From: Akkermansia muciniphila
Lineage (GTDB): Bacteria; Verrucomicrobiota; Verrucomicrobiia; Verrucomicrobiales; Akkermansiaceae
Assembly (NCBI GenBank): GCA_945860285.1
Contig: CAMAQB010000004.1
Coordinates: 12,164 to 76,163 of the forward strand
DNA length: 64,000 nucleotides
Reading direction: 5' to 3'
In this document: positions 1 to 64,000 of the stretch, one piece after another
How positions within the stretch are numbered: position 1 is the stretch's first letter
Layout of the letters: each line of letters opens with the position of its first letter
Notes under the pieces: model-generated
The model's database searches: none
What the model saw: only the letters and a program-made list of their open reading frames with translations
What the model was told of the DNA's origin: nothing
Program-made: the position numbers and the translations under genes

Positions 1-956
1 ATGACCAGCGTTTTTTCGCTAAGGTTGAGACGCTCGAGAGTTTCCAAAATCCGACCGACGCTCCAGTCGAGCTGATGAATGACATCGCCGCGCCAGCCGC
101 AGGTGCTGGTGCCCCGGAAGCGTGGGTGAGGAACCATCGGTTCGTGAATGTCATGGGTGGCGAACAGCAGGAAAAAAGGAGCGGACTTGTTCGCTTCGAT
201 GAAGCCGGTGGCCCGGGCGGTGATCGTGTCGGCGATGTCTTCGTCGACCCATCGTGCAGCCATGCCGCCGGTCATGAAACCGATGCGGGGGATGCCGTTG
301 ATCACGCTGTCCTTGTGGCCCGGGCCTCCCTGGATTTTCAGCTTCACCCCGGGGTCGGTCCCCGTCGGATCGGAGCCGATTTTTTTGCCAAAGCTGACCT
401 CGATCGGGTCGGCGGGATCGTACCTGTAAACGTCATGGTTTTCGACAAAAACGCAGGGCACACGATCTCCGGTGGCGGGAATCACGAATGCCTGGTCGAA
501 TCCCAGTTCCAGCGGGCCGGGAGCGAGTTTCTTGTTGAAGTCGGTGCTTGGAGGATTACCGAGGCCCAAGTGCCATTTGCCGATGACAGCGGTTTTGTAT
601 CCTGCCTGCTTGAGCATCGATGCCACCGTCGTGGTGCCTGGTTTGATCAGCGCAGGTTCGTCCCCGCGGGCGATGCCGGTTCCTGGCTGACGCCATGCGT
701 ATCGCCCCGTCAACAAGGCGTAGCGGGTGGGAGTGCAGACCGTCGCCGTCGAATGGGCATCGGTGAAACGCCTGCCGCCGCTGGCCAACTGGTCGAGGTG
801 GGGTGTTTTCACCTCGGTGGCGCCGTAGCAACCGAGGTCGCCATAGCCCACATCGTCGGAGATGATGTAAACGATGTTCGGTTTATCATCTGCTGCCGCG
901 AAGGCGTGGCACGACAGGATGATGCAGAGAGAAAAATGTCGGATGGTTGATTTCAT
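1..956 (-). CDS. Sulfatase (Cys-type), N-terminal ~318 aa; 3' end lies beyond window start
   Basis: Own translation of the minus strand from ATG at 956: MKSTIRHFSLCIILSCHAFAAADDKPNIVYIISDDVGYGDLGCYG...HSTATVCTPTRYALLTGRY. It shows a signal peptide, the DD metal site and the C-x-P-x-R formylglycine motif. The frame is open to position 1, so it is absent from the ORF track. Confidence 0.85.
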   Translation of the reverse strand, partial: MKSTIRHFSLCIILSCHAFAAADDKPNIVYIISDDVGYGDLGCYGATEVKTPHLDQLASGGRRFTDAHSTATVCTPTRYALLTGRYAWRQPGTGIARGDEPALIKPGTTTVASMLKQAGYKTAVIGKWHLGLGNPPSTDFNKKLAPGPLELGFDQAFVIPATGDRVPCVFVENHDVYRYDPADPIEVSFGKKIGSDPTGTDPGVKLKIQGGPGHKDSVINGIPRIGFMTGGMAARWVDEDIADTITARATGFIEANKSAPFFLLFATHDIHEPMVPHPRFRGTSTCGWRGDVIHQLDWSVGRILETLERLNLSEKTLV

Positions 957-984
957 GATCGATGGTGACATACGCGGTGGGGAT

Positions 985-2445
985 TCATTTGCGGAGTCTG
1001 CGGGGTCGGGAATTGGGTGATTCGTACGCATCAAACACCTCGCCGTGGCCCAGCGCGCGGGGGTCGTTTTGTGTTTTCAATTCCGCCATTAGCTTTTCCC
1101 GCAGGGCGGTTGTTTTGTTGGAAAATTTCGGATCGTCGGCAAGATTGGTCATGCAGTCCTGATCTTTGCTGACTTGAAACAACATCTGCTGCGGACGTTT
1201 GCCGAAGGCCTGCTGCCAGGCGATGCTGTCATGGTCGAGGTTCACGATCCACGACTTCGTGGGTCCGTTGTCGCTGTCCATGAAATTGCTTTCGGGGTCT
1301 CCGCAGGGCCAGCGTTCGGGGGTGAAATTGAGCACGTAAAAGAATTCCCCTTCGCGGATCGCCCGCACCGGGTAGCCGAGGCCCGAGTGCGAACCGGGGC
1401 GAACGTTTGTGTCGTTGCGCTCGCGGCCGACAATCACAAATGATCTAACGGATTTCGCTTCGCCGCGCAGGAGATCGGTGAAACTCCGACCGCTGAGCGG
1501 CGACATGCCCTTGGCGGCTCCATCCAGTGCGAAGAGTTCGAGCAGGGTGGGTGCCAGGTCGATGAAGTTGATGAAATCACCGATGCGGCGTGGCGACCCC
1601 AATTTTCCAGAGGGATGGCTGACAACGAAGGGCACGCGATGAGCATCCGGGAAGGTATGACCCTTCACACGCGGAAAGGGCATGCCGTGGTCGGAAGTGA
1701 CAATGACCATGGTGTCCTTCCGGTGCCCGCTTTGCTCCAGAGCCGCGATCAACGACCCCACTTGATCATCGAAGGCCTCGACTTCAACCGCGTAGTCGAG
1801 CATGTCGCCGCGCACGGTTTCGCAATCGGGCCAATAGGCTGGCACGTGGCCGATATCTTCGAGCTTTTTGCCTGCGGCGATTCCGGCTCCCTCTTTGTAG
1901 GGTCGGTGTGGATGGTGACTGCCGAACCAGAAAAAGAACGGTTTGTCGCGGGCGCGGGATGTGAGAAATGTGGCCAGAGCCTCACCTGGGGATTTGCCCG
2001 CGCCGGCCCCAAGGGAAAAATTGCGTGGCTTGCCCTCGGTTGTTATCGCCATGCCCGGCCCCCATGTTTTTCCGGTACTGCCGCAGACCACGCCCGATTG
2101 TGCGAGCGCTTCGGTGAAGGCCATGAACTTCGGCGGGAACAACGGTTGATGGTTGGCGGCATCCTCGAGTTGCCATGGATAGCGGCCGGTCAGGATGGCC
2201 GCGCGCGACGGCGCGCACTTGGCGGTCGGGGTGTAAACGTTGTCAAAAACCAACCCCTCCGCGGCCAGCTTGTCGATGTTCGGAGTTTTGATCCATTTGC
2301 CGCCGTAGGTGTTGCCGAAATTGGCGGAGCAGTCGTCGGCGATGATGAACAGCACCTTGCACGGCGTTGCGGCTTCAGCAGAAGCAGCGAGAAAGGTGCC
2401 GGTGATGTAGAGCACCAGAAGGATTGATTGGCGTATCACAATCAT
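985..2445 (-). CDS. Sulfatase (Cys-type)
   Basis: FIIADDCSANFGNTYGG...TPTAKCAPSRAAILTGRYPW (C-x-P-x-R) and TSDHGMPFPRVKGH. Start moved to ATG 2445 (MIVIRQSILLVLYITGTFLAASAEA signal peptide). This removes the overlap with the neighbouring gene whose stop is at 2460. Confidence 0.85.
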   Translation of the reverse strand: MIVIRQSILLVLYITGTFLAASAEAATPCKVLFIIADDCSANFGNTYGGKWIKTPNIDKLAAEGLVFDNVYTPTAKCAPSRAAILTGRYPWQLEDAANHQPLFPPKFMAFTEALAQSGVVCGSTGKTWGPGMAITTEGKPRNFSLGAGAGKSPGEALATFLTSRARDKPFFFWFGSHHPHRPYKEGAGIAAGKKLEDIGHVPAYWPDCETVRGDMLDYAVEVEAFDDQVGSLIAALEQSGHRKDTMVIVTSDHGMPFPRVKGHTFPDAHRVPFVVSHPSGKLGSPRRIGDFINFIDLAPTLLELFALDGAAKGMSPLSGRSFTDLLRGEAKSVRSFVIVGRERNDTNVRPGSHSGLGYPVRAIREGEFFYVLNFTPERWPCGDPESNFMDSDNGPTKSWIVNLDHDSIAWQQAFGKRPQQMLFQVSKDQDCMTNLADDPKFSNKTTALREKLMAELKTQNDPRALGHGEVFDAYESPNSRPRRLRK

Positions 2446-2459
2446 CGTTTCAGCACTTG

Positions 2460-4130
2460 TCAGGGTTTGAAGTGAACGCCGGCACTTTTGGCCCACTCGG
2501 TCCACAACAATTTCAGTTCCTCGCATTTTTTTGGATTCGACGCGGCAAGATCGTTTTGTTCGCAGGGATCATCGGCGAGATTGTAGAGTTCCCACGTGAC
2601 CGGTTCCGGCTGGCGTTTGCCCCAGACGATTTTCCAGTCGCCCTTGCGCAGGCCGCGGGCGCCCTGATGTTCGGTCGGGATGATCCGCTCCGGCACGGAC
2701 TGGCCATGAATCGCGGGGAGCAGGGACACGCCGGACAAAGGCAGGAGGGCAAGGTCATTTCTTTTGGCAGGGTAGGGGATGTCAGCCGCCGCGGCGATCG
2801 TGGGCAGCAGGTCCATGACATGGGCCGGGCTGGTGATCCAACCGGCGCGCGGCTTGAAACCGGCGGGCCATTGGATCAGCAGCGGTGAACTGATGCCGCC
2901 CTCGTGACAAAAATGTTTGTACATGTTGAGCGGCGTGTTGCACAGGTTGGCCCATCCGGAGCCGTAGGCGTGGTCCGAACCCTTCTGACCCATGGCATCC
3001 AGAGCGGCCCCGGTGTGGAGGGTCGTTTTGCCCGCTCGCGATGGTCCATCGAACCCGAATGGCCCCCATTCGTAACAGGCACCGTTGTCGCTGGTGAAAA
3101 CGATCATCGTATTGGCGAGTTCGCCGTTTTTTTCCAGATCCGCCATGATGCGGCCGATGCCGGTGTCAATGTGTTCGACCATCGCCGCGAAGACGGCCAT
3201 GCGATGGGCCAGGTCCTCGCGTCGGTCCGCGGGCAGTGTCGCCCACCCGGGGTTGGGTTTGCCCGAATAGCCGTTGGCGATTTCCTCTGGTTCCACCGGC
3301 ACCTGTGAGAGCGGTGGCAGGGCGGTTGATGCTGGGATCAGTCCTGATTTTTTCATGCGCTCCAGTCGTTCCGCGCGCAACACGTCCCAGCCCTTTCGAT
3401 AGATTTCGAGGTATTTTTCCATCGTCTTCCGTGGTGCCTGCACCGGGAAGTGCGGCGAGGAATGCGCGAGGTAGAGAAACCACGGCTTCTTCGCACCCCG
3501 TGCCTGTTTGAGAAACTCCAGCGCATAGTCGGTGAAGACATCGGTGGCATAGAATGTCGCGGGCGACAACTCGGCGGGAGTCCCCTGGGGAAGCCTGACA
3601 TACCCCGCGGGGCTCCATTGATCCTCGGCGTAGGAATTGAAATTACGATATCCATAGTACTGATCGAACCCCCGTTCGATGGGGCCCGGGGTTCCCATGT
3701 GCCACTTGCCTGTAATCCATGTCGTGTAGCCGGCCGACTTGAGCAGCTCGGCGATGGTGATATTGTTGTCGAGCAGGTGTCCGGTGTAGGCGGGTCCAAG
3801 ACCAGGTGAAGGTTTGGGTTGGGTGAAGGAGCCGATGCCCGCCTCGTGGGGATGCAGTCCGGTCATCAGCGAGGCGCGGGTGGGACAGCAGCGCGCGGAA
3901 TTGTAACACTTGGAAAAACGCACGCCCGCCGCGGCGATTTTGTCGAGGTTGGGTGTGGCGATTTCACCGCCGTAGCAGGAGAGGTCCGAGTAGCCGAGGT
4001 CGTCGGCGAGAACGATCAGCACATTCGGTTTCTCGGCGGAATGGCATGGCACGATGCCCGCATACGCGACAGCGAGGGCTGCGACGGCTGACTTGATGAT
4101 GCTCACTGGATCAACGACTGGAATTTTCAT
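2460..4130 (-). CDS. Arylsulfatase (Cys-type)
   Basis: LIVLADDLGYSDLSCYGGEIATPNLD...SARCCPTRASLMTG and FTSDNGA. Signal-like N-terminus from ATG 4130 (MKIPVVDP...); the track start 4145 is also possible. Confidence 0.85.
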   Translation of the reverse strand: MKIPVVDPVSIIKSAVAALAVAYAGIVPCHSAEKPNVLIVLADDLGYSDLSCYGGEIATPNLDKIAAAGVRFSKCYNSARCCPTRASLMTGLHPHEAGIGSFTQPKPSPGLGPAYTGHLLDNNITIAELLKSAGYTTWITGKWHMGTPGPIERGFDQYYGYRNFNSYAEDQWSPAGYVRLPQGTPAELSPATFYATDVFTDYALEFLKQARGAKKPWFLYLAHSSPHFPVQAPRKTMEKYLEIYRKGWDVLRAERLERMKKSGLIPASTALPPLSQVPVEPEEIANGYSGKPNPGWATLPADRREDLAHRMAVFAAMVEHIDTGIGRIMADLEKNGELANTMIVFTSDNGACYEWGPFGFDGPSRAGKTTLHTGAALDAMGQKGSDHAYGSGWANLCNTPLNMYKHFCHEGGISSPLLIQWPAGFKPRAGWITSPAHVMDLLPTIAAAADIPYPAKRNDLALLPLSGVSLLPAIHGQSVPERIIPTEHQGARGLRKGDWKIVWGKRQPEPVTWELYNLADDPCEQNDLAASNPKKCEELKLLWTEWAKSAGVHFKP

Positions 4131-4265
4131 GGTTGTGCCCACCATTCATAGCGCAGGTTTCGAGACCGATACAACCCCTATTATGACAATGCGTGCCGAA
4201 CGAATGGCGATGATCGGCTGAAATTGGTGAAAAAAGCCTGCGAATGCCCGAGTATGTATGGAACC

Positions 4266-5216
4266 ATGAACCGCAAAACTCTTGTCGCCTCGTTGTTTGT
4301 TTTATCCCTGTCCCCGATTGCCGTGGAGGGCAAGGACAGCGTCTGGACCGATCCCGCCAAAGCCACTGCGGAAAGTTCCGATTTTTTGATCCAGGGTGAA
4401 TACACCGGCAAACTCGGCGATGCCAAGGTTGGGGTGCAGTTGGTCGCCGAGGGGGCGGGCAAGTTCGCGGTGGTTTACTACCCGGGTGGATTGCCCGGCG
4501 ACGGTTTCAGTGGCGACAAAGCCACCCGCATCAAAGGCAAGGCGGACGCGGAAAAAGTCACCCTGCCCGACATGAGTGCCACGTTGAAGGACGGCAAGAT
4601 GGTTTTTAAAAACGGCAGCTTGAGCAAAGTGGAGCGCAAGAGCCCGACTCTCGGTGCTGCGGCTCCGAAAGGTGCCGTGGTCCTTTTCGACGGAAAAAAC
4701 GGCGATGCTTTTGACAAAGGAGTGCTGGATGGCGACATGCTTTGTCAGGGAATCAACACCAAGCAGAAGTTCCAGAGCTTCCAGTTGCATGTTGAATTCA
4801 AGATTCCCTTCATGCCCGAGGCCCGCGGACAGGGCCGCGGCAACAGCGGTTGTTATTTGCAAAGCCGCTATGAGTGCCAGATGCTCGACAGTTTCGGGCT
4901 CGAAGGCGAGACCGACGAGTGCGGCGGCTTCTACAAGATCAAGACGCCTGATTTCAACATGGCCTATCCGCCGCTTGCCTGGCAGACTTACGACATCGAT
5001 TTCACCGCCGCCACCTTTGATGCGTCTGGCAAGAAAACAGCGAATGCGACAGCGGTTGTGAAGCACAATGGCGTATTGATCCACAAGGGCATCGAACTTC
5101 CCCATGCGACCACCGCCTCGCCGTTGGGCGAGGGCCCCGAGCCTGGTCCGCTGCACTTGCAGGATCATGGCAATCCGGTGCGCTACCGCAACATCTGGAT
5201 TGTTGAGAAGAAATAA
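4266..5216 (+). CDS. DUF1080 (3-keto-disaccharide hydrolase-like) domain protein, secreted
   Basis: C-terminal HLQDHGNPVRYRNIWIVEK and the preceding beta-rich region are typical of DUF1080. Signal peptide MNRKTLVASLFVLSLSPIAVEG runs from ATG 4266; the track start 4224 is TTG. Confidence 0.7.
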   Translation: MNRKTLVASLFVLSLSPIAVEGKDSVWTDPAKATAESSDFLIQGEYTGKLGDAKVGVQLVAEGAGKFAVVYYPGGLPGDGFSGDKATRIKGKADAEKVTLPDMSATLKDGKMVFKNGSLSKVERKSPTLGAAAPKGAVVLFDGKNGDAFDKGVLDGDMLCQGINTKQKFQSFQLHVEFKIPFMPEARGQGRGNSGCYLQSRYECQMLDSFGLEGETDECGGFYKIKTPDFNMAYPPLAWQTYDIDFTAATFDASGKKTANATAVVKHNGVLIHKGIELPHATTASPLGEGPEPGPLHLQDHGNPVRYRNIWIVEKK

Positions 5217-5221
5217 GCCAC

Positions 5222-6577
5222 TCAGCGCGCGGCCGTTTTCAATTCGGCAAAGCGGGCGCGCATCTCGGTCAGGATCCTCGCCCTCTTCGGATCACCGATG
5301 ATGTCATTTTCCTCCAGGGGATCGTTGACGAGGTCGAAGAGTTGTTCCACGTTGAAATCCGGCCAATAGAGGTATTTCATGTCTTTTCTAACAAGTGCCT
5401 CCGAGGCCGGGATGAAGTCCTTGCTCTGGTGGGTTCCGTGTTCATAGAAGAATTCGCTGCGCCACACGGGTTTTTTCAAGGCAAGGTAGAGCGGCGACAG
5501 ATTCTGACCCTGCATTCGCGGCGGCGCGGCAATGCCCGCGGCCGCGAGAACGGTCGGGGCGATGTCGACATTCAGCGCAAAATCATCGTTGGTGCCGCCC
5601 GCTTTGGTTTTCGGCAGACGTGGGTCGCGGACGATCAGGGGTACGCGGATGCTCTCCTCGTAGGGGTACCATTTGTCGGCCAAGCCATGCTCGCCGTGAA
5701 AGTAACCATTGTCGCCGGTGAAAATCACCATTGTGTTTTCCAACATGTTTTGTTTTTTCAGCTCGTCGAGCACCCGACCGCAAGTCGCATCAACTTCACT
5801 CGCCAGTCGGTAGTAATTCTTCATCATGCTCTGGTATTTCTCCGGGGTGTCGAAACGCCAGTGCCAGCGGTGGCGGCTTTCGTTTTTCTCACTGATCAGA
5901 AAGGGCGGCAGTTTGTGATACGCTTCGTCGGTTGCGGTTTTGGGAATGGGAATGGCGGTATCCTTGTAGAGTTCCATGCTTTGCGGTTGGGGCAGATACT
6001 GCAAGGGGTTGCCGTCCTCCGCGTGGGTGGCGAAAAAGGCCAGGGTCAGGCAGAATGGTTTATCGGTCGGTCTGCTGCCAAGAAACTCCAGGGCGTCGTT
6101 CTGATTCTTCTGTGTGACGTGGATTTTCACCCCGTCCGGCCCGGTCATCCAGTGGGTTCCGCTGTAGGCGCGACCGAAGTCGTAATTCTCTTTCGGAAAC
6201 GCGCCGTTGTGCCACTTGCCGATGTGTCCGACGTAATATCCATGGCGCCTCAGCAATCCCGGATAGGTTTCGGCCCAGGGTGTCTTGAACGGATTCATGG
6301 CGACATTGCCGTGGCGCGACATCCATTGGCCGGTCATCAGCGAGGCGCGGCTGACGCCGCAGATCGAAGTGGTCACGCAGGCGTGGGTGAATCGAGTGCC
6401 TTCCTTGGCGAGTTGATCGAGCCGGGGTGTCTTCACAACCGGGTTGCCCGCGCAGCCCAGGGTGTCGAAGCGCCAGTCATCGGCTTGAAGGATCAGAATG
6501 TTCAGCGGTCGGTCCGCCGGAGCGGCGGAAAGGTGACAGGGGAGGAGAAGCAGCAGATGGAGCAGGAGATGTCTCAT
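5222..6577 (-). CDS. Sulfatase family protein with variant C-G-V-S-R active-site motif
   Basis: [32 protein letters not shown]...[15 protein letters not shown] and [13 protein letters not shown]. Signal peptide from ATG 6577 ([19 protein letters not shown]). Confidence 0.8.
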
Positions 6578-6640
6578 GATGGATTGCGAGGTATTCTCTG
6601 AGTCTAGTTCAATTGGCACGGATGTAAACCACGTGGTTTT

Positions 6641-7300
6641 CTAACGACCGCGTTGCAAGGGATGTCCGGCTTTTGCCTTGGTGACATGGGGTGGTTTGAG
6701 GTAGACCGGCTGCACGGGCCTGCTGGCGTGGAAGGATTTCTCCTCCTCGTCCAGCGCGCGCCAGCATTGCCACAATCGGCCAGCGCTGGGGGTTTCCCGG
6801 GCGATGGTTCTGGCGAAGGTTGCGGGATCGATTTCATCAAGGGAAAACACGCAGGGTTCGGAATGTGCGATCATCGCACGCATTTCCTCCAAACCGCCCA
6901 TCACGGGGTCGCCCGAACTTTTGCCTGCGGTGATCTCCGCCCACCACCAGTCGCCGCGGCGGGCATCGCCAATCGCCAGGCACCGGGATCGTTCCCTCGC
7001 CGGCACGGTGGCAAGAAACGAGGGCAGTCCGATCATCGGGCAGTTGTGTGCGATGGCGAGTCCCTGGGCGACGGCGATGCCCACCCGGGTGCCGCTGTAA
7101 CTGCCGGGTCCGGTGCCGACGATGATGGCACCGATGTCGCCGGGCACAAGTGCCGCTGTGATCTGCTCCAACGGATCGAAAATGTCACAATTGTGGCAGC
7201 GCTCGCTGAAGAAGCTTTCCTCGTGCCACTGCCCGTCGAAAAGTCCAATGCTTCCTTGCGGGGTTGAGGTTTCGATCAATAAAGTGGCAGTACTGCTCAT
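6641..7300 (-). CDS. tsaB: tRNA threonylcarbamoyladenosine (t6A) biosynthesis protein TsaB
   Basis: MSSTATLLIETSTPQGSIGLFDG...IIVGTGPGSYSGTRVGIAVAQGLA is the YeaZ/TsaB signature. Start set at ATG 7300; the 261-aa track ORF carries a non-homologous N-terminal extension. Confidence 0.75.
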   Translation of the reverse strand: MSSTATLLIETSTPQGSIGLFDGQWHEESFFSERCHNCDIFDPLEQITAALVPGDIGAIIVGTGPGSYSGTRVGIAVAQGLAIAHNCPMIGLPSFLATVPARERSRCLAIGDARRGDWWWAEITAGKSSGDPVMGGLEEMRAMIAHSEPCVFSLDEIDPATFARTIARETPSAGRLWQCWRALDEEEKSFHASRPVQPVYLKPPHVTKAKAGHPLQRGR

Positions 7301-7424
7301 CTGGCGGGAATTATGCAGAAATCCGCAAAAATGGCAAACTTCCAGCTTTTTTCCTTTCTGCGTGTTTCTCCCTTGCTTAGTGCAACGGCAAACGCTTTCT
7401 TTTCCACATAATTTTTTTCCAAAC

Positions 7425-8555
7425 ATGAGTATTTACGCAAAAGGTCTGGAAGGCGTGATCGCCAATGAGTCCGCACTTTCGAATGTCGAGGGTGCCGAGG
7501 GTCGCTTGAGTTATCTTGGCTACAGCATCGATGATTTGGTCGAGCATTGCACCTTCGAGGAAGTCACGCATTTGCTTCATCACGGTCATCTGCCGAATCG
7601 GGCGGAATTGGGCGAGTTGGAGAAGGAACTGCGCACGGACCGCGAGCTGCCCCGGGGGGTGATTGATTTTCTGAAGTCCACACCGAAAGACGCCAATCCG
7701 ATGGATGTGGTGCGCACGGCGGTTTCGATGCTCGGCATCTACGACAAACGGGCAAAGACCGGTGATCCGGACCTGGCGCTTGACGCGAAAATCGCCCTGT
7801 CGCTGGTGGCTAAAACGCCGGTAATCGTCGCCGCATTTCACCGCTTTCGCCAGGGGCTGGAACTTCCCCCGATCCGCACCGATCTTGCCGAAGCGGCTCA
7901 TTTCCTTTATCTGATCAATGGCGAAGTTCCTTCGCAAAAAATGGCGAACATCCTCGATGTGGCCTACACCCTGCACGCGGACCACGGCATGAACGCTTCG
8001 ACCTTCTCGGCGCGTGTGACCGTGGCCACCCTGTCGGATTTTTATTCCGCCGTCACTTCCGCCATCGGCACTCTCAAAGGTCCGCTTCACGGCGGGGCCA
8101 ACGAGGGGGTGATTCACATGCTGGAGGAAATCGGCGAGCTTTCGCGGGTGGATGCCTATGTGGAGGGAAAACTGGCGCGCAAGGAAAAAATCATGGGCAT
8201 CGGTCACAGGGTTTACAAGGTGCTCGATCCGCGCGCCCCGCATTTGCGGAAGCTGGCGATCGAACTCACTGCGGAACTCGGTGAGCCGAAGTGGATCCAG
8301 ATGTCCGAGCGCATCGCGGAAATCATGCGCGAAGGCAAGGGGCTGAATGCGAATGTCGATTTCTACTCCGCCACCGTCTATCATTCGCTGAACATACCCA
8401 CCGATTTGTTCACGCCGATTTTCGCCATTGCCCGCATGTCCGGCTGGACCGCCCAGGTTCTTGAACAGCTGCGCGACAACCGCTTGTATCGCCCGTTGAC
8501 ACTCTATACCGGGCCCAAGGAATTGAGCAAGGTGTCGCCGATCAACGAACGTTGA
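7425..8555 (+). CDS. gltA: Citrate synthase (short, ~376 aa type)
   Basis: MSIYAKGLEGVIANESALSNVEGAEGRLSYLGYSIDDL..., HADHGMNASTF, GPLHGGANE, GIGHRVYKV.DPR. The track ORF begins at GTG 7113 inside tsaB, so the start was moved to ATG 7425. Confidence 0.9.
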   Translation: MSIYAKGLEGVIANESALSNVEGAEGRLSYLGYSIDDLVEHCTFEEVTHLLHHGHLPNRAELGELEKELRTDRELPRGVIDFLKSTPKDANPMDVVRTAVSMLGIYDKRAKTGDPDLALDAKIALSLVAKTPVIVAAFHRFRQGLELPPIRTDLAEAAHFLYLINGEVPSQKMANILDVAYTLHADHGMNASTFSARVTVATLSDFYSAVTSAIGTLKGPLHGGANEGVIHMLEEIGELSRVDAYVEGKLARKEKIMGIGHRVYKVLDPRAPHLRKLAIELTAELGEPKWIQMSERIAEIMREGKGLNANVDFYSATVYHSLNIPTDLFTPIFAIARMSGWTAQVLEQLRDNRLYRPLTLYTGPKELSKVSPINER

Positions 8556-9897
8556 TCGGAGTCATAACACCGCATCTCAGCAGGTCTTCCTGCATGCGCG
8601 TGCTCCGCAAGGCCGTTATTTCCGGCGGCAGTATCGCAAGATCTTCCTGTTCGACGACTGCAAGCGCCAGCAGGTCGATTTCGTTTTTTTTCAGGATTCG
8701 CAAGAATTCCGCGCGACTGTCCGACCATCCCGTGAAGACGCAGATGCACGCCGCCAGCTCGGCACTGTGAGCGCTTGCCAGCCGCGCGAGAGACGAAAAA
8801 TCTTCCACCGGGGTGATTGTCACTGCCGCGAGTGCTTCGAGAAGTTTCACTGAATCCGCCAGTCCTTTTCCCGCGGTAATGACTTTGTTGTGGCCCCCCA
8901 ACAAGATCAAGTCGAGCATTGCATCCTCGCCATCGATCGCCGCTACAAAGGAGGCGGCCACGGACACCGCTTCCTCGAATGCCTGATTGCGTCCTGCCGC
9001 AGCGAAGGTATCGAGGATCAGGGCGTAACGGGGAAAACGCATGTCCTCGACCTCTTTGATAATCGGTCTGCCGGTCTTGGCCCATGATTTCCAATGGATC
9101 AGCCGCGGCGGGTCGCCGCTGCGGTATTCGCGCAACGCGGTGAACTCCCCCGTGTTGCCGTTTTGACGCGACGCGGCATCGTCGCCTGCTTGATAATGCG
9201 CCGAACCCGGCAGGTTGAGTGCGGGAAGACGATAGCGCCGCGGCAACACAGCCACATGTGCGGGGGCGGCAGCCACCTTGCGGGCACGCTGGAAAAAGTG
9301 GAGAGGATCGGGCAACAACACGCGCAAGTCATCGAGCTCGATCATTCCTCGTCTGCGCGGTGTCAGCACCATGTTCACACGGCTCCCGCCCGCTGCCGGG
9401 ACGGTGATGACCGCGCTGCCGACACCCTGATCGAACGATTTGTTTCTTTCCACCAGCCACTGCCAGCGGTGATAGGCGAACAACCGGTCAAACGTGTTGC
9501 GCTGAGCCTCCGCAGGTTCCCGTTCGTGCAGGAAACTTTCCCGGTCAGGACGCGGGTCTGCGGGCGATTCCATGAGCTTGCAATCGGGTACATCTCCTCC
9601 CTCATTGATGAGCGTGATATGATAATGAAAAGGCGTTCCAGCCGAGGCATGCGGTGGCACCTGGCGCACGGCGCTCAGCCTCGCTCGTCGCGACCAGGCC
9701 CAGATCAAGGTCAGCGCAGCCAGTCCCACGGGGAGGGCGAAAAATTGATAGAGCGGGCGAATCGGACTGCCCATCAGCATTGTCGCGCTGACCACCGCGG
9801 CGATGATCACCCCCCATCCGGCGGGCAGTATTCTGCGCATCAGGAAATGTTTCAGCGCCTCACTCTGGTGATAGGATCGATAAAGATACCGGAGCAT
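8542..9897 (-). CDS. DUF58 domain-containing protein (vWA-like, MoxR-associated family)
   Basis: EFTALREYRSGDPPRLIHWKSWAKTGRPIIKEVED is the DUF58 hallmark. Two N-terminal hydrophobic helices. The 3' end overlaps the convergent citrate synthase stop by 14 nt. Confidence 0.7.
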   Translation of the reverse strand: MLRYLYRSYHQSEALKHFLMRRILPAGWGVIIAAVVSATMLMGSPIRPLYQFFALPVGLAALTLIWAWSRRARLSAVRQVPPHASAGTPFHYHITLINEGGDVPDCKLMESPADPRPDRESFLHEREPAEAQRNTFDRLFAYHRWQWLVERNKSFDQGVGSAVITVPAAGGSRVNMVLTPRRRGMIELDDLRVLLPDPLHFFQRARKVAAAPAHVAVLPRRYRLPALNLPGSAHYQAGDDAASRQNGNTGEFTALREYRSGDPPRLIHWKSWAKTGRPIIKEVEDMRFPRYALILDTFAAAGRNQAFEEAVSVAASFVAAIDGEDAMLDLILLGGHNKVITAGKGLADSVKLLEALAAVTITPVEDFSSLARLASAHSAELAACICVFTGWSDSRAEFLRILKKNEIDLLALAVVEQEDLAILPPEITALRSTRMQEDLLRCGVMTPINVR

Positions 9898-9936
9898 GGT
9901 TGGGAGATGCCAAGGAAGATTGACTTCGATCTCCTG

Positions 9937-11247
9937 TCACCTTCCGGTCGAAAGAAGAGAAAATTTCCCATCGAGGAATCCCAGCACCATCGCCTCGGTG
10001 GCTTCGTGCTCCAGCCGGCTGACGGCATCGGCGCAGAAACCGCGGGCGATGAGCTGTCGCGCGGCATCCGGATGAATGCCCCTGGCGCGCAGATAGAAAA
10101 TTTCATCCTCGCTGATCTGGGAGCTGGTACTGCCATGGCTGCATTTCACGTCGTCGGCATTGATTTCCAGACCGGGCATGGAATTGGCCTCGGCGGCATC
10201 CGACATCAGCAGGTTGCGGCAGGTTTGATAGGCATCGGTGCGGTGCGCGCCTTCATCCACAAAAATCAGGCCGGAAAAAATCGTGCGCGATTCATCATGG
10301 AGAACATTTTTGTAGAGCAAGTCCGAGAATGCTCCCGGTTTCACGTGGTGCTGGAAAGTGCGTTGGTCGTATTCCTGGTCTCCGCCCGATGCCGATACCG
10401 CGAGTATGTTGGATCGGGCGGCTTCCCCCTCGAGGCGCGAGAGCGACTCCGAGCGCGACCATGAAGCGCCGACGCTGAGCAGAAAATATGTGGCGTTGGC
10501 TCCGGCAGCAACCGTGCTTTCGTTGATGGTAATGATTTTGCTGGAAGGGTTCAGAGCCTGGATGGTGGTGTGGCTGAGCGTGGAATTTGCTCCGGCAATC
10601 AAGTCGTTGACCGCGATGGCCAGACCGTGCTGGTCGCTCGTGACCGATTGGAATGTTTCGATCACCCGGACTTTTGCGTTCTTACCGGTAATGACCAGGG
10701 TGTGGGGAAACGATGCGGTATTCTCCCCGTGAAGCCAGTGGTGGATCTCGATCGGGTGCTCGATGGCGATGTCATCCGGCACATAAAGGAAAGTTCCGTT
10801 GCGGAGCTGTGCCGCATGCAGGGCGGAGAATTTCGCCGACCCCAGTTGCGACTCGCGGCGCATGAAATGGGCTTCCACCAGTTCGGGGTGCAGAATCAGC
10901 GCCTCCGCGAGTGGCAGGAAGATCACCGCGGCGGGAAGATCTGCCCGACGGTGGATGATTTCGTCGTTGCAAAAAACCATCTTCGCCGATGATTGCGCGG
11001 TGCCCTGCGAGGGAGCGATCAATTCATCGACATGGCACGAGAGTTCGCTGGCCGGAAAGGTATGGGAGGAAAAGTCCAGCTCACCCATCGACGAAAAGCG
11101 CCAGTTTTCATCACCGCGTTTTGGTGCGGGCAGGGACAGGAATTTTTCCCAGGCCGATTGCTGGCGCCGTGCGAACCATTCGGGAAAAATCGCGGGTGTC
11201 GGTCGCCGGGTGGCGAGGATGGAAGGTAGGGAAATCGCGGTAGGCAT
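9937..11247 (-). CDS. sufD: Fe-S cluster assembly protein SufD
   Basis: ...HTLVITGKNAKVRVIETF..., FQHHVKPGAFSDLLYKNVLHDESRTIFSGLIFV...DAYQTCRNLLMSD...MPGLEINADDVKCSHGSTSSQISEDEIFYLRARGI. The track start 11256 is TTG; the first ATG is at 11247. Confidence 0.85.
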   Translation of the reverse strand: MPTAISLPSILATRRPTPAIFPEWFARRQQSAWEKFLSLPAPKRGDENWRFSSMGELDFSSHTFPASELSCHVDELIAPSQGTAQSSAKMVFCNDEIIHRRADLPAAVIFLPLAEALILHPELVEAHFMRRESQLGSAKFSALHAAQLRNGTFLYVPDDIAIEHPIEIHHWLHGENTASFPHTLVITGKNAKVRVIETFQSVTSDQHGLAIAVNDLIAGANSTLSHTTIQALNPSSKIITINESTVAAGANATYFLLSVGASWSRSESLSRLEGEAARSNILAVSASGGDQEYDQRTFQHHVKPGAFSDLLYKNVLHDESRTIFSGLIFVDEGAHRTDAYQTCRNLLMSDAAEANSMPGLEINADDVKCSHGSTSSQISEDEIFYLRARGIHPDAARQLIARGFCADAVSRLEHEATEAMVLGFLDGKFSLLSTGR

Positions 11248-11295
11248 GCGGGACAATGAAGAGATTGAAAGTAATGCGCGGGTGGTTTTGCGGGA

Positions 11296-12735
11296 TCAAC
11301 CGACACTGCCTTCCATTTCGAGATCGATGAGGCGCTTGAGTTCGACGCTGTATTCCATGGGGAATTCGCGGACGAGGTCGTTGATGAAGCCATTGACGGC
11401 AAGGGACATCGCAGCGCCCTCGCTGATGCCGCGCTGCATCATGTAGAACAGCATTTCGCGCGACACTTGGCTGACACTGGCCTCGTGCTGTGTGGCATGC
11501 TGGTTGCCCTTCACGGTGATCGCGGGATACGTGTCGGTGCGCGACTTGTTGTTGATCAACAGGGCATCGCACTCGGTGTTGTTCTTGCAGCCCTTCAGAT
11601 GTTTCGGAATGAACACCTGGCCGCGATAGGTGGCGCGCCCGGTGCCCACGGAAATGGATTTCGAAACCACATTCGAGGTCGTTTCATCCGCCGCATGGAT
11701 CATCTTGGCACCGGTGTCCTGATGCTGACCGGTGTTGGCAAGCGCGATGGAAATCACCTCGCCGCGGGCCCTGCGGCCTTTCATGATGACCCCCGGGTAT
11801 TTCATCGTCAGTCGCGAACCGATGTTGCAATCGATCCAGCGCACCTCCGCGTCCTCCATCGCAAGTCCGCGTTTGGTGACCAGGTTGAAAACATTCGACG
11901 ACCAGTTTTGCACGGTCACGTATTGGATTTTCGCACCCTTGAGGGCGACGAGTTCCACCACCGCCGAGTGCAGTGTGGCGGTCTCGAATTTCGGCGCGGT
12001 GCAACCTTCCATGTACATCAACTCCGCGCCCTCGTCGGCGATGATCAGCGTGCGCTCGAATTGCCCGAAGCTTTCCGAGTTGATGCGGAAATAGGCCTGC
12101 AGCGGTTGCTTGAGTTTCAGGCCCTTGGGGATGTAAATGAAAGAACCGCCCGAAAAAACCGCCGAGTTCAGCGCCGAGAACTTGTTGTCGCCGGTGGGTA
12201 TCACCTTGCCAAACCAGGGACGGAAAATTTCCTCGTGCTCTTTCAGGCCTTCCGACGAGTTGACGAAGATCACACCTTGTTTGGTGAGTTCCTCCTTGAC
12301 GTTCGAATAGGCGGCCTCGGAGTCGAACTGTGCCTCCACGCCGGCAAGAAAGGCGCGCTCCTGTTGCGGAATGCCGAGTCGCTCAAATGTCTCCAACACA
12401 TCCGCGGGAACGTCGTCCCATGAGCGTTTCGGCTTTTCTCCATCCGAAAGATAGTAGCGGATCTGGTCAAAGTCGATGTTGTCAAGATCATGGGTCGCCC
12501 AGTTGGTGGGCATGGGTTTGTCGCGAAACACCTTCAAGGCCCGGTGACGGAATTCACGCACCCATTGCGGGTCGTTCTTCACGTCGCTGATGTAATCGAT
12601 GGTTTTTTCAGTTAGCCCGCGACCGGCATCGAACTTGTTGCGCTCGGGAAAGGTGAAATCGCCGATCGAGCGGTCGATGTTCACGGCTTCGACCGTATCG
12701 GTGTCGAGGGTGTCGGGAAGTAGTTCAAGGGACAT
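11296..12735 (-). CDS. sufB: Fe-S cluster assembly protein SufB
   Basis: 479 aa. [11 protein letters not shown]..., [13 protein letters not shown], ...[26 protein letters not shown]...[28 protein letters not shown] are typical SufB sequences. Confidence 0.92.
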
Positions 12736-12771
12736 GGTGTGAAGTATTGAAATGGATCGGCTGAATGGCGG

Positions 12772-13524
12772 TCACGCCGGAGCCAGTTCTTTGAGGAAGT
12801 CGTAGCCGTTTTCCTCGAGTTCGAGAGCGAGGTCCGCTCCGCCCGAGCGAACAATCTGACCGGCTGCCATGACGTGAACTTGATCGGGGGCGATGTAGTC
12901 CAGCAAGCGCTGGTAGTGGGTGATCAGCAGGAAGCCACGATGGGCCGAGCGCATGGCGTTGACACCCTTGGCGACGATTTTCAAGGCATCGATGTCGAGA
13001 CCGGAATCCGTTTCGTCGAGAATCACATACGTCGGGTCGAGCATCATCAACTGCAGGATCTCATTGCGTTTTTTTTCACCGCCGGAAAACCCTTCATTAA
13101 CCGAACGGGCGGTGAACTTGCGATCGATCTCCAGCAAATCCATTTTGGCGTAGAGGTTCTTGTAGTAGGCCACGGCATCGAGTTCCTCGCCCTTCGGCAA
13201 GCGGGCCTGCAGGGCGGCGCGGATGAAATTGGCATTCGAAACGCCCGGGACTTCCGCCGGATATTGGAAAGCGAGAAAAAGGCCCGCGCGCGAGCGTTGA
13301 TCGATGTCCAATTCCAGCACATCAACGCCATCCATGGTCACCGATCCGGCGGTGACTTTGTAGGCTTCGTGACCGGCGATGACCTTGGACAGCGTGGATT
13401 TGCCCGAGCCATTGGGGCCCATGATGGCATGGACCTCTCCCGCGGGGATTTCCAGATTGACCCCTTTGAGGATCGGCGTGCCGTCCTCCAGCGAGGCGTG
13501 CAGATTTTCGATGAGCAATGACAT
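12772..13524 (-). CDS. sufC: Fe-S cluster assembly ATPase SufC
   Basis: [58 protein letters not shown]... (Walker A), [17 protein letters not shown] (signature), [12 protein letters not shown] (Walker B). Start at ATG 13524. Confidence 0.92.
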
Positions 13525-13550
13525 AAAATCGGTGACGTTGGGAAAAAGGA

Positions 13551-13973
13551 TCAATGAATGGAGCCGCGCAGGGTCAGTTCGACATGGTTGATTACGGCAC
13601 CTTCGGGGATCTCAAGGAAATCGCCGAGGCACACGCCGGGCTTGAAGGTGACATCGACAATTCGGCCGCTTTTCTGATCGTGGAAATGACCGTGGTCGTG
13701 AAGGTTCGGGCAATACCGGCAGGGCTCGCGGTCAAAATGCACCTGTTTGATGATGCCGTGCTGGGTCAGCGCCTCGAGGCAGTTGTACACCGTCGCCAGG
13801 GATATTTGTGGCAACCGGTCTTTAACCACGACGAATACATCCTGTGCGGTGGGATGAACCCGGTCCGCCATCAACGTTTTGTAAACCTCGCGACGCTGAC
13901 GTGTCATCCGCAAGCCCTTGATCACTGCGGGAATTTCGTCGTTTTCGGAAATGTTTTCTGCGTTGTGGACCAT
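13551..13973 (-). CDS. Fur-family transcriptional regulator
   Basis: [53 protein letters not shown] (winged helix) followed by [15 protein letters not shown] metal-site residues. Sits directly upstream of sufC in the same orientation. Confidence 0.8.
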
Positions 13974-14010
13974 GTCGGATGGCGAAAGCTAGCCCGACTT
14001 TTTTCGATAT

Positions 14011-14025
14011 CAAGAATAATTCTTA
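14011..14025 (-). promoter_or_regulatory. Candidate Fur-family operator (6-1-6 palindrome AAGAAT-A-ATTCTT)
   Basis: cAAGAATaATTCTTa lies 39-51 nt upstream of the Fur-family gene ATG (13973) in an AT-rich leader. It shares the AAT-N-ATT core of 7-1-7 Fur/PerR boxes. Motif-level evidence only. Confidence 0.35.
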
Positions 14026-14040
14026 TTTTTATTCCTATTG

Positions 14041-14649
14041 TTAAAATCCTTTCCAAAACAACAGGGCGCAGGCGAGGATGGCGAGGCCATAGGCGATGCC
14101 GGCGGCGCAGCACGCATTCCAGCGCGATTGTTTGGCGGTCACCCAGCTCACCGCATCGCGGAAGGTGTATGGCATGCCGACCCAAAACAGGGAAAAGACG
14201 ATCAATCCGTAGGTCCAGAGCGGAACCAGCAGCCGGCTGGTGGGATCCTTGAGGAATGCAGCGCTGAGCAGTGGTTGGGCGATCAACAGACCGAGCAGAC
14301 CGAGGGCGCGTACCGATAGAAATTCGGTGATCGAAAGTGCTACGAGCACGAACAACACCGGCATCAGCAGCCGCAGGATGGGTTTGATGGCATTGAATTC
14401 CGTCATGTCCATGGCGAGCGAGCTGATCCAGCCTTTGCCCTCGGGGGCGATCAGCAACCAGAACAGCAGCATGCCCAGACCGAGAATGACTTGGCCGATT
14501 TTCTGATTGCGCGGGAACTTGATCAGGAACCGCTTGCTTTGTTCCGCCCGGAACAACAGCAGCGAATGAATCACCGCGAGTACCAGACCCAGCACAATGC
14601 CGGTATGGTAAAGGGTCAGGTGTTCATAGGCGTGCATCGAAGGATTCAT
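14041..14649 (-). CDS. Integral membrane protein, unknown function
   Basis: 202-aa ORF with several long hydrophobic segments (GIVLGLVLAVIHSLLLF, VILGLGMLLFWLLIAP, LLMPVLFVLVALSITEFL, LVPLWTYGLIVFSLFWV, AAGIAYGLAILACALLFW). No family recognised. Confidence 0.6.
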   Translation of the reverse strand: MNPSMHAYEHLTLYHTGIVLGLVLAVIHSLLLFRAEQSKRFLIKFPRNQKIGQVILGLGMLLFWLLIAPEGKGWISSLAMDMTEFNAIKPILRLLMPVLFVLVALSITEFLSVRALGLLGLLIAQPLLSAAFLKDPTSRLLVPLWTYGLIVFSLFWVGMPYTFRDAVSWVTAKQSRWNACCAAGIAYGLAILACALLFWKGF

Positions 14650-14688
14650 GTGCGGGAGTTCTTAGGGAAGCGCGATTGGCTGCGCAAG

Positions 14689-15315
14689 TCAAATCGGCGG
14701 TGTTTGCCGCAGGGCGGGTAATGCGCTCAGATCGCGCTTGATCCAAAATTGCAACTTGTTCTCCTGCTCCAAGCCGCTGTCCACCTGCTTCCAAGAAAGG
14801 GTGGCCTGCAACTCACAGAGTTCGTAACCACGCTTGTGCCAGAGCGCGTGATTGTCAAAGTAAACCTTGGGCTTCAGCGGGTGATCGGACGGACGCACAA
14901 CCGCGCAAAATGTCGCCTGCGAACAGCCGAGCTGGCGGGCATGCGCCTCTCTTTTGTCAAAGAACGCGTGGCCAATACCCTGACCGCGGTAGTCTTTTCT
15001 CAGCACCGATTCGCCAAGATAAAAGATGTCATGCAGATTCAGTTGCGCTTCAAGAAACGGTTTTTGAAATGAGCTGTCGGCATGGGCAAGCGGCAGTCCC
15101 GTCGATATTCCGACGGTTTCCCCGTCATCCTGCGCCAGCACGAAGATGCTTTGCGGACATCGTGCGTAGGCTGTTAAATATTCCTCCTCTGACTCAAGGC
15201 TGCCCTCATACAAATACGGATACTCACGAAAAACCTCGATGCGCAGATGGGCCACCGCATCGAGGTAGGGAAGGATCTCTTCGCCACACCGGGTCATGAT
15301 CGTGGGATGGCTCAT
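14689..15315 (-). CDS. GNAT family N-acetyltransferase
   Basis: The acetyl-CoA binding motif context VLRKDYRGQGIGHAFFDKREAHARQLG, and the size (208 aa), are typical of GNAT enzymes. Confidence 0.7.
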   Translation of the reverse strand: MSHPTIMTRCGEEILPYLDAVAHLRIEVFREYPYLYEGSLESEEEYLTAYARCPQSIFVLAQDDGETVGISTGLPLAHADSSFQKPFLEAQLNLHDIFYLGESVLRKDYRGQGIGHAFFDKREAHARQLGCSQATFCAVVRPSDHPLKPKVYFDNHALWHKRGYELCELQATLSWKQVDSGLEQENKLQFWIKRDLSALPALRQTPPI

Positions 15316-15339
15316 GAACGATGGCGAATCGCAGGATGG

Positions 15340-17673
15340 TCAGAACTTGTAGTCGAGGTAAAATTGGAACTGGCCTCCCTTGTCTGATTCCGGATCGGGA
15401 GATTCCAGAGGCACGGCGTAGTCGAACGCCAGCGGACCAAAAGGCAGGTTCAGGCGCAAGCCGAGACCTGCGTCGGTGTGGAGATTCGAGGTGTCAAAAT
15501 CATAAGCGTCCGCATTGACAAAACCCGCATCGTAGAAAACCGCGCCGCGGACCTGTTCGAAAAGCGGCACGGTGTATTCCAAAGACAGCCATCCCATCGA
15601 GTTGCCACCGATGACTTCCTTCGATGTGGCATCGCGCGGTCCGACATCGCGGAATTCAAAGCCGCGCAGGGTGCGGGCACCGCCGAGGAACTGGCGGTCG
15701 AAAATCGGCACTTCATCATCACTGGTGCTGTCAACCATGCCGATCTCGGCATTCACCGAAAGAATGGTGTCCCAGGCGAGATTCCAGTACTTGGATCCCG
15801 AGGCGCTGAAGGTGATCGTATTCACATCGCCACCGACACCCGCGTAGTTGAGGCCGACATCGACCTTGTGTCCCTCGCGCGGCGTCTGGTTGCTGTCGCG
15901 ACTGTCGTATACGTAATTTACACCGATCGAACTGCGCAGGTAGCTGTCATCCAATCCTTGGAAATACAAGGCATCCGGTCCGGATTCGGCATCCAGTTCG
16001 ATACTTTCGATGCGGTATTCACCCTTCACATACGCCCTTTCACCCAGCGGCTGGCGCAGGAAAATGGCGGCGCCCATGTTCGTCTGGCTGTAGAAGTCGC
16101 TGAAAAAAAGAGCGTTTCTGTAGAAAACTTCGCCACCCAGCGAGAGTTTGCGGTCGAGGAACCACGGTTCCACCAGTGACATGGTGAAGTCGCGTCGCTC
16201 GGCACCCGCGCGCAGGCTGGCATTGAAGCGCTGGCCGCCACCGGTGAAGTGCCAAGGGTTGAGCAGGTCGAAGTTGGTTTGCTCCACAGTGACATAACCA
16301 ACGATGTTGTCGATCGAACTGAATCCGACCCCGAAACCGAGCGAGCCGGTTTTTTTCTCGTCGACCAGAATGTTCAAATCGCGATAGCCGCTGCCACCTG
16401 GAGCGGTGCTGACCTGGGCGTCGTTGAAATAGTTCAGGTTGCGCAAGCGGGTGCGGGTGGTCTCGACATCGACCGAGTTGAACCAGTCGCCGGGTTTGAG
16501 CGGAACCTCGCGGCGGATCACCTTGTCCTTCGACTTGGTATTGCCGCTGATGTTGACGCGGCCGACGCGGTAACGACCGCCTTCGGTGATGCGATAGGTG
16601 ATTTGCACCGAGTTGCCCGAGGCGTTGTCGATGTCCGGAACCACGGTGGCATCTGCGTATCCACGAGACCCGTAGTAGCTGCGAATCATGTCGATGTCGG
16701 CACGCATTTTCTTGGCCGAGTAGGGATTGCCGCCGACCAGGGTCAGTGCGGGATAGAGTTCATCGGGACGAAAGACGCTCATCTTGCCGAAGCCCACGCC
16801 GTGAACGGAGTACTTGCCGCCTTCGTTGATCGGAATGACCAGGTCCATCTTGCCGTCGCCGGTGGGCACACGCTGGATTCCGGTGCTGGAGACGCGCAGG
16901 TAGCCTTTGTTGCGGTAGTAATCGAGAACCTCTTCCAAGTCCTCATCCAGTTGGTTGCCCTCGACGCGGCCCGACTTGGTGATGAACGAAAAGATGCCCT
17001 TTTCCTTGGTCTTCATCACCTTTTTCAAGTCGGCGGCCTTGATGCTGCCGTTGCCCTCGAAGCGGATGTCGCGCACTTCGTTTTTCACTCCCTCATCGAT
17101 GATGAAAATCAGCGCGGCCCCACCGTTTTCGCCGGGTTGCATTTTGTGGCTGACCGTCACGTCCGGGTATCCGTAGCCCTGGTAGTAGGCTTCGATGTTG
17201 CGACGCGCGGCCAGAATCTCTTCGTCGCTCAACGCGCCGCCGGGTTTCAATTTCGATTCCTTGGCGAGCTTCTTTTCGCTGAAAATGTTGTTGCCGACAA
17301 AGCCCACCGCTTCGAGCGCGGGGCGGGTGGCCACTTCGGCGATCAACTTCACGCCGCTGCCCGACGTTTCGGCAAGCCAGCGCACGTCATCGACCTGACC
17401 GGATTCGTATAGCTTCTTGATGTCGGCATCGAGCTTTTCCGTGCTGTATTTTTGCCCGGCTTGGGTGCTGAGCCGGCTGCGGATCGCGGCTTCGTCAACG
17501 GTTTTGCTGCCACGATAGCGGATTTCCACGCTGGTGATGTTTTTTCCCTCGAAATCAAGCATCTGTGCCATTCCGGTCATCGGTGCGCAAAACAGGAGCG
17601 CGGAAAGAAACATTGTCGCATTCGCGGAGGAGGGGAAAGCGCGTTTCGGGTGACCGGATGACAAATGTTTCAT
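15340..17673 (-). CDS. bamA: Outer membrane protein assembly factor BamA
   Basis: 777 aa. Signal peptide, repeated POTRA-like units (e.g. ITSVEIRYRGSKTVDEAAIRSRL, VRDIRFEGNGSIKAADLKKVM, VGRVNISGNTKSKDKVIRREV) and a C-terminal Omp85 barrel ending ...GGQFQFYLDYKF. Confidence 0.88.
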   Translation of the reverse strand: MKHLSSGHPKRAFPSSANATMFLSALLFCAPMTGMAQMLDFEGKNITSVEIRYRGSKTVDEAAIRSRLSTQAGQKYSTEKLDADIKKLYESGQVDDVRWLAETSGSGVKLIAEVATRPALEAVGFVGNNIFSEKKLAKESKLKPGGALSDEEILAARRNIEAYYQGYGYPDVTVSHKMQPGENGGAALIFIIDEGVKNEVRDIRFEGNGSIKAADLKKVMKTKEKGIFSFITKSGRVEGNQLDEDLEEVLDYYRNKGYLRVSSTGIQRVPTGDGKMDLVIPINEGGKYSVHGVGFGKMSVFRPDELYPALTLVGGNPYSAKKMRADIDMIRSYYGSRGYADATVVPDIDNASGNSVQITYRITEGGRYRVGRVNISGNTKSKDKVIRREVPLKPGDWFNSVDVETTRTRLRNLNYFNDAQVSTAPGGSGYRDLNILVDEKKTGSLGFGVGFSSIDNIVGYVTVEQTNFDLLNPWHFTGGGQRFNASLRAGAERRDFTMSLVEPWFLDRKLSLGGEVFYRNALFFSDFYSQTNMGAAIFLRQPLGERAYVKGEYRIESIELDAESGPDALYFQGLDDSYLRSSIGVNYVYDSRDSNQTPREGHKVDVGLNYAGVGGDVNTITFSASGSKYWNLAWDTILSVNAEIGMVDSTSDDEVPIFDRQFLGGARTLRGFEFRDVGPRDATSKEVIGGNSMGWLSLEYTVPLFEQVRGAVFYDAGFVNADAYDFDTSNLHTDAGLGLRLNLPFGPLAFDYAVPLESPDPESDKGGQFQFYLDYKF

Positions 17674-17805
17674 ATTTCGTATATCTTAAGGAACGAGCCC
17701 CATCAGACCGGATGAAGGGGGGGCCGTCAAGGGAGAAGTGCGAGGAATTGCAAATATGTTAGCGCGTCGGCAAGTTGGCCGGACAACGCCACGTATCATC
17801 GGGAT

Positions 17806-18642
17806 ATGATCCTTTTGTTTCTCCGGCGATGGGTTTTTCTGCTGTCGTTTTCGCTGCAAGCAGCGGAAGGGGAGAATCCCCTGCGGGTGGAGATGAAACT
17901 CGATGTCAAAACTATCGTGCCCGGTCAAACCTTTCAGGCCGGGTTCCTGTTGCGGCATCCGGAGGGCTATCACAGCTACTGGAAACACCCGGGCATCGTC
18001 GGCCTCGCGACCTCGGTGAAATGGGAGCTTCCCGACGGTTTCGTCGCCGGGGAAATCCGCTGGCCGGCACCGCAGAAAGTAGCGATGGGGCCTTATCCCG
18101 CACAGGGTTACCACGATGAGACCTTGCTGATGATTCCGCTCACCGCCCCCGCTGTCCTGCCCGCCGGCGACTACGAATTGAAGGCCAAAGTGACCTGGAT
18201 GTGTTGCAGCAAAACCTGCCACCCCGGGCTGGCAGTGCCGTTTTCCCACTCGGTTCATGTGGGCCAATCCACGGCCATCGATGACATCATGCAGCCGATC
18301 TTCGCGAAGTACCTCGCCATGGTTCCCGTCAAGGACGATGCCTGGGAGACCTCTTTCCAAGTGGAGAAGGACAAGATTTTGCTCCATGTCAATGCGGCAA
18401 AGGGCAACACCCGTTCGGCGCGCGACCTCGGCGAGCTGTGGTTTTTCACAGCTGACGGCACAGTCGACAGCGCAAAACCCCAGCGCGTTGTTTTTGATGA
18501 ATCCGGAAATGCGGCATTGGAAATGGAGCGTTCGGAGTTTGCTCTCGCCACGATCCTGCGCTTGCCTGGGGTTCTTTATGCTCCGCGGGGATGGAGCGCG
18601 GGCAGGAAACACATCGAGATCGACTCTCTTCCGCGGAAGTAG
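17806..18642 (+). CDS. DsbD N-terminal-domain-like (thiol:disulfide interchange) periplasmic protein
   Basis: Signal peptide, then GFLLRHPEGYHSYWKHPGIVGLATSVKWELPDGFVAGEIRWPAPQ and KVTWMCCSKTCHPG, as in the DsbD/ScsB N-terminal domain family. Confidence 0.6.
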   Translation: MILLFLRRWVFLLSFSLQAAEGENPLRVEMKLDVKTIVPGQTFQAGFLLRHPEGYHSYWKHPGIVGLATSVKWELPDGFVAGEIRWPAPQKVAMGPYPAQGYHDETLLMIPLTAPAVLPAGDYELKAKVTWMCCSKTCHPGLAVPFSHSVHVGQSTAIDDIMQPIFAKYLAMVPVKDDAWETSFQVEKDKILLHVNAAKGNTRSARDLGELWFFTADGTVDSAKPQRVVFDESGNAALEMERSEFALATILRLPGVLYAPRGWSAGRKHIEIDSLPRK

Positions 18643-18690
18643 CCGCTTTTTTGCCATCGACGCATCACGCGGATATGGTACAATGCCGGC

Positions 18691-19299
18691 ATGCAAATTC
18701 TTGATCAGCTCGGCGTCGCTCTGGGACTGGCCACTCTGGCGGGTCTCAATCTCTATCTGACCGTGTTGGTCGCGGGTCTGGCACTGCGGTTTCACTGGAT
18801 CGTTCTCTCAGGTCCCTACGAAAATCTTGCCGTGCTCGGCAATCCGTGGGTGATGGGTGTTGCCGCCGCCCTTTTCATGATTGAATTTTTCGCCGACAAG
18901 GTGCCCTGGGTGGACAGCACCTGGGATGCGGTGCACACGGTGGTGAGACCTGCCGGGGGGATTTTTCTGGCGTTGACCGCTTTGGGTCACATGGATCCCG
19001 CGATGACCGTGATCGCGGCCCTGCTGGCGGGTGGTGCCGCCCTCGCCACGCACAGCACCAAGGCGAGCACCCGGCTGGTTTTGAATGCATCGCCGGAACC
19101 GGTGTCGAACAGCGTCGCCAGCCTTGCCGAAGATGGACTGGTATTGGGCGGCATGGGACTGATTGCCGCAGCCCCACTCGTCGCTCTGGTGGTCTTCATC
19201 ATTCTCGTGATCGCAAGCGTCGTGATCACCAGCTGGCTATGGAAAAAAGTCACGTCGCTCGGCAGGCGGCGTCGCGCCGCGGCGGCAGCCCTGCCATGA
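18691..19299 (+). CDS. DUF4126 domain-containing membrane protein
   Basis: LGVALGLATLAGLNLYLTVLVAGL...FFADKVPWVDSTWDAVHTVVRPAGG pattern and four or more TM segments are typical of DUF4126. Confidence 0.6.
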   Translation: MQILDQLGVALGLATLAGLNLYLTVLVAGLALRFHWIVLSGPYENLAVLGNPWVMGVAAALFMIEFFADKVPWVDSTWDAVHTVVRPAGGIFLALTALGHMDPAMTVIAALLAGGAALATHSTKASTRLVLNASPEPVSNSVASLAEDGLVLGGMGLIAAAPLVALVVFIILVIASVVITSWLWKKVTSLGRRRRAAAAALP

Positions 19300-20147
19300 A
19301 CGTTCGCGTCGGTGGTTTGGAACTCGGCGGCACGAAAACCGTCGTCGCGATCGGCACGGCTGATGGCGCTGTGATGGAGGAATTCCGCTATGCCACCACG
19401 AATCCGGAGGAAACCCTGACCATTGCCGCAGATTGGTGGCGTCAGCGGGGGCCGCTTGTGAAAATCGGCATCGCCGCGTTCGGTCCGATCCGACTGCAGG
19501 GGCATGCATGCGATTTCGGCACATTGCTGCGCACTCCGAAAACAGCCTGGCAGGGTTTTTCCCTTGCGAATTTTTTCCGGGAGCGGTTTCCTGAATCCTT
19601 ACTTTGCATCGATACCGATGTCAATGCCGCGTTGCTTGGTGAATTGCAATGCGGCGCGGCCCGCGGCATGCGCAATGTCATCTATGTCACAGTGGGCACC
19701 GGCATCGGTGCGGGGATATTTTGCGAAGGAAACCTCGTCTACGGCACCTTGCACCCGGAATTCGGTCACCTGCGTGTGCCGCGACATCGCGATGATTCTT
19801 TTGTCGGAGCATGCCCGTTTCATCGGGACTGTCTCGAAGGTTTGGCAAGCGGTCCCGCCATGGAACAACGTTGGGGCCTGGCGGGCAATCTGTTGCCGTT
19901 GCATCACGCCGCATGGGAAATGGAGGCCTGGTATCTGGCGCAGGGGATTTATTCCGCCTGCACATTGTTGACACCGGAAATAATCCTGTTAGGCGGGGGC
20001 GTTTCTCAACAAGAAGGTCTGCACGACAGGGTAGCGGCCCTGCTTGACGAACTCGGCAACGGTTATTTTGAGACCTACGCCAGCCGCATCAGGCGGCCTG
20101 CCCTCGATCAGCAGGCAGGCATTGTCGGTGCATTGTTGTTGTCGTGA
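19296..20147 (+). CDS. ROK-family fructokinase
   Basis: MNVRVGGLELGGTKTVV..., DTDVNAALLGE, VTVGTGIGAGIF, HPEFGHLRVPRH...CPFHRDCLEGLASGPAMEQRWG. Closely resembles Bacillus-type ROK fructokinases. ATG 19296 overlaps the upstream stop (ATGA). Confidence 0.8.
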   Translation: MNVRVGGLELGGTKTVVAIGTADGAVMEEFRYATTNPEETLTIAADWWRQRGPLVKIGIAAFGPIRLQGHACDFGTLLRTPKTAWQGFSLANFFRERFPESLLCIDTDVNAALLGELQCGAARGMRNVIYVTVGTGIGAGIFCEGNLVYGTLHPEFGHLRVPRHRDDSFVGACPFHRDCLEGLASGPAMEQRWGLAGNLLPLHHAAWEMEAWYLAQGIYSACTLLTPEIILLGGGVSQQEGLHDRVAALLDELGNGYFETYASRIRRPALDQQAGIVGALLLS

Positions 20148-20292
20148 TGAGCCAATGAAGTTGCCGAATGGACGCGTCGATGGTTCAGGAGCAGAACAAG
20201 CGGAGATCCCACCGCAACATTGCGCAATCACAATCACGCCCCTTCCCATTCGAAAAAAACCCGTGAAAATTTTTCATGGACATTCCCCTCCT

Positions 20293-20308
20293 TGGCATGG
20301 GCATTGCT
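20293..20308 (+). promoter_or_regulatory. Candidate sigma-54 (-24/-12) promoter TGGCATGGGCATTGCT
   Basis: Matches the TGGCACG-N4-TTGCW consensus with correct GG/GC spacing (GG 20294-95, GC 20306-07). It lies 32 nt upstream of the ATG at 20340. Confidence 0.45.
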
Positions 20309-20339
20309 TTGCAAGCGCAAGTACTGCATCCTCCCGCCC

Positions 20340-23300
20340 ATGCCGATTCACGTTTCACTGCACCACGTCACGCACTATCGATACGACAAGGAAATTTCCC
20401 TTGGTCCGCAAACGATCCGGTTGCGTCCGGCGCCGCATTCGCGCAGCAAGGTGATCGCCTACTCGCTGCGCGTCAGCCCGGGAGAACATTTCCTCAACTG
20501 GCAGCAGGATCCGCAGTCGAACTTCATGGCGCGACTGGTTTTTCCGGAAAAAACATCGGAGTTTCGGGTCGAGGTGGATCTGGTCGTCGAGATGGCCGTG
20601 TTCAATCCCTTTGATTTCTTTCTCGAACCGCAGGTCGAGCACGTGCCGTTTTCCTACGACCCCTCACTGACCCACGAGCTGGAACCATTCCGCAAGAAAT
20701 TGCCGCTCACGCCGTTGTTGTCGTTGTATGTGGAAAAGATCAGCGGCGAGATCCACAAAAACAGCATGCTGGCGAAGATGAATGCCAAGCCGGCGGCCAA
20801 GGGCGAAGAAGCGAAAACTCCCGGATACCGCACCATTGATTTCCTGGTCGCGTTGAATGCGCGATTGAACCGCGACATCAAGTACTGCATCCGCCTGGAA
20901 CCCGGCGTGCAGACACCGGAGGAGACCCTGGAAAAAAGCAGCGGCTCCTGCCGCGACTCGGCCTGGTTGATGTGCCAGATCCTGCGCCATCTCGGCTATG
21001 CCTCGCGCTTTGTCAGCGGCTACCTGATCCAGTTGAAAGCCGATCAAAAATCCCTCGACGGACCGAGTGGACCGGAGCAGGACTTCACCGACCTGCACGC
21101 CTGGTGCGAAATTTTCCTGCCCGGCGCCGGCTGGGTGGGGCTCGATCCGACATCGGGATTGTTTGCCAGCGAAGGCCACATTCCATTGGCCGCCACGCCC
21201 GAGCCTTCGAGTGCTTCGCCGATCACCGGTGCCATCGACCCCTGCGAATGCGAATTTTCCTTCGACATGGAAGTGGTGCGGGTCAAGGAAACCCCGCGGG
21301 TGACTCTGCCCTACACCGACGAACAATGGCTGGCGATAGACAGGCTTGGTCGGAAAGTCGATGAAGAACTCAAGAAAAACGATCTGCGCCTGACCATGGG
21401 TGGCGAGCCGACATTTGTCAGCATCGATGACATGGACGGCGACGAATGGAACACCGCCGCGATGGGTCCGACCAAACGCCTTCTCGCCGGACAGCTTGTC
21501 AAACGCCTGCGCGAAAAATTCTCCACCGGAGGATTCCTGCACTACGGCCAGGGCAAATGGTATCCCGGTGAACCGTTGCCGCGCTGGGCACTGGGTTGCT
21601 GGTGGCGCAAGGACGGCGAGCCGATCTGGCACGACGTTTCCTTGATCGCCGACGAAACCAAGGACTATGGACACGGCGAAAACGAAGCCCGAAAATTCGC
21701 GCAGCACCTCTCCGGATTGTTGGATGTTGACCCCGCTTTGCTGCTGCCCGCGTACGAGGATGTTTACTACTACCTCTGGCGGGAAAAACGCCTGCCGGGA
21801 AACGTCGACCCGCTGTCGAGCAACCTCAAAGACCCACTCGAACGCGAGCGGCTGGCGCGCATTTTCCACGACGGTCTCGGCAAAACCGTGGGCTTTGCCC
21901 TGCCCTTGCAGGCCGTTGTGAACGAAGGGAAAATCGAGTGGCGCAGCGGCCGCTGGTTCCTGCGCGACGAGCACATGTTTCTGGTTCCCGGCGATTCGCC
22001 GATGGGCTACCGGCTGCCGCTCGATTCACTGCCCTGGGTGAAGGAGGAGGAATTCCCCTTCCACGTGCCCGATGATCCGATGTCGCCGCGCACGGCGCTG
22101 CCCGCGAAACAACCGCTGCGCCAGGCACAGCAGCGGACCAGCGCAAACCCGGCCCCATCCCCTACCCAAGCCTACAAACCCGGCGAAACACTTGAGAAAT
22201 GGCGGGAACGTATCGGTCGCACGCTGCCGTCCGCCACAGACCGCCTGCCGCTGAAAGGAGAATCCGCACCATGGGTCGTGCGCCGCGCCATGTGCTTCGA
22301 ACCCCGCAACGGTCGTCTGCATCTTTTCCTGCCGCCGGTGCAATCCGCGGAGGAATTTCTCGAACTGGCCGGAGCGATTGAAGAAACCGCCCGAACCCTC
22401 AAAATTCCGGTGATCATCGAAGGTGAGCAACCGCCCTTCGATCCGCGCCTGCAGTATTTCAAAGTCACACCCGACCCCGGCGTGATCGAGGTCAACCTGC
22501 AACCCGCGGCGAGCTGGAAAGAACTGGCCGACAACACCACCATGCTTTACGATCAGGCGCGTCAATGCCGGCTGGGCACGGAAAAATTCCTGCTCGATGG
22601 CCGTCATGCCGGCACCGGCGGTGGCAACCACATCGTTCTCGGCGGTGAAATCCCGTCCGACTCCCCATTCCTGCGTCGACCCGACCTGCTGCGCTCCCTG
22701 TTAGGTTTCTGGCACAACCATCCCTCGTTGAGCTATCTGTTCAGCGGATTGTTCATCGGCCCCACCAGCCAGCATCCGCGGGTCGATGAAGCGCGCGACG
22801 ACGCTTTGTATGAACTCGAAATTGCCTTCGCGCAGATTCCCGACCACGGCCGCGTGCCGCCGTGGCTGGTCGACCGCGTGTTCCGCCATATTTTGACCGA
22901 CCTCACCGGCAACACCCACCGCGCCGAATTCTGCATCGACAAATTGTTTTCGCCCGACAGCAGCAGCGGACGGCTCGGCCTGGTCGAGCTGCGATCCTTT
23001 GAAATGCCGCCTCACGAGCGCATGAGCCTCGCCCAGCAGTTGCTGATCCGCACCGCGGTGGCGCGTTTCTGGAAAGCCCCGAACCACCTGCCGCTGGTGC
23101 GCTGGGGCACCGAACTGCACGACCGCTTCATGCTGCCGCATTTCGTCTGGCAGGATTTCCGCGATGTGATCGAAGACCTGCAACGCGAAGGTTATGAAAT
23201 GAAACCCGAATGGTTCGCTCCGCACAGCGAATTCCGTTTCCCGCTGATCGGCAGTTTCGCCCAACACGGCATGGAAGTCGAACTGCGCACCGCGCTCGAG

Positions 23301-23789
23301 CCATGGCACGTGCTCGGCGAAGAAGCCAGCGCCGGAGGCACCGCGCGCTACGTCGACAGCTCTCTGGAACGCATGCAAGTGAAAGTCACCGGCTGGGTTG
23401 ACCGCCGCTATGTCATCACCTGCAACGGACGACCAATGCCGATGCAGCCGACCGGCACCGCGGGTGAATACGTCGCCGGCGTGCGTTACCGCGCCTGGCA
23501 GCCGCCAAGCTGCCTGCAGCCGATGATCGGCGTACACGCGCCGCTGACATTCGACCTCATCGACACCTGGACGCAGCGCAGCATGGGCGGTTGTGTGTAT
23601 CACGTGACCCATCAGGGCGGCCTCAGTCACGAGCGATTCCCGGTCAATGCCGCCGAAGCCGAAAGCCGCCGCATGGCGCGCTTCTTCGCCTTCGGCCACA
23701 CCCCTGGAAGAATGGAGCCGATTGTCGAGCCGCGCAATCCCGTATTGCCTTTCACGCTCGACCTGCGCACGGGAATTTCATCGAAATAG
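20340..23789 (+). CDS. Large transglutaminase-family protein (Bact_transglu_N + transglutaminase core + DUF2126-like C-terminal region)
   Basis: [33 protein letters not shown], Cys-His-Asp contexts SGSCRDSAW / DLHAWCEIF / GLDPTSG, then a ~800-aa conserved extension. Start moved from 20220 to ATG 20340. Confidence 0.8.
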
Positions 23790-23838
23790 AATTGCGCGGC
23801 AGCCGCGAATCATCCACATTTCTCTACCATACCAACCC

Positions 23839-26379
23839 ATGGAAATGTCGCAGCGCCAACAAGCACCGGGCATGGTTTCGACCATGACATCCGCAGGCGC
23901 GCCCGACCCGCCGTTTTCCTATCGGCCGATCCCCGGAGTGTGGGATGAAATGTTTGAAGCCAACGGCGTGGTGCGGGCGCACTGGCAGAAATTCCACGCC
24001 ATGCTCTCCGAACTTGGAGTGCAGGGAATGCAAAATCACAGCGGCACGGTTGCACGGTTGTTGCACGATCACGGGGCGACGTACAACGCCTTTCAAGACA
24101 CCGGTGCGGCGGGCCGACCGTGGTCCCTCGATGCGATGCCGGTGCTGCTGGCGACCGAGGATTTTGCCGGTATCGAAAAAGGATTGCAGCAACGCACGCG
24201 GCTGTTTCACGCCATGATCCGGGACATTTATGGTCCGCAGCGCATGTTGTACCTCGGCTGGCTTCCGCCGCGGCTGTTGCACGCAAACCCCGGTTACTTG
24301 CGACAGATCCAGGACATTCCGCCGTCCGACCGCATGTTATTCACCATTGCCACGGATCTGATTCGCGGACCTAGCGGGTCCTGGCAGGTGCTGGCTGATC
24401 GCTGCCAGATGCCCAACGGCCTCGGCTATTCTCTCGAAAACCGCATCGTGCTTTCGCAAATTTTTCCGCGAGAATTCAAGGAATGCCGGGTGCAGCGGCT
24501 GGCGTCGTTTTTCGAACGCGAGCGCGACATCATGCGTGAACTGTCGCCAGCCAATCGCTCGCAGCCGAATGTGGTGATGGTCACTCCGGGTCCTCAGGAC
24601 CGCGGTTATTTCGAACATGCCTTCAAGGCCCGCTATCTGGGATTCTCGCTGGTCGAAGGAGCGGACCTCACCGTGCGCGACACCCGCCTCTATCTCAAAA
24701 CCCTCGAGGGCCTGCGCCAGGTCGATGTGCTGATCCGGCGGATGGAAGATCGATTTTGTGACTCGTTGGAACTGGATGCCGATGCCTGGACCGGAGTGCC
24801 CGGATTGCTGGAAGCCTGGCGCAATGGCAAGGTCAGCATCGCCAACGGCATTGGCACCGGAGTGCTTGAAGCACCGGCCTGGCTGCCGTTTTTATCGGGG
24901 CTTTGCCGCAACCTGTTGGGCGAGGAATTGCTCATTCCCGCCGTGCCGACCTGGTGGTGCGGCCAACAAAGAGAGCGCGAGATGGTTCTGGCCAACCCGC
25001 GCCGCTGGGTGTTCAAGCGCGCCTACTGCGGGGCGGACCGGCCTTCGCAGGCGGCGGCGAATCTCGATGACGCCGATCTAACGAAACTGATCGCGGCGAT
25101 CCGCGCCCAGCCAGAGGAATGGGTGGCTCAGGAAATGCAAACGCTGTCGAGCGCACCGATGTGGACGGGCTCCGGTCTGCAACCGCGCTCGTTTGTGCTG
25201 CGGACATTTTCGTGCAGTTCCCGGCAGGAATGCCACGTTATGCCCGGCGCACTCGGACGGGTGAGCCCGCAAAAAGAGGGATTCCTGGTGTCGATCGAAG
25301 CCGGCGCCATCAGCAAGGATGTGTGGGTGATCGCAGCGGGCGAAGTGGATCAAAAAACCCTGCTCGGTGCGCAACCGGAGGTGCTGCGTGTGGCCCGGCT
25401 GCCCGGAGCCGTGCCGAGCCGCATGGCGGATCATCTGTTCTGGCTGGGCCGCTACGCCGAGAGGATGGAGCAAACCTCGCGCATGCTGCGGATGTTGTGT
25501 CAGCGGCTTGGTGGCGAAGGCATCAAGGACCAGTCGCGCGAACTTGCCCTGGGCCTGCGGCTTGCCAGGGAAGTTGAATTGACCGACTTCCCGCACGACG
25601 AAACAAGAAAGGCGACCGCCATCCAGCAAGAGATCCACGACCTGTTGGAAAACCCCGCGCGCAAGGGCAGCGTGGCCTTTCTCTCCGACCGGCTGCGTTT
25701 CAATGCGGCGGCGGCGCGCGACCGGTTGTCCGACGACACCTGGCGTTTGTTCAACTACCTGTTCAACGAATCATCCGCCCCGTCGCAATGCCATTCCGCG
25801 ACAGACATGATTGCCAAACTCAACCGCATCATCCTCGACATGGCGACCTTCAGCGGCATGCAGAGCGAGAACATGGTGCAGGGACATGGCTGGCGGTTTT
25901 TGGAGATCGGACGACGCATCGAACGCGGCATGGCGAGTGCCGTTTACAATCGCGCTGCGATTGTCATCTCTGCCGGGGACGACAGCGTGCTCGGACCGAT
26001 GCTGGAGATCTTCGACAGTTCCATGACCTACCGGCGGCATCATTTCGCACGACCCAAGCTGTTGTTTGTTCTTGACCTGCTGATGCTGAACGCAGCGAAC
26101 CCTCGCTCGCTCTCCTTCCAGTTGGAGGCCATGTACCGGCAAGTGCTGCTGCTGCCCAAGGGCTCGTCGGTTCACGGTGCTGAAAAAGCCGTGGAGGAAG
26201 TCGAGAAAATGCGCGGCATGCTCGGAGAGATCGATCTGATGGCGATGGAGCCCAACACCTCGACAAGGGAAATCTTATCGAAGCTCTGCGAAACCCTTTC
26301 TAACGAACTGGAGAAATTCTCCAACCAGCTCACCGAGCATTACTTCAGTCACACCAAGCGGCGTTCGCGGCAGTCATGA
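23839..26379 (+). CDS. Fusion protein: circularly permuted type-2 ATP-grasp domain + alpha-E domain
   Basis: The N-terminal ~480 aa resembles the CP ATP-grasp (DUF404/DUF407) family. The C-terminal part begins with SRMADHLFWLGRYAERMEQTSRML, the alpha-E hallmark. One uninterrupted frame. Start set at ATG 23839; the track ORF starts inside the upstream gene. Confidence 0.75.
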   Translation: MEMSQRQQAPGMVSTMTSAGAPDPPFSYRPIPGVWDEMFEANGVVRAHWQKFHAMLSELGVQGMQNHSGTVARLLHDHGATYNAFQDTGAAGRPWSLDAMPVLLATEDFAGIEKGLQQRTRLFHAMIRDIYGPQRMLYLGWLPPRLLHANPGYLRQIQDIPPSDRMLFTIATDLIRGPSGSWQVLADRCQMPNGLGYSLENRIVLSQIFPREFKECRVQRLASFFERERDIMRELSPANRSQPNVVMVTPGPQDRGYFEHAFKARYLGFSLVEGADLTVRDTRLYLKTLEGLRQVDVLIRRMEDRFCDSLELDADAWTGVPGLLEAWRNGKVSIANGIGTGVLEAPAWLPFLSGLCRNLLGEELLIPAVPTWWCGQQREREMVLANPRRWVFKRAYCGADRPSQAAANLDDADLTKLIAAIRAQPEEWVAQEMQTLSSAPMWTGSGLQPRSFVLRTFSCSSRQECHVMPGALGRVSPQKEGFLVSIEAGAISKDVWVIAAGEVDQKTLLGAQPEVLRVARLPGAVPSRMADHLFWLGRYAERMEQTSRMLRMLCQRLGGEGIKDQSRELALGLRLAREVELTDFPHDETRKATAIQQEIHDLLENPARKGSVAFLSDRLRFNAAAARDRLSDDTWRLFNYLFNESSAPSQCHSATDMIAKLNRIILDMATFSGMQSENMVQGHGWRFLEIGRRIERGMASAVYNRAAIVISAGDDSVLGPMLEIFDSSMTYRRHHFARPKLLFVLDLLMLNAANPRSLSFQLEAMYRQVLLLPKGSSVHGAEKAVEEVEKMRGMLGEIDLMAMEPNTSTREILSKLCETLSNELEKFSNQLTEHYFSHTKRRSRQS

Positions 26380-27254
26380 AATATCAAATCATTCACAGCA
26401 CGATATGCCAGTATGACAGCCCGGTCAGCGTGTGTCATTATCATGCGAAATTGATACCGCGGCGGCTGCCCTATCAGAACTGTCCGTGGCATGAAATGAC
26501 CATCCATCCCGAACCGCTGCAACGCTATGTCAGGCAGGATGCATTTGGCAACGCGACGATGTATTTCGAAATCGAGGGCTCCCATGAGGAACTGGAGGTC
26601 ATTTCCAAAAGCCTCGTGGAACTGGAAACGTATCCGTCACCGGACAGAAAAAACACGCCTTGCTGGGAATTGATCCGCGATGCCTGCAACTCATTGCACT
26701 GGAACAATGCATCCCCCGCCGGCGAGTTCGCCTGCTCCTCGCCACTGGTCAGAACCAATGAGACCCTGCGAAACTACGCGCTCACGAGCTTTCCCGCCAA
26801 CTGCCCAGTACTTTCGGGCGTGCTGCATCTCAACCACAGGATTTTCACGGAATTCACCTTCGACCCCATGGCCACCAATGTCGCCACTCTGATGGAGGAA
26901 GCATGGGAAAAAAAACGCGGAGTCTGTCAGGACTATGCCCACGTGATGATCGGATGCCTGCGCAGCATTGGCCTGCCGGCCCGCTACGTGAGCGGCTACC
27001 TCGAAACCCTGCCGCCGCAGGGCAAGCAAAAACTCATCGGTGCCGATGCCTCCCATGCCTGGCTTTCGGTGTGGTGCGGCGAGGCACTCGGCTGGATCGA
27101 TGTCGATCCCACCAACGACATCATGCCATCCACCCGACACATCACCCTTGCATGGGGACGCGACTTCAGCGATGTCAGCCCGCTGCGCGGCGTGACCCTT
27201 GGCGCGGGCAATCAGAAAATCCTCGTCGCGGTGGACGTGACGCCGGAAATCTAA
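26376..27254 (+). CDS. Transglutaminase-family protein (Bact_transglu_N + transglutaminase core)
   Basis: MKYQIIHSTICQYDSPVSVCHYHAKLIPR; triad contexts GVCQDYAHVMIGCLRSIGLPARYVSGY / SHAWLSVW / DVDPTND. ATGA start/stop overlap with the upstream gene. Confidence 0.85.
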   Translation: MKYQIIHSTICQYDSPVSVCHYHAKLIPRRLPYQNCPWHEMTIHPEPLQRYVRQDAFGNATMYFEIEGSHEELEVISKSLVELETYPSPDRKNTPCWELIRDACNSLHWNNASPAGEFACSSPLVRTNETLRNYALTSFPANCPVLSGVLHLNHRIFTEFTFDPMATNVATLMEEAWEKKRGVCQDYAHVMIGCLRSIGLPARYVSGYLETLPPQGKQKLIGADASHAWLSVWCGEALGWIDVDPTNDIMPSTRHITLAWGRDFSDVSPLRGVTLGAGNQKILVAVDVTPEI

Positions 27255-27258
27255 CAAC

Positions 27259-28116
27259 TCAGGCGCGGGACTTCGCGTAACCGCGCAGGAATCCCGCGCA
27301 CTGCGAAATGTCGGGAAGGTTGTCGGCCCAATTGTGCTCGTACTCGATCGACACGTTGCCCTTGAAGCCGTGCTTGCGCACCTCGTCGAGAATGGCAACA
27401 AGATCGACGAGCCCGGTGCCGAACTCCTGATCATGGGTCGGCCCGGTGAGGCTGGCGCGATCCTTCATGTGAAACGAATGCACATGGGGCGCGATTTTCT
27501 TGATGACATCAAGAGGATTCAACCCTGACGAAGCCCAGTGACCGAGGTCGGCGCAATAGCCGATGTTGGCATGACGACCCTTGAGGGCATTGAATACCGT
27601 GTCGGGATTCCAAAGCGGAGTGGGTTTCGGATGATTGTGAAAACAGACTTTCATGTCATATTCCTGGCTCAGTTTTTCCAACAAATCGAGCGCGCCGAGT
27701 GACTCGGTGGTGATGCCATACACACCGAGGGCCTTGCCGAATTCGAAAAACTTCCGTGCTGCCGCCTCGTTGTTGGGGATGTCCACCACGCCGAAATTGA
27801 CGACCGCGATACTGTGTTTTTTCGCGTGTTCGAGCAGCGCCGTGATCGATTCCGCAGGCATGTTTACACCGACCTTGATGTTCTTTTGCTCCGGACTCAG
27901 CGACTGGCCCTCGAAAACCTCCACGCCCTGCGCGCCGGCAGCGGCTGCTTTTTCAATCGCCTCGAACAACGTGAAATTCTTGAGCGACCAGCACTGGACG
28001 GAAATCGTGAAGCCCGCCGTGGTCTGGGTGGCGGGATCGATAGCCTTGCCAAAAGTGCTGTTGGCTCCGGCTGCGAGAACGGCGGGGGCGAGTGTTAGAA
28101 GATGTCGGCGTTTCAT
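27259..28116 (-). CDS. Sugar phosphate isomerase/epimerase (xylose isomerase-like TIM barrel), secreted
   Basis: Signal MKRRHLLTLAPAVLAAGANS, plus an IEYEHN-type C-terminal metal-site motif and the overall pattern of the AP endonuclease 2/xylose isomerase-like TIM-barrel family. Confidence 0.65.
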   Translation of the reverse strand: MKRRHLLTLAPAVLAAGANSTFGKAIDPATQTTAGFTISVQCWSLKNFTLFEAIEKAAAAGAQGVEVFEGQSLSPEQKNIKVGVNMPAESITALLEHAKKHSIAVVNFGVVDIPNNEAAARKFFEFGKALGVYGITTESLGALDLLEKLSQEYDMKVCFHNHPKPTPLWNPDTVFNALKGRHANIGYCADLGHWASSGLNPLDVIKKIAPHVHSFHMKDRASLTGPTHDQEFGTGLVDLVAILDEVRKHGFKGNVSIEYEHNWADNLPDISQCAGFLRGYAKSRA

Positions 28117-28185
28117 GAATGAATGAGTTGAGTATGGATTGCCGCAGCTCTACGTTGCCACGCCCTGGGATATTTCAGCCAGCGC

Positions 28186-29946
28186 TCAACATACCGCGCG
28201 ATGCCGCCTCACCAGCAAAAATGCTGCCAGACAAATCGACAGCAGCGATTGTGGTTCCGGGATCGAAGCGATTGACCAGGCCAGCCCGTAGTCGGTTGCG
28301 AACACCGGTTGGGCGGCGGTGTTGTAATTCTGCCCGTCCCATACCACGCGGAACTGGTAATTTCCGGCCTCCGCAAGAGTCATGCGCAGATGTTCGACCG
28401 TGCCGAAGGGCGACTCCGAGCGTCCGATGAGTTGATCGCCATTGACGGCATCGAGCCTCCAGATTTCCAGAGATAAATTGCTCAGTGCCACGTCCTCCGC
28501 TCTGGACAAGTCCACACCGAGCCCCCGTTGCGCATACCAGGTCAGCACCGCCGACATTTCACTTCCCGCAGCGAGAGTCTGCGCGAGCGTGTAGATGTTC
28601 GCCCCCGCTTGGATCGTGCCGAGATCCCAGCCGGAATTCGCCACCGCACCCGAACCGCCGCCACCGGCAACTCCGAGAGTCGTCTGACCGTCGGTCATGT
28701 ATATGGATGGGGCCAGCAACTGGCTGCTGCCGAGGTAAATGTCGTGGCTGTTCCTCAGATCGAGGGCACCCGCGCCGCTCGCATAATCCAATGCCTGCAG
28801 TGTGCGGGTGACGGTTCCATCGAGAAACTGTCCGTTGTTCCAGCCAATCGTCGGTGTCGCACCCGCCATCAAAACGGACTTGATGACCAGCGGATGGGTC
28901 ATTTCCGCAATCCCGAATGCCTTTCCGGCATCGACCAGCAGCGCGGCCGCTCCCGCCACAATCGGCGCGGAAAAACTGGTGCCGGACATGTCGCCAATGT
29001 AGTAGTCACCACTGCCACCGGTCGGATCGGTGCCCGCCACATGGCCGCCTGTCCTTCCACCATAAAATGCCAACGTAAGATTGTCGCCGGGGGCCGCAAT
29101 GTCGACTGTGGCCCGCAGGCCCGGCGTGGTGATGCCGCTTTGCGGATTGTATGCGGCACTCGGCGCGCGGCTGGAAAAATCAGCGACCGTGTCATAGGCC
29201 AGATGCTGCGCGGAATTCGTCAGCGCCGCCACGGTGATGCCGTTGTAACCCGTGCCGGGACCGCCGACGGAATCACTCCCGGGGCCCGAATTCCCTGCGG
29301 AAAAAACCCCCACCACCTGATGGGCGCTCAACAAGGCATCGATGGCAATCGTTTCCTCGGCACTGCCCGCAGAATCCCCATACACCCAACTGCTGTTGAT
29401 CACGTCCGCATTTTGTCCGGAAATACCGGTCTGCGTCGCCGTGCGATATGCGTAGAGGAAACTGTTGTCGGTGTTCGAAAAGGAACCGGTGTATTGAACA
29501 AACGGAGCCGCGCTCCACGATGTCGCGATCGCCCCCGACCACATTGTCGCCAGCGGAGCGATTCCCACTTGGTAGGTATACAAACCACTGCCGCCGATCG
29601 TCTGACCGACCATCGTCGCATGCCAGTCGGCCTGGCCGAGTTGCGTGCCGATGATCGATGGATTGTAGATTGTCTGAGCGATGCGTCCGCTCAAACTTTG
29701 ATGGCCCGACCAAATCGTGCCCGCTTCGATATTGGCGACGATCGCCCGCTGACCGCCAAAACCCTGGTCGTAAAAAACATCGGCACCAATCGCCTCATTG
29801 ATCCAAACTCCGTTGAGAATATTGGTTCCTCCGAAACTGCTGACAATTGCATGGCTCGGATCGGGAACTGCCACAAGCAGAGATGATGTCACGGCAATCA
29901 ACCCGCGCAGCCCGGTTCGCTTCGCTTGGAATTGGAAAGTTTTCAT
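28186..29946 (-). CDS. S8 (subtilisin-like) peptidase with C-terminal PEP-CTERM sorting signal
   Basis: HATMVGQTIGG (His motif), GTSFSAPIVAGAAALL (Ser motif), and C-terminal IPEPQSLLSICLAAFLLVRRHR (PEP + TM + basic cluster). Start set at ATG 29946 (MKTFQFQAKRTGLRGLIAVTSSLLVAV). Confidence 0.75.
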   Translation of the reverse strand: MKTFQFQAKRTGLRGLIAVTSSLLVAVPDPSHAIVSSFGGTNILNGVWINEAIGADVFYDQGFGGQRAIVANIEAGTIWSGHQSLSGRIAQTIYNPSIIGTQLGQADWHATMVGQTIGGSGLYTYQVGIAPLATMWSGAIATSWSAAPFVQYTGSFSNTDNSFLYAYRTATQTGISGQNADVINSSWVYGDSAGSAEETIAIDALLSAHQVVGVFSAGNSGPGSDSVGGPGTGYNGITVAALTNSAQHLAYDTVADFSSRAPSAAYNPQSGITTPGLRATVDIAAPGDNLTLAFYGGRTGGHVAGTDPTGGSGDYYIGDMSGTSFSAPIVAGAAALLVDAGKAFGIAEMTHPLVIKSVLMAGATPTIGWNNGQFLDGTVTRTLQALDYASGAGALDLRNSHDIYLGSSQLLAPSIYMTDGQTTLGVAGGGGSGAVANSGWDLGTIQAGANIYTLAQTLAAGSEMSAVLTWYAQRGLGVDLSRAEDVALSNLSLEIWRLDAVNGDQLIGRSESPFGTVEHLRMTLAEAGNYQFRVVWDGQNYNTAAQPVFATDYGLAWSIASIPEPQSLLSICLAAFLLVRRHRAVC

Positions 29947-30093
29947 TTGCTCTTCGTGCATTCCCGGCGTCACATTTCAAAACGGCCGGAGCCGATTCAA
30001 CAACCAAAACAATTCAAAGTTGTTTGGATTATTAATACAATTTTTGCGCCGGCGCAAGTGGATTTGGTGAATGCCGACAGACGCGCTAACGCA

Positions 30094-30504
30094 TCAAGCG
30101 GGCTGGCTGACCTCGTTCTGATGAAGCACGCGCAGCGGCACGCGGACCAGCACCCGACCGTCAAAACGGATGTCGAAGTGATAAACGCCGGCTTTGGCCA
30201 CCGTGCCCTGCAGGGGCGTAATCAGATTCTGCGTCGAAAAGGCCGTCGCGCCATCGGGCATGTTCACCTGCATGTCCGACTCCTCTTTTGCCTGGGCCGG
30301 TGCTGTTTCGGAGTCATCGACGAGCATGATCGAAAACTTGTGCGAGCCGTGATCCGCAGCCGTGAAGCAGAAGCGCAGCGCGAGGCTGAAGGAGAAACGG
30401 GCGGGAAAATTTTGCGCGACAATTGCGTCAAAGGCTCCAATCACATTCAATTTCCCCTGGTTTTCCAAGGCCGAATCACAAAGGGTTGCGACAAGTAGTT
30501 CCAT
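30094..30504 (-). CDS. Hypothetical protein (136 aa)
   Basis: ORF with codon usage like its neighbours; MELLVATLCDSALENQGKLNVIGAFDAIV... No family assigned with confidence. Start at ATG 30504. Confidence 0.5.
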   Translation of the reverse strand: MELLVATLCDSALENQGKLNVIGAFDAIVAQNFPARFSFSLALRFCFTAADHGSHKFSIMLVDDSETAPAQAKEESDMQVNMPDGATAFSTQNLITPLQGTVAKAGVYHFDIRFDGRVLVRVPLRVLHQNEVSQPA

Positions 30505-30597
30505 ACGAGCGCCAGAATTAGCAAAACACAGTCCGGGCACAACTACAAAATGCGCACTTTGCGTGCTCGATCAGCGTGACAAGAACAAATGCCACCA

Positions 30598-30768
30598 TTA
30601 CTCCGCCAATCCTCTGGCTTGTGCGCCGTCCTCGTCGAAAAGGATCACCATCGGCCGACAGCAGATTTCGCAGTCGTAGTCCCATTCGGCGGGAATTTCC
30701 GCCAGACCGGGGCCGGCAACTTCGAAGTACTCGCCACAGGCGGGGCACATGACCAGGGAGGTTTCCAT
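30598..30768 (-). CDS. CPXCG motif-containing cysteine-rich small protein
   Basis: METSLVMCPACGEYFEV...WDYDCEICCRPMVILF has CPxCG plus a CxxCC zinc-ribbon-like pair, typical of this small-protein family. Confidence 0.6.
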   Translation of the reverse strand: METSLVMCPACGEYFEVAGPGLAEIPAEWDYDCEICCRPMVILFDEDGAQARGLAE

Positions 30769-30890
30769 GGCCCAGACTGACACAGGAGCAAAAAAAACTC
30801 AACTCTGGCTTTGACCAACCTGCAAAAAGATGCCATTCTAACTCTCGAACGCAAGCAAGCTTGCGAAATTCCAACTAACATTCCACAAAT

Positions 30891-31178
30891 ATGAAAATGA
30901 CCACCATGACGATTGTCGCAGCTTTCTCTTTGATCGCTGTGTCTTGCAAGCCTGCTGAAGATGCCGCTAAAAAAACAGAAGAAGCCGCAAAGAGCGCTGC
31001 TGCGGCGACGACCGAAGCTGCCAAAGATGCAGCCGGTAAAGTGACTGAAGCCACCAAGGACGCTGCTGCTGCTGCCACTAAGGGTGCTGCGGATGTGGCC
31101 AAGGATGTTTCGGATGCCACGGCCAAGGCTGCTGAGGACGCCGCCAAAGCCGCCGAGCCTGCGGAAGAAGAGAAATAA
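30891..31178 (+). CDS. Small Ala/Lys/Glu-rich lipoprotein with amphipathic repeats
   Basis: MKMTTMTIVAAFSLIAVSC (lipobox-like IAVSC), then repeated AAKxAA/ATKxAA units. Followed by a strong intrinsic terminator. Confidence 0.6.
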   Translation: MKMTTMTIVAAFSLIAVSCKPAEDAAKKTEEAAKSAAAATTEAAKDAAGKVTEATKDAAAAATKGAADVAKDVSDATAKAAEDAAKAAEPAEEEK

Positions 31179-31199
31179 TTCGTCAAACCTTTTGAACCC

Positions 31200-31232
31200 G
31201 CCGCAGCCATCATGAATGGCTGCGGCTTTTTC
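31200..31232 (+). terminator. Rho-independent terminator
   Basis: Perfect 11-bp stem GCCGCAGCCAT / ATGGCTGCGGC with a 5-nt loop (CATGA), followed by TTTTTC. Lies 21 nt after the lipoprotein stop. Confidence 0.8.
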
Positions 31233-31256
31233 TTGCCCATCTCTGACGATCACCGC

Positions 31257-32072
31257 ATGATCCGAGCCATGAATGCCAATGAGAAGGCCGCAGCACTGCG
31301 ACAGCGCAAGGGCGGAATTCCGATCTGCGCGCTGACAGCCTACGATTTCCCCACTGCCCGACTGCTCGATCAGGCGGGCATCGATGTTTTGTTGGTCGGC
31401 GACTCCCTTGGCATGGTCGTGCTGGGATTTCCCGACACCACGCACGTCACCCTGGCCCACATGCGGCATCACACCGCCGCCGTGGCCCGGGCCCGACCCG
31501 ATGCGCTGATTCTTGCCGACCTGCCGATCCACAGCTACGACACTCCCGAGAAAGCCTTGGCATCGGCCCGACAGTTGATGGAAGAGGGTGCCGATGCCGT
31601 GAAACTCGAAGGCGGCAGCGAGCAGTGGGAAAAAATCCATGCCATCACCACTGCCGGCATTGCCGTGATCGGCCACATCGGCATGCTGCCACAGCGCGTC
31701 AACGAACTGGGAGGCTACCGCAAGCAGGGCCGCACCAAGGAAGCCGCAACCACTTTGTTCGAGGATGCCCGCGCTCTGGAAAATGCCGGTGTCTGCGCCA
31801 TCGTGCTGGAGTCGATCATTCCCGCTGTCGCCGTGGAAATCACCGCAGCCGTGGCGATTCCCACCATCGGCATCGGCTGCGGCGAATCAACCTGCGATGG
31901 CGAGGTCGCCGTGGTCACCGACCTGCTCGGCAGTTTCCCCTGGTTCGTCCCCCCCTTTGCCAAACCGGAGGCGGACTTGGCCACACAAATCGTCCACGCC
32001 GCCCAGGCCTACCGCCGACGCGTGCAAGGGGATGTGACCGAGGCTAACGAATCCCAAACACTGAGAGGCTGA
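31257..32072 (+). CDS. panB: 3-methyl-2-oxobutanoate hydroxymethyltransferase PanB
   Basis: LTAYDFPTARLLDQAGIDVLLVGDSLGMVVLGFPDTTHVTLAHMRHHTAAV..., KLEGG, GHIGMLPQ. The track start 31212 lies in the loop of the upstream terminator, so the start was moved to ATG 31257. Confidence 0.9.
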   Translation: MIRAMNANEKAAALRQRKGGIPICALTAYDFPTARLLDQAGIDVLLVGDSLGMVVLGFPDTTHVTLAHMRHHTAAVARARPDALILADLPIHSYDTPEKALASARQLMEEGADAVKLEGGSEQWEKIHAITTAGIAVIGHIGMLPQRVNELGGYRKQGRTKEAATTLFEDARALENAGVCAIVLESIIPAVAVEITAAVAIPTIGIGCGESTCDGEVAVVTDLLGSFPWFVPPFAKPEADLATQIVHAAQAYRRRVQGDVTEANESQTLRG

Positions 32073-32245
32073 GCGCGACATCCGCAATCCTGCGCGACAA
32101 GCTCCTGCGTGGCTCGATGTTCAGATCCCGACTTCTCCCACGCTTGAGCTGGTCCATATCGAGGGAAGTTTCAACGATGAGTAATGTTCCCTTTGGCGTA
32201 TTGTGTTTTCCCTTCGCCTGAGGAGTTGATGGATCAGTGGCGCGG

Positions 32246-33295
32246 TCATTTTGCCGGAACGGCTGGCTCGTTGAGCTTGGCGAGCACGCTGGCTTCGAGA
32301 TCAGCATAGAGCGCGGGGTCGTTCTTTAGAAGTTCCTTCGCGGCATCGCGACCCTGGGCGAGTTGCGTGCCGTTGTAGCTGAACCAGCTGCCGCGCTTTT
32401 GTACGATCTCCATTTCCAAGGCGAGGTCGAGCAACGATCCTGTGGAGGAAATGCCCTCATTGAACATGATGTCGAACTCCGCTTCGGCGAAGGGCGGCGC
32501 GACTTTGTTTTTCACGCACTTGATCTTGGTGCGGCTGCCGATCACCGAACCATCGGTGCCTTTGATCTGGCCGAGTCGGCGGATGTCGACGCGTACCGAC
32601 GAGAAGAATTTCAATGCACGACCGCCGGGAGTTGTCTCCGGGCTGCCGAACATCACGCCGATTTTCTCGCGGATCTGGTTGGTGAACACACAGACCGTGC
32701 GCGCTTTGGAAATGAAGCTGGTGAGCTTGCGCATCGCCGCACTCATCAGGCGCGCCTGGGCACCAACGGTCGAATCGCCGATCTCGCCATCGAGTTCCTG
32801 TTTGGTGACCAGGGCCGCCACCGAGTCGAGTACCACCACGTCGATCGCATTCGAACGAACCAACGCCTCGCAGATTTGCAGGGCTTCTTCACCCGAAGAT
32901 GGCTGGGAGACCAGCAGGTCATCGAGATTCACGCCGAGGCGGCGGGCGTATTGTGGATCGAGCGCGTGTTCCACGTCGATGAAAGCCGCCAGGCCGCCGC
33001 GCTTTTGCGCCTGGGCGATCAGAGTGAGAGTCAGGGTTGTTTTTCCCGAAGATTCCGGTCCGAACACCTCGACGATTCGACCGCGGGGGAAGCCGCCGAC
33101 TCCGAGTGCGCGATCGATCAATAGATTCCCCGTGGGGATCACTTCTACATCCATGCGGCGGTCATCGCCCATGCGCATGATCGCGGCTTCGCCGAATTCC
33201 TTCTGAATGTGGGAGATTGCCGCGTCGAGATTCCTTTTGCGTGCTTCGGCCATTTTATCGGCCCCGGTGTCTGAGGTAGTTGATTTCGCTGCCAT
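32246..33295 (-). CDS. recA: Recombinase RecA
   Basis: [15 protein letters not shown]..., [19 protein letters not shown] (Walker A), [20 protein letters not shown]. The track start 33322 is TTG; the first ATG is at 33295. Confidence 0.95.
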
Positions 33296-33433
33296 GATAT
33301 TAGAGTGGTTGACGGGGGACAATTTCCCAGAAATTGACGGCGAGTCAATAAAAAAGATGTTCGATTGAACAAAAAAGTGCCTTTCAGGGGCTGAAAAAGA
33401 CGAAAAGCCCTGATTATCAGGGAACTTCGCAGC

Positions 33434-33853
33434 TCAGGAATTTTGTTTCCGCCAGTCCCAGGTGACATCCACGCGGATGTCCGGGTGGATGCTGTGGTGG
33501 ACCGGGCAGCTGTGGACGGCGGCCTGAAGCAACGCGGCAACCGGGTGATCCTCGTCGATCGGCATGGTGATCGCAACCGGGAGGCTGACGATGCGGCGCG
33601 GAGTGTCTAACGACATCTCCTTGTGCACGACAATGCGCAGGCCCGTCAGGTCGCACTGCTTGCGCTGGGCAACGATCCCCATTACCGTGGCCATGCAACA
33701 ACCGAGGGCGGTGGCGACGAGATCGGTGGGCGAAAAGGCCTCACCGCGTCCGTTGTTGTCCACCGGTGCGTCGGTGACGAGAGTATTTCCCGAGGGGACA
33801 TGGAGAGCGGAGCAGTGCAGTTCCCCTTCATAATTGATGCGGATTTCGATCAT
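33434..33853 (-). CDS. OsmC-family protein (peroxiredoxin-like)
   Basis: 139 aa. ...SPTDLVATALGCCMATVMG... and ...LQAAVHSCPVHHSI... carry the two conserved OsmC/Ohr cysteines. ATGA overlap with the upstream kinase gene. Confidence 0.75.
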   Translation of the reverse strand: MIEIRINYEGELHCSALHVPSGNTLVTDAPVDNNGRGEAFSPTDLVATALGCCMATVMGIVAQRKQCDLTGLRIVVHKEMSLDTPRRIVSLPVAITMPIDEDHPVAALLQAAVHSCPVHHSIHPDIRVDVTWDWRKQNS

Positions 33854-36426
33854 GGTGATTGGATTTGTGTAGTGGTGTTTTCTTTGTTGACCTTGGACAG
33901 AACGACACGGAAACCGCAGATGTTGTCGGGTTTGCTGGAGAGCAGAATGGCGTGGCGAAAGGCAATCGAAAGGTGGTGTTCCGAGTAAGTGTTCCAGCCA
34001 CCGCCGCGGACGACGCCGTACAGTTTCAGGCTGTCGTAGTCATCCGACACCCATTCGTGGGCGTTTCCCGCGAGGTCGAAAATGCCGTAGATGTTCGGGG
34101 CGAACGAACCGACCGGCGAGGTGCTTTCATAGCCATCGCTATAGCCGCGGATTCCCTGGTCCGGGCTGATCTTTCCCGCCTTCAGTGTGTATTCATCCGC
34201 GAAGTTGCCAGACCCTGCGGGTGGCGGCCAGGTCTTGCCCCAGGGCCAGACGGAGAGACGCTGGCTGTCGCGCTGCCCCGGCGTATTGCCTTTTTCATTG
34301 TCGAGTCCCGCCATCAGCGACCATTCGCGGTCGGTCGGCAGCCGGTATTCATGCGAAAACTGGATGCGCTCGTCCTTGCGTTCGCGCTGGGTGAGCCATT
34401 CGCAAAAGCGCACGGCATTGTCGCGCTTGATATTGACCACCGGATGGTTCGGATCCTGGCTGAAAGGGGCCGGGGGCGGTGCCGGACCGCCGCTTTCCTT
34501 GACATACAACGCATAGTCCTCAATGCGCGTCTCGTAGGCACTCACCATCAGGTCATCTCCCAGCGGCAAGAATTTCATTCCCAGCGCATTTTCCCACGGC
34601 CGTCCGAAAACCACGCCCTGGTTCGGTTGCAGTTCGATCTTCAGATCGACACTCTGACCGTTTTCCAGAGTCAGGTGCTTTGTTTGCGGTTTGTAGCCAT
34701 CGAGCAGAAACATCAGCTCCACCGCACCCGGACGGATTTTCTGGATCAGCGTCGCTCCGTTGATTCGTCCGCGCGAAACCTCATTCACGTAGATTTCTAC
34801 ATCCTCGGGCACGCTGACCACACGGAGGGAGCCGTAGGGGACGTCTCTCACGACAATTCGAAACGGTGCCAGACCTTTGGCGCGCATATCCGCATTGATG
34901 GCCGGATTTTCATAGGCTTTCTCCATGCGTGGGAGAATTTCCTGATCGGGTGTGAGATAGGACGGCGTCGCGCCGCGCTGGTGCCAGCGGCAGAAAAGTT
35001 CCGCCTCTGCGGCGGTGGTCAACACCACTTTCGATGGTTTGCCGTTTTCGCTGATCGAGATGACCGCGCCGGCACCGGCGGGTCGCTTCTCCGCCGACGT
35101 GAACAGTTTCCAATCGCGTTCTGAGAGGAAATTCTGTGAAACGTGGAGTTCCTCATCGGGCAGATAGCGGATGCCCAGGTGATCCTGCCACGGTTCCCCC
35201 TGGATCGGCGGGGAAAAGATTTTCATGCTGCCGCCGATCAGATCCGGCTCGGCGGTGTTTTTCACCAGGTGTTCGATTTGCAATTCCTGGTAGCCACTTT
35301 TGCGCAGCGTGAATTTCAGTGGCGTGCCCACCGGATACGCGAGCACGCTGGTTTGCGTTTCACCAAGATAGCGGCCCTCGCCGTCAAAGACCGTGGCACC
35401 CTCGGGATCGCTGACAATCTTGATCTGCCCCATCTGCGGGGCGAGCGGCTGAACGCTCTCGGTTTTGCGGAACAGGGCGTTGACCCACGACAACATCATG
35501 TCCTTTTCCAAAAACTTCCATCCGAGGAATCCGCTGCCGGCGAGCAGCATCAACAGGGTCATCGTGACATAAGAACCGCGGCTTCTGCGCCTACGCTTGC
35601 CGCGCTGGATCCGCCGCAGTGCATCGGCCAGCTCCGCCGCCGTGCTGACCTGCCGCTTGGAGATGTGCGGTTCGCAGACATCGCAGATCACCCGGTTGAG
35701 AGCCAGCCATTTCTTGCGATCCTGACCCGTGGGCAGCTCATCGGGCAGTTCGGGGAAATCCAAACGATCCTTGCCGGTGGCGATTTCATATAAAACCTTG
35801 CCCAGTGAATACACATCCGCCTGGGCCGATCCCGGGCCTTCGGGGGGAACGAAACCTTCGGTGCCGACAAAGGTGCGCTGGTCGCGGGCCGCCACCAGGC
35901 CAATGTCGGCCAGCTTCGCTTTGCCGCCGACGAAGATCACGTTCGATGGTTTCACATCGCGGTGCGCCAGACCTTTTTCGTGCAGATGTCCGAGCGCCTC
36001 GGCGAGCCGCAGTCCGACTTCGAGACACTGATCAACGGGAAACAATTTCGCCTTGGTGTCCTTGCTGTCGGCCCGCAGCGTGCGGGGTTCGTACTCCACC
36101 GGATGAATGTCGCGACCGCGGTGGATGTCGTCGCCCAACTCCATCACATAGTAGTAGAACGAATGGCGGTCGGGGCTTCGTCCGACATGCAGCACGTTCA
36201 CCAGGCCCGGGTGGTCGCGCGAGATCGGCTCGAAGCGCAGAATGCCCTCGAACTCCCTTTCAAAAGTGCGTTCGTCCTCGAAGTCCTCTCGCCAAACCAC
36301 CTTGACCGCGCGCATCGCACCGGTCACACCGCGGGCGAGCCAGACTTCGCCATAGGCGCCGCCACCGATCTTGCGAAGCACCTCGTGATCGGGAATCGCT
36401 GGAAGCGGCCGCTGCTTACTCGTCAT
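33850..36426 (-). CDS. Transmembrane Ser/Thr protein kinase with extracytoplasmic PEGA-like and FGE-sulfatase (SUMF1-like) domains
   Basis: N-terminal kinase (GGGAYGEVW, AVKVV, HRDVKPSNV, DIGLV, GTEGFVPPE), one TM (VTMTLLMLLAGSGFLGWKF), PEGA-like units (IKIVSDPEGATVF..; LRVVSVPEDVEIYVN..), and a C-terminal SUMF1-like domain (...NAVRFCEWL..YRLPTDREW..GNAHEWVSD..VVRGGGW..GFRVVL). Confidence 0.85.
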   Translation of the reverse strand: MTSKQRPLPAIPDHEVLRKIGGGAYGEVWLARGVTGAMRAVKVVWREDFEDERTFEREFEGILRFEPISRDHPGLVNVLHVGRSPDRHSFYYYVMELGDDIHRGRDIHPVEYEPRTLRADSKDTKAKLFPVDQCLEVGLRLAEALGHLHEKGLAHRDVKPSNVIFVGGKAKLADIGLVAARDQRTFVGTEGFVPPEGPGSAQADVYSLGKVLYEIATGKDRLDFPELPDELPTGQDRKKWLALNRVICDVCEPHISKRQVSTAAELADALRRIQRGKRRRRSRGSYVTMTLLMLLAGSGFLGWKFLEKDMMLSWVNALFRKTESVQPLAPQMGQIKIVSDPEGATVFDGEGRYLGETQTSVLAYPVGTPLKFTLRKSGYQELQIEHLVKNTAEPDLIGGSMKIFSPPIQGEPWQDHLGIRYLPDEELHVSQNFLSERDWKLFTSAEKRPAGAGAVISISENGKPSKVVLTTAAEAELFCRWHQRGATPSYLTPDQEILPRMEKAYENPAINADMRAKGLAPFRIVVRDVPYGSLRVVSVPEDVEIYVNEVSRGRINGATLIQKIRPGAVELMFLLDGYKPQTKHLTLENGQSVDLKIELQPNQGVVFGRPWENALGMKFLPLGDDLMVSAYETRIEDYALYVKESGGPAPPPAPFSQDPNHPVVNIKRDNAVRFCEWLTQRERKDERIQFSHEYRLPTDREWSLMAGLDNEKGNTPGQRDSQRLSVWPWGKTWPPPAGSGNFADEYTLKAGKISPDQGIRGYSDGYESTSPVGSFAPNIYGIFDLAGNAHEWVSDDYDSLKLYGVVRGGGWNTYSEHHLSIAFRHAILLSSKPDNICGFRVVLSKVNKENTTTQIQSP

Positions 36427-37075
36427 CGTGCTTGAGCTTTTCCAGTTCCCTTTTCAGCACCGAGCCCACCCGGTGTTTTGCCAGATAGACCTGGGCCATG
36501 CTGACACCGAGGTGTTTTTGCACCTTGCCAGCCTCCCATTCACGAAGAACATAGTAGTCAAAAATCTGGTACTGCTTCGGCGACACCTGGGCCTTCACCC
36601 GGGTCAGCGCCGCATCGGCCAGGTTGCGGCGCCATTCGGCATCCCATACGCGGTCGAGCGGCACGCCGTTGGGGTCCTCGTAGCGATCAATCACCGCGGT
36701 CTTACGCTCGTCATCCCAGTCGCCTCCGCTCATCGCCGTGTCCTTTTTGCGCTTGCGGAACTGGTCGTTGATGCGCCAACGCGTCATGTTCATCAACCAC
36801 GATTTGAAGGATCCCTGCGCGGGGTCGTAGAGCTTTTTCTTGCTCTGCTTGGCGATCGACAGAATCGTTTCCTGAACACAGTCGAATGCCTCATCGGAGC
36901 GCAATCCCGCTTTGATCGCCACCGCATAGATCAATTTCCAATAGGTCTTGTAAAACTCGTCCCAGGTTTGCTGGTCCTCCCAGTTGTCGAGCCGCGCGAT
37001 CAGGCTCTTGCGGGTCTTGGCAAAGATGGCGGCCAGCGCTTCGTCGTTCTCGGGTTGTTTTTCCGCTTCGCTCAT
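36416..37075 (-). CDS. ECF-type RNA polymerase sigma factor
   Basis: Region 2 (QQTWDEFYKTYWKLIYAVAIKAGLRSDEAFDCVQETI) and region 4 (YQIFDYYVLREWEAGKVQKHLGVSMAQVYLAKHRV). The stop overlaps the kinase start by 11 nt. Start set at ATG 37075. Confidence 0.8.
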   Translation of the reverse strand: MSEAEKQPENDEALAAIFAKTRKSLIARLDNWEDQQTWDEFYKTYWKLIYAVAIKAGLRSDEAFDCVQETILSIAKQSKKKLYDPAQGSFKSWLMNMTRWRINDQFRKRKKDTAMSGGDWDDERKTAVIDRYEDPNGVPLDRVWDAEWRRNLADAALTRVKAQVSPKQYQIFDYYVLREWEAGKVQKHLGVSMAQVYLAKHRVGSVLKRELEKLKHDDE

Positions 37076-37270
37076 CCGCTTATATATATCACAGCTCCCC
37101 GCGCTTGTCTTGTGCAGTTTCGCGGGCTTTTGAGTTTTTGCTTGGGATGCTCTCATTTTACCGAAAAGCGAAGAATCAAAGATGTTGTTTACAATTTGTT
37201 AGTTTAAACTTACTATCTCAACCACTCACCTGAGGCGTTTGACTCACGTTCAGGATGCCCGCGCCCCGTC

Positions 37271-39151
37271 ATGTCAGATCCATCATCCCTTTCATCCTGC
37301 AATCCGTCCGCTCAAGTCGAGCGCATGAGAGAGATCATTGTCGGCCGACAGCTTGCCCGCGTCGAACAGCGGCTGGACCGCCTCGAACGCTTTGCCGACA
37401 GCCCGCAGCTTTCGAGCCCGGACGTTTTTCCGCGGATCGAGCATCTCGAAGCGCAATTCGAGGCAGCCCGTGACCACATGCAGCGCCAGGTGGATCAGAT
37501 CCGTCGGGAAATCGCCAGCGAGATGGCGAACCGCCGCAGCGAAGTTCACTGTCTGGCTGAACAGATCCAGCAAGCGGCGCTGTTGCGAAACGAGAATCGT
37601 CCGCAACCCGAAAGCGGCGGGGACATCGAACAACGCGTCGGTAACTGGCTGGAACAATGGCAAAAAAATCTGGAGGATTTTCTCGAAAAACGGGAAAACT
37701 GGTTGATCCAACAGATGCGCCAGGAGTTGCAGCAACTTCGTCAATCGATGACCGATCACCAGCAAAAAGCGGCGATTTGCCAACAACAAGCCCTGCTTGA
37801 TTGGGAATCCATACGAAACGATTGCCAGCAAAGCCTGGCGGCGCAGCAAAAACAACTCGAAGGACTGAAAGATTTCGTCGGGCAGTTCCAGCAGAAACTG
37901 CAGGTCATGGAAATCCAGAACCAACAGAACGAGCATACTCATCAGACGCGGTTGTCGCAGATCGCCCAAGCGGCCCGGGCTCTGACCGAGTCGGCCGCGT
38001 CACTCGGATCCCTCTCCACCGCCCCCCCCCTCAACCACGTGATGAGCTCGAACCTTCCTTCATTCCCCAATCAAGACCTGCCGATATTGCCCGATACGAG
38101 CAAAGAATCGCGCTTTCCGCTTTTGCTGGTCGACGCGGCCCGCGTTTTTCCCGATGAACCCGCTCTCGCGGCCCTTCCGGTCATGGCATCACTTCCTGAG
38201 CTGATGAGTGTTGCCGCGGAGCCGTTTCCAACTGGCCAATCGAACTGGGGTTCAGATTTGCCGGACATCCCGTTGCTGCAACAGCCGTTGTCCGACTCCT
38301 TCGCAATGGCGACATCAATGGCTACCGCTTTCCCTTCGTTCCCCAACCACCTCTCCCCGACGCCTGCTTTCGAGGAGTTGCCAAGCACGCCGGTTGATTC
38401 TCCTTTCGCCATTCACGAACCGGCTCCTGTTTCTGCCCCCGCGCCCCGCACGGTGCTGCCACCGTTGGAGCGCGAACATGCGCGTCTTGACTACACCGAC
38501 AAGGAATTGCTCGATGTCTTGCGTCCCTTGGTCGAGTGCTCCGGGCAGCGTTCGCTCTATCAATCGGGCGCTGGCATCGACACCTATCTCGAACCGCTGT
38601 TGCGGGCGACCATCCGCCGCGCGCTGGCCGAGCACAGCCCCACACAATCCCCGTTTCGAGAACCGGGTTTCCTAGACCGCGTCGGCTGGCGTTTGGCCGC
38701 CTTGTTCAGCAGCCGCACCTACGAGGAGATTCATTTTGAAAAAACCCGCCGATTCCGCGTCGAGGAGGTTTATTTGTTAGAAAAAATCAATCTATCGATG
38801 ATTTCCTTCGCCAGTTCGGATCCGGCACGCCATGCATCGGCGAAACGCGTGCATGCCACGGTGCGCCGCCTCGCCGATGGCGCGCTCGACAAGGAGGGCA
38901 CGATGCGGTTGTTCTACGATCTTCCCGAAGGTCGTCGCGCTGTTGTCCGCGAAGGCAGAAACGCGCTGTTGATTGCAGTCGTTCTCGGAACGCCAGGAGA
39001 TGCTCTGCGCATCGATCTGGACTTCACGCTGCACCGCGTCGAAGAACGCTTTGGTCCGCGTTTCCATAACCTGGAGGATCCGCTGCTGCACAGCATCCAA
39101 CCCCATCTCGAGGACTGCCTGCTGATCTGCGCGCCATCATCCAACCACTGA
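37271..39151 (+). CDS. Hypothetical protein: N-terminal Q/E/R-rich coiled coil, Pro/Ser-rich linker, C-terminal globular domain
   Basis: 626-aa ORF divergent from the ECF sigma gene. Heptad-like Q/L/E/R-rich first ~250 aa, low-complexity P/S/L region at ~250-400, then a ~220-aa non-repetitive C-terminus. No family recognised. Confidence 0.6.
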   Translation: MSDPSSLSSCNPSAQVERMREIIVGRQLARVEQRLDRLERFADSPQLSSPDVFPRIEHLEAQFEAARDHMQRQVDQIRREIASEMANRRSEVHCLAEQIQQAALLRNENRPQPESGGDIEQRVGNWLEQWQKNLEDFLEKRENWLIQQMRQELQQLRQSMTDHQQKAAICQQQALLDWESIRNDCQQSLAAQQKQLEGLKDFVGQFQQKLQVMEIQNQQNEHTHQTRLSQIAQAARALTESAASLGSLSTAPPLNHVMSSNLPSFPNQDLPILPDTSKESRFPLLLVDAARVFPDEPALAALPVMASLPELMSVAAEPFPTGQSNWGSDLPDIPLLQQPLSDSFAMATSMATAFPSFPNHLSPTPAFEELPSTPVDSPFAIHEPAPVSAPAPRTVLPPLEREHARLDYTDKELLDVLRPLVECSGQRSLYQSGAGIDTYLEPLLRATIRRALAEHSPTQSPFREPGFLDRVGWRLAALFSSRTYEEIHFEKTRRFRVEEVYLLEKINLSMISFASSDPARHASAKRVHATVRRLADGALDKEGTMRLFYDLPEGRRAVVREGRNALLIAVVLGTPGDALRIDLDFTLHRVEERFGPRFHNLEDPLLHSIQPHLEDCLLICAPSSNH

Positions 39152-39157
39152 AACATT

Positions 39158-40255
39158 TCAGCGGTCAACACGGGCGGACCCGCCATCGACCAGCTTCTTC
39201 ACTTCATCGAGGGTCGCCATCGAGGTGTCGCCCGGGGTGGTCATCGCCAGCGCGCCGTGGGCCGCGCCGTAATCAACCGCCAATCCCGCGTCGTTGAATT
39301 CCATGAAACCGTATGCCAGACCGCTGGCAAAGGAATCGCCGCCGCCGACGCGGTCGAAGATTTCCATCCGCGGCCGCTGGATCGATTCGAAAAATTGACC
39401 GTCGTGCCAGCAGACGGCAGCCCAGTCGTTGATGGTCGCGCTATGCACATCGCGCAACGTGGTGGCGACAACATGGAAGTTGGGGAACTCGCCGACCACC
39501 CGTTCGATCATTTGCTTGAAATGATCGACGTTGATGCCGGTGATGTGCTCGCTCACACCCGCCACCTCGAAGCCGAGGCAGGCGGTGAAATCCTCTTCGT
39601 TGCCGATCATCACGTCCACGTAGCGGGCGATTTCACGATTGACCTGTTGTGCTTTCGCCTGACCGCCGATGGATTTCCACAGGCTCGGGCGGTAATTCAG
39701 GTCGTACGAAACGATGGTGCCGTATTGCTTTGCTTTCTTGCAGGCCTCCAGCACCACGGCGGCGGTGGTTTCGGAGAGCGCGGCAAAAATTCCCCCGGTG
39801 TGAAACCAGCGGGTGCCGCAGTTGCCGAAAATTTCATCCCAGTCGATGTCGCCCGGTTTGAGCTGGCTGGCGGCGGTGTTGCCGCGGTCACTCGTGCCCT
39901 TGGCTCCACGCACGCCGAAACCGCGCTCGGTGAAATTCAGTCCATTGCGCACATCACGGCCGATGCCGTCGAATTTTTTCCACTGGACAAAACGGGTGTC
40001 GACTCCGCCCTGGAGGATGAAGTCTTCGATCAGCCGTCCGACATCGTTTTCCGCAAACGCGGTGACCACTGCGGCGCGTTTGCCGAAGCAGCGGCGCATG
40101 CCGCGGGCGACGTTGTATTCACCGCCGCCTTCCCAGCACTGGAACTGCCGTGTGGTGCGGACGCGACCGTCGCCGGGATCGAGGCGCAGCATGATCTCAC
40201 CAAGAGCAATGACGTCGTAGGCACACTCTGCGGCGGATTTGATTACTAAGCTCAT
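39158..40255 (-). CDS. PfkB-family sugar kinase (2-dehydro-3-deoxygluconokinase-like)
   Basis: YDVIALGEIMLRLDP...GGGEYNVARG... at the N-terminus and DRVGGGDSFASGLAYG (PfkB signature 2) near the C-terminus. Confidence 0.75.
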   Translation of the reverse strand: MSLVIKSAAECAYDVIALGEIMLRLDPGDGRVRTTRQFQCWEGGGEYNVARGMRRCFGKRAAVVTAFAENDVGRLIEDFILQGGVDTRFVQWKKFDGIGRDVRNGLNFTERGFGVRGAKGTSDRGNTAASQLKPGDIDWDEIFGNCGTRWFHTGGIFAALSETTAAVVLEACKKAKQYGTIVSYDLNYRPSLWKSIGGQAKAQQVNREIARYVDVMIGNEEDFTACLGFEVAGVSEHITGINVDHFKQMIERVVGEFPNFHVVATTLRDVHSATINDWAAVCWHDGQFFESIQRPRMEIFDRVGGGDSFASGLAYGFMEFNDAGLAVDYGAAHGALAMTTPGDTSMATLDEVKKLVDGGSARVDR

Positions 40256-40283
40256 AGTAGATGATGGATTTCAGGGAGAAAAA

Positions 40284-41261
40284 TCATTCGGCCGATGGCA
40301 CCACGCCGTTGGCGCAGAACACGTCGCCCGAGCCATTGAGGAAGTTGACAAGGTTGTTCAGGGCCTTCAGAGCCTGACGCGGCACGCTTTCGTATGTGCG
40401 CGAGCCGACATGCGCTGTGACGATCGCCTTGGGATGGCGGAGCAGAGGGTCGTCGGTCGCCGGTGGTTCCTGCTCCATGACATCGGTGGCATAGCCGGCG
40501 AGACGACCGGAATCCAACGCTTCGAGGATCGCCGCGGCATCCGCGAGTTCCCCGCGACCGGTGTTCACGATCACCGCCCCGTCAGGCAGCAGCGCGAGGC
40601 GCTCGCGGTTGATGAGGTGCCTGCTATCCGCCGAAAGTTTGGTATGCGGGCTGATGATGTCGCACGCGGAAAAAATCGAATTGATCGACTCGTGACGGAT
40701 CACGTTGTGTTGTTCGCAAAACGAATCTGGCCAGAAATGACCATAGCCGTGCACTTCCATGCCGAAGGCTTTGGCGCGGATGATCACCTCCTGACCGATG
40801 CGGCCGAGACCGATGACACCGATTTTTTTCGCGTAAAGTTCATGGCCGGTGAGGCGCAGCCATTCGCCCCGACGCGTGGCATCGACACTGGGAATCAGGT
40901 TTTTCAACAGCGCCAGCAAAAGACAAAAGGTATGTTCCGCCACCGTGGTGTGGTTGACCCCCGGAGTGAACATCACCGGAATATTCATCTCTTTGGTGGT
41001 GGCGAGGTCGATCTTGTCGAGGCCGATGCCATACTTGGAAATCACCTTGAGCCGTGGTGCCGACTTTTCCAACACCGCGCGGGTGATCGCATCATCGCCA
41101 CAGAGAAAGGCATCGAACTCCCCGGCCAGATCCAGCATTTTCGCCTCGCTGAGCGGACCGCGGGCACGGATCACGTCGTATCCCTGGGAGATCAACAACT
41201 CATGGTGCGGACCCGGAGTGTCCTGAAAACTGCAAGTGGTGAGTAATACGCGTGTCGTCAT
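40284..41261 (-). CDS. D-isomer-specific 2-hydroxyacid dehydrogenase family protein
   Basis: KKIGVIGLGRIGQEV (NAD-binding GxGxxG), ...AVIVNTGRGELAD..., ...TAHVGSRT... The track start 41264 is TTG; the ATG is at 41261. Confidence 0.8.
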   Translation of the reverse strand: MTTRVLLTTCSFQDTPGPHHELLISQGYDVIRARGPLSEAKMLDLAGEFDAFLCGDDAITRAVLEKSAPRLKVISKYGIGLDKIDLATTKEMNIPVMFTPGVNHTTVAEHTFCLLLALLKNLIPSVDATRRGEWLRLTGHELYAKKIGVIGLGRIGQEVIIRAKAFGMEVHGYGHFWPDSFCEQHNVIRHESINSIFSACDIISPHTKLSADSRHLINRERLALLPDGAVIVNTGRGELADAAAILEALDSGRLAGYATDVMEQEPPATDDPLLRHPKAIVTAHVGSRTYESVPRQALKALNNLVNFLNGSGDVFCANGVVPSAE

Positions 41262-41734
41262 CAATCGGATGACCGACGCTATTTCCCGTCAAACAATCCG
41301 GTCAAGTGAATTTCGAAAAATCGTTGCGCGGCTTGTGCTTGTTGCGCTGTTTGGAATCAGCATGTGGAAATTCAAATGAACCTAGAAACCGCAGTTACAA
41401 CGCTAAAATAGGCTCAAATGCGATTGATTTCGTCTTCAAACCATTGATGCAGCGTTACCAACATGCAAATTAAATTTTTGCCACGCTTTCACCCATTAGG
41501 TGAAACGAAAAACGAATCGTATTTCCTCTCTAGCCCATGTTCTACAAGGCTTTAAGAGAAATTCTGCAATTCCAACTGCGAACTTTAGGATCAATCTTCC
41601 CGACTCACCGACGCGATTTGCGAACGAAAGCGTGGGGTGAAGGTAGCTTGCGTCAGTCCGTGATGCCACCGCCCCCCACCGGAATGCTCGGAGAGCCTTC
41701 ACTGCCCTTTGATGCCTTTCAGGCGGGGAAATCT

Positions 41735-44700
41735 TCACGGGGAGCGCCTGCGTCCCGCAGGCTGTTGCCGCGAGAACAACGCATACACCGCAGGCACCAC
41801 AAACAAAGTCAGGAATCCGGAAACCAAAAGGCCGCCGACGACCGCAATGCCCAGCGACTGGCGCGAGGAACCGGATCCGCCCAGGGAGAGGGCGATCGGC
41901 AGGATGCCGAAAATCGTCGCGAGACTGGTCATCAGGATCGGTCGGAAACGGCTGACCGATGCCTCGAGCACCGCATCGAGTTTCGATAATCCCGCATCGC
42001 GCCGCTGGTTGGCGAATTCGACAATCAGAATGCCGTTTTTGGTCACGATGCCGATCAGCATGATGATGCCGATTTGACTGAAGACGTTGAGTGATTGTCC
42101 CGTCCAGTGCAGCGAAACCAAAGCGCCCGCCAGAGACAGGGGCACGGTGAGAATGATGATGAAAGGATCGCGTAAACTTTCAAATTGTGCGGCCAGGACC
42201 AGATAGATGATCAACAGGGCCATCAAAAACGCGAACATCAACGAGGACGAGCTGTCTGCGAAATCGCGCGACTGTCCCGACAGGGATGTGCGGAAGTTTT
42301 CCGGCAGCACCTTCGCCGCGATGCGGTCGAGTTCATCGAGACCATCTCCCAAGGTGTAGCCCTTTGCCGGAGTGCCACTGATGGTTGCGGAAACCGAACG
42401 ATTGAAGCGAAAGATCGCCGTCGGGCTGGCAGATTCCGCAAAGGTCACCAAGTTGTCGAGGGAAACCATGTTGCCCGATGGCGTGCGCACATGGAGATTT
42501 TTCAAATCGCCCGGCTCGTTGCGATCCTGCCGTTGCATCTGTGCGATCACCTGGTATTGCTTGCCATCCTTGAGGAAATACCCGAAGCGCCTGCCAGAAT
42601 AGGCATACTCAATGGTGCGTGCGATTTCCTGCACGGAAACACCCAACTCCGCCGCACGCTGTCGATTGATCGAGATGATGCCTTCAGGCCGGTTGACTTT
42701 GAGATCGGCATCGATTTGGCGAAGCTTCGGGCTCTGGTTGGCGGCATCGAGAAACTCGGGCAGCACCTTGAGCATCGCTTCGAGACTTGGTGCCTGCAAC
42801 ACATAGGCGAGAGGTTGGCCGGCGCGACGGTCGCCGATGGTTGGTGGTTGCGTGGGAAAGGCGCGCACTCCGGTAAAATCCGCCATGTCCTTGGTGACTT
42901 GCTCGGCAATCTGCGCCTGGCTGCGTTTGCGGTCGGCCGGAGCCGTGAGATAGATGTTCTGGACCCCCGCATTGGCATCGGTGCGTCCCATGCCTCCGCC
43001 AAGAATGCTGAAGCTGCGGTAGGTTTCCGGCACGTTGTCTGCGACGTACGCATCGATTTTGTCCATCCAGCTTTCGGTGTATTCCATCGTCGACCCCTCG
43101 GGCGCGGTGACATTCACGCGAATGTTTTCCCGATCCTCCAAAGGCGCCAACTCGCGCGGCAGGATCAATGCCATTTGCCAAATCAACAAGGCGCTGCCCA
43201 GCAGGATCGGCACGGCGAGCCAACGCCAGCGCAGAAACGGTGCCAGCATGCCGCGATATCCCGCGGTGATCATGCGGAAAAACGGCTCGGTGCGGCGGTA
43301 GAGCCAGTGAGGCTGGTCACCGTGGCGCTTCAACAGAAAACGACACATCATCGGCGACAGGGTCAACGCGACAAAGGCCGAAACCAGGACGCATCCTGCG
43401 ATGGTGATGCCGAATTCGCGGAACAACCGGCCGGTCAGGCCTGAGAGGAAAACCAGCGGAGTAAAAACCACCACCAATGCCAGGGTCGTCGAAATGACCG
43501 CGAAGTAGATCTCCCGTGATCCCTGTAGCGCGGCCTCAAGCGGCGAGAGGCCCGCTTCGATTTTGGCATAGATGTTTTCCAATACCACGATGGCATCGTC
43601 GCAGACCAGGCCGATCGACAATACGATCGCCACCAGGGTCAGCACGTTGATCGAAAACCCCGCCACGTACATGATGAAAAAGCCCGCGATGATGCTGACG
43701 GGAATGGCGATCACCGGAATGATCGTTGATCGCCAGTCGCGCAGGAAACCAAAAATGATCAACGCCACCAGCGCGAAGGCGATGATCAACGTTTCCTTGA
43801 CCTCGCTCACGCTGTTGCGAACGAATCGTGTGAAATCATAACCGATTTCCACTTTGATGTCGGCGGGCAATTCTTTCTTCACCTGCTCCATGCGTCGATA
43901 GAATTCATCGGCGATGGCGATGGCATTGGTGTTCGGTTGCGGAATGATCGCGACGCCGATTTTGTAATTGCCCTTGCCCTTGAATCCCGTGCGCAGGACC
44001 TCAGGTCCGAGTTCGGCATAACCGATGTCGCGAAACAGGATCTGCCGGCCTTTCACCTGTTTGATGATCAAACCTTCGAACTCCTGCGGCGTTTTCAACC
44101 GTCCCAACGTGCGCAAAGTCAATTCGTTCTTCGCGCCTTCGATGCGACCGCTCGGCAAATCGACATTCTGTTTGGTGAGAGCGTCCTGCACATCGAGAGG
44201 TGTGATTTCATGAACGGCCATTTTGATCGGATCCATCCACAAGCGCATCGAATAGCGCTTTTCACCGAAAATGCGGATCGAGGAAACGCCGGGAATCGTC
44301 TCCATCCGCTCGCGCACCACCCGGTCGGCAAAGTTGCTCACTTCCAGAATCCCGCGCTTTTCGCTCTCCATCGAAAGGAACAGGATCGGCATCGAATCGG
44401 CATCGGCCTTTTCCACAACCGGTGGATTCGCATCGATCGGCAAATTGCGGGCGCCACGGGAAACGCGATCGCGCACATCGTTGGTGGCGGCATCAAGATC
44501 GGAATCCAGGGTGAATTCGACGGTGATCGTGCTGCGCTCCTCGCGTGACTCCGAACTGAGCGCGCGAATGCCGGAGATGCCGTTGATCACTTGTTCCAAC
44601 GGCTCGGTGATTTGGGCCGCGACGACATCGGGGTTTGCCCCGGGGTATGTGGTTTGCACCGTCACGATCGGCGGATCCACCGCAGGATATTCGCGAACGC

Positions 44701-44797
44701 CGAGGTAGTGAAATCCCACCGCCCCGAAGATCACAATGATCACCGACATCACGATCGCGAGCACGGGACGTCGTATGCATACATCCGACAAACTCAT
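41735..44797 (-). CDS. RND efflux transporter permease (AcrB/HAE1-like)
   Basis: 1020 aa. MSLSDVCIRRPVLAIVMSVIIVIFGAVGFHYLGVREYPAVDPPIVTVQTTYPGANPDVV..., 12-TM architecture with two large periplasmic loops. Confidence 0.92.
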   Translation of the reverse strand: MSLSDVCIRRPVLAIVMSVIIVIFGAVGFHYLGVREYPAVDPPIVTVQTTYPGANPDVVAAQITEPLEQVINGISGIRALSSESREERSTITVEFTLDSDLDAATNDVRDRVSRGARNLPIDANPPVVEKADADSMPILFLSMESEKRGILEVSNFADRVVRERMETIPGVSSIRIFGEKRYSMRLWMDPIKMAVHEITPLDVQDALTKQNVDLPSGRIEGAKNELTLRTLGRLKTPQEFEGLIIKQVKGRQILFRDIGYAELGPEVLRTGFKGKGNYKIGVAIIPQPNTNAIAIADEFYRRMEQVKKELPADIKVEIGYDFTRFVRNSVSEVKETLIIAFALVALIIFGFLRDWRSTIIPVIAIPVSIIAGFFIMYVAGFSINVLTLVAIVLSIGLVCDDAIVVLENIYAKIEAGLSPLEAALQGSREIYFAVISTTLALVVVFTPLVFLSGLTGRLFREFGITIAGCVLVSAFVALTLSPMMCRFLLKRHGDQPHWLYRRTEPFFRMITAGYRGMLAPFLRWRWLAVPILLGSALLIWQMALILPRELAPLEDRENIRVNVTAPEGSTMEYTESWMDKIDAYVADNVPETYRSFSILGGGMGRTDANAGVQNIYLTAPADRKRSQAQIAEQVTKDMADFTGVRAFPTQPPTIGDRRAGQPLAYVLQAPSLEAMLKVLPEFLDAANQSPKLRQIDADLKVNRPEGIISINRQRAAELGVSVQEIARTIEYAYSGRRFGYFLKDGKQYQVIAQMQRQDRNEPGDLKNLHVRTPSGNMVSLDNLVTFAESASPTAIFRFNRSVSATISGTPAKGYTLGDGLDELDRIAAKVLPENFRTSLSGQSRDFADSSSSLMFAFLMALLIIYLVLAAQFESLRDPFIIILTVPLSLAGALVSLHWTGQSLNVFSQIGIIMLIGIVTKNGILIVEFANQRRDAGLSKLDAVLEASVSRFRPILMTSLATIFGILPIALSLGGSGSSRQSLGIAVVGGLLVSGFLTLFVVPAVYALFSRQQPAGRRRSP

Positions 44798-45813
44798 GGT
44801 GCGGTGACAAGGGAAACGGGTACACCGGCACGGAGCCGGTTCAGATTCGTTGTGGCGACAACATCGCCCTCAGCGAGACCTCGCAGGATCTGCACTTGCT
44901 CGTCGGTGCGGATTCCGATGACAACTTCCCTGAATTGCGCCTTGCCATCGGCGACCACATAAACACCGTGGCCGCGCGGAGAGGGCACAATCGCCTGCGT
45001 GGGCACGAGCAGGTTCGAGGCATTGGTCGTGAGGGGAATGCTCACATCCGCAAACCCGCCCGGAACCAAACCCTCGGGTTCGCTACAAACTCCGCGGATC
45101 AACAAACTGCGCGTCTGCATATCAATGGCGGGTTCGATCACGGTAATGACACCTTCATGCACCTTGCCCAGTCCTGCGACGGTGAAAGTGAATCTTTGTT
45201 TCTCGCGAATCATCCCCGCGTAACGTTCGGGCAGTGGAAAATCGATTTTCATTGCCGACAGGTCATGCAGATCGATCAGGGGCAGGCTGGTTGAGAGCAT
45301 CGAGCCTTCGCTGGCCTTGCGGACTCCCAAACGTCCGGCAAAGGGCGCGACGATTCGGGCTTTGGCAATCTGCACAAGCTTGGTGTTTTTCTGTGCCTCC
45401 AACACGCGCCACTCGGCAGCGGCGACATCCGCCTCCTGTTGACTGATCGCCTTGCTCGGCAGCAGTCCTTCGGCGCGTTGTTTGTTGGTGAGCGCGAGAA
45501 CCAGGCGCGATTCGATTTCCCGCAACTCGGTTTGCAGTTCCGCATCGTCGAGCTGAAACAACAAATCGCCCGCTTTGACCGCCAATCCTTCCTCGCATAG
45601 AACTTTCGCAAGCCGGCGCGGCGACTCGGCCATGAGCGTCACCGACTCGTTCGCCCGCAATGAACCAACGGTCTCGATGTTTTCCTCAAATGCCGAGGCC
45701 TTGACGGTGTGGAATTCCGCCCTGACCGGAGAAGCGGGTGCCTGACCGCGCAAGGGCAATGCGCCAGCAAGACAGGCGATGGTGAACAGAAAAAAATGAA
45801 GCGTTGTCCTCAT
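44794..45813 (-). CDS. RND efflux periplasmic adaptor (membrane fusion protein)
   Basis: Signal peptide from ATG 45813 (MRTTLHFFLFTIACLAGALPL), coiled-coil hairpin region, ...IVAPFAGRLGVRKASEGSML..., and ATGA-type overlap with the permease gene. Confidence 0.85.
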   Translation of the reverse strand: MRTTLHFFLFTIACLAGALPLRGQAPASPVRAEFHTVKASAFEENIETVGSLRANESVTLMAESPRRLAKVLCEEGLAVKAGDLLFQLDDAELQTELREIESRLVLALTNKQRAEGLLPSKAISQQEADVAAAEWRVLEAQKNTKLVQIAKARIVAPFAGRLGVRKASEGSMLSTSLPLIDLHDLSAMKIDFPLPERYAGMIREKQRFTFTVAGLGKVHEGVITVIEPAIDMQTRSLLIRGVCSEPEGLVPGGFADVSIPLTTNASNLLVPTQAIVPSPRGHGVYVVADGKAQFREVVIGIRTDEQVQILRGLAEGDVVATTNLNRLRAGVPVSLVTAP

Positions 45814-46147
45814 GCGGATGACAGTATCGGATTCCATACGTTGCCAACAGCAGTAAACCGTCAACAAAATTCCATCAATTGCCAGCGCTGCGAGATCCAA
45901 ACAAAGCAATGAAACGTCGTGCTGTCGCAAGCACCCACAACAAATCCCGCGGGGGAACTGCATCCATCAGGAGAAAATTCTTGTCAGGCGTGAGCTGCCA
46001 TCGACGGAATGACAACAGACATCGAAGCATTTTCTATTTTCGTTAGATTACATTCGAATTGTCCGAAATGAGTGCTCGGGATGCAACGCAGTTTTTGCTC
46101 GCCAAGTCGTCCATCACCTGAGATCATGGCCGCCCTGCGGAAGACAT

Positions 46148-48031
46148 ATGGGACACAACGGAAACAATGACGTGAAGCCTGCGCAATGGAAACTCGCGTT
46201 CGGAGCACTGGGCATCGTGTTTGGCGACATCGGCACCAGTCCTCTTTATGCCTTTCGCGAATGTTTCGCGGACCACGTCGCGCCCGAGGCGCAAAACCTC
46301 TCCGGCGCGGCATCTTTGATCATTTGGTCGCTGATCGTGATCGTCAGCATGAAGTATGTGGGATTGGTTCTGAAGCTCGACAACAAGGGCGAGGGCGGGA
46401 TTCTCGCGCTGTCCGCATTGGTGCGGGGCAGCCGGGCGGTGCAGGGTCTGGTGGACAGGCCGTGGGTGTTCGCCTTGGGACTGCTGGGAGCGGCGCTCAT
46501 TTACGCGGACGGAATGATCACGCCCGCCATCTCCGTGTTGTCGGCTGTGGAGGGCCTGACTGTCAAAGCACCGCATCTCGAGCAATACGTGGTGCCGATA
46601 TCGCTCGGCATCATTGTCGGACTGTTTGCCATCCAACGTCATGGCACGGGAAAAGTGGGTGTGCTGTTCGGCCCGATCATTCTGCTGTGGTTTGTCACTC
46701 TCGGTGCCTTGGGCATCAAGTGGATATTCCAGTGCCCGACGATTCTCTATTCGCTCAATCCGCTCAACGGGCTGATGTTTCTCGTTCATGAATCAATCCA
46801 CGCCATGCCGATTCTCGCCGCGGTGTTTCTGGCGGTGACCGGTGGTGAGGCACTCTATGCAGATCTCGGGCACTTTTCCGCATCCGCCATCCGCAAGGCG
46901 TGGTACTGGGTTGTTTTCCCCGGACTCGCGCTCAACTATCTCGGCCAGGCGGCGTTGATGCAAGTTCATCCGGAAAGCGCGCATTCCTTTTACAATCTCG
47001 TCGGCGATCTCGGCATCCTTCCGCTGACCATCCTGGCCACGGCTGCCGCGATCATTGCCAGCCAGGCATTGATATCCGGCGCCTTTTCGCTGACCTCCCA
47101 GGCGATCCAGCTGGGCTGTCTGCCGCGACTGCGCATGCTTTACACATCGGCCACCGAAAAAGGACAGGTCTATCTTCCGCCCGTCAACTGGCTGCTGATG
47201 CTCGCCTGTCTTTTCCTGATCTACAACTATCAAAAATCCTCGAACCTCGCGGCGGCGTATGGCATCGCCATTTCGCTCACCATGGCTGTCACGTCGCTGC
47301 TGTTCTACCAGGCATCGCGCAGCGTTTGGAACTGGCCTGCGTGGAAGAGCAATCTGGTCACCGGGGTTTTCGTGATCATCGACATCGCATTCCTGATCGC
47401 CAATGGAGCGAAGGTCCTGCTCGGGGGCTGGATGCCGCTGGCCGTGGCCTTTGTGATCGTGTTCATCATGACCACCTGGCGCTGGGGTCGGGAACGACTC
47501 GCCAAACGAATGGAGAAAGCCTCGATTCCCGCCGCCATGCTGATTGAGGATCTCGGACGCAAGGATATCCATCGCGTGTCGGGCACGGCCTACTACATGT
47601 GCGGCAAAACCGGCGGCATCCCCCTGGCGTTGCTGCACAACCTGAAGCACAACCAGGTTCTGCATGAACACGTCATGCTGCTGCATGTGGAAACACTCGA
47701 TTCCGCGCACGCGGCCGAGGGCGAGAAATTCGACATGACCCCCCTGGGCTTGGGATTCTACCTGCTGCACTTGCGCTTCGGATTTTCCGAGACGCCAAAT
47801 GTTCCGGCCGCGCTCAAGCAGCATTTGGCCAACGGGATCAGATACGAAGGGTCGAAGTCCACCTTCTTTCTCGGGCGTGAAACCTATGCTGTGGGCAAGA
47901 GCCTGAATGCGTGGGAAAGGGTTCGACTGGCGATCTTCGCCTGGATGACCCGCAATGCCACACCGGCGACCGCCTATTTCTCGCTGCCGCCCTCGCGCGT
48001 GGTGGAGCTGGGTGCGCAAATTTCCCTCTGA
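46148..48031 (+). CDS. kup: KUP-family potassium transporter
   Basis: LAFGALGIVFGDIGTSPLYAFRECF..., GEGGILAL, GGEALYADLGHF are classic Kup motifs. 627 aa. Confidence 0.92.
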   Translation: MGHNGNNDVKPAQWKLAFGALGIVFGDIGTSPLYAFRECFADHVAPEAQNLSGAASLIIWSLIVIVSMKYVGLVLKLDNKGEGGILALSALVRGSRAVQGLVDRPWVFALGLLGAALIYADGMITPAISVLSAVEGLTVKAPHLEQYVVPISLGIIVGLFAIQRHGTGKVGVLFGPIILLWFVTLGALGIKWIFQCPTILYSLNPLNGLMFLVHESIHAMPILAAVFLAVTGGEALYADLGHFSASAIRKAWYWVVFPGLALNYLGQAALMQVHPESAHSFYNLVGDLGILPLTILATAAAIIASQALISGAFSLTSQAIQLGCLPRLRMLYTSATEKGQVYLPPVNWLLMLACLFLIYNYQKSSNLAAAYGIAISLTMAVTSLLFYQASRSVWNWPAWKSNLVTGVFVIIDIAFLIANGAKVLLGGWMPLAVAFVIVFIMTTWRWGRERLAKRMEKASIPAAMLIEDLGRKDIHRVSGTAYYMCGKTGGIPLALLHNLKHNQVLHEHVMLLHVETLDSAHAAEGEKFDMTPLGLGFYLLHLRFGFSETPNVPAALKQHLANGIRYEGSKSTFFLGRETYAVGKSLNAWERVRLAIFAWMTRNATPATAYFSLPPSRVVELGAQISL

Positions 48032-48078
48032 ATGGCCTCGTCCTTGCCCCGCAGGCCCGCCGGGCAAGTGGCAATGGC

Positions 48079-48115
48079 AAAAAAAAGCAGACCTCCCTTG
48101 TCTAGGAAGGCCTGC
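48079..48115 (-). terminator. Rho-independent terminator (minus strand)
   Basis: The minus strand reads GCAGGCCTTCC-tagacaa-GGGAGGTCTGC (11-bp stem including two G-U pairs) followed by T8. Lies 20 nt downstream of the small ORF ending at 48135. Confidence 0.65.
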
Positions 48116-48134
48116 ATGGAAAAGATGCGAAGGG

Positions 48135-48293
48135 TTATTTCGCGTTATCCACTTCCGGTGCCGGAGCGAACTCCTTGAAGGGAGGAAGGGGTTTCAGCTT
48201 GGGCGCTTCCGTGTCGCTGGTGCAGCAGATGCAGCACGAATTGGAAAACAGGACCGCGGCGGCCAGCGCGAGAAGTGACAGGATTCGAGTCAT
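48135..48293 (-). CDS. Small Cys-rich lipoprotein-like ORF (52 aa), below ORF-track cutoff
   Basis: Own translation: MTRILSLLALAAAVLFSNSCCICCTSDTEAPKLKPLPPFKEFAPAPEVDNAK. Signal peptide plus an NSCC motif. Paralogous N-terminus to the next ORF, same strand as glgB, followed by a terminator. Confidence 0.45.
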   Translation of the reverse strand: MTRILSLLALAAAVLFSNSCCICCTSDTEAPKLKPLPPFKEFAPAPEVDNAK

Positions 48294-48329
48294 TGTGGTA
48301 GTAATAGTTTTTTGTTGATAAGGAGAACT

Positions 48330-48449
48330 TCAGCGCACCGGCGCTTGATAGGTCGGCGCGGGAGGTGCCGCTACGGACTTGCTGGCGCAGCAGGAATTGA
48401 CCAGAAACACAAAAGGCAGAAATGCGAGGAAAAGATGGATTCGTTTCAT
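48330..48449 (-). CDS. Small Cys-rich lipoprotein-like ORF (39 aa), below ORF-track cutoff
   Basis: Own translation: MKRIHLFLAFLPFVFLVNSCCASKSVAAPPAPTYQAPVR. Signal peptide plus the same NSCC motif as the neighbouring small ORF. Confidence 0.4.
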   Translation of the reverse strand: MKRIHLFLAFLPFVFLVNSCCASKSVAAPPAPTYQAPVR

Positions 48450-48583
48450 TTTGATCAGATTCTGTGCTGTGAGCCACCGCAGCAAAGCGAGTGCTCGGAA
48501 AAATTAGCGGAATGACCATGCAGTGCAAGGCAAAAAGCAGCGCGCTTCACAAGAAAATGAGATTTTCCCAACATGTCCGACGA

Positions 48584-50572
48584 TTAAAAGACTTTTTTCA
48601 ACACCAACCCGGTTCTGCTCGGCAGATAAACAATCAGTTTTCCGTGGTTTGCGTGTTCGGAACGCACGGTGTAGCGCTGGTTCAGAGCCACCCGGCCGTG
48701 ACCTCCGTATTCATGGGAATCCGTGTCGAGAATCATCTGCCAGACTCCGCTTTCGACCCAAGCCGTCCATTCGGTCAGGGATTGCTGGCCGTGGAAGTTC
48801 ATTACAAAAAGCAGATCGCCGCGCCGCCACGCCAGGGTCTTGTTGTGGTTGTCCTCACTCAGATGCACGGGCGGACAATCAAACCATCGTGAATCGCGCA
48901 TCAACGCCAACATCGCGCCGTCGAAGTCGCCCAATCCCTTGTAGCGCAGATCTTCCCGATCCCGGAGACTCCACAAGCGCCGTGCGTGATCGTAGGACCA
49001 ATCATTGCCCGACCGCGGAAAATCAATCCATTCGGGATGGCCGAATTCATTGCCCATGAAATTCAGATAGCCATGGCCGGCGGCTCCAAGGGTGGCAAGC
49101 CGCGCCATTTTGTGAATCGCCACCGCCCGATCCGCGCGCAGGTCCTGTGAACCGGCGTGCATCGAATGATAGATGGCATCCCCCGCCAGCGCGAACAACA
49201 GCGACTTCCCGCCAACCATCGCCTGATCGTGACTTTCCACATACGCAATGATGCGCTCGTCCGCCCGGCGGTTGGTCAGTTCACTCCAAATCCAACCCAT
49301 GTTCCAGTCTTCGTCGCGAATGTCCTCGGCGAGTTTGAACCACATGTCGGGCACACCCATCGCCAGGCGGTAGTGAAATCCACATCCACCTTGCTCGCGG
49401 GGCGCGCACAAACCGGGCATGCCGCTGACATCCTCGGCAATCGCGATGGCCGATGGCTTGAATTCGTCGATCAGCAAGGTCGCCAAAGTGAGGTAATCCA
49501 CGGCGTCGTCATCGGTGCGACCGTGGAAATAATCGTCGTAGCTGCCAAAACCTGCTCCAAAACCGTGGTCGTGATAGAGCATCGAAGTGACACCGTCAAA
49601 TCGGAAGCCGTCGAATTGAAACTCCTCCAGCCAGTAGCGGATGTTCGACAACAAAAAAGACCTGACCTGGGCTTTGGCGTAATCGAAGCAGCGCGAATCC
49701 CAGGCGTTGTGGAATCCCCGGGCGCCATCGTGAAAAAACTGATAGATGCTGCCATCGTAAAAGGAAATCCCCTCGACCTCGTTGCGCACGGCATGGGAAT
49801 GAACAAGGTCCATGATCACCCGCAGGCCCATGCCGTGGGCGGCATCGACCAATGCCTTGAGTTCACCAGCCGTGCCGAATCGCGATGACGGCGCGAAAAA
49901 TGAGCCCACATGATAGCCGAACGATCCATAGTAGGGATGCTCTTGTACCGCCATGAGCTGTACCGTGTTGTATCCCGCGCCGACAATGCGCGGCAGCATG
50001 TGCTCACGGAATTCATCCCAATTGGAAATGCGTCCGAGTTCCGACGACATCCCGACGTGTGCTTCATAAATCATCGGCGGTGCCTTCGCCACCGGGGCTT
50101 GGTGTTGCCAGACAAACTCGGGTTCCTCCCAAACCTGCGCGGAAAACAGCCCGGACTGTGAATCCTGGACGATGCGCCGACCCCAGGCTGGCAGTCGGTC
50201 GCCCTGACCGCCATGCCAATGCATCCGCACGCGGTAATGATCGCCTTGTTTCAACCAACCGGCGGGCAAGACCAGTTCCCAGCAACCGTAGCCCGTGGAA
50301 CTGGCAAAATATTCCGCCCGTTCCTCCCATGAGGAAAAATCCCCCACCAGAGCAAGGGCGGTGGCGTTCGGAGCCCAGTCCCGATAAACCCAGGAGCCAT
50401 CGGCGTTGCGATGAAGCCCGAAATACTTGTGCCCCTGCGAATAATTGGACAACGAGGTGCCCAGAGTCGCACGGATGTTTTCAACGCGATGCCTGCGTTG
50501 TTCGAAAACATGGTGCCATGGCGCGAGCCAGGAATCGTCAGCGAAATTTTTCAAAGGAGCACCAGCAAGCAT
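48584..50572 (-). CDS. glgB: 1,4-alpha-glucan branching enzyme (GH13, eukaryote-like subfamily)
   Basis: YRDWAPNA..., YEAHVGMSS, RVIMDLVHSH, FDGFRFDGVTSM, IAEDVSG, YVESHDQ are the GH13 catalytic regions. Start moved to ATG 50572 (MLAGAPLKNF...), which removes the overlap with divergent cls. Confidence 0.88.
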   Translation of the reverse strand: MLAGAPLKNFADDSWLAPWHHVFEQRRHRVENIRATLGTSLSNYSQGHKYFGLHRNADGSWVYRDWAPNATALALVGDFSSWEERAEYFASSTGYGCWELVLPAGWLKQGDHYRVRMHWHGGQGDRLPAWGRRIVQDSQSGLFSAQVWEEPEFVWQHQAPVAKAPPMIYEAHVGMSSELGRISNWDEFREHMLPRIVGAGYNTVQLMAVQEHPYYGSFGYHVGSFFAPSSRFGTAGELKALVDAAHGMGLRVIMDLVHSHAVRNEVEGISFYDGSIYQFFHDGARGFHNAWDSRCFDYAKAQVRSFLLSNIRYWLEEFQFDGFRFDGVTSMLYHDHGFGAGFGSYDDYFHGRTDDDAVDYLTLATLLIDEFKPSAIAIAEDVSGMPGLCAPREQGGCGFHYRLAMGVPDMWFKLAEDIRDEDWNMGWIWSELTNRRADERIIAYVESHDQAMVGGKSLLFALAGDAIYHSMHAGSQDLRADRAVAIHKMARLATLGAAGHGYLNFMGNEFGHPEWIDFPRSGNDWSYDHARRLWSLRDREDLRYKGLGDFDGAMLALMRDSRWFDCPPVHLSEDNHNKTLAWRRGDLLFVMNFHGQQSLTEWTAWVESGVWQMILDTDSHEYGGHGRVALNQRYTVRSEHANHGKLIVYLPSRTGLVLKKVF

Positions 50573-50681
50573 GGCAGGCGCAACATAACAGCCGTGATCC
50601 CCTTGAACAGTGCAAACTCGCACCACGCGCGTTCGATCTTTTGCTGGCACATTCCCAAGCGGGTGATACCGTGGCAGCATC

Positions 50682-52100
50682 ATGCTGCTCATGGCGGAAA
50701 TCATCGGAGCGATCATCGCGCTGTTTCACATCGCCGGCGTGGCGCATGCCCTGCACGCCTTGATGAAAACCCGCACCTCGCAAGGGTCGATCGCGTGGAT
50801 CATGTCGCTGATCACCTTCCCCTACATCGCCGTGCCTCTCTACTGGTTTCTCGGTCGCGACCGCTTCACCGGCTATGTGCGGGCGAGACGGGCCCACGAC
50901 GAGCGCCTTCGACAGAAAGCCGCCGACCTTTACGCCGTGATCCAGCGCTTTGTTGTCAAAGAAACGGATCCGTTCATTGCCACCGCGGTGTCTCTCGCCG
51001 GCATGCCGTTGTTGCGGGGCAACCGGCTCGACCTGTTTGACGAGGGCAGCGCCACCTTCGATGCCCTGTTCCACTCGATCGAGTCGGCCAAGTCCTATGT
51101 GCTGGTGAATTATTACATCATGAAGCACGATGCCATCGGCGATGCCTTGCAGCAGATCCTCGTTCGCAAGGCGCGCGAAGGGGTGAAGGTCATGCTGTTG
51201 TTCGATGAAATGGGTTCCAACAAGTTGCCGCGGACCTTTCTCCGCGAGATGAGCGATGCCGGCGTTGTTTTCCATTCCTTCGGCATCAATCGATTCTGGT
51301 GGTCGCGCCTGCAATACAACTTCCGCAATCACCGGAAAATCGTGGTGGTCGATGGCAGGGAGGCCTACATCGGCGGGCTGAACGTGGCCGATGAATACCT
51401 CGGCTGGCACCCGCAGCTCGGCTACTGGCGCGACACCCACATGCGCATGACCGGTCCCGCCGTTCTCGCCGTGCAACTGGTGTTTTTCGAGGACTGGTTC
51501 TGGGCCTGCGGCGACGTGCCGGCTGCGGTGCCTGACACAACCGAGCAAGCGGAGGATCAGGAGTTGCTGATTCTTCCGACTGGTCCCGCCGACCCGATGG
51601 ACTCCTGGCAACTTTTCATTGTGGCCGCCTGCAATCATGCGAAGGAAAAACTATGGATCGCCTCGCCGTATTTCGTGCCCGACAACGGAGTCACCTCCGC
51701 TCTCCAGGCTGCGGCGCTGCGAGGGGTCGATGTGCGACTGCTGATCCCGGATAAATCCGACAGCCGTCTGGTCGGCTGGGCCGCTTATTCCTATTACGAA
51801 CAAATCCTGACCGCCGGCGTGAAAATCCATCGATACAAAAAAGGTTTCCTCCATCAAAAAGTGGTGCTCAGCGACGATTATGTCTCCGTGGGCACCGGCA
51901 ACCTCGACAACCGCTCGTTTCGATTGAATTTCGAAATCACCGGAATCACCGCCGACCCGGAATTTTCCCGCCAGGTTCATGAAATGCTGGAAAGGGATTT
52001 CGCGCAATCCGATCCGAGCCTGCTCAGCGATTACACCGACAAGCCCTGGTATTTCAAATGCGCGTGCCGTGCCGCCCGATTGTTCTCACCGATCCTGTGA
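50682..52100 (+). CDS. cls: Cardiolipin synthase (PLD superfamily)
   Basis: Two N-terminal TM helices and two HKD motifs (NHRKIVVVDGREAYIGGLN and LHQKVVLSDDYVSVGTGNLDNRS). Confidence 0.9.
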   Translation: MLLMAEIIGAIIALFHIAGVAHALHALMKTRTSQGSIAWIMSLITFPYIAVPLYWFLGRDRFTGYVRARRAHDERLRQKAADLYAVIQRFVVKETDPFIATAVSLAGMPLLRGNRLDLFDEGSATFDALFHSIESAKSYVLVNYYIMKHDAIGDALQQILVRKAREGVKVMLLFDEMGSNKLPRTFLREMSDAGVVFHSFGINRFWWSRLQYNFRNHRKIVVVDGREAYIGGLNVADEYLGWHPQLGYWRDTHMRMTGPAVLAVQLVFFEDWFWACGDVPAAVPDTTEQAEDQELLILPTGPADPMDSWQLFIVAACNHAKEKLWIASPYFVPDNGVTSALQAAALRGVDVRLLIPDKSDSRLVGWAAYSYYEQILTAGVKIHRYKKGFLHQKVVLSDDYVSVGTGNLDNRSFRLNFEITGITADPEFSRQVHEMLERDFAQSDPSLLSDYTDKPWYFKCACRAARLFSPIL

Positions 52101-52110
52101 TCCCTGATGC

Positions 52111-52803
52111 TCACGTTCCTCTGGTGTTCCCGTAAAGATCGATGTGCAGTCGCGGGGTGTAGCGGAAGCCGTGGATCTTGCAGAGATCGGCGACCCGCAA
52201 TGCCGAGTCGCGCAGACTTTGCAAATCAACGCCTTCGGGCATCAGCAGGATCTTGTGCGCGGGAACTTCGATGAGATCCTTTTCCAGCATGCGAATGATC
52301 TCGTTCACATCGTTGCTGCCGTTGACCACGAATTTCAATTGATAATCGCCGTGTTCGATCCACGCGCGGATCACCTCCGGTTGCCAGCGGGTTTTTTCAT
52401 GCCGCTCCGACCATGGGCCGGCAATCTCCACACCGGGAGTGGAGTGCGCGAGTTTCGGGCTGAGCGATGCGAGGTCGCAGGAAATTCCCCCGGGCATAAC
52501 CGTCGCGGCGGTTTCGATGGTGATGTGCATGCCGAGGGAATGAAGCTCCGCAGCGAGAGTGTCAATCTCTCTGGCGATCATCGGTTCACCACCCGTTAGA
52601 ACGACATGACTCGCCGGAAAACGCGAAATTTTTTCGATGATCTGTCCGACCGACATCTCTTCGCCCGTGGGATTCCAGGAGGCATAAGGAGTATCGCACC
52701 ACACACAGCGCAGATTGCAGCCGGAGGTGCGGATGAAAATGCTCGGCACACCCGCCAGCGATCCTTCGCCTTGGATCGAATGAAAAATTTCCGATATCAA
52801 CAT
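52111..52803 (-). CDS. queE: 7-carboxy-7-deazaguanine synthase QueE (radical SAM)
   Basis: MLISEIFHSIQGEGSLAGVPSIFIRTSGCNLRCVWCDTPYASW has the CxxxCxxC-type cluster motif and the QueE N-terminus. Start moved from 52959 to ATG 52803. Confidence 0.88.
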   Translation of the reverse strand: MLISEIFHSIQGEGSLAGVPSIFIRTSGCNLRCVWCDTPYASWNPTGEEMSVGQIIEKISRFPASHVVLTGGEPMIAREIDTLAAELHSLGMHITIETAATVMPGGISCDLASLSPKLAHSTPGVEIAGPWSERHEKTRWQPEVIRAWIEHGDYQLKFVVNGSNDVNEIIRMLEKDLIEVPAHKILLMPEGVDLQSLRDSALRVADLCKIHGFRYTPRLHIDLYGNTRGT

Positions 52804-53489
52804 GGCGGTGCAGGCAATGCGGGGGTTTCGAGGTATTCGGTGGGATCGGCGAGTCCCGCCAGCAAAAACGCCTCGCGGCGTTCGACGCAGGTGCCGCAGC
52901 TGCCGCAGTGGATCAGACCTCCTTTGTAACAGGACCACGTTTTCCGGAAGTCCACACACAACTCGTTGCCGCGGACGGCGATGGCGGCCTTGTCCATGTG
53001 AATGAACGGTCGCTCGATCCTCACCTGAGCGTAGGTCCCTTCATTAACGGCCTGCGCCATGCCCTGCATGAATGATTCCCGGCAGTCGGGATAAATAGCG
53101 TGATCACCGGCATGGGCGGCGATGACCAGACGGCCCGCTCCTTCGTTTTCCGCAATCCCGGCGGCGATGGCGAGCATGATGCCATTGCGAAAGGGCACGA
53201 CGGTCTGTTTCATGCTGGCTTCCGCATAATGGCCGTCGGGAATCGCATCACCTCCCTGCAACAAGCTGCTTTGGAAAAGCCGGGTGAAAAAATCCAGGTG
53301 AACCAGCTCGTGACGAATGCCCAGCTCCTGGCAGTGCCAGCGTGCGAATTCCAGTTCGCGATGGTTGTGTTTCGAACCGTAATCAAAACTCACCGCCATG
53401 CCGACGATTCCTCCGGCCCGTGCGTGATAGAGCGCGGTGACGGAATCCATCCCGCCGCTGAGGAGAACGATGGCTGCGGGTGGATTCAT
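52797..53489 (-). CDS. queC: 7-cyano-7-deazaguanine synthase QueC
   Basis: AIVLLSGGMDSVTAL (PP-loop) and the C-terminal Zn site CYKGGLIHCGSCGTCVERREAF. Confidence 0.92.
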   Translation of the reverse strand: MNPPAAIVLLSGGMDSVTALYHARAGGIVGMAVSFDYGSKHNHRELEFARWHCQELGIRHELVHLDFFTRLFQSSLLQGGDAIPDGHYAEASMKQTVVPFRNGIMLAIAAGIAENEGAGRLVIAAHAGDHAIYPDCRESFMQGMAQAVNEGTYAQVRIERPFIHMDKAAIAVRGNELCVDFRKTWSCYKGGLIHCGSCGTCVERREAFLLAGLADPTEYLETPALPAPPC

Positions 53490-53492
53490 GAA

Positions 53493-54932
53493 TCAAAGAA
53501 TGACGCCCGGACTGTAGGTCACGGCCTGTGGATATTTTTCTTCCAACAATTTCACCCGCGCGGAAAACGAACCGACCTGTTCTCCAGCTGCACCGGTTTC
53601 ATGGCGGCCGTTTTCCATGATCGATGCGAGCGATTCTCTCGACAGGCCGATGCGGGAATCGGCGGCGAGGCGATCGAGCAAATTGTTGTGATCGATCGCT
53701 CCGTTGCGCAAATCCCTCACGGTGGCCAGCGCGTGTTCCTTGATCGCCTTGTGCGCGGTTTCCCTGCCGACTCCCGCTTTGACCGCCTCCATCATCACCG
53801 TGGTGGTCATAAGGAACGGCAGGTAGTGTTCGGTTTCCGCCGCGATCATTTCCGGATAAATTTCCATCTGATCGAGAATTGTTAGAAAAGTTTCGAACAA
53901 GCCGTCGAGCGCGAAAAATGAATCCGGCAGCATGACTCGTCGCACCACCGAGCAGGAGACATCACCTTCGTTCCATTGGTCGCCGGCGAGTCCCGCCGCC
54001 ATCGCAAGGTAGCCCTTGAGGATTACATGGAATCCGTTCACGCGTTCGCAGGAGCGCGAATTCATCTTGTGCGGCATCGCGCTCGAACCGGTCTGTCCGG
54101 GCGCGAATCCCTCGCTCGCCGTCTCATGTCCCGCCATCAACCGCAGGGTTTTGCAGAACGACGAGGGGGCGGAAGCAAGGTCGGTGAGCGTGGCAACGAC
54201 GCGAAAATCCAGCGAGCGCGGATAGACCTGGCCGACGTTCGTCCACACGCCGGACATGCCGAGATGGGAGGTGATGGAATTTTCCAGCGCGGCCACTTTT
54301 TTCGCATCGCCATCGAACAGGGATAGTTGATCCATCTGCGTGCCAACCGCGCCTTTCAAGCCGCGAACGTGGTATCCGGCGATGGTCGATTCCAGTTGCA
54401 GCACGCTATGCAGGAATTCCTCGCCGAACATCGCGATGCGCTTGCCCATCGTGCTCGGTTGTGCAGCGACATTGTGCGTTCGCGCGGTGAGGATGATGTG
54501 CCGGTTTTCCTCCGCATGCCTGCGGAGCCGATGCAGGGTGGCGATGCACTTCTCGCGGGTCATCAACAATGACTTGAAGACCTGCAATTGCTCCACGTTT
54601 TCCGTTAGATCGCGCGAGGTCATGCCTTTGTGCACATGTTCGTGACCGGCGAGGTGGTTGAACTCCTCGATGCGGGCCTTCACGTCGTGGCGGGTGATGC
54701 GTTCGCGCTGCATGATCGATGCCACATCGATCCGGTATTTCACACTTTCGTAGGCGGCAATCGCCTCGGAGGGAATCCTCAGGCCGAGTTCATTTTGTGC
54801 CTTCATCACCGCAATCCAGAACTCGCGTTCCAGGAGAATCCGCCCTTCCGCCGACCATATCGCCTGCATGCCCTCGGAGGCATATCGTTCCGCTAGTACA
54901 TTCGCAATCACAGGTTTTGTTATCGCATTCAC
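53493..54932 (-). CDS. purB: Adenylosuccinate lyase PurB
   Basis: ERYASEGMQAIWS..., fumarate-lyase signature GSSAMPHKMNSRSCE; 479 aa. The annotated start 54932 is GTG. Confidence 0.9.
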   Translation of the reverse strand: MNAITKPVIANVLAERYASEGMQAIWSAEGRILLEREFWIAVMKAQNELGLRIPSEAIAAYESVKYRIDVASIMQRERITRHDVKARIEEFNHLAGHEHVHKGMTSRDLTENVEQLQVFKSLLMTREKCIATLHRLRRHAEENRHIILTARTHNVAAQPSTMGKRIAMFGEEFLHSVLQLESTIAGYHVRGLKGAVGTQMDQLSLFDGDAKKVAALENSITSHLGMSGVWTNVGQVYPRSLDFRVVATLTDLASAPSSFCKTLRLMAGHETASEGFAPGQTGSSAMPHKMNSRSCERVNGFHVILKGYLAMAAGLAGDQWNEGDVSCSVVRRVMLPDSFFALDGLFETFLTILDQMEIYPEMIAAETEHYLPFLMTTTVMMEAVKAGVGRETAHKAIKEHALATVRDLRNGAIDHNNLLDRLAADSRIGLSRESLASIMENGRHETGAAGEQVGSFSARVKLLEEKYPQAVTYSPGVIL

Positions 54933-55081
54933 TACGATTTCGCAACGCTATTTCCTGCGCAGGGAAAATCCCCGGATGCCGGCGACGAGGACCGTGATTT
55001 CCGCAGACCGGCGGATTCCAAAAAAAAGAATTGCCAGCAAAGCCCGGATCGTTGTAATTTCACCCCCGCTACGAAATAGCC

Positions 55082-55156
55082 GCGCGGTTAGCTCAGTGGT
55101 AGAGCACCACCTCGACACGGTGGGGGTCGCAGGTTCGAGACCTGCACCGCGCACCA
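55082..55156 (+). tRNA. tRNA-Val (anticodon GAC), CCA encoded
   Basis: Manual cloverleaf: GCGCGGT|TA|GCTC|AGTGGTA|GAGC|A|CCACC|TCGACAC|GGTGG|GGGTC|GCAGG|TTCGAGA|CCTGC|ACCGCGC|A|CCA. All stems pair perfectly. The anticodon loop has C rather than U at position 33. Confidence 0.85.
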
Positions 55157-55293
55157 TTTTTCTCCTATTCACATGTCATCGACCGCAGAGTTTCATTCTC
55201 TCAATTTTATTTTTGCATGAGTTGTGCTGGGTTGGTTAAAGCTACGATTTGCGTGGGTTTTTGAGTTCTTGGCTTAAAACAATTTCGCACTAG

Positions 55294-55372
55294 GGGGCAT
55301 AATTTCGGATTTTGGTGGGCATTTTGGTGGGCATTTTTTTGTTGTTTTTATATCATTTGCAGTGGGCATTTT
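55294..55372 (+). repeat. Cluster of direct repeats G(G/T)GGGCAT(T/A)
   Basis: GGGGCATAATTT at 55294. Tandem TTTTGGTGGGCA at 55310-55321 and 55322-55333. GTGGGCATTTT at 55362-55372. All same orientation, 140-215 nt after the tRNA. Confidence 0.7.
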
Positions 55373-55383
55373 CAAGACGCTCT

Positions 55384-55401
55384 GACCGTTGCATAACGGT
55401 C
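55384..55401. repeat. Island palindrome, variant copy GACCGTT-GCAT-AACGGTC
   Basis: Half-sites ACCGTT / AACGGT are identical to the three downstream copies. The central 4 nt is GCAT instead of ACGT. Lies 67 nt upstream of the amidase ATG. Confidence 0.8.
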
Positions 55402-55467
55402 GTCACTCAGTCTTCTGCGCGTCCACTATTTTTTATGGTTACTGCCGGTTGACGGCTGGGTAATCGT

Positions 55468-56010
55468 ATGAAGAAACAAATCGCGCTGGTGGTAGGGCAT
55501 GAGCCAGGTGGCGGTGCTGAGGGTGAGCGGGCGTATAATTTAATTGTTCAAAAGAGCCTGAAGGAAATGCTTGAGGCGGAGGGCTTCGATGTGTTCGCGT
55601 ATGTGCATGAGCTTAAATCCTACGGGGCACGGCAAGCGGCAATGGCGGCGGCGGTCAATAAGGCGCAACCGCAAAACTTGATTTGCGTGGAGCTGCATTA
55701 CAATGACGTGGATGCCGAGCCTGCGAATGGGCACCAGTTCCACTACAATGCGTGTAGGGGGCTGGCGGTGGCATTTGCGAGTGAGTGGCAGAAGACATTC
55801 CCCAGCTCGCGTGCGCGGCAGGACAGGGGCACGCTGCACACGCCTACGGGTGATGGTGCAGGGTTTCTAAGAAAGTCTCCAGGGCTGGCTGTGCTGGTGG
55901 AGCCGTTTTTCCACTCGAACAAGATTGAGTGGATGTTTTTTCGTAATAAGCAAAAGGAAGTGGCAGAGGCATACGGACGGGCAATCATTCAATTCACGAA
56001 AAAACTTTGA
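55468..56010 (+). CDS. N-acetylmuramoyl-L-alanine amidase (Amidase_3-like; phage endolysin candidate)
   Basis: ALVVGHEPGGGAEG.E..., ICVELHYND, AVLVEPFFHSN match the Zn-ligand contexts of the MurNAc-LAA family. No signal peptide. Confidence 0.7.
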   Translation: MKKQIALVVGHEPGGGAEGERAYNLIVQKSLKEMLEAEGFDVFAYVHELKSYGARQAAMAAAVNKAQPQNLICVELHYNDVDAEPANGHQFHYNACRGLAVAFASEWQKTFPSSRARQDRGTLHTPTGDGAGFLRKSPGLAVLVEPFFHSNKIEWMFFRNKQKEVAEAYGRAIIQFTKKL

Positions 56011-56225
56011 TGTTTGGGGCGAAAGTAAATTTTGTGGATGGGCTGCGGGGGTGGATGGATCGCTTGCCGATTCGTTTGCGGCGGTCGGAGAAAGAATTGA
56101 GTGTGGCAGCGGGTGAGGTAACTCCGATCGCGGAAACGGAGGGGCAAGAAGCAGTCATCGGGGCGATGGGCTGGGGCGGTGCCAAGTGGAATGGTGAGGT
56201 GGCTAAGGTTTTGAAAGATATATGA
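56010..56225 (+). CDS. Hypothetical phage protein (71 aa)
   Basis: ORF translationally coupled on both sides (TGATG at 56008-56012; ATGA at 56222-56225). No TM segment and no family recognised. Confidence 0.45.
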   Translation: MFGAKVNFVDGLRGWMDRLPIRLRRSEKELSVAAGEVTPIAETEGQEAVIGAMGWGGAKWNGEVAKVLKDI

Positions 56226-56635
56226 GAAACGCATTAGCGGCAGCATGGGCAGATGATTTAGCAGGGCGCGTAGCGATACCGGTCTATGCGCAGCGGCGAG
56301 ACGCGGCGGCGGTGCCACCGTTTGCAGTGGTGCGCGTAGAGGAGCTGGAGCAGGTGGTGGGCGGCGCGGATGTCTGGCACGGGGAAGTGCGAGTGGTGGT
56401 GGTGACAGATATTTACCGCGAGGGCGGGGAGTCTGTAGCAGCGCACCATTCGGCGGTGGCGGATATTTACAGAGCGCTGGAGGAGACGGTGAAGGACAGC
56501 TGCGATATGGACCGAAATGTGCGGTTGTATGGATTCGATTTGCACCGGCACGAGGAAGTGCAGGTAAGCAGCCCACGTGGAGAAAAGGTGTATGCGGATG
56601 TTTTTTTCATCACGGCGGGCGCGGGGCGCGTGTGA
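56222..56635 (+). CDS. Hypothetical phage structural protein (possible tail-completion/terminator-type, by position)
   Basis: 137 aa, immediately upstream of the putative major tail gene. Weak resemblance to DUF3168-type proteins (VYAQRRD...PPFAVVRVEE...). The assignment is positional. Confidence 0.4.
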   Translation: MRNALAAAWADDLAGRVAIPVYAQRRDAAAVPPFAVVRVEELEQVVGGADVWHGEVRVVVVTDIYREGGESVAAHHSAVADIYRALEETVKDSCDMDRNVRLYGFDLHRHEEVQVSSPRGEKVYADVFFITAGAGRV

Positions 56636-56795
56636 TGCCCCTGCCCTCCTAGATCAGAGCGGAGCGTTCACTGTAGCGCGCATGTTTTGCGTTGGCTTAC
56701 GATAGTTACTAGGATTTTCTGGGCTTAGGTACACTTCTACCTAAGGATAGATGCCGCCCCTCTGCCCACCCCTAGGTTGACAGGACAACAAAGGC

Positions 56796-57164
56796 ATGGC
56801 TTTTACAAAACATGGGAACGGCGATTACATTTTTGGTTTTAACGATCCATCGGCGTTGGCGATTGCGGCGGCGGTCGGGGTGAAGCCGCAAACTTTAAGT
56901 CTTAGCTTCACTCCTGAATTCACGGCACAGGCGGAAAACGAGGATGCCGAAGTGGATAGCGTGGTGGTGGGTGCGGATACAGTGGATTTCACTCTGAGCG
57001 GGTATCTGGTGGATCAGGAGCTTTTCGAGGAGGGCGCATCGTTTGAGTTCGCCGGACGTTACTTTATCATCATGAGTCGTAAGTTGGACCTTAACAATAA
57101 GGACTACTGCAAAGCCGAGCTGGCTGGTAAGTCTCATTTGAATGTTACTGGTTTGGCTGATTGA
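56796..57164 (+). CDS. Putative major tail protein (positional assignment)
   Basis: 122-aa acidic, beta-rich ORF occupying the slot two genes upstream of the tape measure gene. Followed by a strong terminator. Confidence 0.4.
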   Translation: MAFTKHGNGDYIFGFNDPSALAIAAAVGVKPQTLSLSFTPEFTAQAENEDAEVDSVVVGADTVDFTLSGYLVDQELFEEGASFEFAGRYFIIMSRKLDLNNKDYCKAELAGKSHLNVTGLAD

Positions 57165-57183
57165 TTTTTTGTTGTAGTGTGGG

Positions 57184-57220
57184 AACGGCGAGAGGGAAAC
57201 TTCTCGCCGTTTTTTCTTTT
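57184..57220 (+). terminator. Rho-independent terminator
   Basis: AACGGCGAGA-gggaaact-TCTCGCCGTT (10-bp stem) followed by TTTTTCTTTT. Lies 20 nt after the stop of the putative major tail gene. Confidence 0.75.
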
Positions 57221-57229
57221 GACGCGTTG

Positions 57230-57245
57230 ACCGTTACGTAACGGT
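57230..57245. repeat. Island palindrome ACCGTTACGTAACGGT (perfect 16 bp)
   Basis: Perfect inverted repeat that ends immediately before ATG 57246. Overlaps the GTTGAC box at 57226-57231. Confidence 0.9.
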
Positions 57246-57914
57246 ATGACGAATAAAGAGCGGTTTTATGAGGCGTTTGCGCACACGGAGCATGTAGTGT
57301 TCGGTCGAAAGCTGAAACGATTCACACTGCGGCACAGGTTTTGGCTGGAGACGCTGGAATGCGGTGCGGTGGTGGGCGGCACAGTGGACTGGCCAGCGGT
57401 GGAGCTGGGGGTGCGAATTTGCTCTATGCCATACGAGGGGCTGGACGATGCGGTGAAGAAGCTGCTCAGGCGTGGGCCGAGATGGTGGGAGGCATGGCGT
57501 TTTTTATGGCGGGCCATGCGCGGCGACTTGGCAAAAGAATACGGCGCTCTGCTGGAATACATGGGCGATCACGGCTGCGCGCCGGAGCGGAATGGTGATG
57601 GCGGTGGGGCGGGCATGACTTACGAGGCTATGCCCGGTCTGCTGAGTCTGGTGTGTGGGGTGGTGCGTGCTAGTGGCGGGTGGTCGCCGGATACGGTATG
57701 GTCATTGAGTCCAGGAGAAGCAGAGTGGTATTGCACGGCGTGTTACATGCACCGAGGGGTGGACATGGGGATTAAGACCGAGCATGATGAGAGATTTGAA
57801 GCGGGGCTGGCGGAGCATGGCGAGGCGATCCGCGCAGTGATCGCGGAGGCAAAGCGGAAGCGCAAAGAAGCGGCGGCAGCAAAGGCGGCCGAGGCTGCGG
57901 AGGCGGCAGATTGA
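57246..57914 (+). CDS. Hypothetical phage protein in tail-assembly-chaperone position
   Basis: 222-aa ORF directly upstream of the tape measure gene, with a C-terminal Ala/Lys/Glu-rich tail. Function is inferred only from gene order. No slippery frameshift site was noticed. Confidence 0.4.
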   Translation: MTNKERFYEAFAHTEHVVFGRKLKRFTLRHRFWLETLECGAVVGGTVDWPAVELGVRICSMPYEGLDDAVKKLLRRGPRWWEAWRFLWRAMRGDLAKEYGALLEYMGDHGCAPERNGDGGGAGMTYEAMPGLLSLVCGVVRASGGWSPDTVWSLSPGEAEWYCTACYMHRGVDMGIKTEHDERFEAGLAEHGEAIRAVIAEAKRKRKEAAAAKAAEAAEAAD

Positions 57915-57921
57915 GGGGTTG

Positions 57922-57937
57922 ACCGTTACGTAACGGT
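57922..57937. repeat. Island palindrome ACCGTTACGTAACGGT (perfect 16 bp)
   Basis: Identical to the copy at 57230. Ends immediately before ATG 57938 and overlaps the GTTGAC box at 57918-57923. Confidence 0.9.
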
Positions 57938-60900
57938 ATGGCGAATCAACAAACGACGACGACCGCTAATGTGGTGGTGCAAAGCTCCGGCATCGGTAAA
58001 TTAAAAAGCCAGTGGGCGGATTTCACGGGATCGTTATTGGAGCCGATCGCAATTTTAGCGTCGGGTGGATCTAAGGTGCAAGCGTTGTGGGCTGGGGTGC
58101 GCTCTATATTTATGGCAAAAGTTCTCGGGCCGCTGGAGCTGGGGGTGGGAGCATCGCTGGCGTTCTTGGTGATGACGAAGCGATTGGTGAGCGCGTGGAA
58201 GGAGCTGGGTATGTCCTCGGCGGCGACGCTGGAGCGGATGACGCTACAGTTCCGGCCATTGCTCGGTAGCATGGAGCGAGCGCGTGATCGGGTGAAGGAG
58301 CTGATGGAGTTCACGGAGCGGACACCCTTCCGATTGGAGGAAACGGCGGAGGCGAATAAAATTTTAGAAGCGCTGACAAAGGGCGCATTGTCAGGGCGCG
58401 AGGGCATGTTGTTAGTCGGTGATGCGGCGGCGGTGGCGGGGGTGGGACTATCCGAGGCGGCACGTTATACGGGACGGCTGTATGACGGGCTGATGAGTGG
58501 CCGGCCAGTGGGTGAAGCTGCCATGCGATTGCAGGAGATGGGTATCATCACGGGGCAAACGCGGAATCAGATTGAGAGCTTGCAGGCGACGAATACGAGC
58601 GGGTTGGCGATTTGGCGAATGGTGCAGGCAGAGATGGCGAAAAATAAGGGCGCGATGGATGATATGAGCGTATCGCTGGAGGGCCTACAATCGACGTTTG
58701 AGGACACGAAGATGAGTCTGCAAGCGGGCTTCAGCGAAAATTTCATGGAGGGGGAAAAGGCGGGTATCAAGAGCAGCATTGCGCTGATGAAGCTGATTCA
58801 GCCAGTGGCGGAAGAAATGGGGAAAGCCTTTGGCGAATTGAGTAATTGGTGGGCGAATTTGAAAAACAAGGCGGTGGAAAGTGCGACGACTATCCAGGGG
58901 CTGGGCACGACGATCACGTGGTTGGTGAAGGGTCTGCTCGGATTTGCTGGTGCGTTAGCTTTAACGGGCGGGGTGGCAATGGCGGGATTTATCGCCAAGA
59001 TTTTATTAGTGGCGGCGGGAAATAAGGCTGCGGCGCAATCGCAGGTAATGCTGAATGCGGTGCAAGGCAGTAGCGTGGGAGTAATGGCAAAGCTGACCTC
59101 GATGAAGAATAGTGCGCTGGCGGCGATCCGTGCGAATGCGGCGGGGCTGAGAGCGGAAGCTGCTGCGCACATGCAGGCAGCGGGAGCAGCGGGGCGAAAC
59201 ATCGTGGCGACGAATGGGGTGACGGCGGCGACGCGGGTGGCATCTCTATCGTTTAAGGGCATGGGCATGGCGCTGCGGTTTGTGGGGGCGCAGTTCAAGT
59301 TGCTGGCAGTTTCGATGCTGACGAATCCCCTGTTTTTGGTTATAGCAGCATTGGTCGCGGTGGGAATAACGCTCAAGCATTTTAGCGATCAAACGGCGGC
59401 GGCGAAAAAGCAGCAGGATGATTATGCGAAAAGCACGGACGCGCTGATGAGTAAGATGACGCGCGAATCGAGGGAGATCCGCACGAAGATCGATCTGCGC
59501 CGTCAGGAGGCCGCGGCGATCGGAGAACTCGGGAAAGCGTATGCGGCACTGGAGGGGGCTGATGATGCCAAGATGAAGTCGCTAGCAAATGAGCGGATTG
59601 ATAAATTACGAAAACAGCTGGAAGGAATTCGCGGAAAAAGCGGCATAGTTGAAAAATCAGAAAACCAATATGGCCGCGATGCGGAAAACCGGGCGGATAG
59701 CGTGGCAGCAGATCGATCGGGTGAAGATATATTTTCAGAGAGAGGGCCGGAGCAAGCGTTGGCGATTGCAGAAAAAAGGCTGGCGGTGATCGAGGAGAGA
59801 AGGCGTGCGGCGATTGAATTAGAACAACTGGAAGCGGCCGCCGAGAAGCGGGCGGATGCGGCGGTGGTGGCCGGTCAGGAGAACTTGCTTCGTGAGCAGC
59901 AGATCATGCGGGAGATGGCGGTGCTGAATGAGGGGTTGGCAAATCATGGCAAAGGATGGGAAACGGCGGGTGAAACTCAGGACCGCCATAAAAAGCAGCG
60001 CGCGAAAAAAGCAGAGTTAGAAGCCGAGCTTGTAGGAATCCGCATGAATCAACAAGGCGGGGGCGCGGAGTTGTCTGCACAGCTCAATAGTGGCAGTGAG
60101 CAAATGGCGCTGAATGCAAAAATCGCGGCGTATGACCAAATGATGGAAGCGGCGAAAGAGGTGGAGGATGCGAATGTCGCTGTCGCTAATGCGGAAAAAG
60201 ATGGTCTGGCCGCTGCGAAAGAGAGCCTGGATATAGCACTTCAACGGGCGGCGGTGGCGAATGGCGTAGCTGGCCAGGCGGGAGTGATAGGCTGGGGCGC
60301 GGGCAATCGCAAAGAAGGTGTGGATAAAGTGAGTGAACTGGAAACCCGGCGGAGCGAGGATATCTCCACCGATCGCAAAATCAAGGCGGCGGCGGAAACA
60401 AAAAAATTAGCGTATGATGTGATGCGCGCACGACTGGATGGTGAGGCGGCGGTGGACAGTATTCGCTTAAGGGGTGATGAGCGCGAAGCGAAATTATTAG
60501 AGATCGAAAGGGAAAAGCTGGAGCTGAAAAAACAAAGTAACCTGATCGGTGCGCAAGCGTATGATCGGGAGAGCGAGAGTCTCAATGCTAAGGCCGAGGC
60601 TCTGAAGAAAGAGTCGAAGGAAAAGCGCGAGATCATGGTGCAGGGAATGGTGCTCGGTAAATTGCAGCGGGCGATGGCAGAGGCGCAGTTGAAGGGTGAC
60701 GCGAAGGGCGCGAAAAATCTGCGTGATGAAATAGCGCGGCGTGAAAAGGCGGCGGAGCAAGCTGCGGCGGAGCGGGACTCAAAGGAGATCGGCGGCAAGG
60801 GAAATCAGGAAGAATATGTAAAGCTGCGGATGGCTGCATTTACGGAGCAGCAAAAAATGGAAGAAGACGCACGGAAGCGTAATGAAAAGGAAAGCCAGAG

Positions 60901-61303
60901 AGCGACGCGTGCTGATGTTCAATCCGGTGTGGTGGGAGTGCAGGCGCGGGTGCTGAAGATGCAAGGCAATCATGATGGCGCGAAAGCGATGCTAAAGGAA
61001 GATCAGGCAAAGCAGGACGAGCTGGCACGGGCTGCGCGCGCAAAGGCTCTTCGCGCCGATGGATTTAGCAAGGGAGAAGCCTCGGCCTTGGCGAGAGATG
61101 AAATGAAGTCAAAGCAGGGGGAGCGGATTCTTAACAAGCTATTCGATCAAAAGGGAACCGTGGTGGCGGGGAGCATGGCACAGATCGGCGGCGGTGGCGG
61201 GGTGTATGGAAATGACCCACAAGCGAGAGCGCTAGAAAAAGCGACGCGGGTGCTGGAGCAGATCCGCGATAATACGGTGAAGACGGTGGAGGATGCTTGG
61301 TGA
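57938..61303 (+). CDS. Phage tail tape measure protein
   Basis: 1121 aa. Hydrophobic segments near residues ~320-480 (GLGTTITWLVKGLLGFAGALALTGGVAMAGFIAKILLVAAG; LTNPLFLVIAALVAVGITL) and very long Ala/Glu/Lys/Arg-rich helical regions. Canonical position in a siphovirus tail module. Confidence 0.8.
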   Translation: MANQQTTTTANVVVQSSGIGKLKSQWADFTGSLLEPIAILASGGSKVQALWAGVRSIFMAKVLGPLELGVGASLAFLVMTKRLVSAWKELGMSSAATLERMTLQFRPLLGSMERARDRVKELMEFTERTPFRLEETAEANKILEALTKGALSGREGMLLVGDAAAVAGVGLSEAARYTGRLYDGLMSGRPVGEAAMRLQEMGIITGQTRNQIESLQATNTSGLAIWRMVQAEMAKNKGAMDDMSVSLEGLQSTFEDTKMSLQAGFSENFMEGEKAGIKSSIALMKLIQPVAEEMGKAFGELSNWWANLKNKAVESATTIQGLGTTITWLVKGLLGFAGALALTGGVAMAGFIAKILLVAAGNKAAAQSQVMLNAVQGSSVGVMAKLTSMKNSALAAIRANAAGLRAEAAAHMQAAGAAGRNIVATNGVTAATRVASLSFKGMGMALRFVGAQFKLLAVSMLTNPLFLVIAALVAVGITLKHFSDQTAAAKKQQDDYAKSTDALMSKMTRESREIRTKIDLRRQEAAAIGELGKAYAALEGADDAKMKSLANERIDKLRKQLEGIRGKSGIVEKSENQYGRDAENRADSVAADRSGEDIFSERGPEQALAIAEKRLAVIEERRRAAIELEQLEAAAEKRADAAVVAGQENLLREQQIMREMAVLNEGLANHGKGWETAGETQDRHKKQRAKKAELEAELVGIRMNQQGGGAELSAQLNSGSEQMALNAKIAAYDQMMEAAKEVEDANVAVANAEKDGLAAAKESLDIALQRAAVANGVAGQAGVIGWGAGNRKEGVDKVSELETRRSEDISTDRKIKAAAETKKLAYDVMRARLDGEAAVDSIRLRGDEREAKLLEIEREKLELKKQSNLIGAQAYDRESESLNAKAEALKKESKEKREIMVQGMVLGKLQRAMAEAQLKGDAKGAKNLRDEIARREKAAEQAAAERDSKEIGGKGNQEEYVKLRMAAFTEQQKMEEDARKRNEKESQRATRADVQSGVVGVQARVLKMQGNHDGAKAMLKEDQAKQDELARAARAKALRADGFSKGEASALARDEMKSKQGERILNKLFDQKGTVVAGSMAQIGGGGGVYGNDPQARALEKATRVLEQIRDNTVKTVEDAW

Positions 61304-61477
61304 GCAGACGCTGTGTCTCGTCTTGGTCGGCGCGAAGGCCGGATTCGCTGCCTAACGATGAGCGCATGCACCACTACCAGCAGCGGCGGGCATCGATCAC
61401 GGGGTTATTATTGTAATTACGGAAAATCATCGAAACAGGGCGACTGGTAGTGGTTGTCATGACGCGGCTTGTTGGGC

Positions 61478-62311
61478 TTATTTATTCTGCTGGAAGATGG
61501 AGTGGAAATCCTTCAGTAACTCAGCCTTAAGGACAATACCCAGATTGTTGGGAATTCCTGCGATACTCACAGCCTTCTGGTGGACGGGAATTGTCACCAC
61601 TCGGACATCACCCTCAACTGTGTGTTGCGGCCCAGCGTAAAGAACGCCTAGCAACTTGATACGCGATCCCATGACAATTTCATTGCGTCTTAAATATGAC
61701 CCTGCATCAAAGACGAGAACTGGCGATCCACTCGATCCCGGAAAACAAGCAGCATCAATCAAAAACTCCTTCTTGCCGTTCCAGTCTTTGTCGTAGGCGG
61801 AGGCCAAAACACCACGGCGAAAGATTGGTAAGTTGTTCGTGCTATCCCACAGGCCATTCGGATAGCCCACCATGGTAATCGACTCAATCCCCACAAAATC
61901 CTCAACATCTGCTGGAGTCGGCAGGAGTGAATCATCAAACCCAATGTAGAAAAACTTCACGCCTCGGCTCTCAGCATGATGGAGAAGTGGGGCGATCGGC
62001 ATGATCGCTAAGTCAATATTGGGGTCAGGATGTCTGATCCACCTCGAATCAAACGAGTCAAATTCGAACGTCTCATGCCTTCCATAATCCGGCATGCCTT
62101 CTGAATCCTGAAGCGTCATCAAAAATCGCCCCTTGGAAGCGCCATCGATAACATGTCGATTTGTGACTATGGCCGGCACATGTTGACCTCCATCGATTGC
62201 GAAGCTGTAAAAGAATCCAGAACCCGTGCCACGTCCTCCGTCGGGATAGTCAGTCTCAATCCGCACTGTGCTGTGGGAGAGTTCTTCAATAGGCGTAAGT
62301 TTGCGTTTCAT
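61478..62311 (-). CDS. Trypsin-like (S1/chymotrypsin-fold) serine protease, cytoplasmic; moron-like insert
   Basis: Triad contexts IVTNRHVIDG (His), NIDLAIMPI (Asp), CFPGSSGSPVLVF (Ser). No signal peptide. Opposite strand to all other island genes and visibly lower GC. The track start 62356 is TTG; the ATG is at 62311 (MKRKLTPIEE...). Confidence 0.75.
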   Translation of the reverse strand: MKRKLTPIEELSHSTVRIETDYPDGGRGTGSGFFYSFAIDGGQHVPAIVTNRHVIDGASKGRFLMTLQDSEGMPDYGRHETFEFDSFDSRWIRHPDPNIDLAIMPIAPLLHHAESRGVKFFYIGFDDSLLPTPADVEDFVGIESITMVGYPNGLWDSTNNLPIFRRGVLASAYDKDWNGKKEFLIDAACFPGSSGSPVLVFDAGSYLRRNEIVMGSRIKLLGVLYAGPQHTVEGDVRVVTIPVHQKAVSIAGIPNNLGIVLKAELLKDFHSIFQQNK

Positions 62312-62474
62312 ATATTTTACCCAACAGTATAATTCGTTCAGAAGAAGATTAATCAAATTTAACGATTTAAAAAAGAATTCTTATGATAATTTTGCAAACC
62401 CTTTATTCATAAGGGGAAAACTTCTGTAGTCACAGATGTTTGAATACTTAGACAACAGAACAATCGTGGCTAAG

Positions 62475-62495
62475 CATCTGTGATTTCCACAGATG
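62475..62495. promoter_or_regulatory. Operator-like inverted repeat CATCTGTG-N5-CACAGATG
   Basis: Perfect 8-bp arms in the divergent region between the protease gene and the gene starting at 62566. A third half-site CACAGATG is at 62431-62438. Confidence 0.4.
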
Positions 62496-62565
62496 CCGCA
62501 ATGAACCGCCTCGCCTCACCCGCCTCGCCTCAGTGGTCTGCCGCAGTTGACTGGGAGCGTAGAGC

Positions 62566-63285
62566 ATGTTGGCTCATGGGAGTAATGGTCTAGTGCTGGA
62601 GCATAGCGGCAAGCTGAAAAGTGACCGTTATGGATTGTGGACGGGACGCTTGCGTTTTAGTATGCCGGCGACTCGCCCAGAATTGCTGCCTGCGGTGGGA
62701 AGTGTGCACCCTGGGGTGAGTTGGATGCATTGCGAGGATCGTGATATCACGCTGACTCCTGGGCGGTGGCTGGTGGATTGCAGCTATGTGGGCACGGATG
62801 CGATCGATACGACGGCGGTGTATGAGCTGCAGCGGAATACGAATACGGAGCCGATCGAGACTCATGAAAAATTCGTAACGCATATTGCAGGGAAGCCGAG
62901 CGCCCCGCTGAACGGAGCATTGTTTGTGGATGAAGATGGCACCCCGACGGCGGATGATAAGCGAGGATTGTTTCACCGTTTCATCGCGGTAAAGCCTGAT
63001 GGAAGTCGGAATCGATTTGCGGGAATGACGGGGTTTTTATCGCCAAGCAGCACGCAGTGGGTGAAGTCGTGGACGAGCCGAACGAAGCCGACCGATGGGG
63101 GTGGTGTAGGGAAAATCGATACGCCGGAGGGAGGGGCTACGAGCTTCGCGGGCTGCGACTGGCTTTATGTGGGAATGCAATTTTCTGAGCGAGTGGGCGT
63201 CTATAGCATACGGAAGTCGTGGATGCTGAGTGGCCGCGGCGGCTGGATTCCAGAAGTCTATGAGCCTGACGGAGCCACTTCTTAG
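62566..63285 (+). CDS. Hypothetical phage tail protein (distal-tail position)
   Basis: 239-aa ORF, the first same-strand gene after the tape measure gene. A GTTGAC box 19 nt upstream supports ATG 62566. No family recognised. Confidence 0.5.
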   Translation: MLAHGSNGLVLEHSGKLKSDRYGLWTGRLRFSMPATRPELLPAVGSVHPGVSWMHCEDRDITLTPGRWLVDCSYVGTDAIDTTAVYELQRNTNTEPIETHEKFVTHIAGKPSAPLNGALFVDEDGTPTADDKRGLFHRFIAVKPDGSRNRFAGMTGFLSPSSTQWVKSWTSRTKPTDGGGVGKIDTPEGGATSFAGCDWLYVGMQFSERVGVYSIRKSWMLSGRGGWIPEVYEPDGATS

Positions 63286-63291
63286 CGGTTG

Positions 63292-63307
63292 ACCGTTACG
63301 TAATGGT
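63292..63307. repeat. Island palindrome, one-mismatch copy ACCGTTACGTAATGGT
   Basis: 15 of 16 positions identical to the copies at 57230 and 57922. Ends 1 nt before ATG 63309. GTTGAC box at 63288-63293. Confidence 0.85.
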
Positions 63308-63308
63308 G

Positions 63309-64000
63309 ATGAGTGATTTTTTATCCAAGTTAACTCCGGTGAAACGAGGGATGAGCCCGGCGCAGCTGGCGAGTCCGGAGCGCATCGAGGCGCTGCAACA
63401 GGCAATCGTGGCACTGTGGGAGGGGCGGAACCTGACGACTCGAGGCGTGCCTGTGAGCAGCGGTGCTAGTAGTCGCCATGGGCGGCGGTTCGTGCCGCTG
63501 TTCGCGCATGGGAAGTTACGGATCGGCCTGGGGACGGTGGCCTTAAAGCAATCACTAACGCCACTGATTGAGCCGCATTACCCGCTATTCAACGAGGTGA
63601 AGATTGATGCGGATGAGGCCCCAGCGATGGATTTGGCGGATATGGCAGCAGGCGATTATCAGATTGTTTTGCTTTGCAGTAGTAATAGCCGGATTGTAGT
63701 GCAGCTAGTCAGCGAGGAGATTGTAAAAGAGGAGGATGAGCAAGCCGTGCAACTGGCGACGTTCACAATGGGAGCGGGCGCGGTGGGTGTGGTGGAGGAT
63801 GTGCAGCACTTATGGCGGAGTGATGTATTTATTTCCAGGGGGGCGTGCCCATTTGGTGATGTGTTCGTGTTGTTGGAAGGTGAGATCGCGACTACTTATC
63901 TCTCGGGGGGAGTGTTGACGGGTGGCGAAACCAATGATGTGATCGCCGATATTGAGATAGACCTAGGAAGTCCAAATGGCACTTGGCTTTGGATGTTGGT
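63309..64000 (+). CDS. Hypothetical phage protein, N-terminal 230 aa (continues beyond window)
   Basis: Own translation MSDFLSKLTPVKRGMSPAQLASPERIEALQQAIVALWEGRNL... is open to the window end, so it is absent from the track. An in-frame ATG at 63303 is an alternative start. Confidence 0.6.
   Translation, partial: MSDFLSKLTPVKRGMSPAQLASPERIEALQQAIVALWEGRNLTTRGVPVSSGASSRHGRRFVPLFAHGKLRIGLGTVALKQSLTPLIEPHYPLFNEVKIDADEAPAMDLADMAAGDYQIVLLCSSNSRIVVQLVSEEIVKEEDEQAVQLATFTMGAGAVGVVEDVQHLWRSDVFISRGACPFGDVFVLLEGEIATTYLSGGVLTGGETNDVIADIEIDLGSPNGTWLWML

Follow-up and report, generated by a model that had tools for sequence, protein, structure and literature searches.

A 16-bp palindrome recurs at four positions in the 8.8-kb island, part of a Verrucomicrobial prophage, of a 64,000-nt Akkermansia muciniphila sequence (hereafter the window), and related elements carry versions of it that differ from clade to clade while keeping their symmetry. 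On the basis of this sequence pattern, we interpret the palindromes with moderate confidence as putative DNA sites of an element-encoded and probably dimeric regulator. Three of the window copies lie inside a GTTGAC-containing box that marks late-gene starts.

Palindromes and gene starts in the island

The motif ACCGTT-N4-AACGGT has four matches in the 8.8-kb island against 0.06 expected, a number that none of 100 shuffled sequences reached. Perfect copies (ACCGTTACGTAACGGT) lie at 57230–57245 and 57922–57937, a copy with one mismatch (ACCGTTACGTAATGGT, C13 to T) at 63292–63307 and a centre variant (ACCGTTGCATAACGGT) at 55385–55400, the last extending to an 18-nt palindrome (GACCGTTGCATAACGGTC; GACCGTT-GCAT-AACGGTC) at 55384–55401; our analysis thus confirmed the four copies listed in an initial annotation of this sequence. 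That annotation had also considered a repeat dispersed through the genome. Over the window's 55 kb of host sequence, ACCGTT-N4-AACGGT has no copy and does not behave as a host-wide REP or MITE element; in a related Akkermansiaceae MAG, exact 19-mer matches (TTGACC plus the palindrome) are confined to five contigs that are 94–98 % identical to the phage contigs, while 19-mer matches in unrelated genomes are singles.

The left border of the island is a tRNA-Val(GAC) gene (55082–55156, plus strand; ARAGORN; Rfam tRNA, 65.7 bits), to the right of which the GC skew climbs from near 0 to values of +0.2 to +0.33. The centre variant (55384–55401, strandless) falls in the gap separating this tRNA from the first island gene and does not adjoin a start codon: the amidase gene (55468–56010; Amidase_3 and endolysin phrog_435 matches) has its ATG 67 nt further on and its own GTTGAC box 47 nt downstream of the copy. 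The relative L006 lacks a counterpart of this palindrome.

The three remaining copies fill the 14–15 nt between a GTTGAC box, whose AC they share, and the start codon, as first described. The box at 57226 (57226–57248 including the ATG, plus strand) overlaps the copy at 57230–57245 and leads to the ATG of a 222-aa gene (57246–57914); that at 57918 (57918–57940 including the ATG, plus strand) overlaps the copy at 57922–57937 and leads to the ATG of the tape-measure gene (57938–61303), both ATGs following the palindrome by 0 nt. The box at 63288 (63288–63311 including the ATG, plus strand) overlaps the one-mismatch copy, which is separated by a single base from the ATG (63309) of the last gene, itself extending past the window end; an in-frame GTG (63306) overlaps the palindrome. 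The orthologous junctions of L006 also carry the site, with an identical palindrome before the 222-aa gene (5495) despite ~70 % overall DNA identity, a TAA inside the palindrome ending the upstream ORF at the tape-measure junction (6184) and a perfect copy followed directly by GTG at the counterpart of the 63288 junction (10307).

Altogether, the box occurs at six window genes. At the amidase start (55448–55470, plus strand), the box and ATG are separated by 14 nt (GGCTGGGTAATCGT), with 10/16 positions matching the palindrome, and at the 122-aa gene in the tail-tube position (56796–57164), the box and 14 nt without palindrome (56776–56798, plus strand) are found in L006 as box-N14-ATG (5037) as well. 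A further box (62546–62568 including the ATG, plus strand; 14-nt spacer TGGGAGCGTAGAGC) precedes a 239-aa gene (62566–63285) at a junction where L006 (9576) has a perfect palindrome. The trypsin-like peptidase gene at 61478–62356 (minus strand; PF13365 and phrog_7688) is an insertion that L006 lacks, with a break in collinearity at island positions 6303/7571.

The copies had been described as heading the lysis, chaperone/tape-measure and distal-tail units; instead, they mark individual gene junctions, and only the copy at 57230 comes after a terminator, a strong intrinsic one with a 15-bp stem and a T run directly 5′ of it (57181–57214, plus strand). The ‘chaperone’ and ‘distal tail’ products returned no family or fold match, and these labels denote position only. 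The window copies are not intrinsic terminators themselves: the terminator scan did not list them, no U tract follows their stems and the real terminator is the separate one at 57181–57214. A related core does lie inside a true terminator stem in L062.

Family-wide, the late-gene box reads GTTGAC(A)-N14-ATG with GGY at -3 to -1 and is found on structural genes only. The spacing is exactly 14 nt 33 times in nine loci, a peak that is absent on the opposite strand and in the host, and the box contains no Shine-Dalgarno core at a functional distance. Upstream stop codons usually lie 2–12 nt 5′ of the box, late intergenic gaps are only about 22–35 nt, and synonymous differences between the window and L006 place the start of translation at the adjacent ATG. 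The AC and GGT ends of the palindrome match the box sequence, and the palindrome touches start codons because it is fitted into this short gene-start signal of fixed length. Start-codon contact, previously taken as a property of the palindrome, is mainly geometric, a consequence of packing: at equivalent junctions of other clades, the copies precede the box by 0–60 nt, fall within genes or separate convergent genes. The GTTGAC box itself is new and, in a host order devoid of Shine-Dalgarno sequences, may be more novel than the palindrome.

Site sequence and symmetry among related elements

Related elements carry from 4 to 12 or more copies each (8–12 in the related contigs), about one per 1–2 kb, and all copies of one element share a single sequence. 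The palindromes of the five clades are ACCGTT-ACGT-AACGGT, CCCTT-ACGT-AAGGG, CCCTT-GCGC-AAGGG, CCTT-ACGCGT-AAGG and ATCCTTAC-C-GTAAGGAT, the changes from one to another being symmetric. Within the clade of the window, the arms are identical in about 30 copies with two single-base exceptions, and the palindrome is perfectly conserved between elements only about 70 % identical. Sites are kept at orthologous junctions despite their changed sequence, namely at the start of a ~105-aa ‘AFWE’ gene, at the start of the 222-aa gene and at the junction preceding the tape-measure gene. A site that co-evolves with a specificity factor would show just this pattern, with one sequence per element that differs between clades.

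Among 16 distinct variants, columns 7/10 co-vary (AT in seven, GC in six, GT in two, non-complementary in one), and columns 8/9 are CG in 14. Across all eight column pairs, 93.8 % of cells are complementary; the whole site, centre included, is dyad-symmetric, and the consensus centres ACGT, GCGC and ACGCGT are each self-complementary. As these central positions are unable to pair in a hairpin, their symmetry is not explicable by a hairpin loop. Changes at arm position 4/13, where both sides differ between clades, are compatible with a site read as DNA or as RNA. Half-site spacing varies between clades by 0, +1 or +2 bp, and one element has N6 centres together with one N4 centre, variation that is easier for a hairpin to accommodate than for a rigid dimer.

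In relatives, outside the window, which covers only part of the element, tandem pairs 24–37 bp apart lie upstream of early genes, including, in three clades, pairs between a 58-aa gene and a DnaN-like phage beta-clamp gene; a further tandem pair, a 20–24 bp perfect palindrome, precedes a 356-aa gene. No convincing sigma-70 promoter overlaps these tandem pairs. Copies also occur within a tape-measure gene and a methyltransferase gene, where, as between convergent genes or 0–60 nt upstream of the box, a signal for translation would be meaningless. About half of late-gene junctions carry sites; these precede low-copy structural genes, and the major capsid and tail-tube genes are without copies.

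DNA-level, RNA-level and cis-acting explanations

The initial suggestion of an operator for a dimeric regulator has gained from the concerted symmetric change between clades, the dyad in the centre, the early tandem pairs and the restriction of exact MAG matches to phage-homologous contigs; it is weakened by the search for the regulator itself, which was not found in the relatives. The window genes were searched and none was recognised as a regulator, in agreement with the first inspection. Searches of Pfam, PHROGs and PDB sequences with candidate early proteins of the relatives yielded no DNA-binding regulator, and the relatives examined showed neither a ParB-like domain nor another known regulator domain. 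A single candidate has a nucleic-acid-binding fold, a 52-aa SymE/AbrB-like protein (precomputed Pfam hit) in one clade.

Because these searches found no regulator, an RNA-level role is retained as a possible but rather unlikely explanation. On the late polycistronic mRNA, the palindrome would then fold into a 6-bp stem whose 4-nt hairpin ends at the start codon, and would serve to control translation as an operator or to couple it. An RNA-binding protein of the element might bind this stem, in the way of MS2 coat protein or T4 RegA, or the stem might mask the initiation region until a ribosome finishing the upstream gene melts it and permits translation. Only 0–1 nt separate the palindrome's end from the start codon in three copies of the window and in some ten copies per related element, and upstream stops generally fall just before the box; the TAA within the L006 palindrome makes for an arrangement suited to translational coupling. 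The presence of copies at low-copy structural genes and their absence from the major capsid and tail-tube genes count against the operator reading, as translational down-tuning would also fit. The centre length (4, 6 or 1 nt) varies as a loop might, two variants changed in a single arm would still allow G-U pairing on the sense strand, and a host order without Shine-Dalgarno initiation (PMC10798248) makes unusual initiation signals plausible.

Against this, the unpairable centre positions co-vary and remain self-complementary, and departures within an element are uncompensated: there are no compensatory changes among the copies of an element, and of the outer-arm departures three are wobble-compatible and five break pairing. 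The gating of translation by RNA that was originally proposed is weakened and now seems rather unlikely. The hairpin said to touch the start codon is predicted to be weak (-6.3 kcal/mol), does not appear in the minimum-energy structure for two of three contexts and has no Rfam match; at 55384–55401, an 8-bp stem does form within a predicted structure (z = -3.5). Moreover, many copies lie within genes, well away from any start codon or as tandem pairs ahead of early genes, and a device depending on structure only would not need an identical sequence at every site.

An improbable alternative is a cis-acting junction cassette without a dedicated trans factor, a repeat spread between gene boundaries by recombination or gene conversion and functioning either as a module-exchange hotspot or as a generic mRNA-stabilising intercistronic stem, like REP elements or T4 PeSL cassettes. 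The identical 20–23 nt unit (GTTGACCGTTACGTAACGGTATG) at many junctions would suit it, as would the related core in the L062 terminator stem and junction 62546, where the 14-nt spacer was replaced wholesale beside the inserted gene with its flanks kept. However, the conserved unit is the palindrome alone, which also occurs without its TTG and ATG flanks, in tandem and inside genes; its perfect conservation between such diverged elements, and the concerted change of all sites of a clade with dyad symmetry kept, likewise argue against a cassette. No transposase or RAYT-type gene accompanies the palindrome, and the stems of the window copies lack a U tract.

The layout of the mer promoter resembles TTGACC followed directly by a 6-4-6 dyad. 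A MerR-type or spacer-operator promoter, with TTGAC as the sigma-70 -35 element, the dyad in a 17–19 bp spacer and the -10 element in the first codons, is nevertheless largely refuted and most improbable: a few copies have AAT-rich hexamers (AATAAA, AATAAT) at the right distance, but 42 aligned box-bearing gene starts show no -10-like signal at 17–19 bp or at the 19–20 bp of a MerR-type spacer, a sigma-70 scan finds no promoter at the window sites, and transcription would start within the coding sequence and leave out the ATG, at which the synonymous differences between the window and L006 place the translation start.

Relation to known dispersed sites and a proposed mechanism

The putative DNA sites share features with several known systems. 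The operators bound by CI/Cro in the lambdoid phages lambda, 434 and P22 are 14–18 bp dyad sites in tandem before early operons, and their sequence and length vary among phages in step with the repressor. The sites described here have the same dyad symmetry over the whole site, including the centre; unlike lambdoid operators, which are confined to the immunity region, they are element-wide and include about half of late-gene junctions. KorB OB sites of RK2, the phiC31 conserved inverted repeats, P1 C1 operators and N15 SopB sites are dispersed operators, present in many copies at promoters, far from them and inside genes, and served by one element-encoded protein. In contrast to KorB/SopB-type systems, searches of the relatives examined detected no domain of ParB-like or other known regulator type. 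At the RNA level, the MS2 coat protein–replicase operator and the T4 RegA sites consist of a small stem or defined sequence at the start codon, RegA acting at many genes; these operators are not known to have dyad symmetry in the loop, tandem sites upstream of promoters or copies within genes.

By analogy, there is a reasonable chance that the putative sites resemble the stoperators of cluster A phages or the repeats of cluster K phages. Cluster A phages (L5, Bxb1, TipsytheTRex) carry more than 20 genome-wide copies of a short site in promoter regions and short intergenic gaps, to which the repressor binds, silencing the prophage (PMC9283540); motif and repressor co-evolve between subclusters (PMC9283540; see also PMC6550527). 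The palindrome too is one short site in many copies across the element, most of them in narrow gaps between genes, with none in the 55 kb of host DNA. Stoperators, however, are asymmetric 13-mers bound by a two-domain monomer and working in one orientation only, which follows the direction of transcription, whereas the sites here are perfect palindromes of 14–18 bp, and because of this symmetry a stoperator-like orientation is undefined. The cluster A phages infect hosts of an unrelated phylum, and their stoperators have no sequence similarity to these sites.

In cluster K phages, the asymmetric SAS motif is fixed a few bases before the start codons of many genes, and about half of the SAS carry an inverted repeat (ESAS) with a subcluster-specific consensus, the host being without both (PMC3203893). 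The GTTGAC box parallels SAS, as a conserved motif of constant orientation close to the starts of many genes, and the palindrome parallels ESAS. SAS (GGGATAGGAGCCC) has a Shine-Dalgarno core and is found at non-structural genes only, whereas the box has no such core and is found at structural genes only; ESAS are imperfect 17-mers with 4–13 bp spacers upstream of SAS, whereas the palindrome described here is compact and perfect and is placed within the box or immediately upstream of it. As with ESAS, the inverted repeats are clade-specific (five), with outer-arm departures that mostly break pairing; ESAS were judged to be DNA-binding sites since departures do not preserve RNA pairing (PMC3203893).

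From the pattern of the sites, we infer protein binding, a DNA rather than an RNA target, and repression. The element would encode its own sequence-specific protein, probably a homodimer, that binds the palindromes, and these would constitute a dispersed regulon with a site every 1–2 kb or so throughout the element. Early-region sites, seen in relatives only, are tandem pairs just 5′ of operons, including the operon that begins with the beta-clamp gene, and would act there as classical operators. Protein bound at single junction sites of the packed late operon would keep genes silent, as a roadblock to moving RNA polymerase in the manner of stoperators or, if the GTTGAC box is a late promoter element, by covering the start site. 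The factor may be the prophage's immunity-type repressor. The 16-nt palindrome, beginning with AC and ending with GGT, fits the box exactly and in one register.

A more tentative and unlikely proposal is that the box and the palindrome work jointly as a system, specific to the phage, that starts and gates translation, or transcription with a very short leader, at late genes in a host order without Shine-Dalgarno initiation. If so, late genes would be turned on when a factor made by the phage recognises the box; which of them are restrained would depend on the palindrome, acting as an RNA stem or, when bound, as a site that exactly fills the box.

Palindrome copies in the window and the island that carries them

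A pattern search of the 64-kb window placed perfect copies of the palindrome ACCGTTACGTAACGGT at 57230 and 57922, a one-mismatch copy at 63292 and a copy with a variant centre (GCAT) at 55385, confirming the four copies reported in the initial annotation. Beyond these, no match with three or fewer mismatches was detected in the 64 kb (chance expectation 0.06), and a search with a relaxed centre added a single two-mismatch site at 62975, which lies within the island. In three copies, the GTTGAC box overlaps the first two bases of the palindrome and the start codon follows 0, 0 and 1 nt downstream. The 55385 copy is an 18-nt palindrome located between tRNA-Val(GAC) and the first island gene and touches no start codon. 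The suggestion that the palindrome marks the heads of gene units and gates start codons is only partly right: the 55385 copy lies off any start codon, and relatives have further copies between convergent genes and within a tape-measure and a methyltransferase gene.

The tRNA-Val(GAC) gene (55082–55156) lies to the left of the island; on its right, the GC skew rises abruptly to values of +0.2 to +0.33. Its promoter is of the normal sigma-70 type (TTGCCA, 17 nt, GTAATT, near 55031–55059). The island encodes, on the plus strand, an amidase/endolysin (55468–56010), small ORFs followed by a 122-aa gene and a 222-aa gene (57246–57914), a 1121-aa gene (tape measure by composition) and a 239-aa gene followed by a gene that runs off the window; the nearest genomic matches lie in an Akkermansiaceae MAG. 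The 222-aa gene is flanked by two of the palindrome copies, and its product has 42 homologues and 22 invariant residues; AlphaFold confidently predicts an all-alpha structure for it (pLDDT 86). Since this protein returned no match in Pfam, PHROG or PDB folds, its ‘chaperone’ label is positional only.

A trypsin-like peptidase gene (minus strand, 61478–62356 in region 61304–62565; low GC; PF13365, phrog_7688) has been inserted after the tape-measure gene, ahead of the next tail gene, and is missing from the closest relative. At the junction after this gene, the relative's palindrome is replaced by an unrelated 14-nt spacer with GGGAG, with CAGTTGAC and the ATG retained. The interval from tRNA-Val to the 55385 palindrome contains two tandem occurrences of TTTTGGTGGGCA and a third GTGGGCATTTT (55310–55333, 55362–55372). 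These repeats may bind an integrase (arm-type sites) or another protein; they have no counterpart in the relative, and alignment of the tRNA-to-amidase region with the relative revealed no homology.

The late-gene start box

All six island genes that are preceded by an intergenic gap display GTTGAC, 14 nt (15 in one case) and then ATG (55448–55470, 56776–56798, 57226–57248, 57918–57940, 62546–62568 and 63288–63311), a layout that no GTTGAC site in the window's host DNA shares. The box is also present in related loci L024, L025, L033, L034, L035, L042 and L043. Across nine related loci, TGAC stands exactly 14 nt ahead of the ATG of a real ORF 33 times, compared with a background of ~3 per distance, and no such distance peak was observed on the opposite strand or in the host. 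Alignment of 42 box starts returned the consensus G-T-TGAC-A, ~10 variable G-rich bases, G-G-Y and ATG, with no upstream conservation and no −10-like signal at sigma-70 spacing. The adjacent ATG is the true start, because synonymous differences between the window and the related locus L006 begin within the first codons past it.

The box is limited to structural genes; A/T-rich leaders resembling those of host genes precede the major capsid gene and relatives' early genes. Three boxes directly follow intrinsic terminators. In the window, a strong terminator (57181–57214; 15-bp stem and T run) lies directly 3′ of the 122-aa gene, which is in the tail-tube position, and 12 nt ahead of the next GTTGAC; in two relatives, too, a box comes immediately after a terminator. 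The box may act in translation, as a start signal, or in transcription, as a late promoter element whose leader would be very short. No Shine-Dalgarno sequences were found at host gene starts (window 1–55000), and the Verrucomicrobiales are reported to lack them globally (PMC10798248).

Several other identities for the motif were rejected. TTGAC is very unlikely to be a sigma-70 −35 element, as no −10 was found at 17–19 bp in the 42 aligned sites or by promoter scan and the differences from L006 mark the ATG as coding. A sigma-54 −24/−12 layout upstream of TTGAC was inconsistent between sites, and a phage RNA polymerase promoter was discounted given that the 1121-aa protein is by composition a tape measure and that no polymerase-sized gene was found in the loci examined. 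The TGA of TTGAC is unused as a stop for the upstream gene in the window, and a mini-ORF within the motif (TTG-ACC-GTT-ACG-TAA) is confined to two window sites and is not general.

The palindrome starts with AC and ends with GGT, the bases that the box requires at its ends (TGAC ... GGY-ATG). As the spacer measures 14 nt and late-gene gaps are 22–35 nt, a 16-nt site has only one register available, in which it shares two bases with TGAC and runs up to the start codon. In clades whose core measures 14 nt, the arrangement is TGAC-A-core-T-ATG (16 nt from TGAC to ATG), and where the gap is roomier, the palindrome sits upstream of the box. Contact with the start codon is therefore best explained by packing, given the matching ends and the one-register fit, and it could also have a functional consequence.

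Palindromes in related elements and the nature of the site

Exact and protein-guided searches recovered ~20 related elements. IMGVR_UViG_3300042863_002375 is collinear with the island (~70 % DNA identity), carries the identical 16-mer at orthologous junctions and, in the place of the window's TGGGAGCGTAGAGC (62552), has a further palindrome copy. Elements of the window clade possess 8 to 12 copies each, ~10 ahead of late genes in the register GTTG-palindrome-(G)ATG. More distant elements (40–55 % protein identity) display the same architecture with different palindromes, namely CCCTT-ACGT-AAGGG, CCCTT-GCGC-AAGGG, CCTT-ACGCGT-AAGG and ATCCTTAC-C-GTAAGGAT; in two marine relatives, the box is present and the palindrome entirely absent. 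Orthologous junctions retain a site whose sequence and exact place vary: inside the box spacer in the window clade, extending from upstream onto the T of TTGAC in L025, and 4, 12, ~27 or ~60 nt upstream of the box in other elements.

A further clade, seen in locus L062, has five copies of CATCCTTAC-C-GTAAGGATG, with an odd centre, in 5 kb (304, 1449, 2688, 3262 and 4882), one of them embedded in a 14-bp-stem terminator after a 58-aa gene. In the related element L008, the cargo at 1033–8867 encodes an MmeI-like restriction-modification enzyme (920 aa), a DEAD-box helicase, a T5orf172 protein and a 492-aa NPPF methyltransferase with a perfect palindrome copy within its coding sequence.

The initial annotation offered two readings, a DNA operator of a dimeric regulator and an RNA hairpin gating translation. 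The operator idea is the better of the two and is strengthened by the comparative data, although the palindrome is still a putative site; we rate the chance that it is a duplex-DNA site for a symmetric protein at about even. All copies of an element share one palindrome sequence and change together between clades, which argues against a structure-only element. In a comparison of 16 distinct variants over the eight column pairs of the 16-mer, 93.8 % of cells were complementary, with columns 7/10 switching between A-T and G-C and columns 8/9 being CG in 14/16 variants. Because the centre columns 7–10 could not pair in a hairpin, this pattern favours duplex DNA recognition by a symmetric protein. 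Each of the three consensus centres (ACGT, GCGC and ACGCGT) is self-complementary, and outer-arm departures within an element are mostly non-pairing, again favouring DNA recognition.

An RNA-level role is the less likely reading. It is favoured by half-site spacing that varies by 0, 1 or 2 bp between clades (one element has N6 centres and one N4), by the occurrence of copies ahead of low-copy structural genes and their avoidance of capsid and tube genes, and by the upstream gene of L006 ending at the TAA within the palindrome. The stem alone reaches −6.3 kcal/mol, the predicted fold differs from it in two of the three window contexts, and an Rfam scan matched the tRNA alone and nothing for the palindrome.

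Candidate regulators and parallels with known systems

Pfam and PHROGs identified no regulator among the nine window proteins and ~35 proteins of relatives, bearing out the earlier remark that no regulator gene is visible in the window. The early region of the related locus L003 has a pair of perfect copies (37 bp spacing) ahead of a 356-aa gene, forming 20–24 bp palindromes, TTTCACCGTTACGTAACGGTGAAA, and a second pair (31 bp spacing) that separates a 58-aa gene from a DnaN-like clamp gene. Two other clades share the 58-aa/clamp gene order and have tandem pairs of their respective palindromes there (26 and 24 bp spacing); their early regions carry further single copies at ~1 per kb. L003 also contains a 67-bp tandem repeat (2626–2819; 2.9 copies, 94 % match) in the interval that separates the start of the late operon from the early genes, adjoined by the centre-variant palindrome ACCGTTGCGCAACGGT at 2595; this repeat may be a replication origin or iterons.

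The 58-aa family (L003 5193–5369; L044 2336–2512; L057-L135) has no Pfam family and comprises 1575 homologues with 20 invariant positions, present in many unrelated phages and sometimes just 5′ of a beta-clamp gene. It was rejected as the specificity factor, being too widespread and too conserved and occurring in most phages without such a palindrome beside it. The Ala/Lys-rich 356-aa protein has no known domain and has sites ahead of its own gene in two clades, an arrangement that would fit autoregulation. PDB sequence searches of both proteins found no regulator, and no homologues were recovered for the N-terminal domain of the 356-aa protein. Among the candidates in the element, a nucleic-acid-binding fold was seen only in a 52-aa SymE/AbrB-fold protein (L003 8592–8750; also L053 13492–13650). 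Its gene is flanked by MoxR-like AAA and VWA (DUF2201) genes within the early operon downstream of the second L003 pair, and this pair is the putative control site of that operon. A 111-aa and a 268-aa protein of the E2-type element are further candidates for the regulator.

Among known systems, the nearest parallels come from mycobacteriophages, namely the cluster A stoperators and the cluster K SAS/ESAS motifs (PMC9283540, PMC3203893). Cluster A stoperators are asymmetric and orientation-dependent, whereas the palindrome is symmetric; cluster K SAS motifs have a Shine-Dalgarno core and accompany non-structural genes, whereas the box lacks such a core and accompanies structural genes. On account of these differences, we do not place the palindrome set in either system and liken its probable mode of action to that of a dispersed phage operator regulon.

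To our knowledge, almost nothing is known of gene regulation in phages of the Verrucomicrobiales, the order with Akkermansia relatives. The GTTGAC late-gene box, a compact fixed-distance signal in a host without Shine-Dalgarno initiation, provides a handle on start-codon or late-promoter choice by these organisms and their phages and deserves its own follow-up. If the regulon reading is true, these phages would carry genome-wide palindromic sites co-evolving with a putative regulator, a stoperator-like form of silencing that evolved independently around a symmetric site, and the clade-specific variants would define immunity groups predictable from sequence alone.

Follow-up and report, generated by a model that had tools for sequence, protein, structure and literature searches.

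Most late genes of a prophage in the 64,000-nt stretch of Akkermansia muciniphila DNA analysed here (the window) are headed by a short box, (G)TTGAC, that stands 19 or 20 nt from the start codon, is borne by the phage and not by the host, and is conserved with the same spacing in a large set of related loci from uncultured viruses. The observation, made in a preliminary description from six sites in the window, is confirmed and much stronger than first reported. We tentatively read the box, with a confidence that stops somewhat short of even, as a compact late promoter from which transcripts would start at the start codon itself and so be leaderless, with a palindrome found in some copies acting as an overlapping operator. 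Of the options raised in the preliminary description (an island-specific promoter with very short leaders, an RNA-processing or translation-initiation signal, or the binding site of an element-encoded factor), the evidence favours the first, so that its interpretation is partly supported.

Within the window, GTTGAC-N14-ATG occurs six times; dinucleotide shuffles give an expectation of 0.57 ± 0.76, and none of 100 shuffles reached six (maximum three). All matches are on the + strand within the prophage, 3′ of a tRNA-Val(GAC) gene that marks the left prophage boundary, is the likely integration site and is followed by a shift in composition and G>C skew (Table 1). None is found in the 55 kb of host DNA, where 28 copies of GTTGAC (both strands) include none with an ATG at +19, in line with the reported absence of the box before host starts. 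Seven of the eight GTTGAC sequences on the prophage + strand have an ATG at +19 or +20, and the remaining one (62182) falls within a gene on the reverse strand. With the offset counted from the initial T of TTGAC to the A of the ATG, the six boxes first described are present where they had been placed, five at 19 nt and one at 20 nt, and the genes at 56010 and 56222, which overlap the previous stop codon, lack a box as reported. Five of these boxes are among the N14 matches; the sixth match is a box-like site that is probably non-functional, either a chance occurrence or a decayed copy.

Table 1. Features of the prophage boundary and late region in the window (nt from its first letter; offsets as defined in the text)
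Feature	Position	Strand	Sequence and offset	Basis and context
tRNA-Val(GAC)	55082..55156	+		ARAGORN and Rfam tRNA match
Palindrome variant	55385..55400	.	ACCGTTGCATAACGGT	Fuzzy palindrome search; class-A arms, other centre; 48 nt 5′ of box 1
Box 1	55448..55470	+	GTTGAC-GGCTGGGTAATCGT-ATG, 19 nt	Sequence match; heads Amidase_3 endolysin gene 55468-56010 (Pfam, PHROG annotation)
Box 2	56776..56798	+	GTTGAC-AGGACAACAAAGGC-ATG, 19 nt	Heads 122-aa gene 56796-57164
Strong intrinsic terminator	57181..57224	+		Terminator scan; 15-pair stem then T run; ends directly 5′ of box 3
Box 3 (class A)	57226..57248	+	GTTGACCGTTACGTAACGGT-ATG, 19 nt	Heads 222-aa gene 57246-57914; perfect palindrome at 57230-57245
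Box 4 (class A)	57918..57940	+	Same as box 3, 19 nt	Heads 1121-aa gene 57938-61303; palindrome at 57922-57937; takes up the whole 23-nt gap
Trypsin_2 / phrog_7688 gene	61478..62311	-		No box; own AT-rich upstream region
Box 5	62546..62568	+	GTTGAC-TGGGAGCGTAGAGC-ATG, 19 nt	Heads 239-aa gene 62566-63285
Box 6 (class A variant)	63288..63311	+	GTTGACCGTTACGTAATGGTG-ATG, 20 nt	Heads 312-aa gene from 63309; palindrome at 63292-63307 with one C>T change
Box-like seventh site	63914..63936	+	GTTGAC-N14-ATG match	Inside the 63309 ORF, other frame; heads a 2-codon ORF only

Three of the six boxes (57226, 57918 and 63288) are copies of one 23-24 nt unit, GTTGACCGTTACGTAACGGT(G)ATG, so the six sites are not six independent events, and the argument from a chance of 1/1024 per site, which assumed that they were, does not hold; independent support comes from the relatives rather than from the window. 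Box 1 recurs as an identical 24-mer on relative L002 (minus strand, 2883). In L007, the orthologue of box 2 (5037) keeps TTGAC and the spacing with a different spacer, and the orthologue of the box 5 gene (9573) carries a class-A palindrome box instead, which indicates that spacer sequence is exchangeable while spacer length is fixed. An L007 orthologue with a GTG start at offset 19 also favours the start at 63309 over the gene-caller's 63303 for the gene behind box 6. The 1121-aa gene behind box 4 is tape-measure-like by its size and position and has no family match in Pfam or PHROG. The run of + strand late genes is broken by the Trypsin_2 gene.

About 180 related viral loci yielded 487 unique boxes heading 86 unrelated protein families, a massive conservation of the element, the lack of which had been named in the preliminary description as grounds for refuting its claim. 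The offset histogram peaks at 19 nt (180 unique sites), with 63 sites at 20 nt and a tail to 21-23 nt, and falls to background counts at 17 and 18 nt (8 and 4). For one gene, all 56 of 56 orthologues, spanning 44-100% protein identity, have TTGAC at -19 or -20, with a freely varying spacer and diverged flanks, and TTGAC remains invariant among box phages that share just 26-58% protein identity. The consensus can be written (C)G-TTGACA-C, 10-11 free bases, then G-C-|A/G-TG, with G at -2 and C at -1 each in 82% of sites and ATG or GTG as the start codon in 242 of 243; protein homology in the box-headed ORFs reaches residues 1-5. The G before TTGAC, said to precede every box, is invariant in the window and is found at 64% of sites in relatives. 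No conservation extends upstream of -22 in the relatives' boxes and orthologous boxes adjoin unrelated upstream DNA, from which it follows that the element is self-contained.

The boxes head genes for small terminase, portal, protease, scaffold, tail and lysis proteins, and the early genes of L101 have none. The earlier statement that every gap-preceded gene carries a box stands for the + strand genes of the window but not for the relatives, where some late genes have no box and instead a host-like unstructured leader or a Shine-Dalgarno-like site. The class-A box at L008 (786) has no start codon next to it; after it come an A-rich host-like leader of 33 nt and a 57-aa gene, and further 3′ a strong terminator that precedes the next box. 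The terminator-then-box order seen at box 3 is likewise found in relatives: a terminator-like hairpin and T run lie just 5′ of 10 of 28 clade-A boxes, compared with 8% of control positions, with no such enrichment upstream of boxes in the G+C-rich clade.

According to the favoured reading, TTGAC(A) would be the upstream recognition element of a promoter of ∼22 bp, specific to late (structural and lysis) genes in a large family of temperate tailed Verrucomicrobia phages, at which host RNA polymerase and a putative specificity factor, either phage-encoded or a remodelled host sigma, would start transcription 19-20 bp 3′ of the first T. The start point would be the A or G of the start codon, and each box-headed gene would thereby acquire a leaderless mRNA (or one with a 1-4 nt leader) that is translated without any ribosome-binding site. 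A transcription start fixed at or upstream of the start codon predicts the pattern of offsets, namely a hard lower bound with one to four extra bases tolerated, and the G-C|A/G junction reads as the pyrimidine(-1)/purine(+1) ‘CAT’ start-point motif. In the 70-bp divergent region of L031, the box is the sole promoter-like feature for the leftward gene and faces a canonical leaderless promoter, TTGACA-N19-TAGGAT-N7-ATG; further examples of the canonical type are present in these phages. The boxes have, as first reported, no consistent Shine-Dalgarno sequence, and they show neither a conserved RNA hairpin nor the G-poor leader typical of the host. Their self-contained form, their restriction to late genes, the arrangement at L008 and the terminators before clade-A boxes also favour this reading. 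Shine-Dalgarno sequences are scarce in the host family (PMC10783764), none was found at host genes in the window, and 10% of the mapped transcription starts of A. muciniphila are leaderless (PMC4782308).

Several features tell against the leaderless promoter, among them the tight packing of box-headed genes described below and the missing terminator enrichment in the G+C-rich clade. As the preliminary description argued, the offset is wrong for a sigma-70 -35 box that is partnered by a normal -10: TTGACA at -19 to -14 could not serve as a canonical -35, which would put the start near +17. The reported lack of a consistent -10 is also borne out in the aligned boxes, and in G+C-rich relatives the stretch from -13 to -1 is C-rich and then G-rich, unfavourable for melting. 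Both phages and host use TTGACA or TTGACC as a true -35, 16-19 bp 5′ of TAnnnT hexamers. The box, identical in sequence to the -35 hexamer, differs in standing 16 bp too near the start point with no partner -10, and its TTGAC, 100% conserved, is far above natural -35 boxes in constancy. With regard to a reader, no ORF matched RNA-polymerase families in ∼38.6 kb of a 40.7-kb relative, which has no early-region ORF above 351 aa, and no clear sigma factor was found there. One 196-aa early protein is the sole sigma candidate: its match to a Sigma70_r4_2-type helix-turn-helix is weak (E = 0.005), its recognition helix varies while the box stays constant, and it was not found in the window's clade.

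T7-type promoters span -17 to +6, and T4 late promoters consist of TATAAATA at -13 to -6. Like the box, these are self-contained elements, ∼20 bp or less in length, with room in tiny gaps or within the last part of the preceding gene; they recur many times in a single gene class and, as proposed for the box, fix the start point precisely. The box phages differ in that no phage RNA polymerase gene or gp55-like sigma was found and in that -13 to -3 is sequence-free. The middle and late genes of Thermus phage phiYS40 are reportedly leaderless, a finding credited to Sevostyanova et al. in 2007, which would make them, as is proposed here, a whole temporal class of phage genes expressed in this way. 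Leaderless promoters such as lambda PRM/cI and the ‘-10 next to the ORF’ genes of Deinococcus-Thermus and actinobacteria (PMC12340547; PMC4633059) share with the box an element fixed relative to the start codon, in their case because transcription starts on that codon, the lack of a ribosome-binding site and the requirement for ATG or GTG. Known leaderless promoters, however, carry TANNNT as a -10 hexamer, placed at about -12 to -7, where no consensus exists here, the conserved block being confined to -19 to -14.

The main rival, which we consider unlikely, is that UUGAC(A) acts in the mRNA, being bound by the ribosome or an RNA-binding factor that would place the start codon 19 nt further on in the P site, and so stands in for Shine-Dalgarno pairing at genes that lie inside polycistronic late mRNAs, in a host where Shine-Dalgarno sequences are scarce. 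The box occupies the position of a ribosome-binding site and often takes up an entire 23-nt intergenic gap; its distribution between tightly packed genes, one for each uncoupled gene and, in the window, on every gap-preceded + strand gene and on none coupled by stop/start overlap, is the classic ribosome-binding-site pattern. Of 279 upstream ORFs in the G+C-rich clade, 97 terminate at the TGA within TTGAC and 52 continue past it to end in an ATGA or GTGA overlap, so that the box is certainly transcribed within upstream messages, and the hard minimum spacing could also be steric. Some of the G+C-rich spacers would, if transcribed, hide the AUG in a hairpin, and the lack of fixed-register covariation and of any preference for G-U over A-C mismatches (3 vs 9) argues against a selected RNA structure. 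No complementarity was found to the 3′ end of 16S rRNA, using what we take to be the Akkermansia sequence, and host genes are not preceded by the motif. Spacers of single-stranded RNA usually accommodate length differences of several nucleotides, unlike the sharp-edged 19-20 nt offset, and the conserved G-C before the start codon fits a transcription start context and no known translational one. The box is moreover confined to late genes, of which that for the major capsid, the most abundant protein, has a host-like leader and no box, and one class-A box lies 52 nt from its start codon with a host-type leader in between. TTGAC invariant at such protein divergence would demand a very conserved reader, and we know of no RNA-binding one of this kind.

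Precedent for such a signal is offered by the start-associated sequences (SAS) and extended SAS of Cluster K mycobacteriophages (PMC3203893), and the comparison drawn in the preliminary description is apt as an analogy. Both are short asymmetric phage motifs in one orientation just 5′ of many start codons, mostly ATG, absent from the host, limited to one part of the genome and kept (in SAS, across subclusters) before unrelated genes; inverted repeats, presumed targets of a DNA-binding protein, are present at some sites of each, and function is unproven in both (PMC3203893). The SAS differs in being 13 bp long with AGGAG as a Shine-Dalgarno core, 3-8 bp from the start at variable spacing and before non-structural genes (PMC3203893), whereas the box has a -35-like TTGAC(A) core whose distance from the start is fixed at 14-15 nt, lacks a Shine-Dalgarno sequence and precedes late structural and lysis genes. 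The Cluster K paper also mentions stoperators (PMC3203893).

The 16-bp palindrome, ACCGTTACGTAACGGT, which had escaped the preliminary description, lies between box and start codon in the window's clade, is held perfectly by the class-A unit, and occurs at least 15 times in clade-A genomes. Pairs of it without TTGAC lie in tandem between the -35-like and -10-like hexamers of early genes, where it is extended to a 24-bp perfect dyad, an arrangement typical of a DNA operator. It is therefore likely, judging from the sequences, to be an operator overlapping the promoter, with the variant 5′ of box 1 a likely further copy; a dimeric phage regulator bound there could shut the box promoters together with those early promoters in which the palindrome recurs. 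L5 stoperators and the phiC31 conserved inverted repeats are repressor sites present in many copies in short intergenic gaps throughout the prophage, a behaviour that the palindrome matches. The L5 stoperators (GGTGGMTGTCAAG) further resemble the box in containing the complement of TTGACA, in lying in short intergenic gaps and in having a single orientation. These likenesses, together with the recurrent palindrome and a hairpin or dyad potential of the spacers that slightly exceeds column-shuffled controls (-4.07 vs -3.34 kcal/mol), would suit boxes that were repressor or silencing sites only, blocking late transcription in the lysogen without a role in starting transcription or translation. 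This is nonetheless improbable: a pure operator needs no single-base precision relative to start codons, and the L5 and phiC31 sites have no fixed distance from them. Stems of at least five pairs occur in only ∼18% of spacers, the class B and C boxes of the window have no dyad, and the dyad changes between clades while TTGAC is constant, which makes them separable elements, the palindrome an optional insert in a more general box that repression alone does not account for.

Ordinary sigma-70 promoters embedded in the gene starts are very improbable. With TTGACA as the -35, the TG of the start codon would be that of an extended -10 (T-R-T-G), the -10 hexamer would fall in codons 2-4 and transcription for downstream genes would start near +17; the geometry is exact (TTGACA-N14-TG-N-hexamer gives a 17-bp spacer), and clade-A boxes read T-A-T-G before A/T-rich first codons. 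There is, however, no TAnnnT signal at +5 to +10 (among 180 sites, C is 62% at +5, 53% at +6 and 47% at +10), and nothing obliges a promoter to keep register with a start codon. The RTG must be a start codon, since it heads long homologous ORFs of unrelated families, and a start at +17 would remove it. Scarcely credible, finally, is a recombination joint or mobile ‘start cassette’, a 23-29 nt unit spread between modules as a by-product and not an expression signal: although L016, L017 and L018 have identical box and spacer beside unrelated upstream DNA, with mosaic breakpoints at the 5′ edge of the box, and several class-A copies are alike into the first three codons (ATGGCGAAT), most sites share only TTGAC and its spacing with unrelated spacers, and its retention in every one of the 56 orthologues with diverged flanks points to purifying selection on 5-7 bases and not to spread by copying.

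The short block TTGAC(A) found ahead of start codons on the phage DNA of the window is a real, strongly selected and lineage-wide start signal of late genes. In the window it lies in the left arm of a prophage, which occupies the last 9 kb, and its offset is counted here from the first T of TTGAC to the first base of the start codon. All six boxes of the preliminary description are present at the offsets claimed for them, and the suspected enrichment is borne out, with six matches to GTTGAC-N14-ATG against 0.57 expected, a count reached in none of 100 shuffles. These matches comprise five of the reported boxes and one further site that is probably non-functional; the sixth reported box, at 63288, has an N15 spacer. 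The host part is free of the box, none of the 28 GTTGAC in its 55 kb having ATG at +19. The six boxes cannot be counted as independent events, as had been done, since three of them are copies of GTTGACCGTTACGTAACGGT(G)ATG; independence is supplied by the relatives. Extension searches for the window's own prophage yielded only one 7-kb Logan contig, and a metagenome scan four tiny contigs.

Location of features in the window and in related viral loci
Feature	Sequence, strand	Coordinates	Remarks
tRNA-Val(GAC)	Window	55082-55156	Prophage left arm starts after it
GTGGGCATTTT, three exact copies	Window	55309-55372	Between tRNA-Val and first box; two copies form 12-nt tandem ATTTTGGTGGGC
Variant of ACCGTTACGTAACGGT palindrome	Window	55385	
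Strand asymmetry	Window, prophage coding strand	56000-64000	G>C skew 0.20-0.33; host part ~0 +/- 0.1
Amidase_3 endolysin gene	Window, +		Gene 1
Two small genes	Window, +		Next after endolysin; overlapping stop/start coupling
122-aa gene	Window, +		Followed by strong terminator
Terminator	Window	57181-57224	Directly upstream of a box
222-aa gene	Window, +		After the strong terminator
1121-aa gene	Window, +		After 222-aa gene; tape-measure-like from size and position only
Class A boxes	Window	57226, 57918, 63288	Palindrome-bearing unit
Trypsin-like gene	Window, reverse		Between 1121-aa and 239-aa genes
CACAGATG-type inverted repeats (within 62430-62532)	Window	62430-62441 with 62472-62483; 62474-62482 with 62488-62496	In AT-rich gap from trypsin-like gene to box 5
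CCGCCTCGCCTCA, tandem x2	Window	62506-62532	In the same gap
239-aa gene, then 312-aa gene	Window, +		Last genes
Start codon, public call	Window	63303	Within palindrome
Start codon, favoured	Window	63309	By orthologue and box rule
N14 match	Window	63914	Probably non-functional
Second exact copy of 24-nt amidase box GGTTGACGGCTGGGTAATCGTATG	L002, minus	2863-2888	Downstream of tail genes; heads only a 4-codon ORF
Three ~62-bp tandem repeats (iteron-like)	L005	2595-2880	Adjoin textbook promoter TTGACA-N18-TACAAT, the spacer of which is a 26-bp palindrome AATTGTATGTAAAATTACATACAATT
21-tRNA array	L024, opposite strand	10981-14114	Mid structural gene module
21-tRNA array	L025, opposite strand	9653-12786	Mid structural gene module
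TAGT/ParB_N-like and ISL3 insertion	L031	187-1708 and 4723-7027	
Gene of 196-aa early protein	L101	15850-16437	Alignment A1

Conservation in related elements, on which the preliminary description made the motif depend, is family-wide. In close relatives the box heads a portal gene, a 371-aa head gene, a tape-measure-like gene and others at 19 or 20 nt, as well as a 560-aa gene that is large-terminase-like from size and position only. Comparison of orthologous pairs indicates that the spacer is free in sequence and fixed in length: the class A palindrome replaces the spacer TGGGAGCGTAGAGC in the orthologue of window gene 62566, and gene 56796 and its orthologue keep TTGAC and the final AAAGGC with different sequence between them. 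TTGACAC...(G)C-ATG/GTG, with an offset of 19/20 nt, heads 7-10 long ORFs in each of the distant relatives, in which the 239-aa protein is only 26-29% identical and the G+C content is 60%. A further 79 viral loci were fetched through the S49 prohead protease of these distant relatives, and every one contains 1-10 box sites on the sense strand. Unique sites number 8, 4, 180 and 63 at offsets of 17, 18, 19 and 20 nt and 16, 39 and 31 at 21, 22 and 23 nt, over a background of ~5-10 sites per offset, and part of the 22- and 23-nt counts may represent second in-frame start codons of 19/20-nt sites. When the test is anchored on a gene, TTGAC is found at -19/-20 in 56/56 protease orthologues (44-100% identity) with widely different spacers, and the pooled loci together give 487 unique boxes, each ahead of an ORF, with 86 unrelated protein families represented among these ORFs. 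A five-base block kept to this extent is among the cleanest of gene-start signals, and neither textbook model fits it. Among GenBank phages, no cultured relative with more than 37% identity was found.

The consensus reads (C)(G)-TTGAC-A-C, the A being present in 69-89%, and continues with a C-rich stretch at -13 to -7, a G-rich stretch at -5 to -2 (G at -2 in 82%), C at -1 in 82% and the start codon, which is ATG or GTG in 242/243 sites. Identical boxes adjoin unrelated upstream DNA at orthologous positions, so the element is self-contained, at ~22 bp; the position matrix holds no information upstream of -22. The reported lack of a -10 and of a Shine-Dalgarno sequence is upheld. The matrix shows no -10 signal in the stretch from box to start codon, nor any at positions +5 to +10, where the sequence is C-rich without a T/A signal (the window boxes give AGAAAC, CTTTTA, CGAATA and similar); GGAG, GAGG or AGGA occurs in only 13% of offset-19 spacers, and TTGAC is not complementary to CCUCC.

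The first late gene, which is small-terminase-like, carries the box, as do genes for CHAP or amidase lysins, portal-proximal small genes, the protease, scaffold, head-completion and tail genes, the tape-measure-like protein, the fibre, holin-like and lipoprotein-like genes and one ParB_N-like gene. No box was found in the early region (~10 kb) of L101, a 40.7-kb relative, the early genes of which have Shine-Dalgarno-like or other sequences upstream. Major capsid genes have no box and are preceded by long, G-poor, host-like leaders, and overlapping genes mostly lack it. Host gene starts in window positions 1-55000 have G-poor, C/A/T-rich upstream regions and no Shine-Dalgarno sequence, consistent with the Shine-Dalgarno-scarce status of Akkermansia and its family (PMC10783764).

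As had been surmised, the box does not correspond to a normal sigma-70 -35 element. Such an element precedes the start point by ~35 bp, with TAnnnT 16-19 bp after it; here TTGAC occupies -19 to -15, which would place a canonical start at ~+17, inside ORFs with conserved N-termini, and the -10 hexamer is missing. A scan for canonical promoters gave 6 matches against 5.3 expected, none of them at boxes. Nor does the box constitute a Shine-Dalgarno site (which pairs with the 16S rRNA 3′ end through a GGAGG-like, purine-rich core 5-10 nt before the start codon), a -10-type leaderless promoter (TANNNT at ~-12 to -7, there being no signal from -13 to -6), a T7-type promoter served by a phage single-subunit RNA polymerase of ~800-900 aa, or a structured cis-regulatory RNA, the tRNA being the sole match in an Rfam scan of the island. 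For its overall logic the nearest analogue is the SAS/ESAS of Cluster K mycobacteriophages, an analogue of which it is not a member: the SAS has a 13-bp consensus, GGGATAGGAGCCC, located 3-8 bp upstream of the start (PMC3203893), and the box has another sequence, lies 14-15 nt from the start and marks a different gene class. Literature searches returned no description of this motif.

There are only two families of explanation, a reader of the DNA or a reader of the RNA; the former could be locked to the start codon only with a transcription start on it or directly beside it, and the latter would have to act via the ribosome or a processing factor. The best-supported mechanism, proposed tentatively from sequence patterns, is a compact late promoter that would give leaderless mRNAs and would carry a palindromic operator in this clade. 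It is favored because the offset distribution breaks off abruptly on one side, at 19 nt, because the spacers are G+C-rich, unlike any host leader, because the box is limited to one temporal class, and because the junction C|A-T or C|G-T is a start-point context of the classical kind. A transcript 5′ end at the A or G of the start codon gains indirect support from the hard 19-nt limit, from the pyrimidine at -1 and purine at +1, and from the restriction to ATG or GTG at 242/243 sites. Gene arrangement argues in the same direction, since downstream of one class A box come a host-type leader of 33 nt, a small gene, a strong terminator and the next box, terminators in clade A (the window prophage and its close relatives) lie directly upstream of boxes, and in a 70-bp divergent control region the box faces a canonical leaderless promoter. 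Leaderless expression is, moreover, demonstrably used here, and canonical TTGACA-N17-19-TAnnnT-N6-7-ATG/GTG arrangements are present in these phages. In A. muciniphila leaderless transcripts make up 10% of mapped transcription starts, and the pyrimidine/purine start-point rule has been reconfirmed for Akkermansia (PMC4782308).

In the most far-reaching form of this mechanism host RNA polymerase would be directed to a start point 19 bp past a -35-type hexamer. Either a factor from the phage or a sigma remodelled to a geometry unlike every described holoenzyme would then be required, and the entire late regulon of a widespread Verrucomicrobia phage family would be expressed as leaderless mRNAs. 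The nearest analogues are the '-10 next to the ORF' genes and Thermus phage phiYS40, the late genes of which are reportedly leaderless. A new promoter architecture of this kind, with a single -35-type hexamer and no -10, is less likely than not but has a substantial chance of being correct. Confidence in a promoter is held back because the geometry of known holoenzymes does not admit a -35-type hexamer at -19, because a -10 is missing and the DNA to be melted is G+C-rich in most relatives, and because neither a phage polymerase, in a nearly complete genome, nor a convincing sigma was found. Contig ends, used as a proxy for transcript ends, gave nothing above chance, nor did tRNA genes help as a promoter test, neither the 21-tRNA array nor single tRNAs being preceded by an informative box.

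Searches with Pfam and PHROGs detected no RNA polymerase or sigma factor among ~70 phage proteins, and no ORF in ~38.6 kb of the 40.7-kb relative matched an RNA-polymerase family. In that genome the ORFs of 473-827 aa encode terminase, portal, protease, recombinase, tape-measure-like and fibre proteins, two large ORFs (578 and 473 aa) are without family assignment, and the early region has no ORF >351 aa. A 196-aa early protein of the same phage, from a conserved family with a novel N-terminal domain, has a C-terminal helix-turn-helix weakly like sigma-70 region 4 (...KQTAAxFxxxxNTLKARxRREGW). The family was detected by tblastn in 33 fetched viral loci, was not found in clade A loci and gave no match to solved structures; it is a weak lead only.

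A start-associated translation signal acting in the RNA is a serious rival, if a less likely one. The distribution of boxes gene by gene is as expected of a substitute for the ribosome-binding site, and so are the location of the box inside upstream coding ends and its occurrence at read-through ATGA junctions. In the G+C-rich clade of distant relatives (L016-L100), the TGA within TTGAC serves as the upstream ORF stop at 97/279 sites, and at 52 further sites the upstream ORF runs right past the box to an ATGA/GTGA overlap; in an offset-19 box the TGA of TTGAC shares the reading frame of the gene downstream. Upstream use of the TGA is read as a by-product of genome compaction, and termination-reinitiation is rejected, as no box in clade A supplies a stop in this way and long non-coding gaps also precede boxes. 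An RNA hairpin as the common feature is likewise rejected, as class B and C boxes, which have no palindrome, do not fold and no fixed-register covariation was detected in the spacers; a stem of at least 5 pairs is present in only 38/209 spacers, and G-U mismatches (3) are not favored over A-C (9). An extended -10 reading (TTGACA-N14-TG) is also rejected, since a -10 signal is missing after it and the N-termini of the ORFs show conservation, and sigma-54 (-24/-12), extracytoplasmic-function sigma, sigma-32, MerR-type and Bacteroidetes -33/-7 geometries do not fit the position matrix when compared by eye.

The GTTGACCGTTACGTAACGGT(G)ATG unit holds a perfect 16-bp palindrome, ACCGTTACGTAACGGT, which in class A boxes occupies -16 to -1, an ideal place for blocking initiation. 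Paired copies, extended to a 24-bp perfect dyad TTTCACCGTTACGTAACGGTGAAA, are located upstream of two early genes, between their -35-like and -10-like hexamers. A repeated dyad that elsewhere also lies between -35 and -10, as in repressor operators, is a property of the palindrome only, which behaves as a predicted DNA operator; its nearest analogues are the stoperators of L5 and the conserved inverted repeats of phiC31. Spacers show a small hairpin/dyad energy excess over column shuffles, which is consistent with putative operators at a subset of sites. The exact 19-mer was found in three IMG/VR viral contigs, one with up to 7 copies, and in an Akkermansiaceae metagenome-assembled genome from Lake Loclat, from which the host family of the phages is named.

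If the box is a promoter, it would represent a new minimal architecture, with a -35-like box at -19 and no -10, and a new phage route to redirecting host polymerase; whole late regulons would be leaderless outside Thermus and actinobacteria, and this architecture would go together with translation that needs no ribosome-binding site, in a phylum poor in Shine-Dalgarno sequences. Action in the RNA would instead make the box a signal that positions ribosomes by means other than Shine-Dalgarno pairing, in a phylum with an as yet unexplained way of initiating translation. Either way it provides a ready rule for start and late-gene calling in uncultured Verrucomicrobia phages, which has put right one gene start in the window, and a compact, portable expression element of potential use in Akkermansia-type hosts.

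Several other features of these phages were observed. The GTGGGCATTTT repeats at the prophage end could serve a recombinase, as arm-type sites, or a regulator, and the CACAGATG/CCGCCTCGCCTCA region looks like a separate control region of the inserted trypsin-like gene. The iteron-like repeats of L005 likely mark the origin/immunity region of this close relative. Relatives encode a TET-associated glycosyltransferase (TAGT) beside a ParB_N-like protein, a pairing that may indicate DNA hypermodification, and one relative carries an insertion, of an ISL3 transposase and a hydrolase-like gene, that separates its large terminase gene from the portal region.

Follow-up and report, generated by a model that had tools for sequence, protein, structure and literature searches.

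The window considered here, a stretch of 64,000 nucleotides from a metagenome-assembled genome of Akkermansia muciniphila, carries a phage-like tail module in which a single gene on the minus strand separates two genes on the plus strand. The first of these (57938–61303, 1121 aa) is called tape-measure-like on a weak match to PHROG 1686 (E 3e-5); the second (62566–63285, 239 aa) lies directly 3' of the tape-measure gene in relatives and is named distal tail by position only, its AF2 model (pLDDT 35) being unusable. An endolysin-like amidase gene is found at 55468–56010, and apart from its Amidase_3 and CwlD-like matches the Pfam and NCBIfam searches of the tail-module ORFs returned nothing at E ≤ 1. 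Distant syntenic modules carry a major head protein and a head maturation protease of PHROG 53; the window itself shows no head genes, and the contig runs on for 1.2 kb beyond it. The phage nature of the island is argued from the weak tape-measure match and from synteny with these distant modules.

The intervening gene, described earlier as the only minus-strand gene of the island and here the sole credible one between 55468 and 64000, occupies 61478–62311, from an ATG at 62311 to a TAA at 61480–61478. It encodes a 277-aa cytoplasmic S1/Trypsin_2 serine protease (H53, D100, S194) that belongs to PDC-S45 and PHROG 7688. It had been described from the letters alone as a cytoplasmic trypsin-like protease that keeps its full triad and lacks a signal peptide, and the motifs TNRHV (residue 50), DLAIM (100) and GSSGSPV (192) agree with this, as does the Pfam comparison then proposed, in which PF13365 (Trypsin_2) is matched above its curated threshold (50.7 bits, E 4.3e-13; cut-off 27.6). 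The triad has the order His-Asp-Ser and aligns with TNAHV and GNSGGP of HhoA, and alignment to the HtrA-type GNSGGP identifies the catalytic serine as Ser194, the second serine of GSSG. H53 and D100 do not vary across 66 homologues, at least 90% of which also have S194; the ORF is intact and keeps all invariant family residues. No signal peptide or membrane segment was detected in the protease (maximum Kyte-Doolittle 19-residue mean 1.32, hydrophilic N-terminus), nor any profile match to a PDZ domain.

The AF2 model of the protease (pLDDT 79, pTM 0.81) predicts a double beta-barrel chymotrypsin fold. A fold search with this model gave 136 PDB chains at E ≤ 0.001, the best 50 of the 136 being nearly all HtrA-type or 3C/TEV-like, with HtrA, DegQ, DegS and 3C/TEV-like proteases at the top; a BFVD search gave generic 3C-like proteases only, and by sequence no relative among solved structures was found below E 0.1. 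The best structural matches are the HtrA/DegP/DegQ/DegS proteases (S1C; Foldseek E ~5e-7, TM ~0.5), which share the order of the triad and the DAA..PG.SG.P motif. However, identity to them is 13–19%, and the window protease differs in being cytoplasmic, with neither signal peptide nor PDZ, and in having an extra conserved segment (228–255) and a C-terminal helix.

The base composition of the insert is distinct: GC reaches 49.2% in the protease coding sequence and 40.9% in the upstream spacer (62312–62565; lowest 60-nt window 18%), compared with 56.5% for the genome, and only 3.2% of genome windows of 834 nt are as AT-rich as the coding sequence. The GC contrast described earlier stands for the gene and its upstream region, whereas the 65% then given for the tape-measure gene comes from a single rich line, the gene average being 56.2%.

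The spacer between the tape-measure gene and the next gene measures 1262 nt here compared with 34 nt in a congener (G005; TGA, 34 nt, ATG), and in five distant relatives (L098–L103) the tape-measure gene is followed directly by the homologue of the next gene, with no insert. The 1262-nt insertion lies exactly between the tape-measure stop codon, which is unaltered, and a GTTGAC box (62546–62551, plus strand) retained at its right edge, both genes being intact; the congener has, after GTTGAC, a palindromic stretch of 14 nt, which is replaced in this genome. Because the congener and the five distant relatives lack the insert, the gene is, as far as comparison of these junctions can tell, a gain of this genome. 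The separate acquisition put forward in the preliminary description is thereby borne out by the very tail clusters without insert that it proposed to look for, an empty site in G005 and an uninterrupted junction in five distant modules; the opposite outcome that it had envisaged, a gene always present at this position, does not agree with the absence of the protease from the junction in all six.

The attC site and cassette boundaries

Immediately 3' of the protease stop codon lies the sequence GCCCAAC (61477–61471), the R'' element of a 128-nt attC site on the minus strand (61350–61477) that continues through an L-box stem with 5-nt unpaired spacers to the R' element GTTAGGC (61356–61350). Both ends agree with the attC consensus applied (R'' RYYYAAC, R' GTTRRRY) and the length with its range of 57–141 nt. 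The site is an imperfect hairpin with an unpaired central spacer and with extra bases on the 5' (R''-L'') arm; the identity of these bases is unlike the classical G/T. Its L-box stem contains an 11-bp inverted repeat (61444–61454 / 61370–61380) that had already been reported at exactly these positions, is paired in the minimum-energy fold and has an estimated chance expectation of ~0.004 in 175 nt. This repeat is the stem of an integron attC. Its reading as a terminator was rejected: there is no T-run, two close relatives (L134 and L135) do not preserve the distal arm, and the repeat belongs to an attC that occurs in several copies. Among eight genomic copies of the attC family 88% of cells are paired, with at most 45% in slid controls; compensatory changes occur in 10 of 22 pairs, a result equalled by none of 500 shuffles, and the covariance model matches the window attC with 135.9 bits.

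The gene and its attC constitute a 969-nt integron gene cassette (61356–62324, minus strand), which opens with TTGGGT in a 13-nt leader (TTGGGTAAAATAT) starting at G|TT, continues with a single promoterless ORF and ends with the attC up to the G of R'. Its two ends read G|TTGGGT and G|TTAGGC, and the crossover point falls in a 5' core site, GTTGGGT (GTTRRRY; 62319–62325, minus strand), 17 nt upstream of the ATG. The same boundary is seen in L134 and L135, which are 90% identical: DNA homology to them begins at 62325, the G of GTT, and extends into the attC. In L135 an attC is located on either side of the protease gene, and an IS110-family transposase gene comes after the attC of L134.

Between the cassette and the neighbouring tail genes remain a left flank of 52 nt (61304–61355), from the tape-measure stop codon to R', and an AT-rich spacer of 220 nt (62326–62545) upstream of the cassette, a possible promoter donor or possibly attI-derived. 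The spacer holds CACAGATG/CATCTGTG repeats and a tandem 13-mer and is not common to relatives. No copy of either flank was found in the own genome, and the search for their source in congeners gave low-complexity 43-nt matches only. Next to the crossover point, the flank ACGAATTATACTG| (62325–62345, minus strand) resembles the attI core of the genus integrons, which reads TACGAATAAA[A/T]ACTG|TT in G006 and G014 and CTACTAATAAATACTG|TT in G005. The flank motif is unique within its own genome and its likeness to attI is limited to ~17 nt, the MAFFT alignment being uninformative beyond; BLAST detected no similarity of the flanks to attI regions. Insertion of cassettes at GWT sites other than att, with expression from the new position, has been reported as possible (Loot et al., 10.1101/2022.09.11.507474). 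The present case shares with such attG insertions a cassette outside an integron, G|TT on both sides and a deduced target, ACTG|TTAGGC, that fits GWT, but differs from them in the resemblance of its 5' flank to the attI core of the genus; an attI-derived origin of this flank and a secondary attG site appear equally possible from its sequence.

The gene is thus a promoterless integron cassette with exact G|TT boundaries that landed between two tail genes, and this structural part of the interpretation (cassette, attC and insertion), taken alone, is very probably correct. The preliminary description had called the gene a moron, which holds in the sense of a separately acquired extra gene; what it had missed is that the moron is an integron cassette and the repeat its attC stem.

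Integrons in the genus

Copies of this attC family are also found in congeners. In G006 the order intI, attI, ORF, attC is seen in canonical orientation (contig C51; intI 345 bits against a cut-off of 265, then an ORF and an attC of 135 bits), and same-strand attC arrays with a spacing of ~0.45–1.5 kb are present in G014, G010 and G005. IntI above the TIGR02249 cut-off occurs in 7 of 15 congeners and in 0 of 14 control genomes. These data show an attC family that is specific to the genus and that, in sister genomes, lies beside an integron integrase and makes up cassette arrays. In the own genome several copies are single and scattered between seemingly ordinary genes, and a DinJ-like antitoxin ORF lies beside the copies on contig C9.

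These scattered copies could suggest that the 128-nt hairpin is not an attC but an intergenic repeat of the REP or MITE type, and that ordinary phage-to-phage recombination brought in the insert. REP sequences are also a target of IS110-family elements, a point in the same direction. This explanation is nevertheless very improbable, since canonical RYYYAAC and GTTRRRY ends abut ORF stop codons, the copies form same-strand arrays, one copy in G006 stands immediately 3' of the first ORF after intI, and homology to the relatives begins precisely at the G|TT point.

No intact IntI was found in the own genome (98%-complete assembly; best TIGR02249 score 85 bits against a cut-off of 265), which retains a C-terminal remnant of 52 aa (C118:9506–9661, near a contig end) that is 75% identical to the IntI of G006. 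Additionally, a consensus scan, not built on Verrucomicrobial promoters, detected no sigma-70-like promoter upstream of the protease on the minus strand, so that the cassette may be silent. It would then be an unexpressed passenger opposite the tail operon, a by-product of off-target integrase activity that has no function in this element, in line with the loss of intact IntI and with the observation that only cassettes near a promoter are expressed (10.1101/2022.09.11.507474). We consider this unlikely: the ORF has kept every invariant residue of its family, the scan does not cover the promoters of this phylum, and the 220-nt upstream region (18–41% GC) could act as a promoter in a genome of 56% GC.

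The PDC-S45 protease family

The PADLOC profile of PDC-S45 (PDLC05022) matches the protease with E 2.9e-111, residues 3–275 aligning with positions 13–285 of 293 (273/293), and PHROG 7688 matches it with E 7e-73. PDC-S45, a single-gene entry, is one of 145 candidates for phage defence proposed by 'guilt by embedding' (Payne et al., 10.1101/2024.01.29.577857), and a match to it has been described in a phiLM21-like prophage of Sinorhizobium meliloti (PMC12429752). The single-gene defence role suggested in the preliminary description thus coincides with an existing catalogue entry, and the window protease shares with the family its size (~272–277 aa), its stand-alone architecture and its occurrence in prophages, with no difference in sequence or architecture. 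More than 3396 homologues were counted, with 60–67% identity across phyla, which suggests strong constraint and frequent transfer; among 121 Akkermansiaceae genomes only one has a close copy. Among 107 homologues from a wide range of phyla, at least 13 have strong attC-like sites, several of them textbook examples, compared with ~1 expected, and as the detector used was crude, the resulting cassette fraction (≥12%) is a lower bound. Frequent packaging of PDC-S45 as an integron cassette was not found in the literature searched.

When all ORFs in 86 loci of the family were clustered, no conserved neighbour emerged, no family being present in more than 7 of the 86, and the top Pfam family accounted for 3 of 141 immediate neighbours. 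The earlier remark that no sensor partner is visible in the window can thus be extended to these loci. The 137- to 156-aa ORFs upstream of the gene in its closest relatives were considered as a partner and rejected, given that they are separate cassettes, with an attC between, and are absent here. A same-strand bias among neighbours (104 of 141) was also noted and judged uninformative. In a qualitative census, the neighbours include integrases, transposases, restriction enzymes, BrnT toxins and DISARM, MADS, PARIS-like and DRT genes, PADLOC matches being inflated by generic ATPase or helicase models. The homologues in defence islands and prophages that the preliminary description had proposed to seek do exist: members of the family recur within or next to loci of DISARM, restriction-modification, MADS and DRT, and at moron positions of prophages.

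An accessory role apart from defence, for example in stress or regulation, in an addiction or toxin-like stabilisation of cassette arrays, or in interbacterial competition, would also be compatible with a real cassette. The functions of most integron cassettes are unknown, PDC-S45 owes its defence label purely to association (10.1101/2024.01.29.577857), and toxin-antitoxin cassettes occur in the same attC family of this genome (the antitoxin ORF of C9), with BrnT among the neighbours of homologues. Such a role is possible but doubtful given the recurrence of the family in or beside the defence loci and moron slots just mentioned, and given that no antitoxin-like partner is conserved in the 86 loci.

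The location inside a tail module and the phage-borne members seen in PHROG 7688 might instead indicate that the protease serves the phage, in virion or tail maturation or in a counter-defence that degrades host immunity proteins. In viral contigs the relatives adjoin integrase, lysis, tail and terminase genes; however, their position in phages is not fixed, and most homologues are chromosomal or lie in integron cassettes. Since the gene is moreover on the strand opposite to the tail genes and missing from the junction in the congener and the five distant relatives, and since related modules have their own PHROG 53 head maturation protease next to the major head gene, this use of the protease is highly unlikely.

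A possible anti-phage function and its meaning

Our best guess, to which we give about an even chance, is that the protease has an anti-phage role through abortive infection. The cassette would have arrived via an integron integrase at an attI-like or secondary GTT site, or by capture of an attI-plus-cassette fragment, and the protease would be transcribed from the AT-rich spacer. It is proposed to be inactive in uninfected cells and to be activated by the binding of a phage protein, after which the active protease may cleave an essential host or phage protein and so abort the infection. The logic would be analogous to that of Lit, a zinc metalloprotease of the E. coli prophage e14 whose target is EF-Tu and whose trigger is the T4 Gol peptide. 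Lit is a functional analogue only: as proposed here, both would be prophage-borne, single-gene, cytoplasmic proteases that abort infection upon activation by a phage protein, but there is no homology between them.

Chymotrypsin-fold proteases are also found in immunity as trypsin-like effector modules, such as the trypsin-MBL modules that accompany Hachiman, Avs2 or Argonaute (10.1101/2025.09.03.673762) and the RT-protease fusions of retron/UG type XI, and the protease domain of RT-Protease_XI shows weak homology to the window protease (E 4e-4). Unlike these multi-gene modules, the present gene has no MBL, STAND, RT or other partner in the window or conserved across the 86 loci. Phage defences, for their part, are abundant among integron cassettes (10.1101/2024.07.02.601719; 10.1101/2024.07.02.601686), and phage genomes can contain parts of integrons (Qi et al., 2023, PMC9892861). 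The locus has in common with these defence cassettes (BRiCs) and phage-borne integron parts a small ORF with attC, G|TT ends, an intI-linked attC family and a phage-like carrier. It differs from both in that its cassette stands alone, outside any array and antiparallel to the tail operon, and in that the host has an intI remnant only. The integron-defence literature searched mentions no cassette for a protease, trypsin-like or other.

Taken as a whole, the statement that an integron cassette in a tail module encodes a one-gene anti-phage protease is, in our estimate, about as likely as not. A further reading, in which the tail element is a recipient platform for cassettes by means of its attI-like landing site (ACGAATTATACTG|TT), so that the integrase placed a self-contained, one-gene sensor-plus-effector protease defence directly in a prophage structural operon, is tentative and would be somewhat surprising; if true, chromosomal integron 'biobanks' and the immunity carried by prophages would be connected in Verrucomicrobiota.

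Although the insertion is natural and clean, the locus does not represent a novel type of system. What it offers is a natural case, resolved to the base, of an integron cassette that lies within a phage tail module and not in an integron, with the empty site in a sister genome for comparison, and it shows that chromosomal integrons, whose attC family is VCR-like and genus-specific, exist in a freshwater/marine genus of Akkermansiaceae. The locus also adds further evidence for a PDC-S45 candidate protease spreading as an integron cassette across many phyla. As PDC-S45 is small (~275 aa), consists of a single gene and offers an obvious catalytic knock-out, a first functional test of whether a stand-alone trypsin-like protease acts against phages could be done cheaply with this family.

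Protease gene and product

The protease gene (window 61478-62311, minus strand; ATG at 62311, TAA at 61480-61478) encodes 277 aa and carries, as the preliminary description had read it, the motifs TNRHV (residue 50), DLAIM (100) and GSSGSPV (192). All of 66 homologues keep H53 and D100, and at least 90% keep S194, the catalytic serine aligned with GNSGGP of HtrA-type proteases. The N-terminus is hydrophilic and the highest Kyte-Doolittle mean of any 19-residue window is 1.32; the protease is therefore cytoplasmic, in agreement with the lack of a signal peptide reported earlier. Its proposed trypsin-like identity is borne out by Pfam Trypsin_2 (E 4e-13), and it also matches PHROG 7688, a family without function annotation (E 7e-73), and PADLOC PDC-S45 over almost the entire profile (E 2.9e-111), with no match in an NCBIfam profile search. 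The AF2 model computed from the alignment of the 66 homologues (pLDDT 79, pTM 0.81) includes a C-terminal helix, and Foldseek related it to HtrA, DegQ, DegS and 3C/TEV-like proteases (TM about 0.5, identity 13-19%); no solved-structure relative was detectable by sequence search. Residues 228-255, which precede this confidently modelled helix, are highly conserved in sequence and have a pLDDT below 50, and may form a loop with a regulatory or substrate-gating role.

The low GC content described previously holds for the coding sequence (49.2%, GC3 52%) relative to the genome (56.5%), and its AT-richness is equalled in just 3.2% of genome windows of equal length. The upstream spacer (62312-62565) has 40.9% GC, and the minimum for a 60-nt window is 18%. 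The 65% quoted for the tape measure came from one rich line, the average of that gene being 56.2%. Throughout the tail island (55400-64000) purines are unusually enriched on the coding strand, with a GC skew of +0.2 to +0.43 and an AT skew reaching +0.4, and this bias collapses precisely across the protease insert.

Insertion between the tail genes

The preliminary description proposed a comparison with tail clusters lacking the insert. A congener (G005, an Akkermansiaceae MAG) harbors a homologous tape-measure gene (67-79% protein identity) and a homologous next gene, separated from stop to ATG by 34 nt (including GTTGAC and, after it, a palindromic stretch of 14 nt), whereas 1262 nt separate them here (tape-measure-like gene 57938-61303, next gene 62566-63285, both on the plus strand); the flanking stop and start codons are in equal register in both genomes. 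Five remoter Verrucomicrobial modules likewise have no insert at this junction, their order being head maturation protease, major head protein, a tape-measure protein of 800 aa (PHROG 8462, E 1e-13) and, directly after it, a gene homologous to the next gene here. Acquisition by the lineage of the source genome is the parsimonious reading, since G005 and the five distant modules lack the insert. The label "distal tail" for the next gene is given by position alone within an island that is phage-like, and the source genome is a MAG whose contig stops 1.2 kb past the window.

A 23-nt box composed of GTTGAC and the palindromic stretch (GTTGACCGTTACGTAACGGTATG) occurs at 57226-57248, 57918-57940 and 63288-63307, and at positions 549-571 of the G005 tail locus. 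The two genomes have this box at 100% identity, against 67-75% DNA identity in the surrounding genes, which suggests strong constraint on a signal for regulation or starts in this module. At the downstream junction of the protease insert, other sequence stands in place of the palindrome (GTTGAC TGGGAGCGTAGAGC).

Integron cassette and attC sites

The 11-bp inverted repeat downstream of the gene, whose coordinates (61370-61380 and 61444-61454) were exact, is part of an attC site, the recombination site of integron cassettes. The source genome contains the gene's 3' region in several copies, of which 8 are alignable over about 128 nt, with xxxGAAC/GTTCxxx ends, 5-nt unpaired spacers, a long stem bulged on the 5' arm and a variable center. 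The window copy has the canonical RYYYAAC/GTTRRRY ends (GCCCAAC, directly abutting the stop codon, and GTTAGGC). Across the 8 copies 88% of cells pair, with compensatory changes in 10 of 22 pairs; none of 500 shuffles was equally good, and slid controls reached at most 45%. A covariance model (R1) found 14 copies in this genome at E <1e-3, rising to 17 when E values up to 1 are allowed, some of them as same-strand pairs. Copies lie at C9:56659-56787 and 57465-57592 (minus strand), C57:15025-15151 and 16010-16136 (plus), C25:36708-36835 and 38164-38261 (plus), C76:433-561, and copies on contigs C30, C39, C32, C5, C7, C19 and C26. The arrays are probably under-assembled, because several copies lie near contig ends. 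This attC family is genus-specific and VCR-like, and some copies form short same-strand arrays, in a genome that lacks an intact integron integrase (CALIN/SALIN-type remnants). Upstream of one copy, C9:57911-58210 (minus) holds an ORF of 99 aa, its N-terminus resembling DinJ/RelB antitoxins, which by eye looks like a toxin-antitoxin cassette of the same array.

DNA homology with the closest relatives, two marine metagenome contigs (L134 and L135) with proteases 90% identical to this one, spans 62325 to 61379, position 62325 being the first base of GTTGGGT, 17 nt before the ATG. In L135 one attC precedes the protease gene and another follows it, and in 81%-identical relatives (L083-L085) attC comes immediately after the stop codon. 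These homology limits and attC placements define a cassette from 62324 to 61356 (minus strand, 969 nt) that has a leader of 13 nt and lacks its own promoter. In L134 other sequence stands in place of the 3' half of the attC, and just past the point of replacement lies an IS110-family transposase (L134:1450-2568, DEDD_Tnp_IS110 and Transposase_20). The IS110 family includes members that target attC, and this case resembles the insertion of an IS1111-type element with such a preference. A crude generic attC detector, with its threshold at the 99th percentile of shuffles, scored 13 of 107 homologous loci above threshold where about 1 was expected, and the loci inspected showed textbook attC in Zetaproteobacteria, Cellvibrionaceae, Burkholderiales, Lysobacteraceae and others. 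The earlier view of a separately acquired moron thus stands as to acquisition, the junction being uninterrupted in G005 and the five modules, and was incomplete as to the element, which is an integron cassette with its attC.

The remainder of the insert consists of 52 nt (61304-61355) and an AT-rich stretch of about 220 nt (62326-62545). Immediately 5' of the crossover (marked by a slash) stands ACGAATTATACTG/TT, which resembles the attI (integron insertion site) core of three congener integrons: TACGAATAAAAACTG/TT in G006, TACGAATAAATACTG/TT in G014 and CTACTAATAAATACTG/TT in G005. The motif occurs once in the source genome, and beyond this likeness no relatives of the insert flanks were detectable. 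The AT-rich-to-GC-rich flank between cassette and next gene contains repeats, all within 62431-62532: CACAGATG at 62431 and 62488, its complement CATCTGTG at 62475, and a tandem 13-mer, CCGCCTCGCCTCA, at 62506 and 62520. Two routes fit the data: integrase-mediated insertion at an attI-like or secondary GTT site already in the spacer, or capture of an attI-plus-cassette fragment from a chromosomal integron. Off-target cassette insertion at GWT sites is documented (10.1101/2022.09.11.507474), and integron parts were previously reported in phage genomes (PMC9892861).

Integron integrases score above the curated TIGR02249 cut-off (265 bits) in 7 of 15 congeners, at 321-345 bits, with no match at E <=1e-30 in 14 control genomes. 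G006 contig C51 shows the canonical integron layout: intI (minus), an AT-rich attI region, a 152-aa ORF and an R1 attC (135 bits, plus); G014, G010 and G005 harbor same-strand attC arrays spaced about 0.45-1.5 kb. No intact intI was found in the source genome, where C118:9506-9661 (minus), 166 nt from the contig end, encodes a 52-aa C-terminal IntI remnant 75% identical to that of G006, which reflects either decay of intI or a break of the assembly within the integron platform.

Distribution and proposed role

The protease has more than 3396 homologues of typically 272 aa, with 60-67% identity between distant phyla (Planctomycetota, Cyanobacteria, Nitrospirota; also Gammaproteobacteria) and one in a Thermoplasmata MAG. 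Only the source genome among 121 sampled Akkermansiaceae genomes has a close copy (0 of 11 other genomes of the genus). ORF clustering over 86 loci revealed no conserved neighbor, consistent with the earlier remark that no sensor partner is visible. The immediate neighbors are varied (integrases, transposases, BrnT toxins, restriction enzymes) and include DISARM, MADS, PbeA/AriA-like, DRT and other PDC genes; in 30 IMG/VR contigs the homologue adjoins integrase, lysis, tail and terminase genes at variable positions. A distant 206-aa relative in Shigella phage SfII (40429-41049, 34% identity) has no N-terminal His region. It adjoins IS911 in the interval from the lysis genes to the HNH endonuclease/terminase end and probably represents a truncated moron.

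The integron cassette carries a member of PDC-S45, a family catalogued as a defense candidate. The PDC set comprises 145 single- or multi-gene defense candidates, drawn from genes that lie inside BREX, DISARM and type I restriction-modification loci (10.1101/2024.01.29.577857), and a Sinorhizobium prophage is reported to carry PDC-S45 (PMC12429752). Integron cassettes have recently been found to act as a reservoir for compact defenses (10.1101/2024.07.02.601719; 10.1101/2024.07.02.601686), and the integron defense literature consulted makes no mention of a trypsin-like cassette (10.1101/2024.07.02.601719; 10.64898/2026.03.17.712381; 10.1101/2024.07.02.601686). Known trypsin-like immune effectors act with partners such as MBL or Avs2 (10.1101/2025.09.03.673762), among which RT also counts by PADLOC profile comparison; unlike these, the present locus has no MBL, Avs2 or RT.

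Inserted in the phage-like tail cluster is a mobile one-gene unit encoding a cytoplasmic serine protease whose triad is intact. Its transcription would start in the AT-rich spacer, in which no consensus promoter was found. The PDC-S45 listing, the defense-rich and mobile neighborhoods and the role of cassettes as compact-defense reservoirs give about an even chance that it is a prophage-carried anti-phage module: a phage protein would switch it on, and the activated protease would lead to abortive infection. Modestly new are the location among phage tail genes, for which a matching empty site exists, and the junction that resembles attI.
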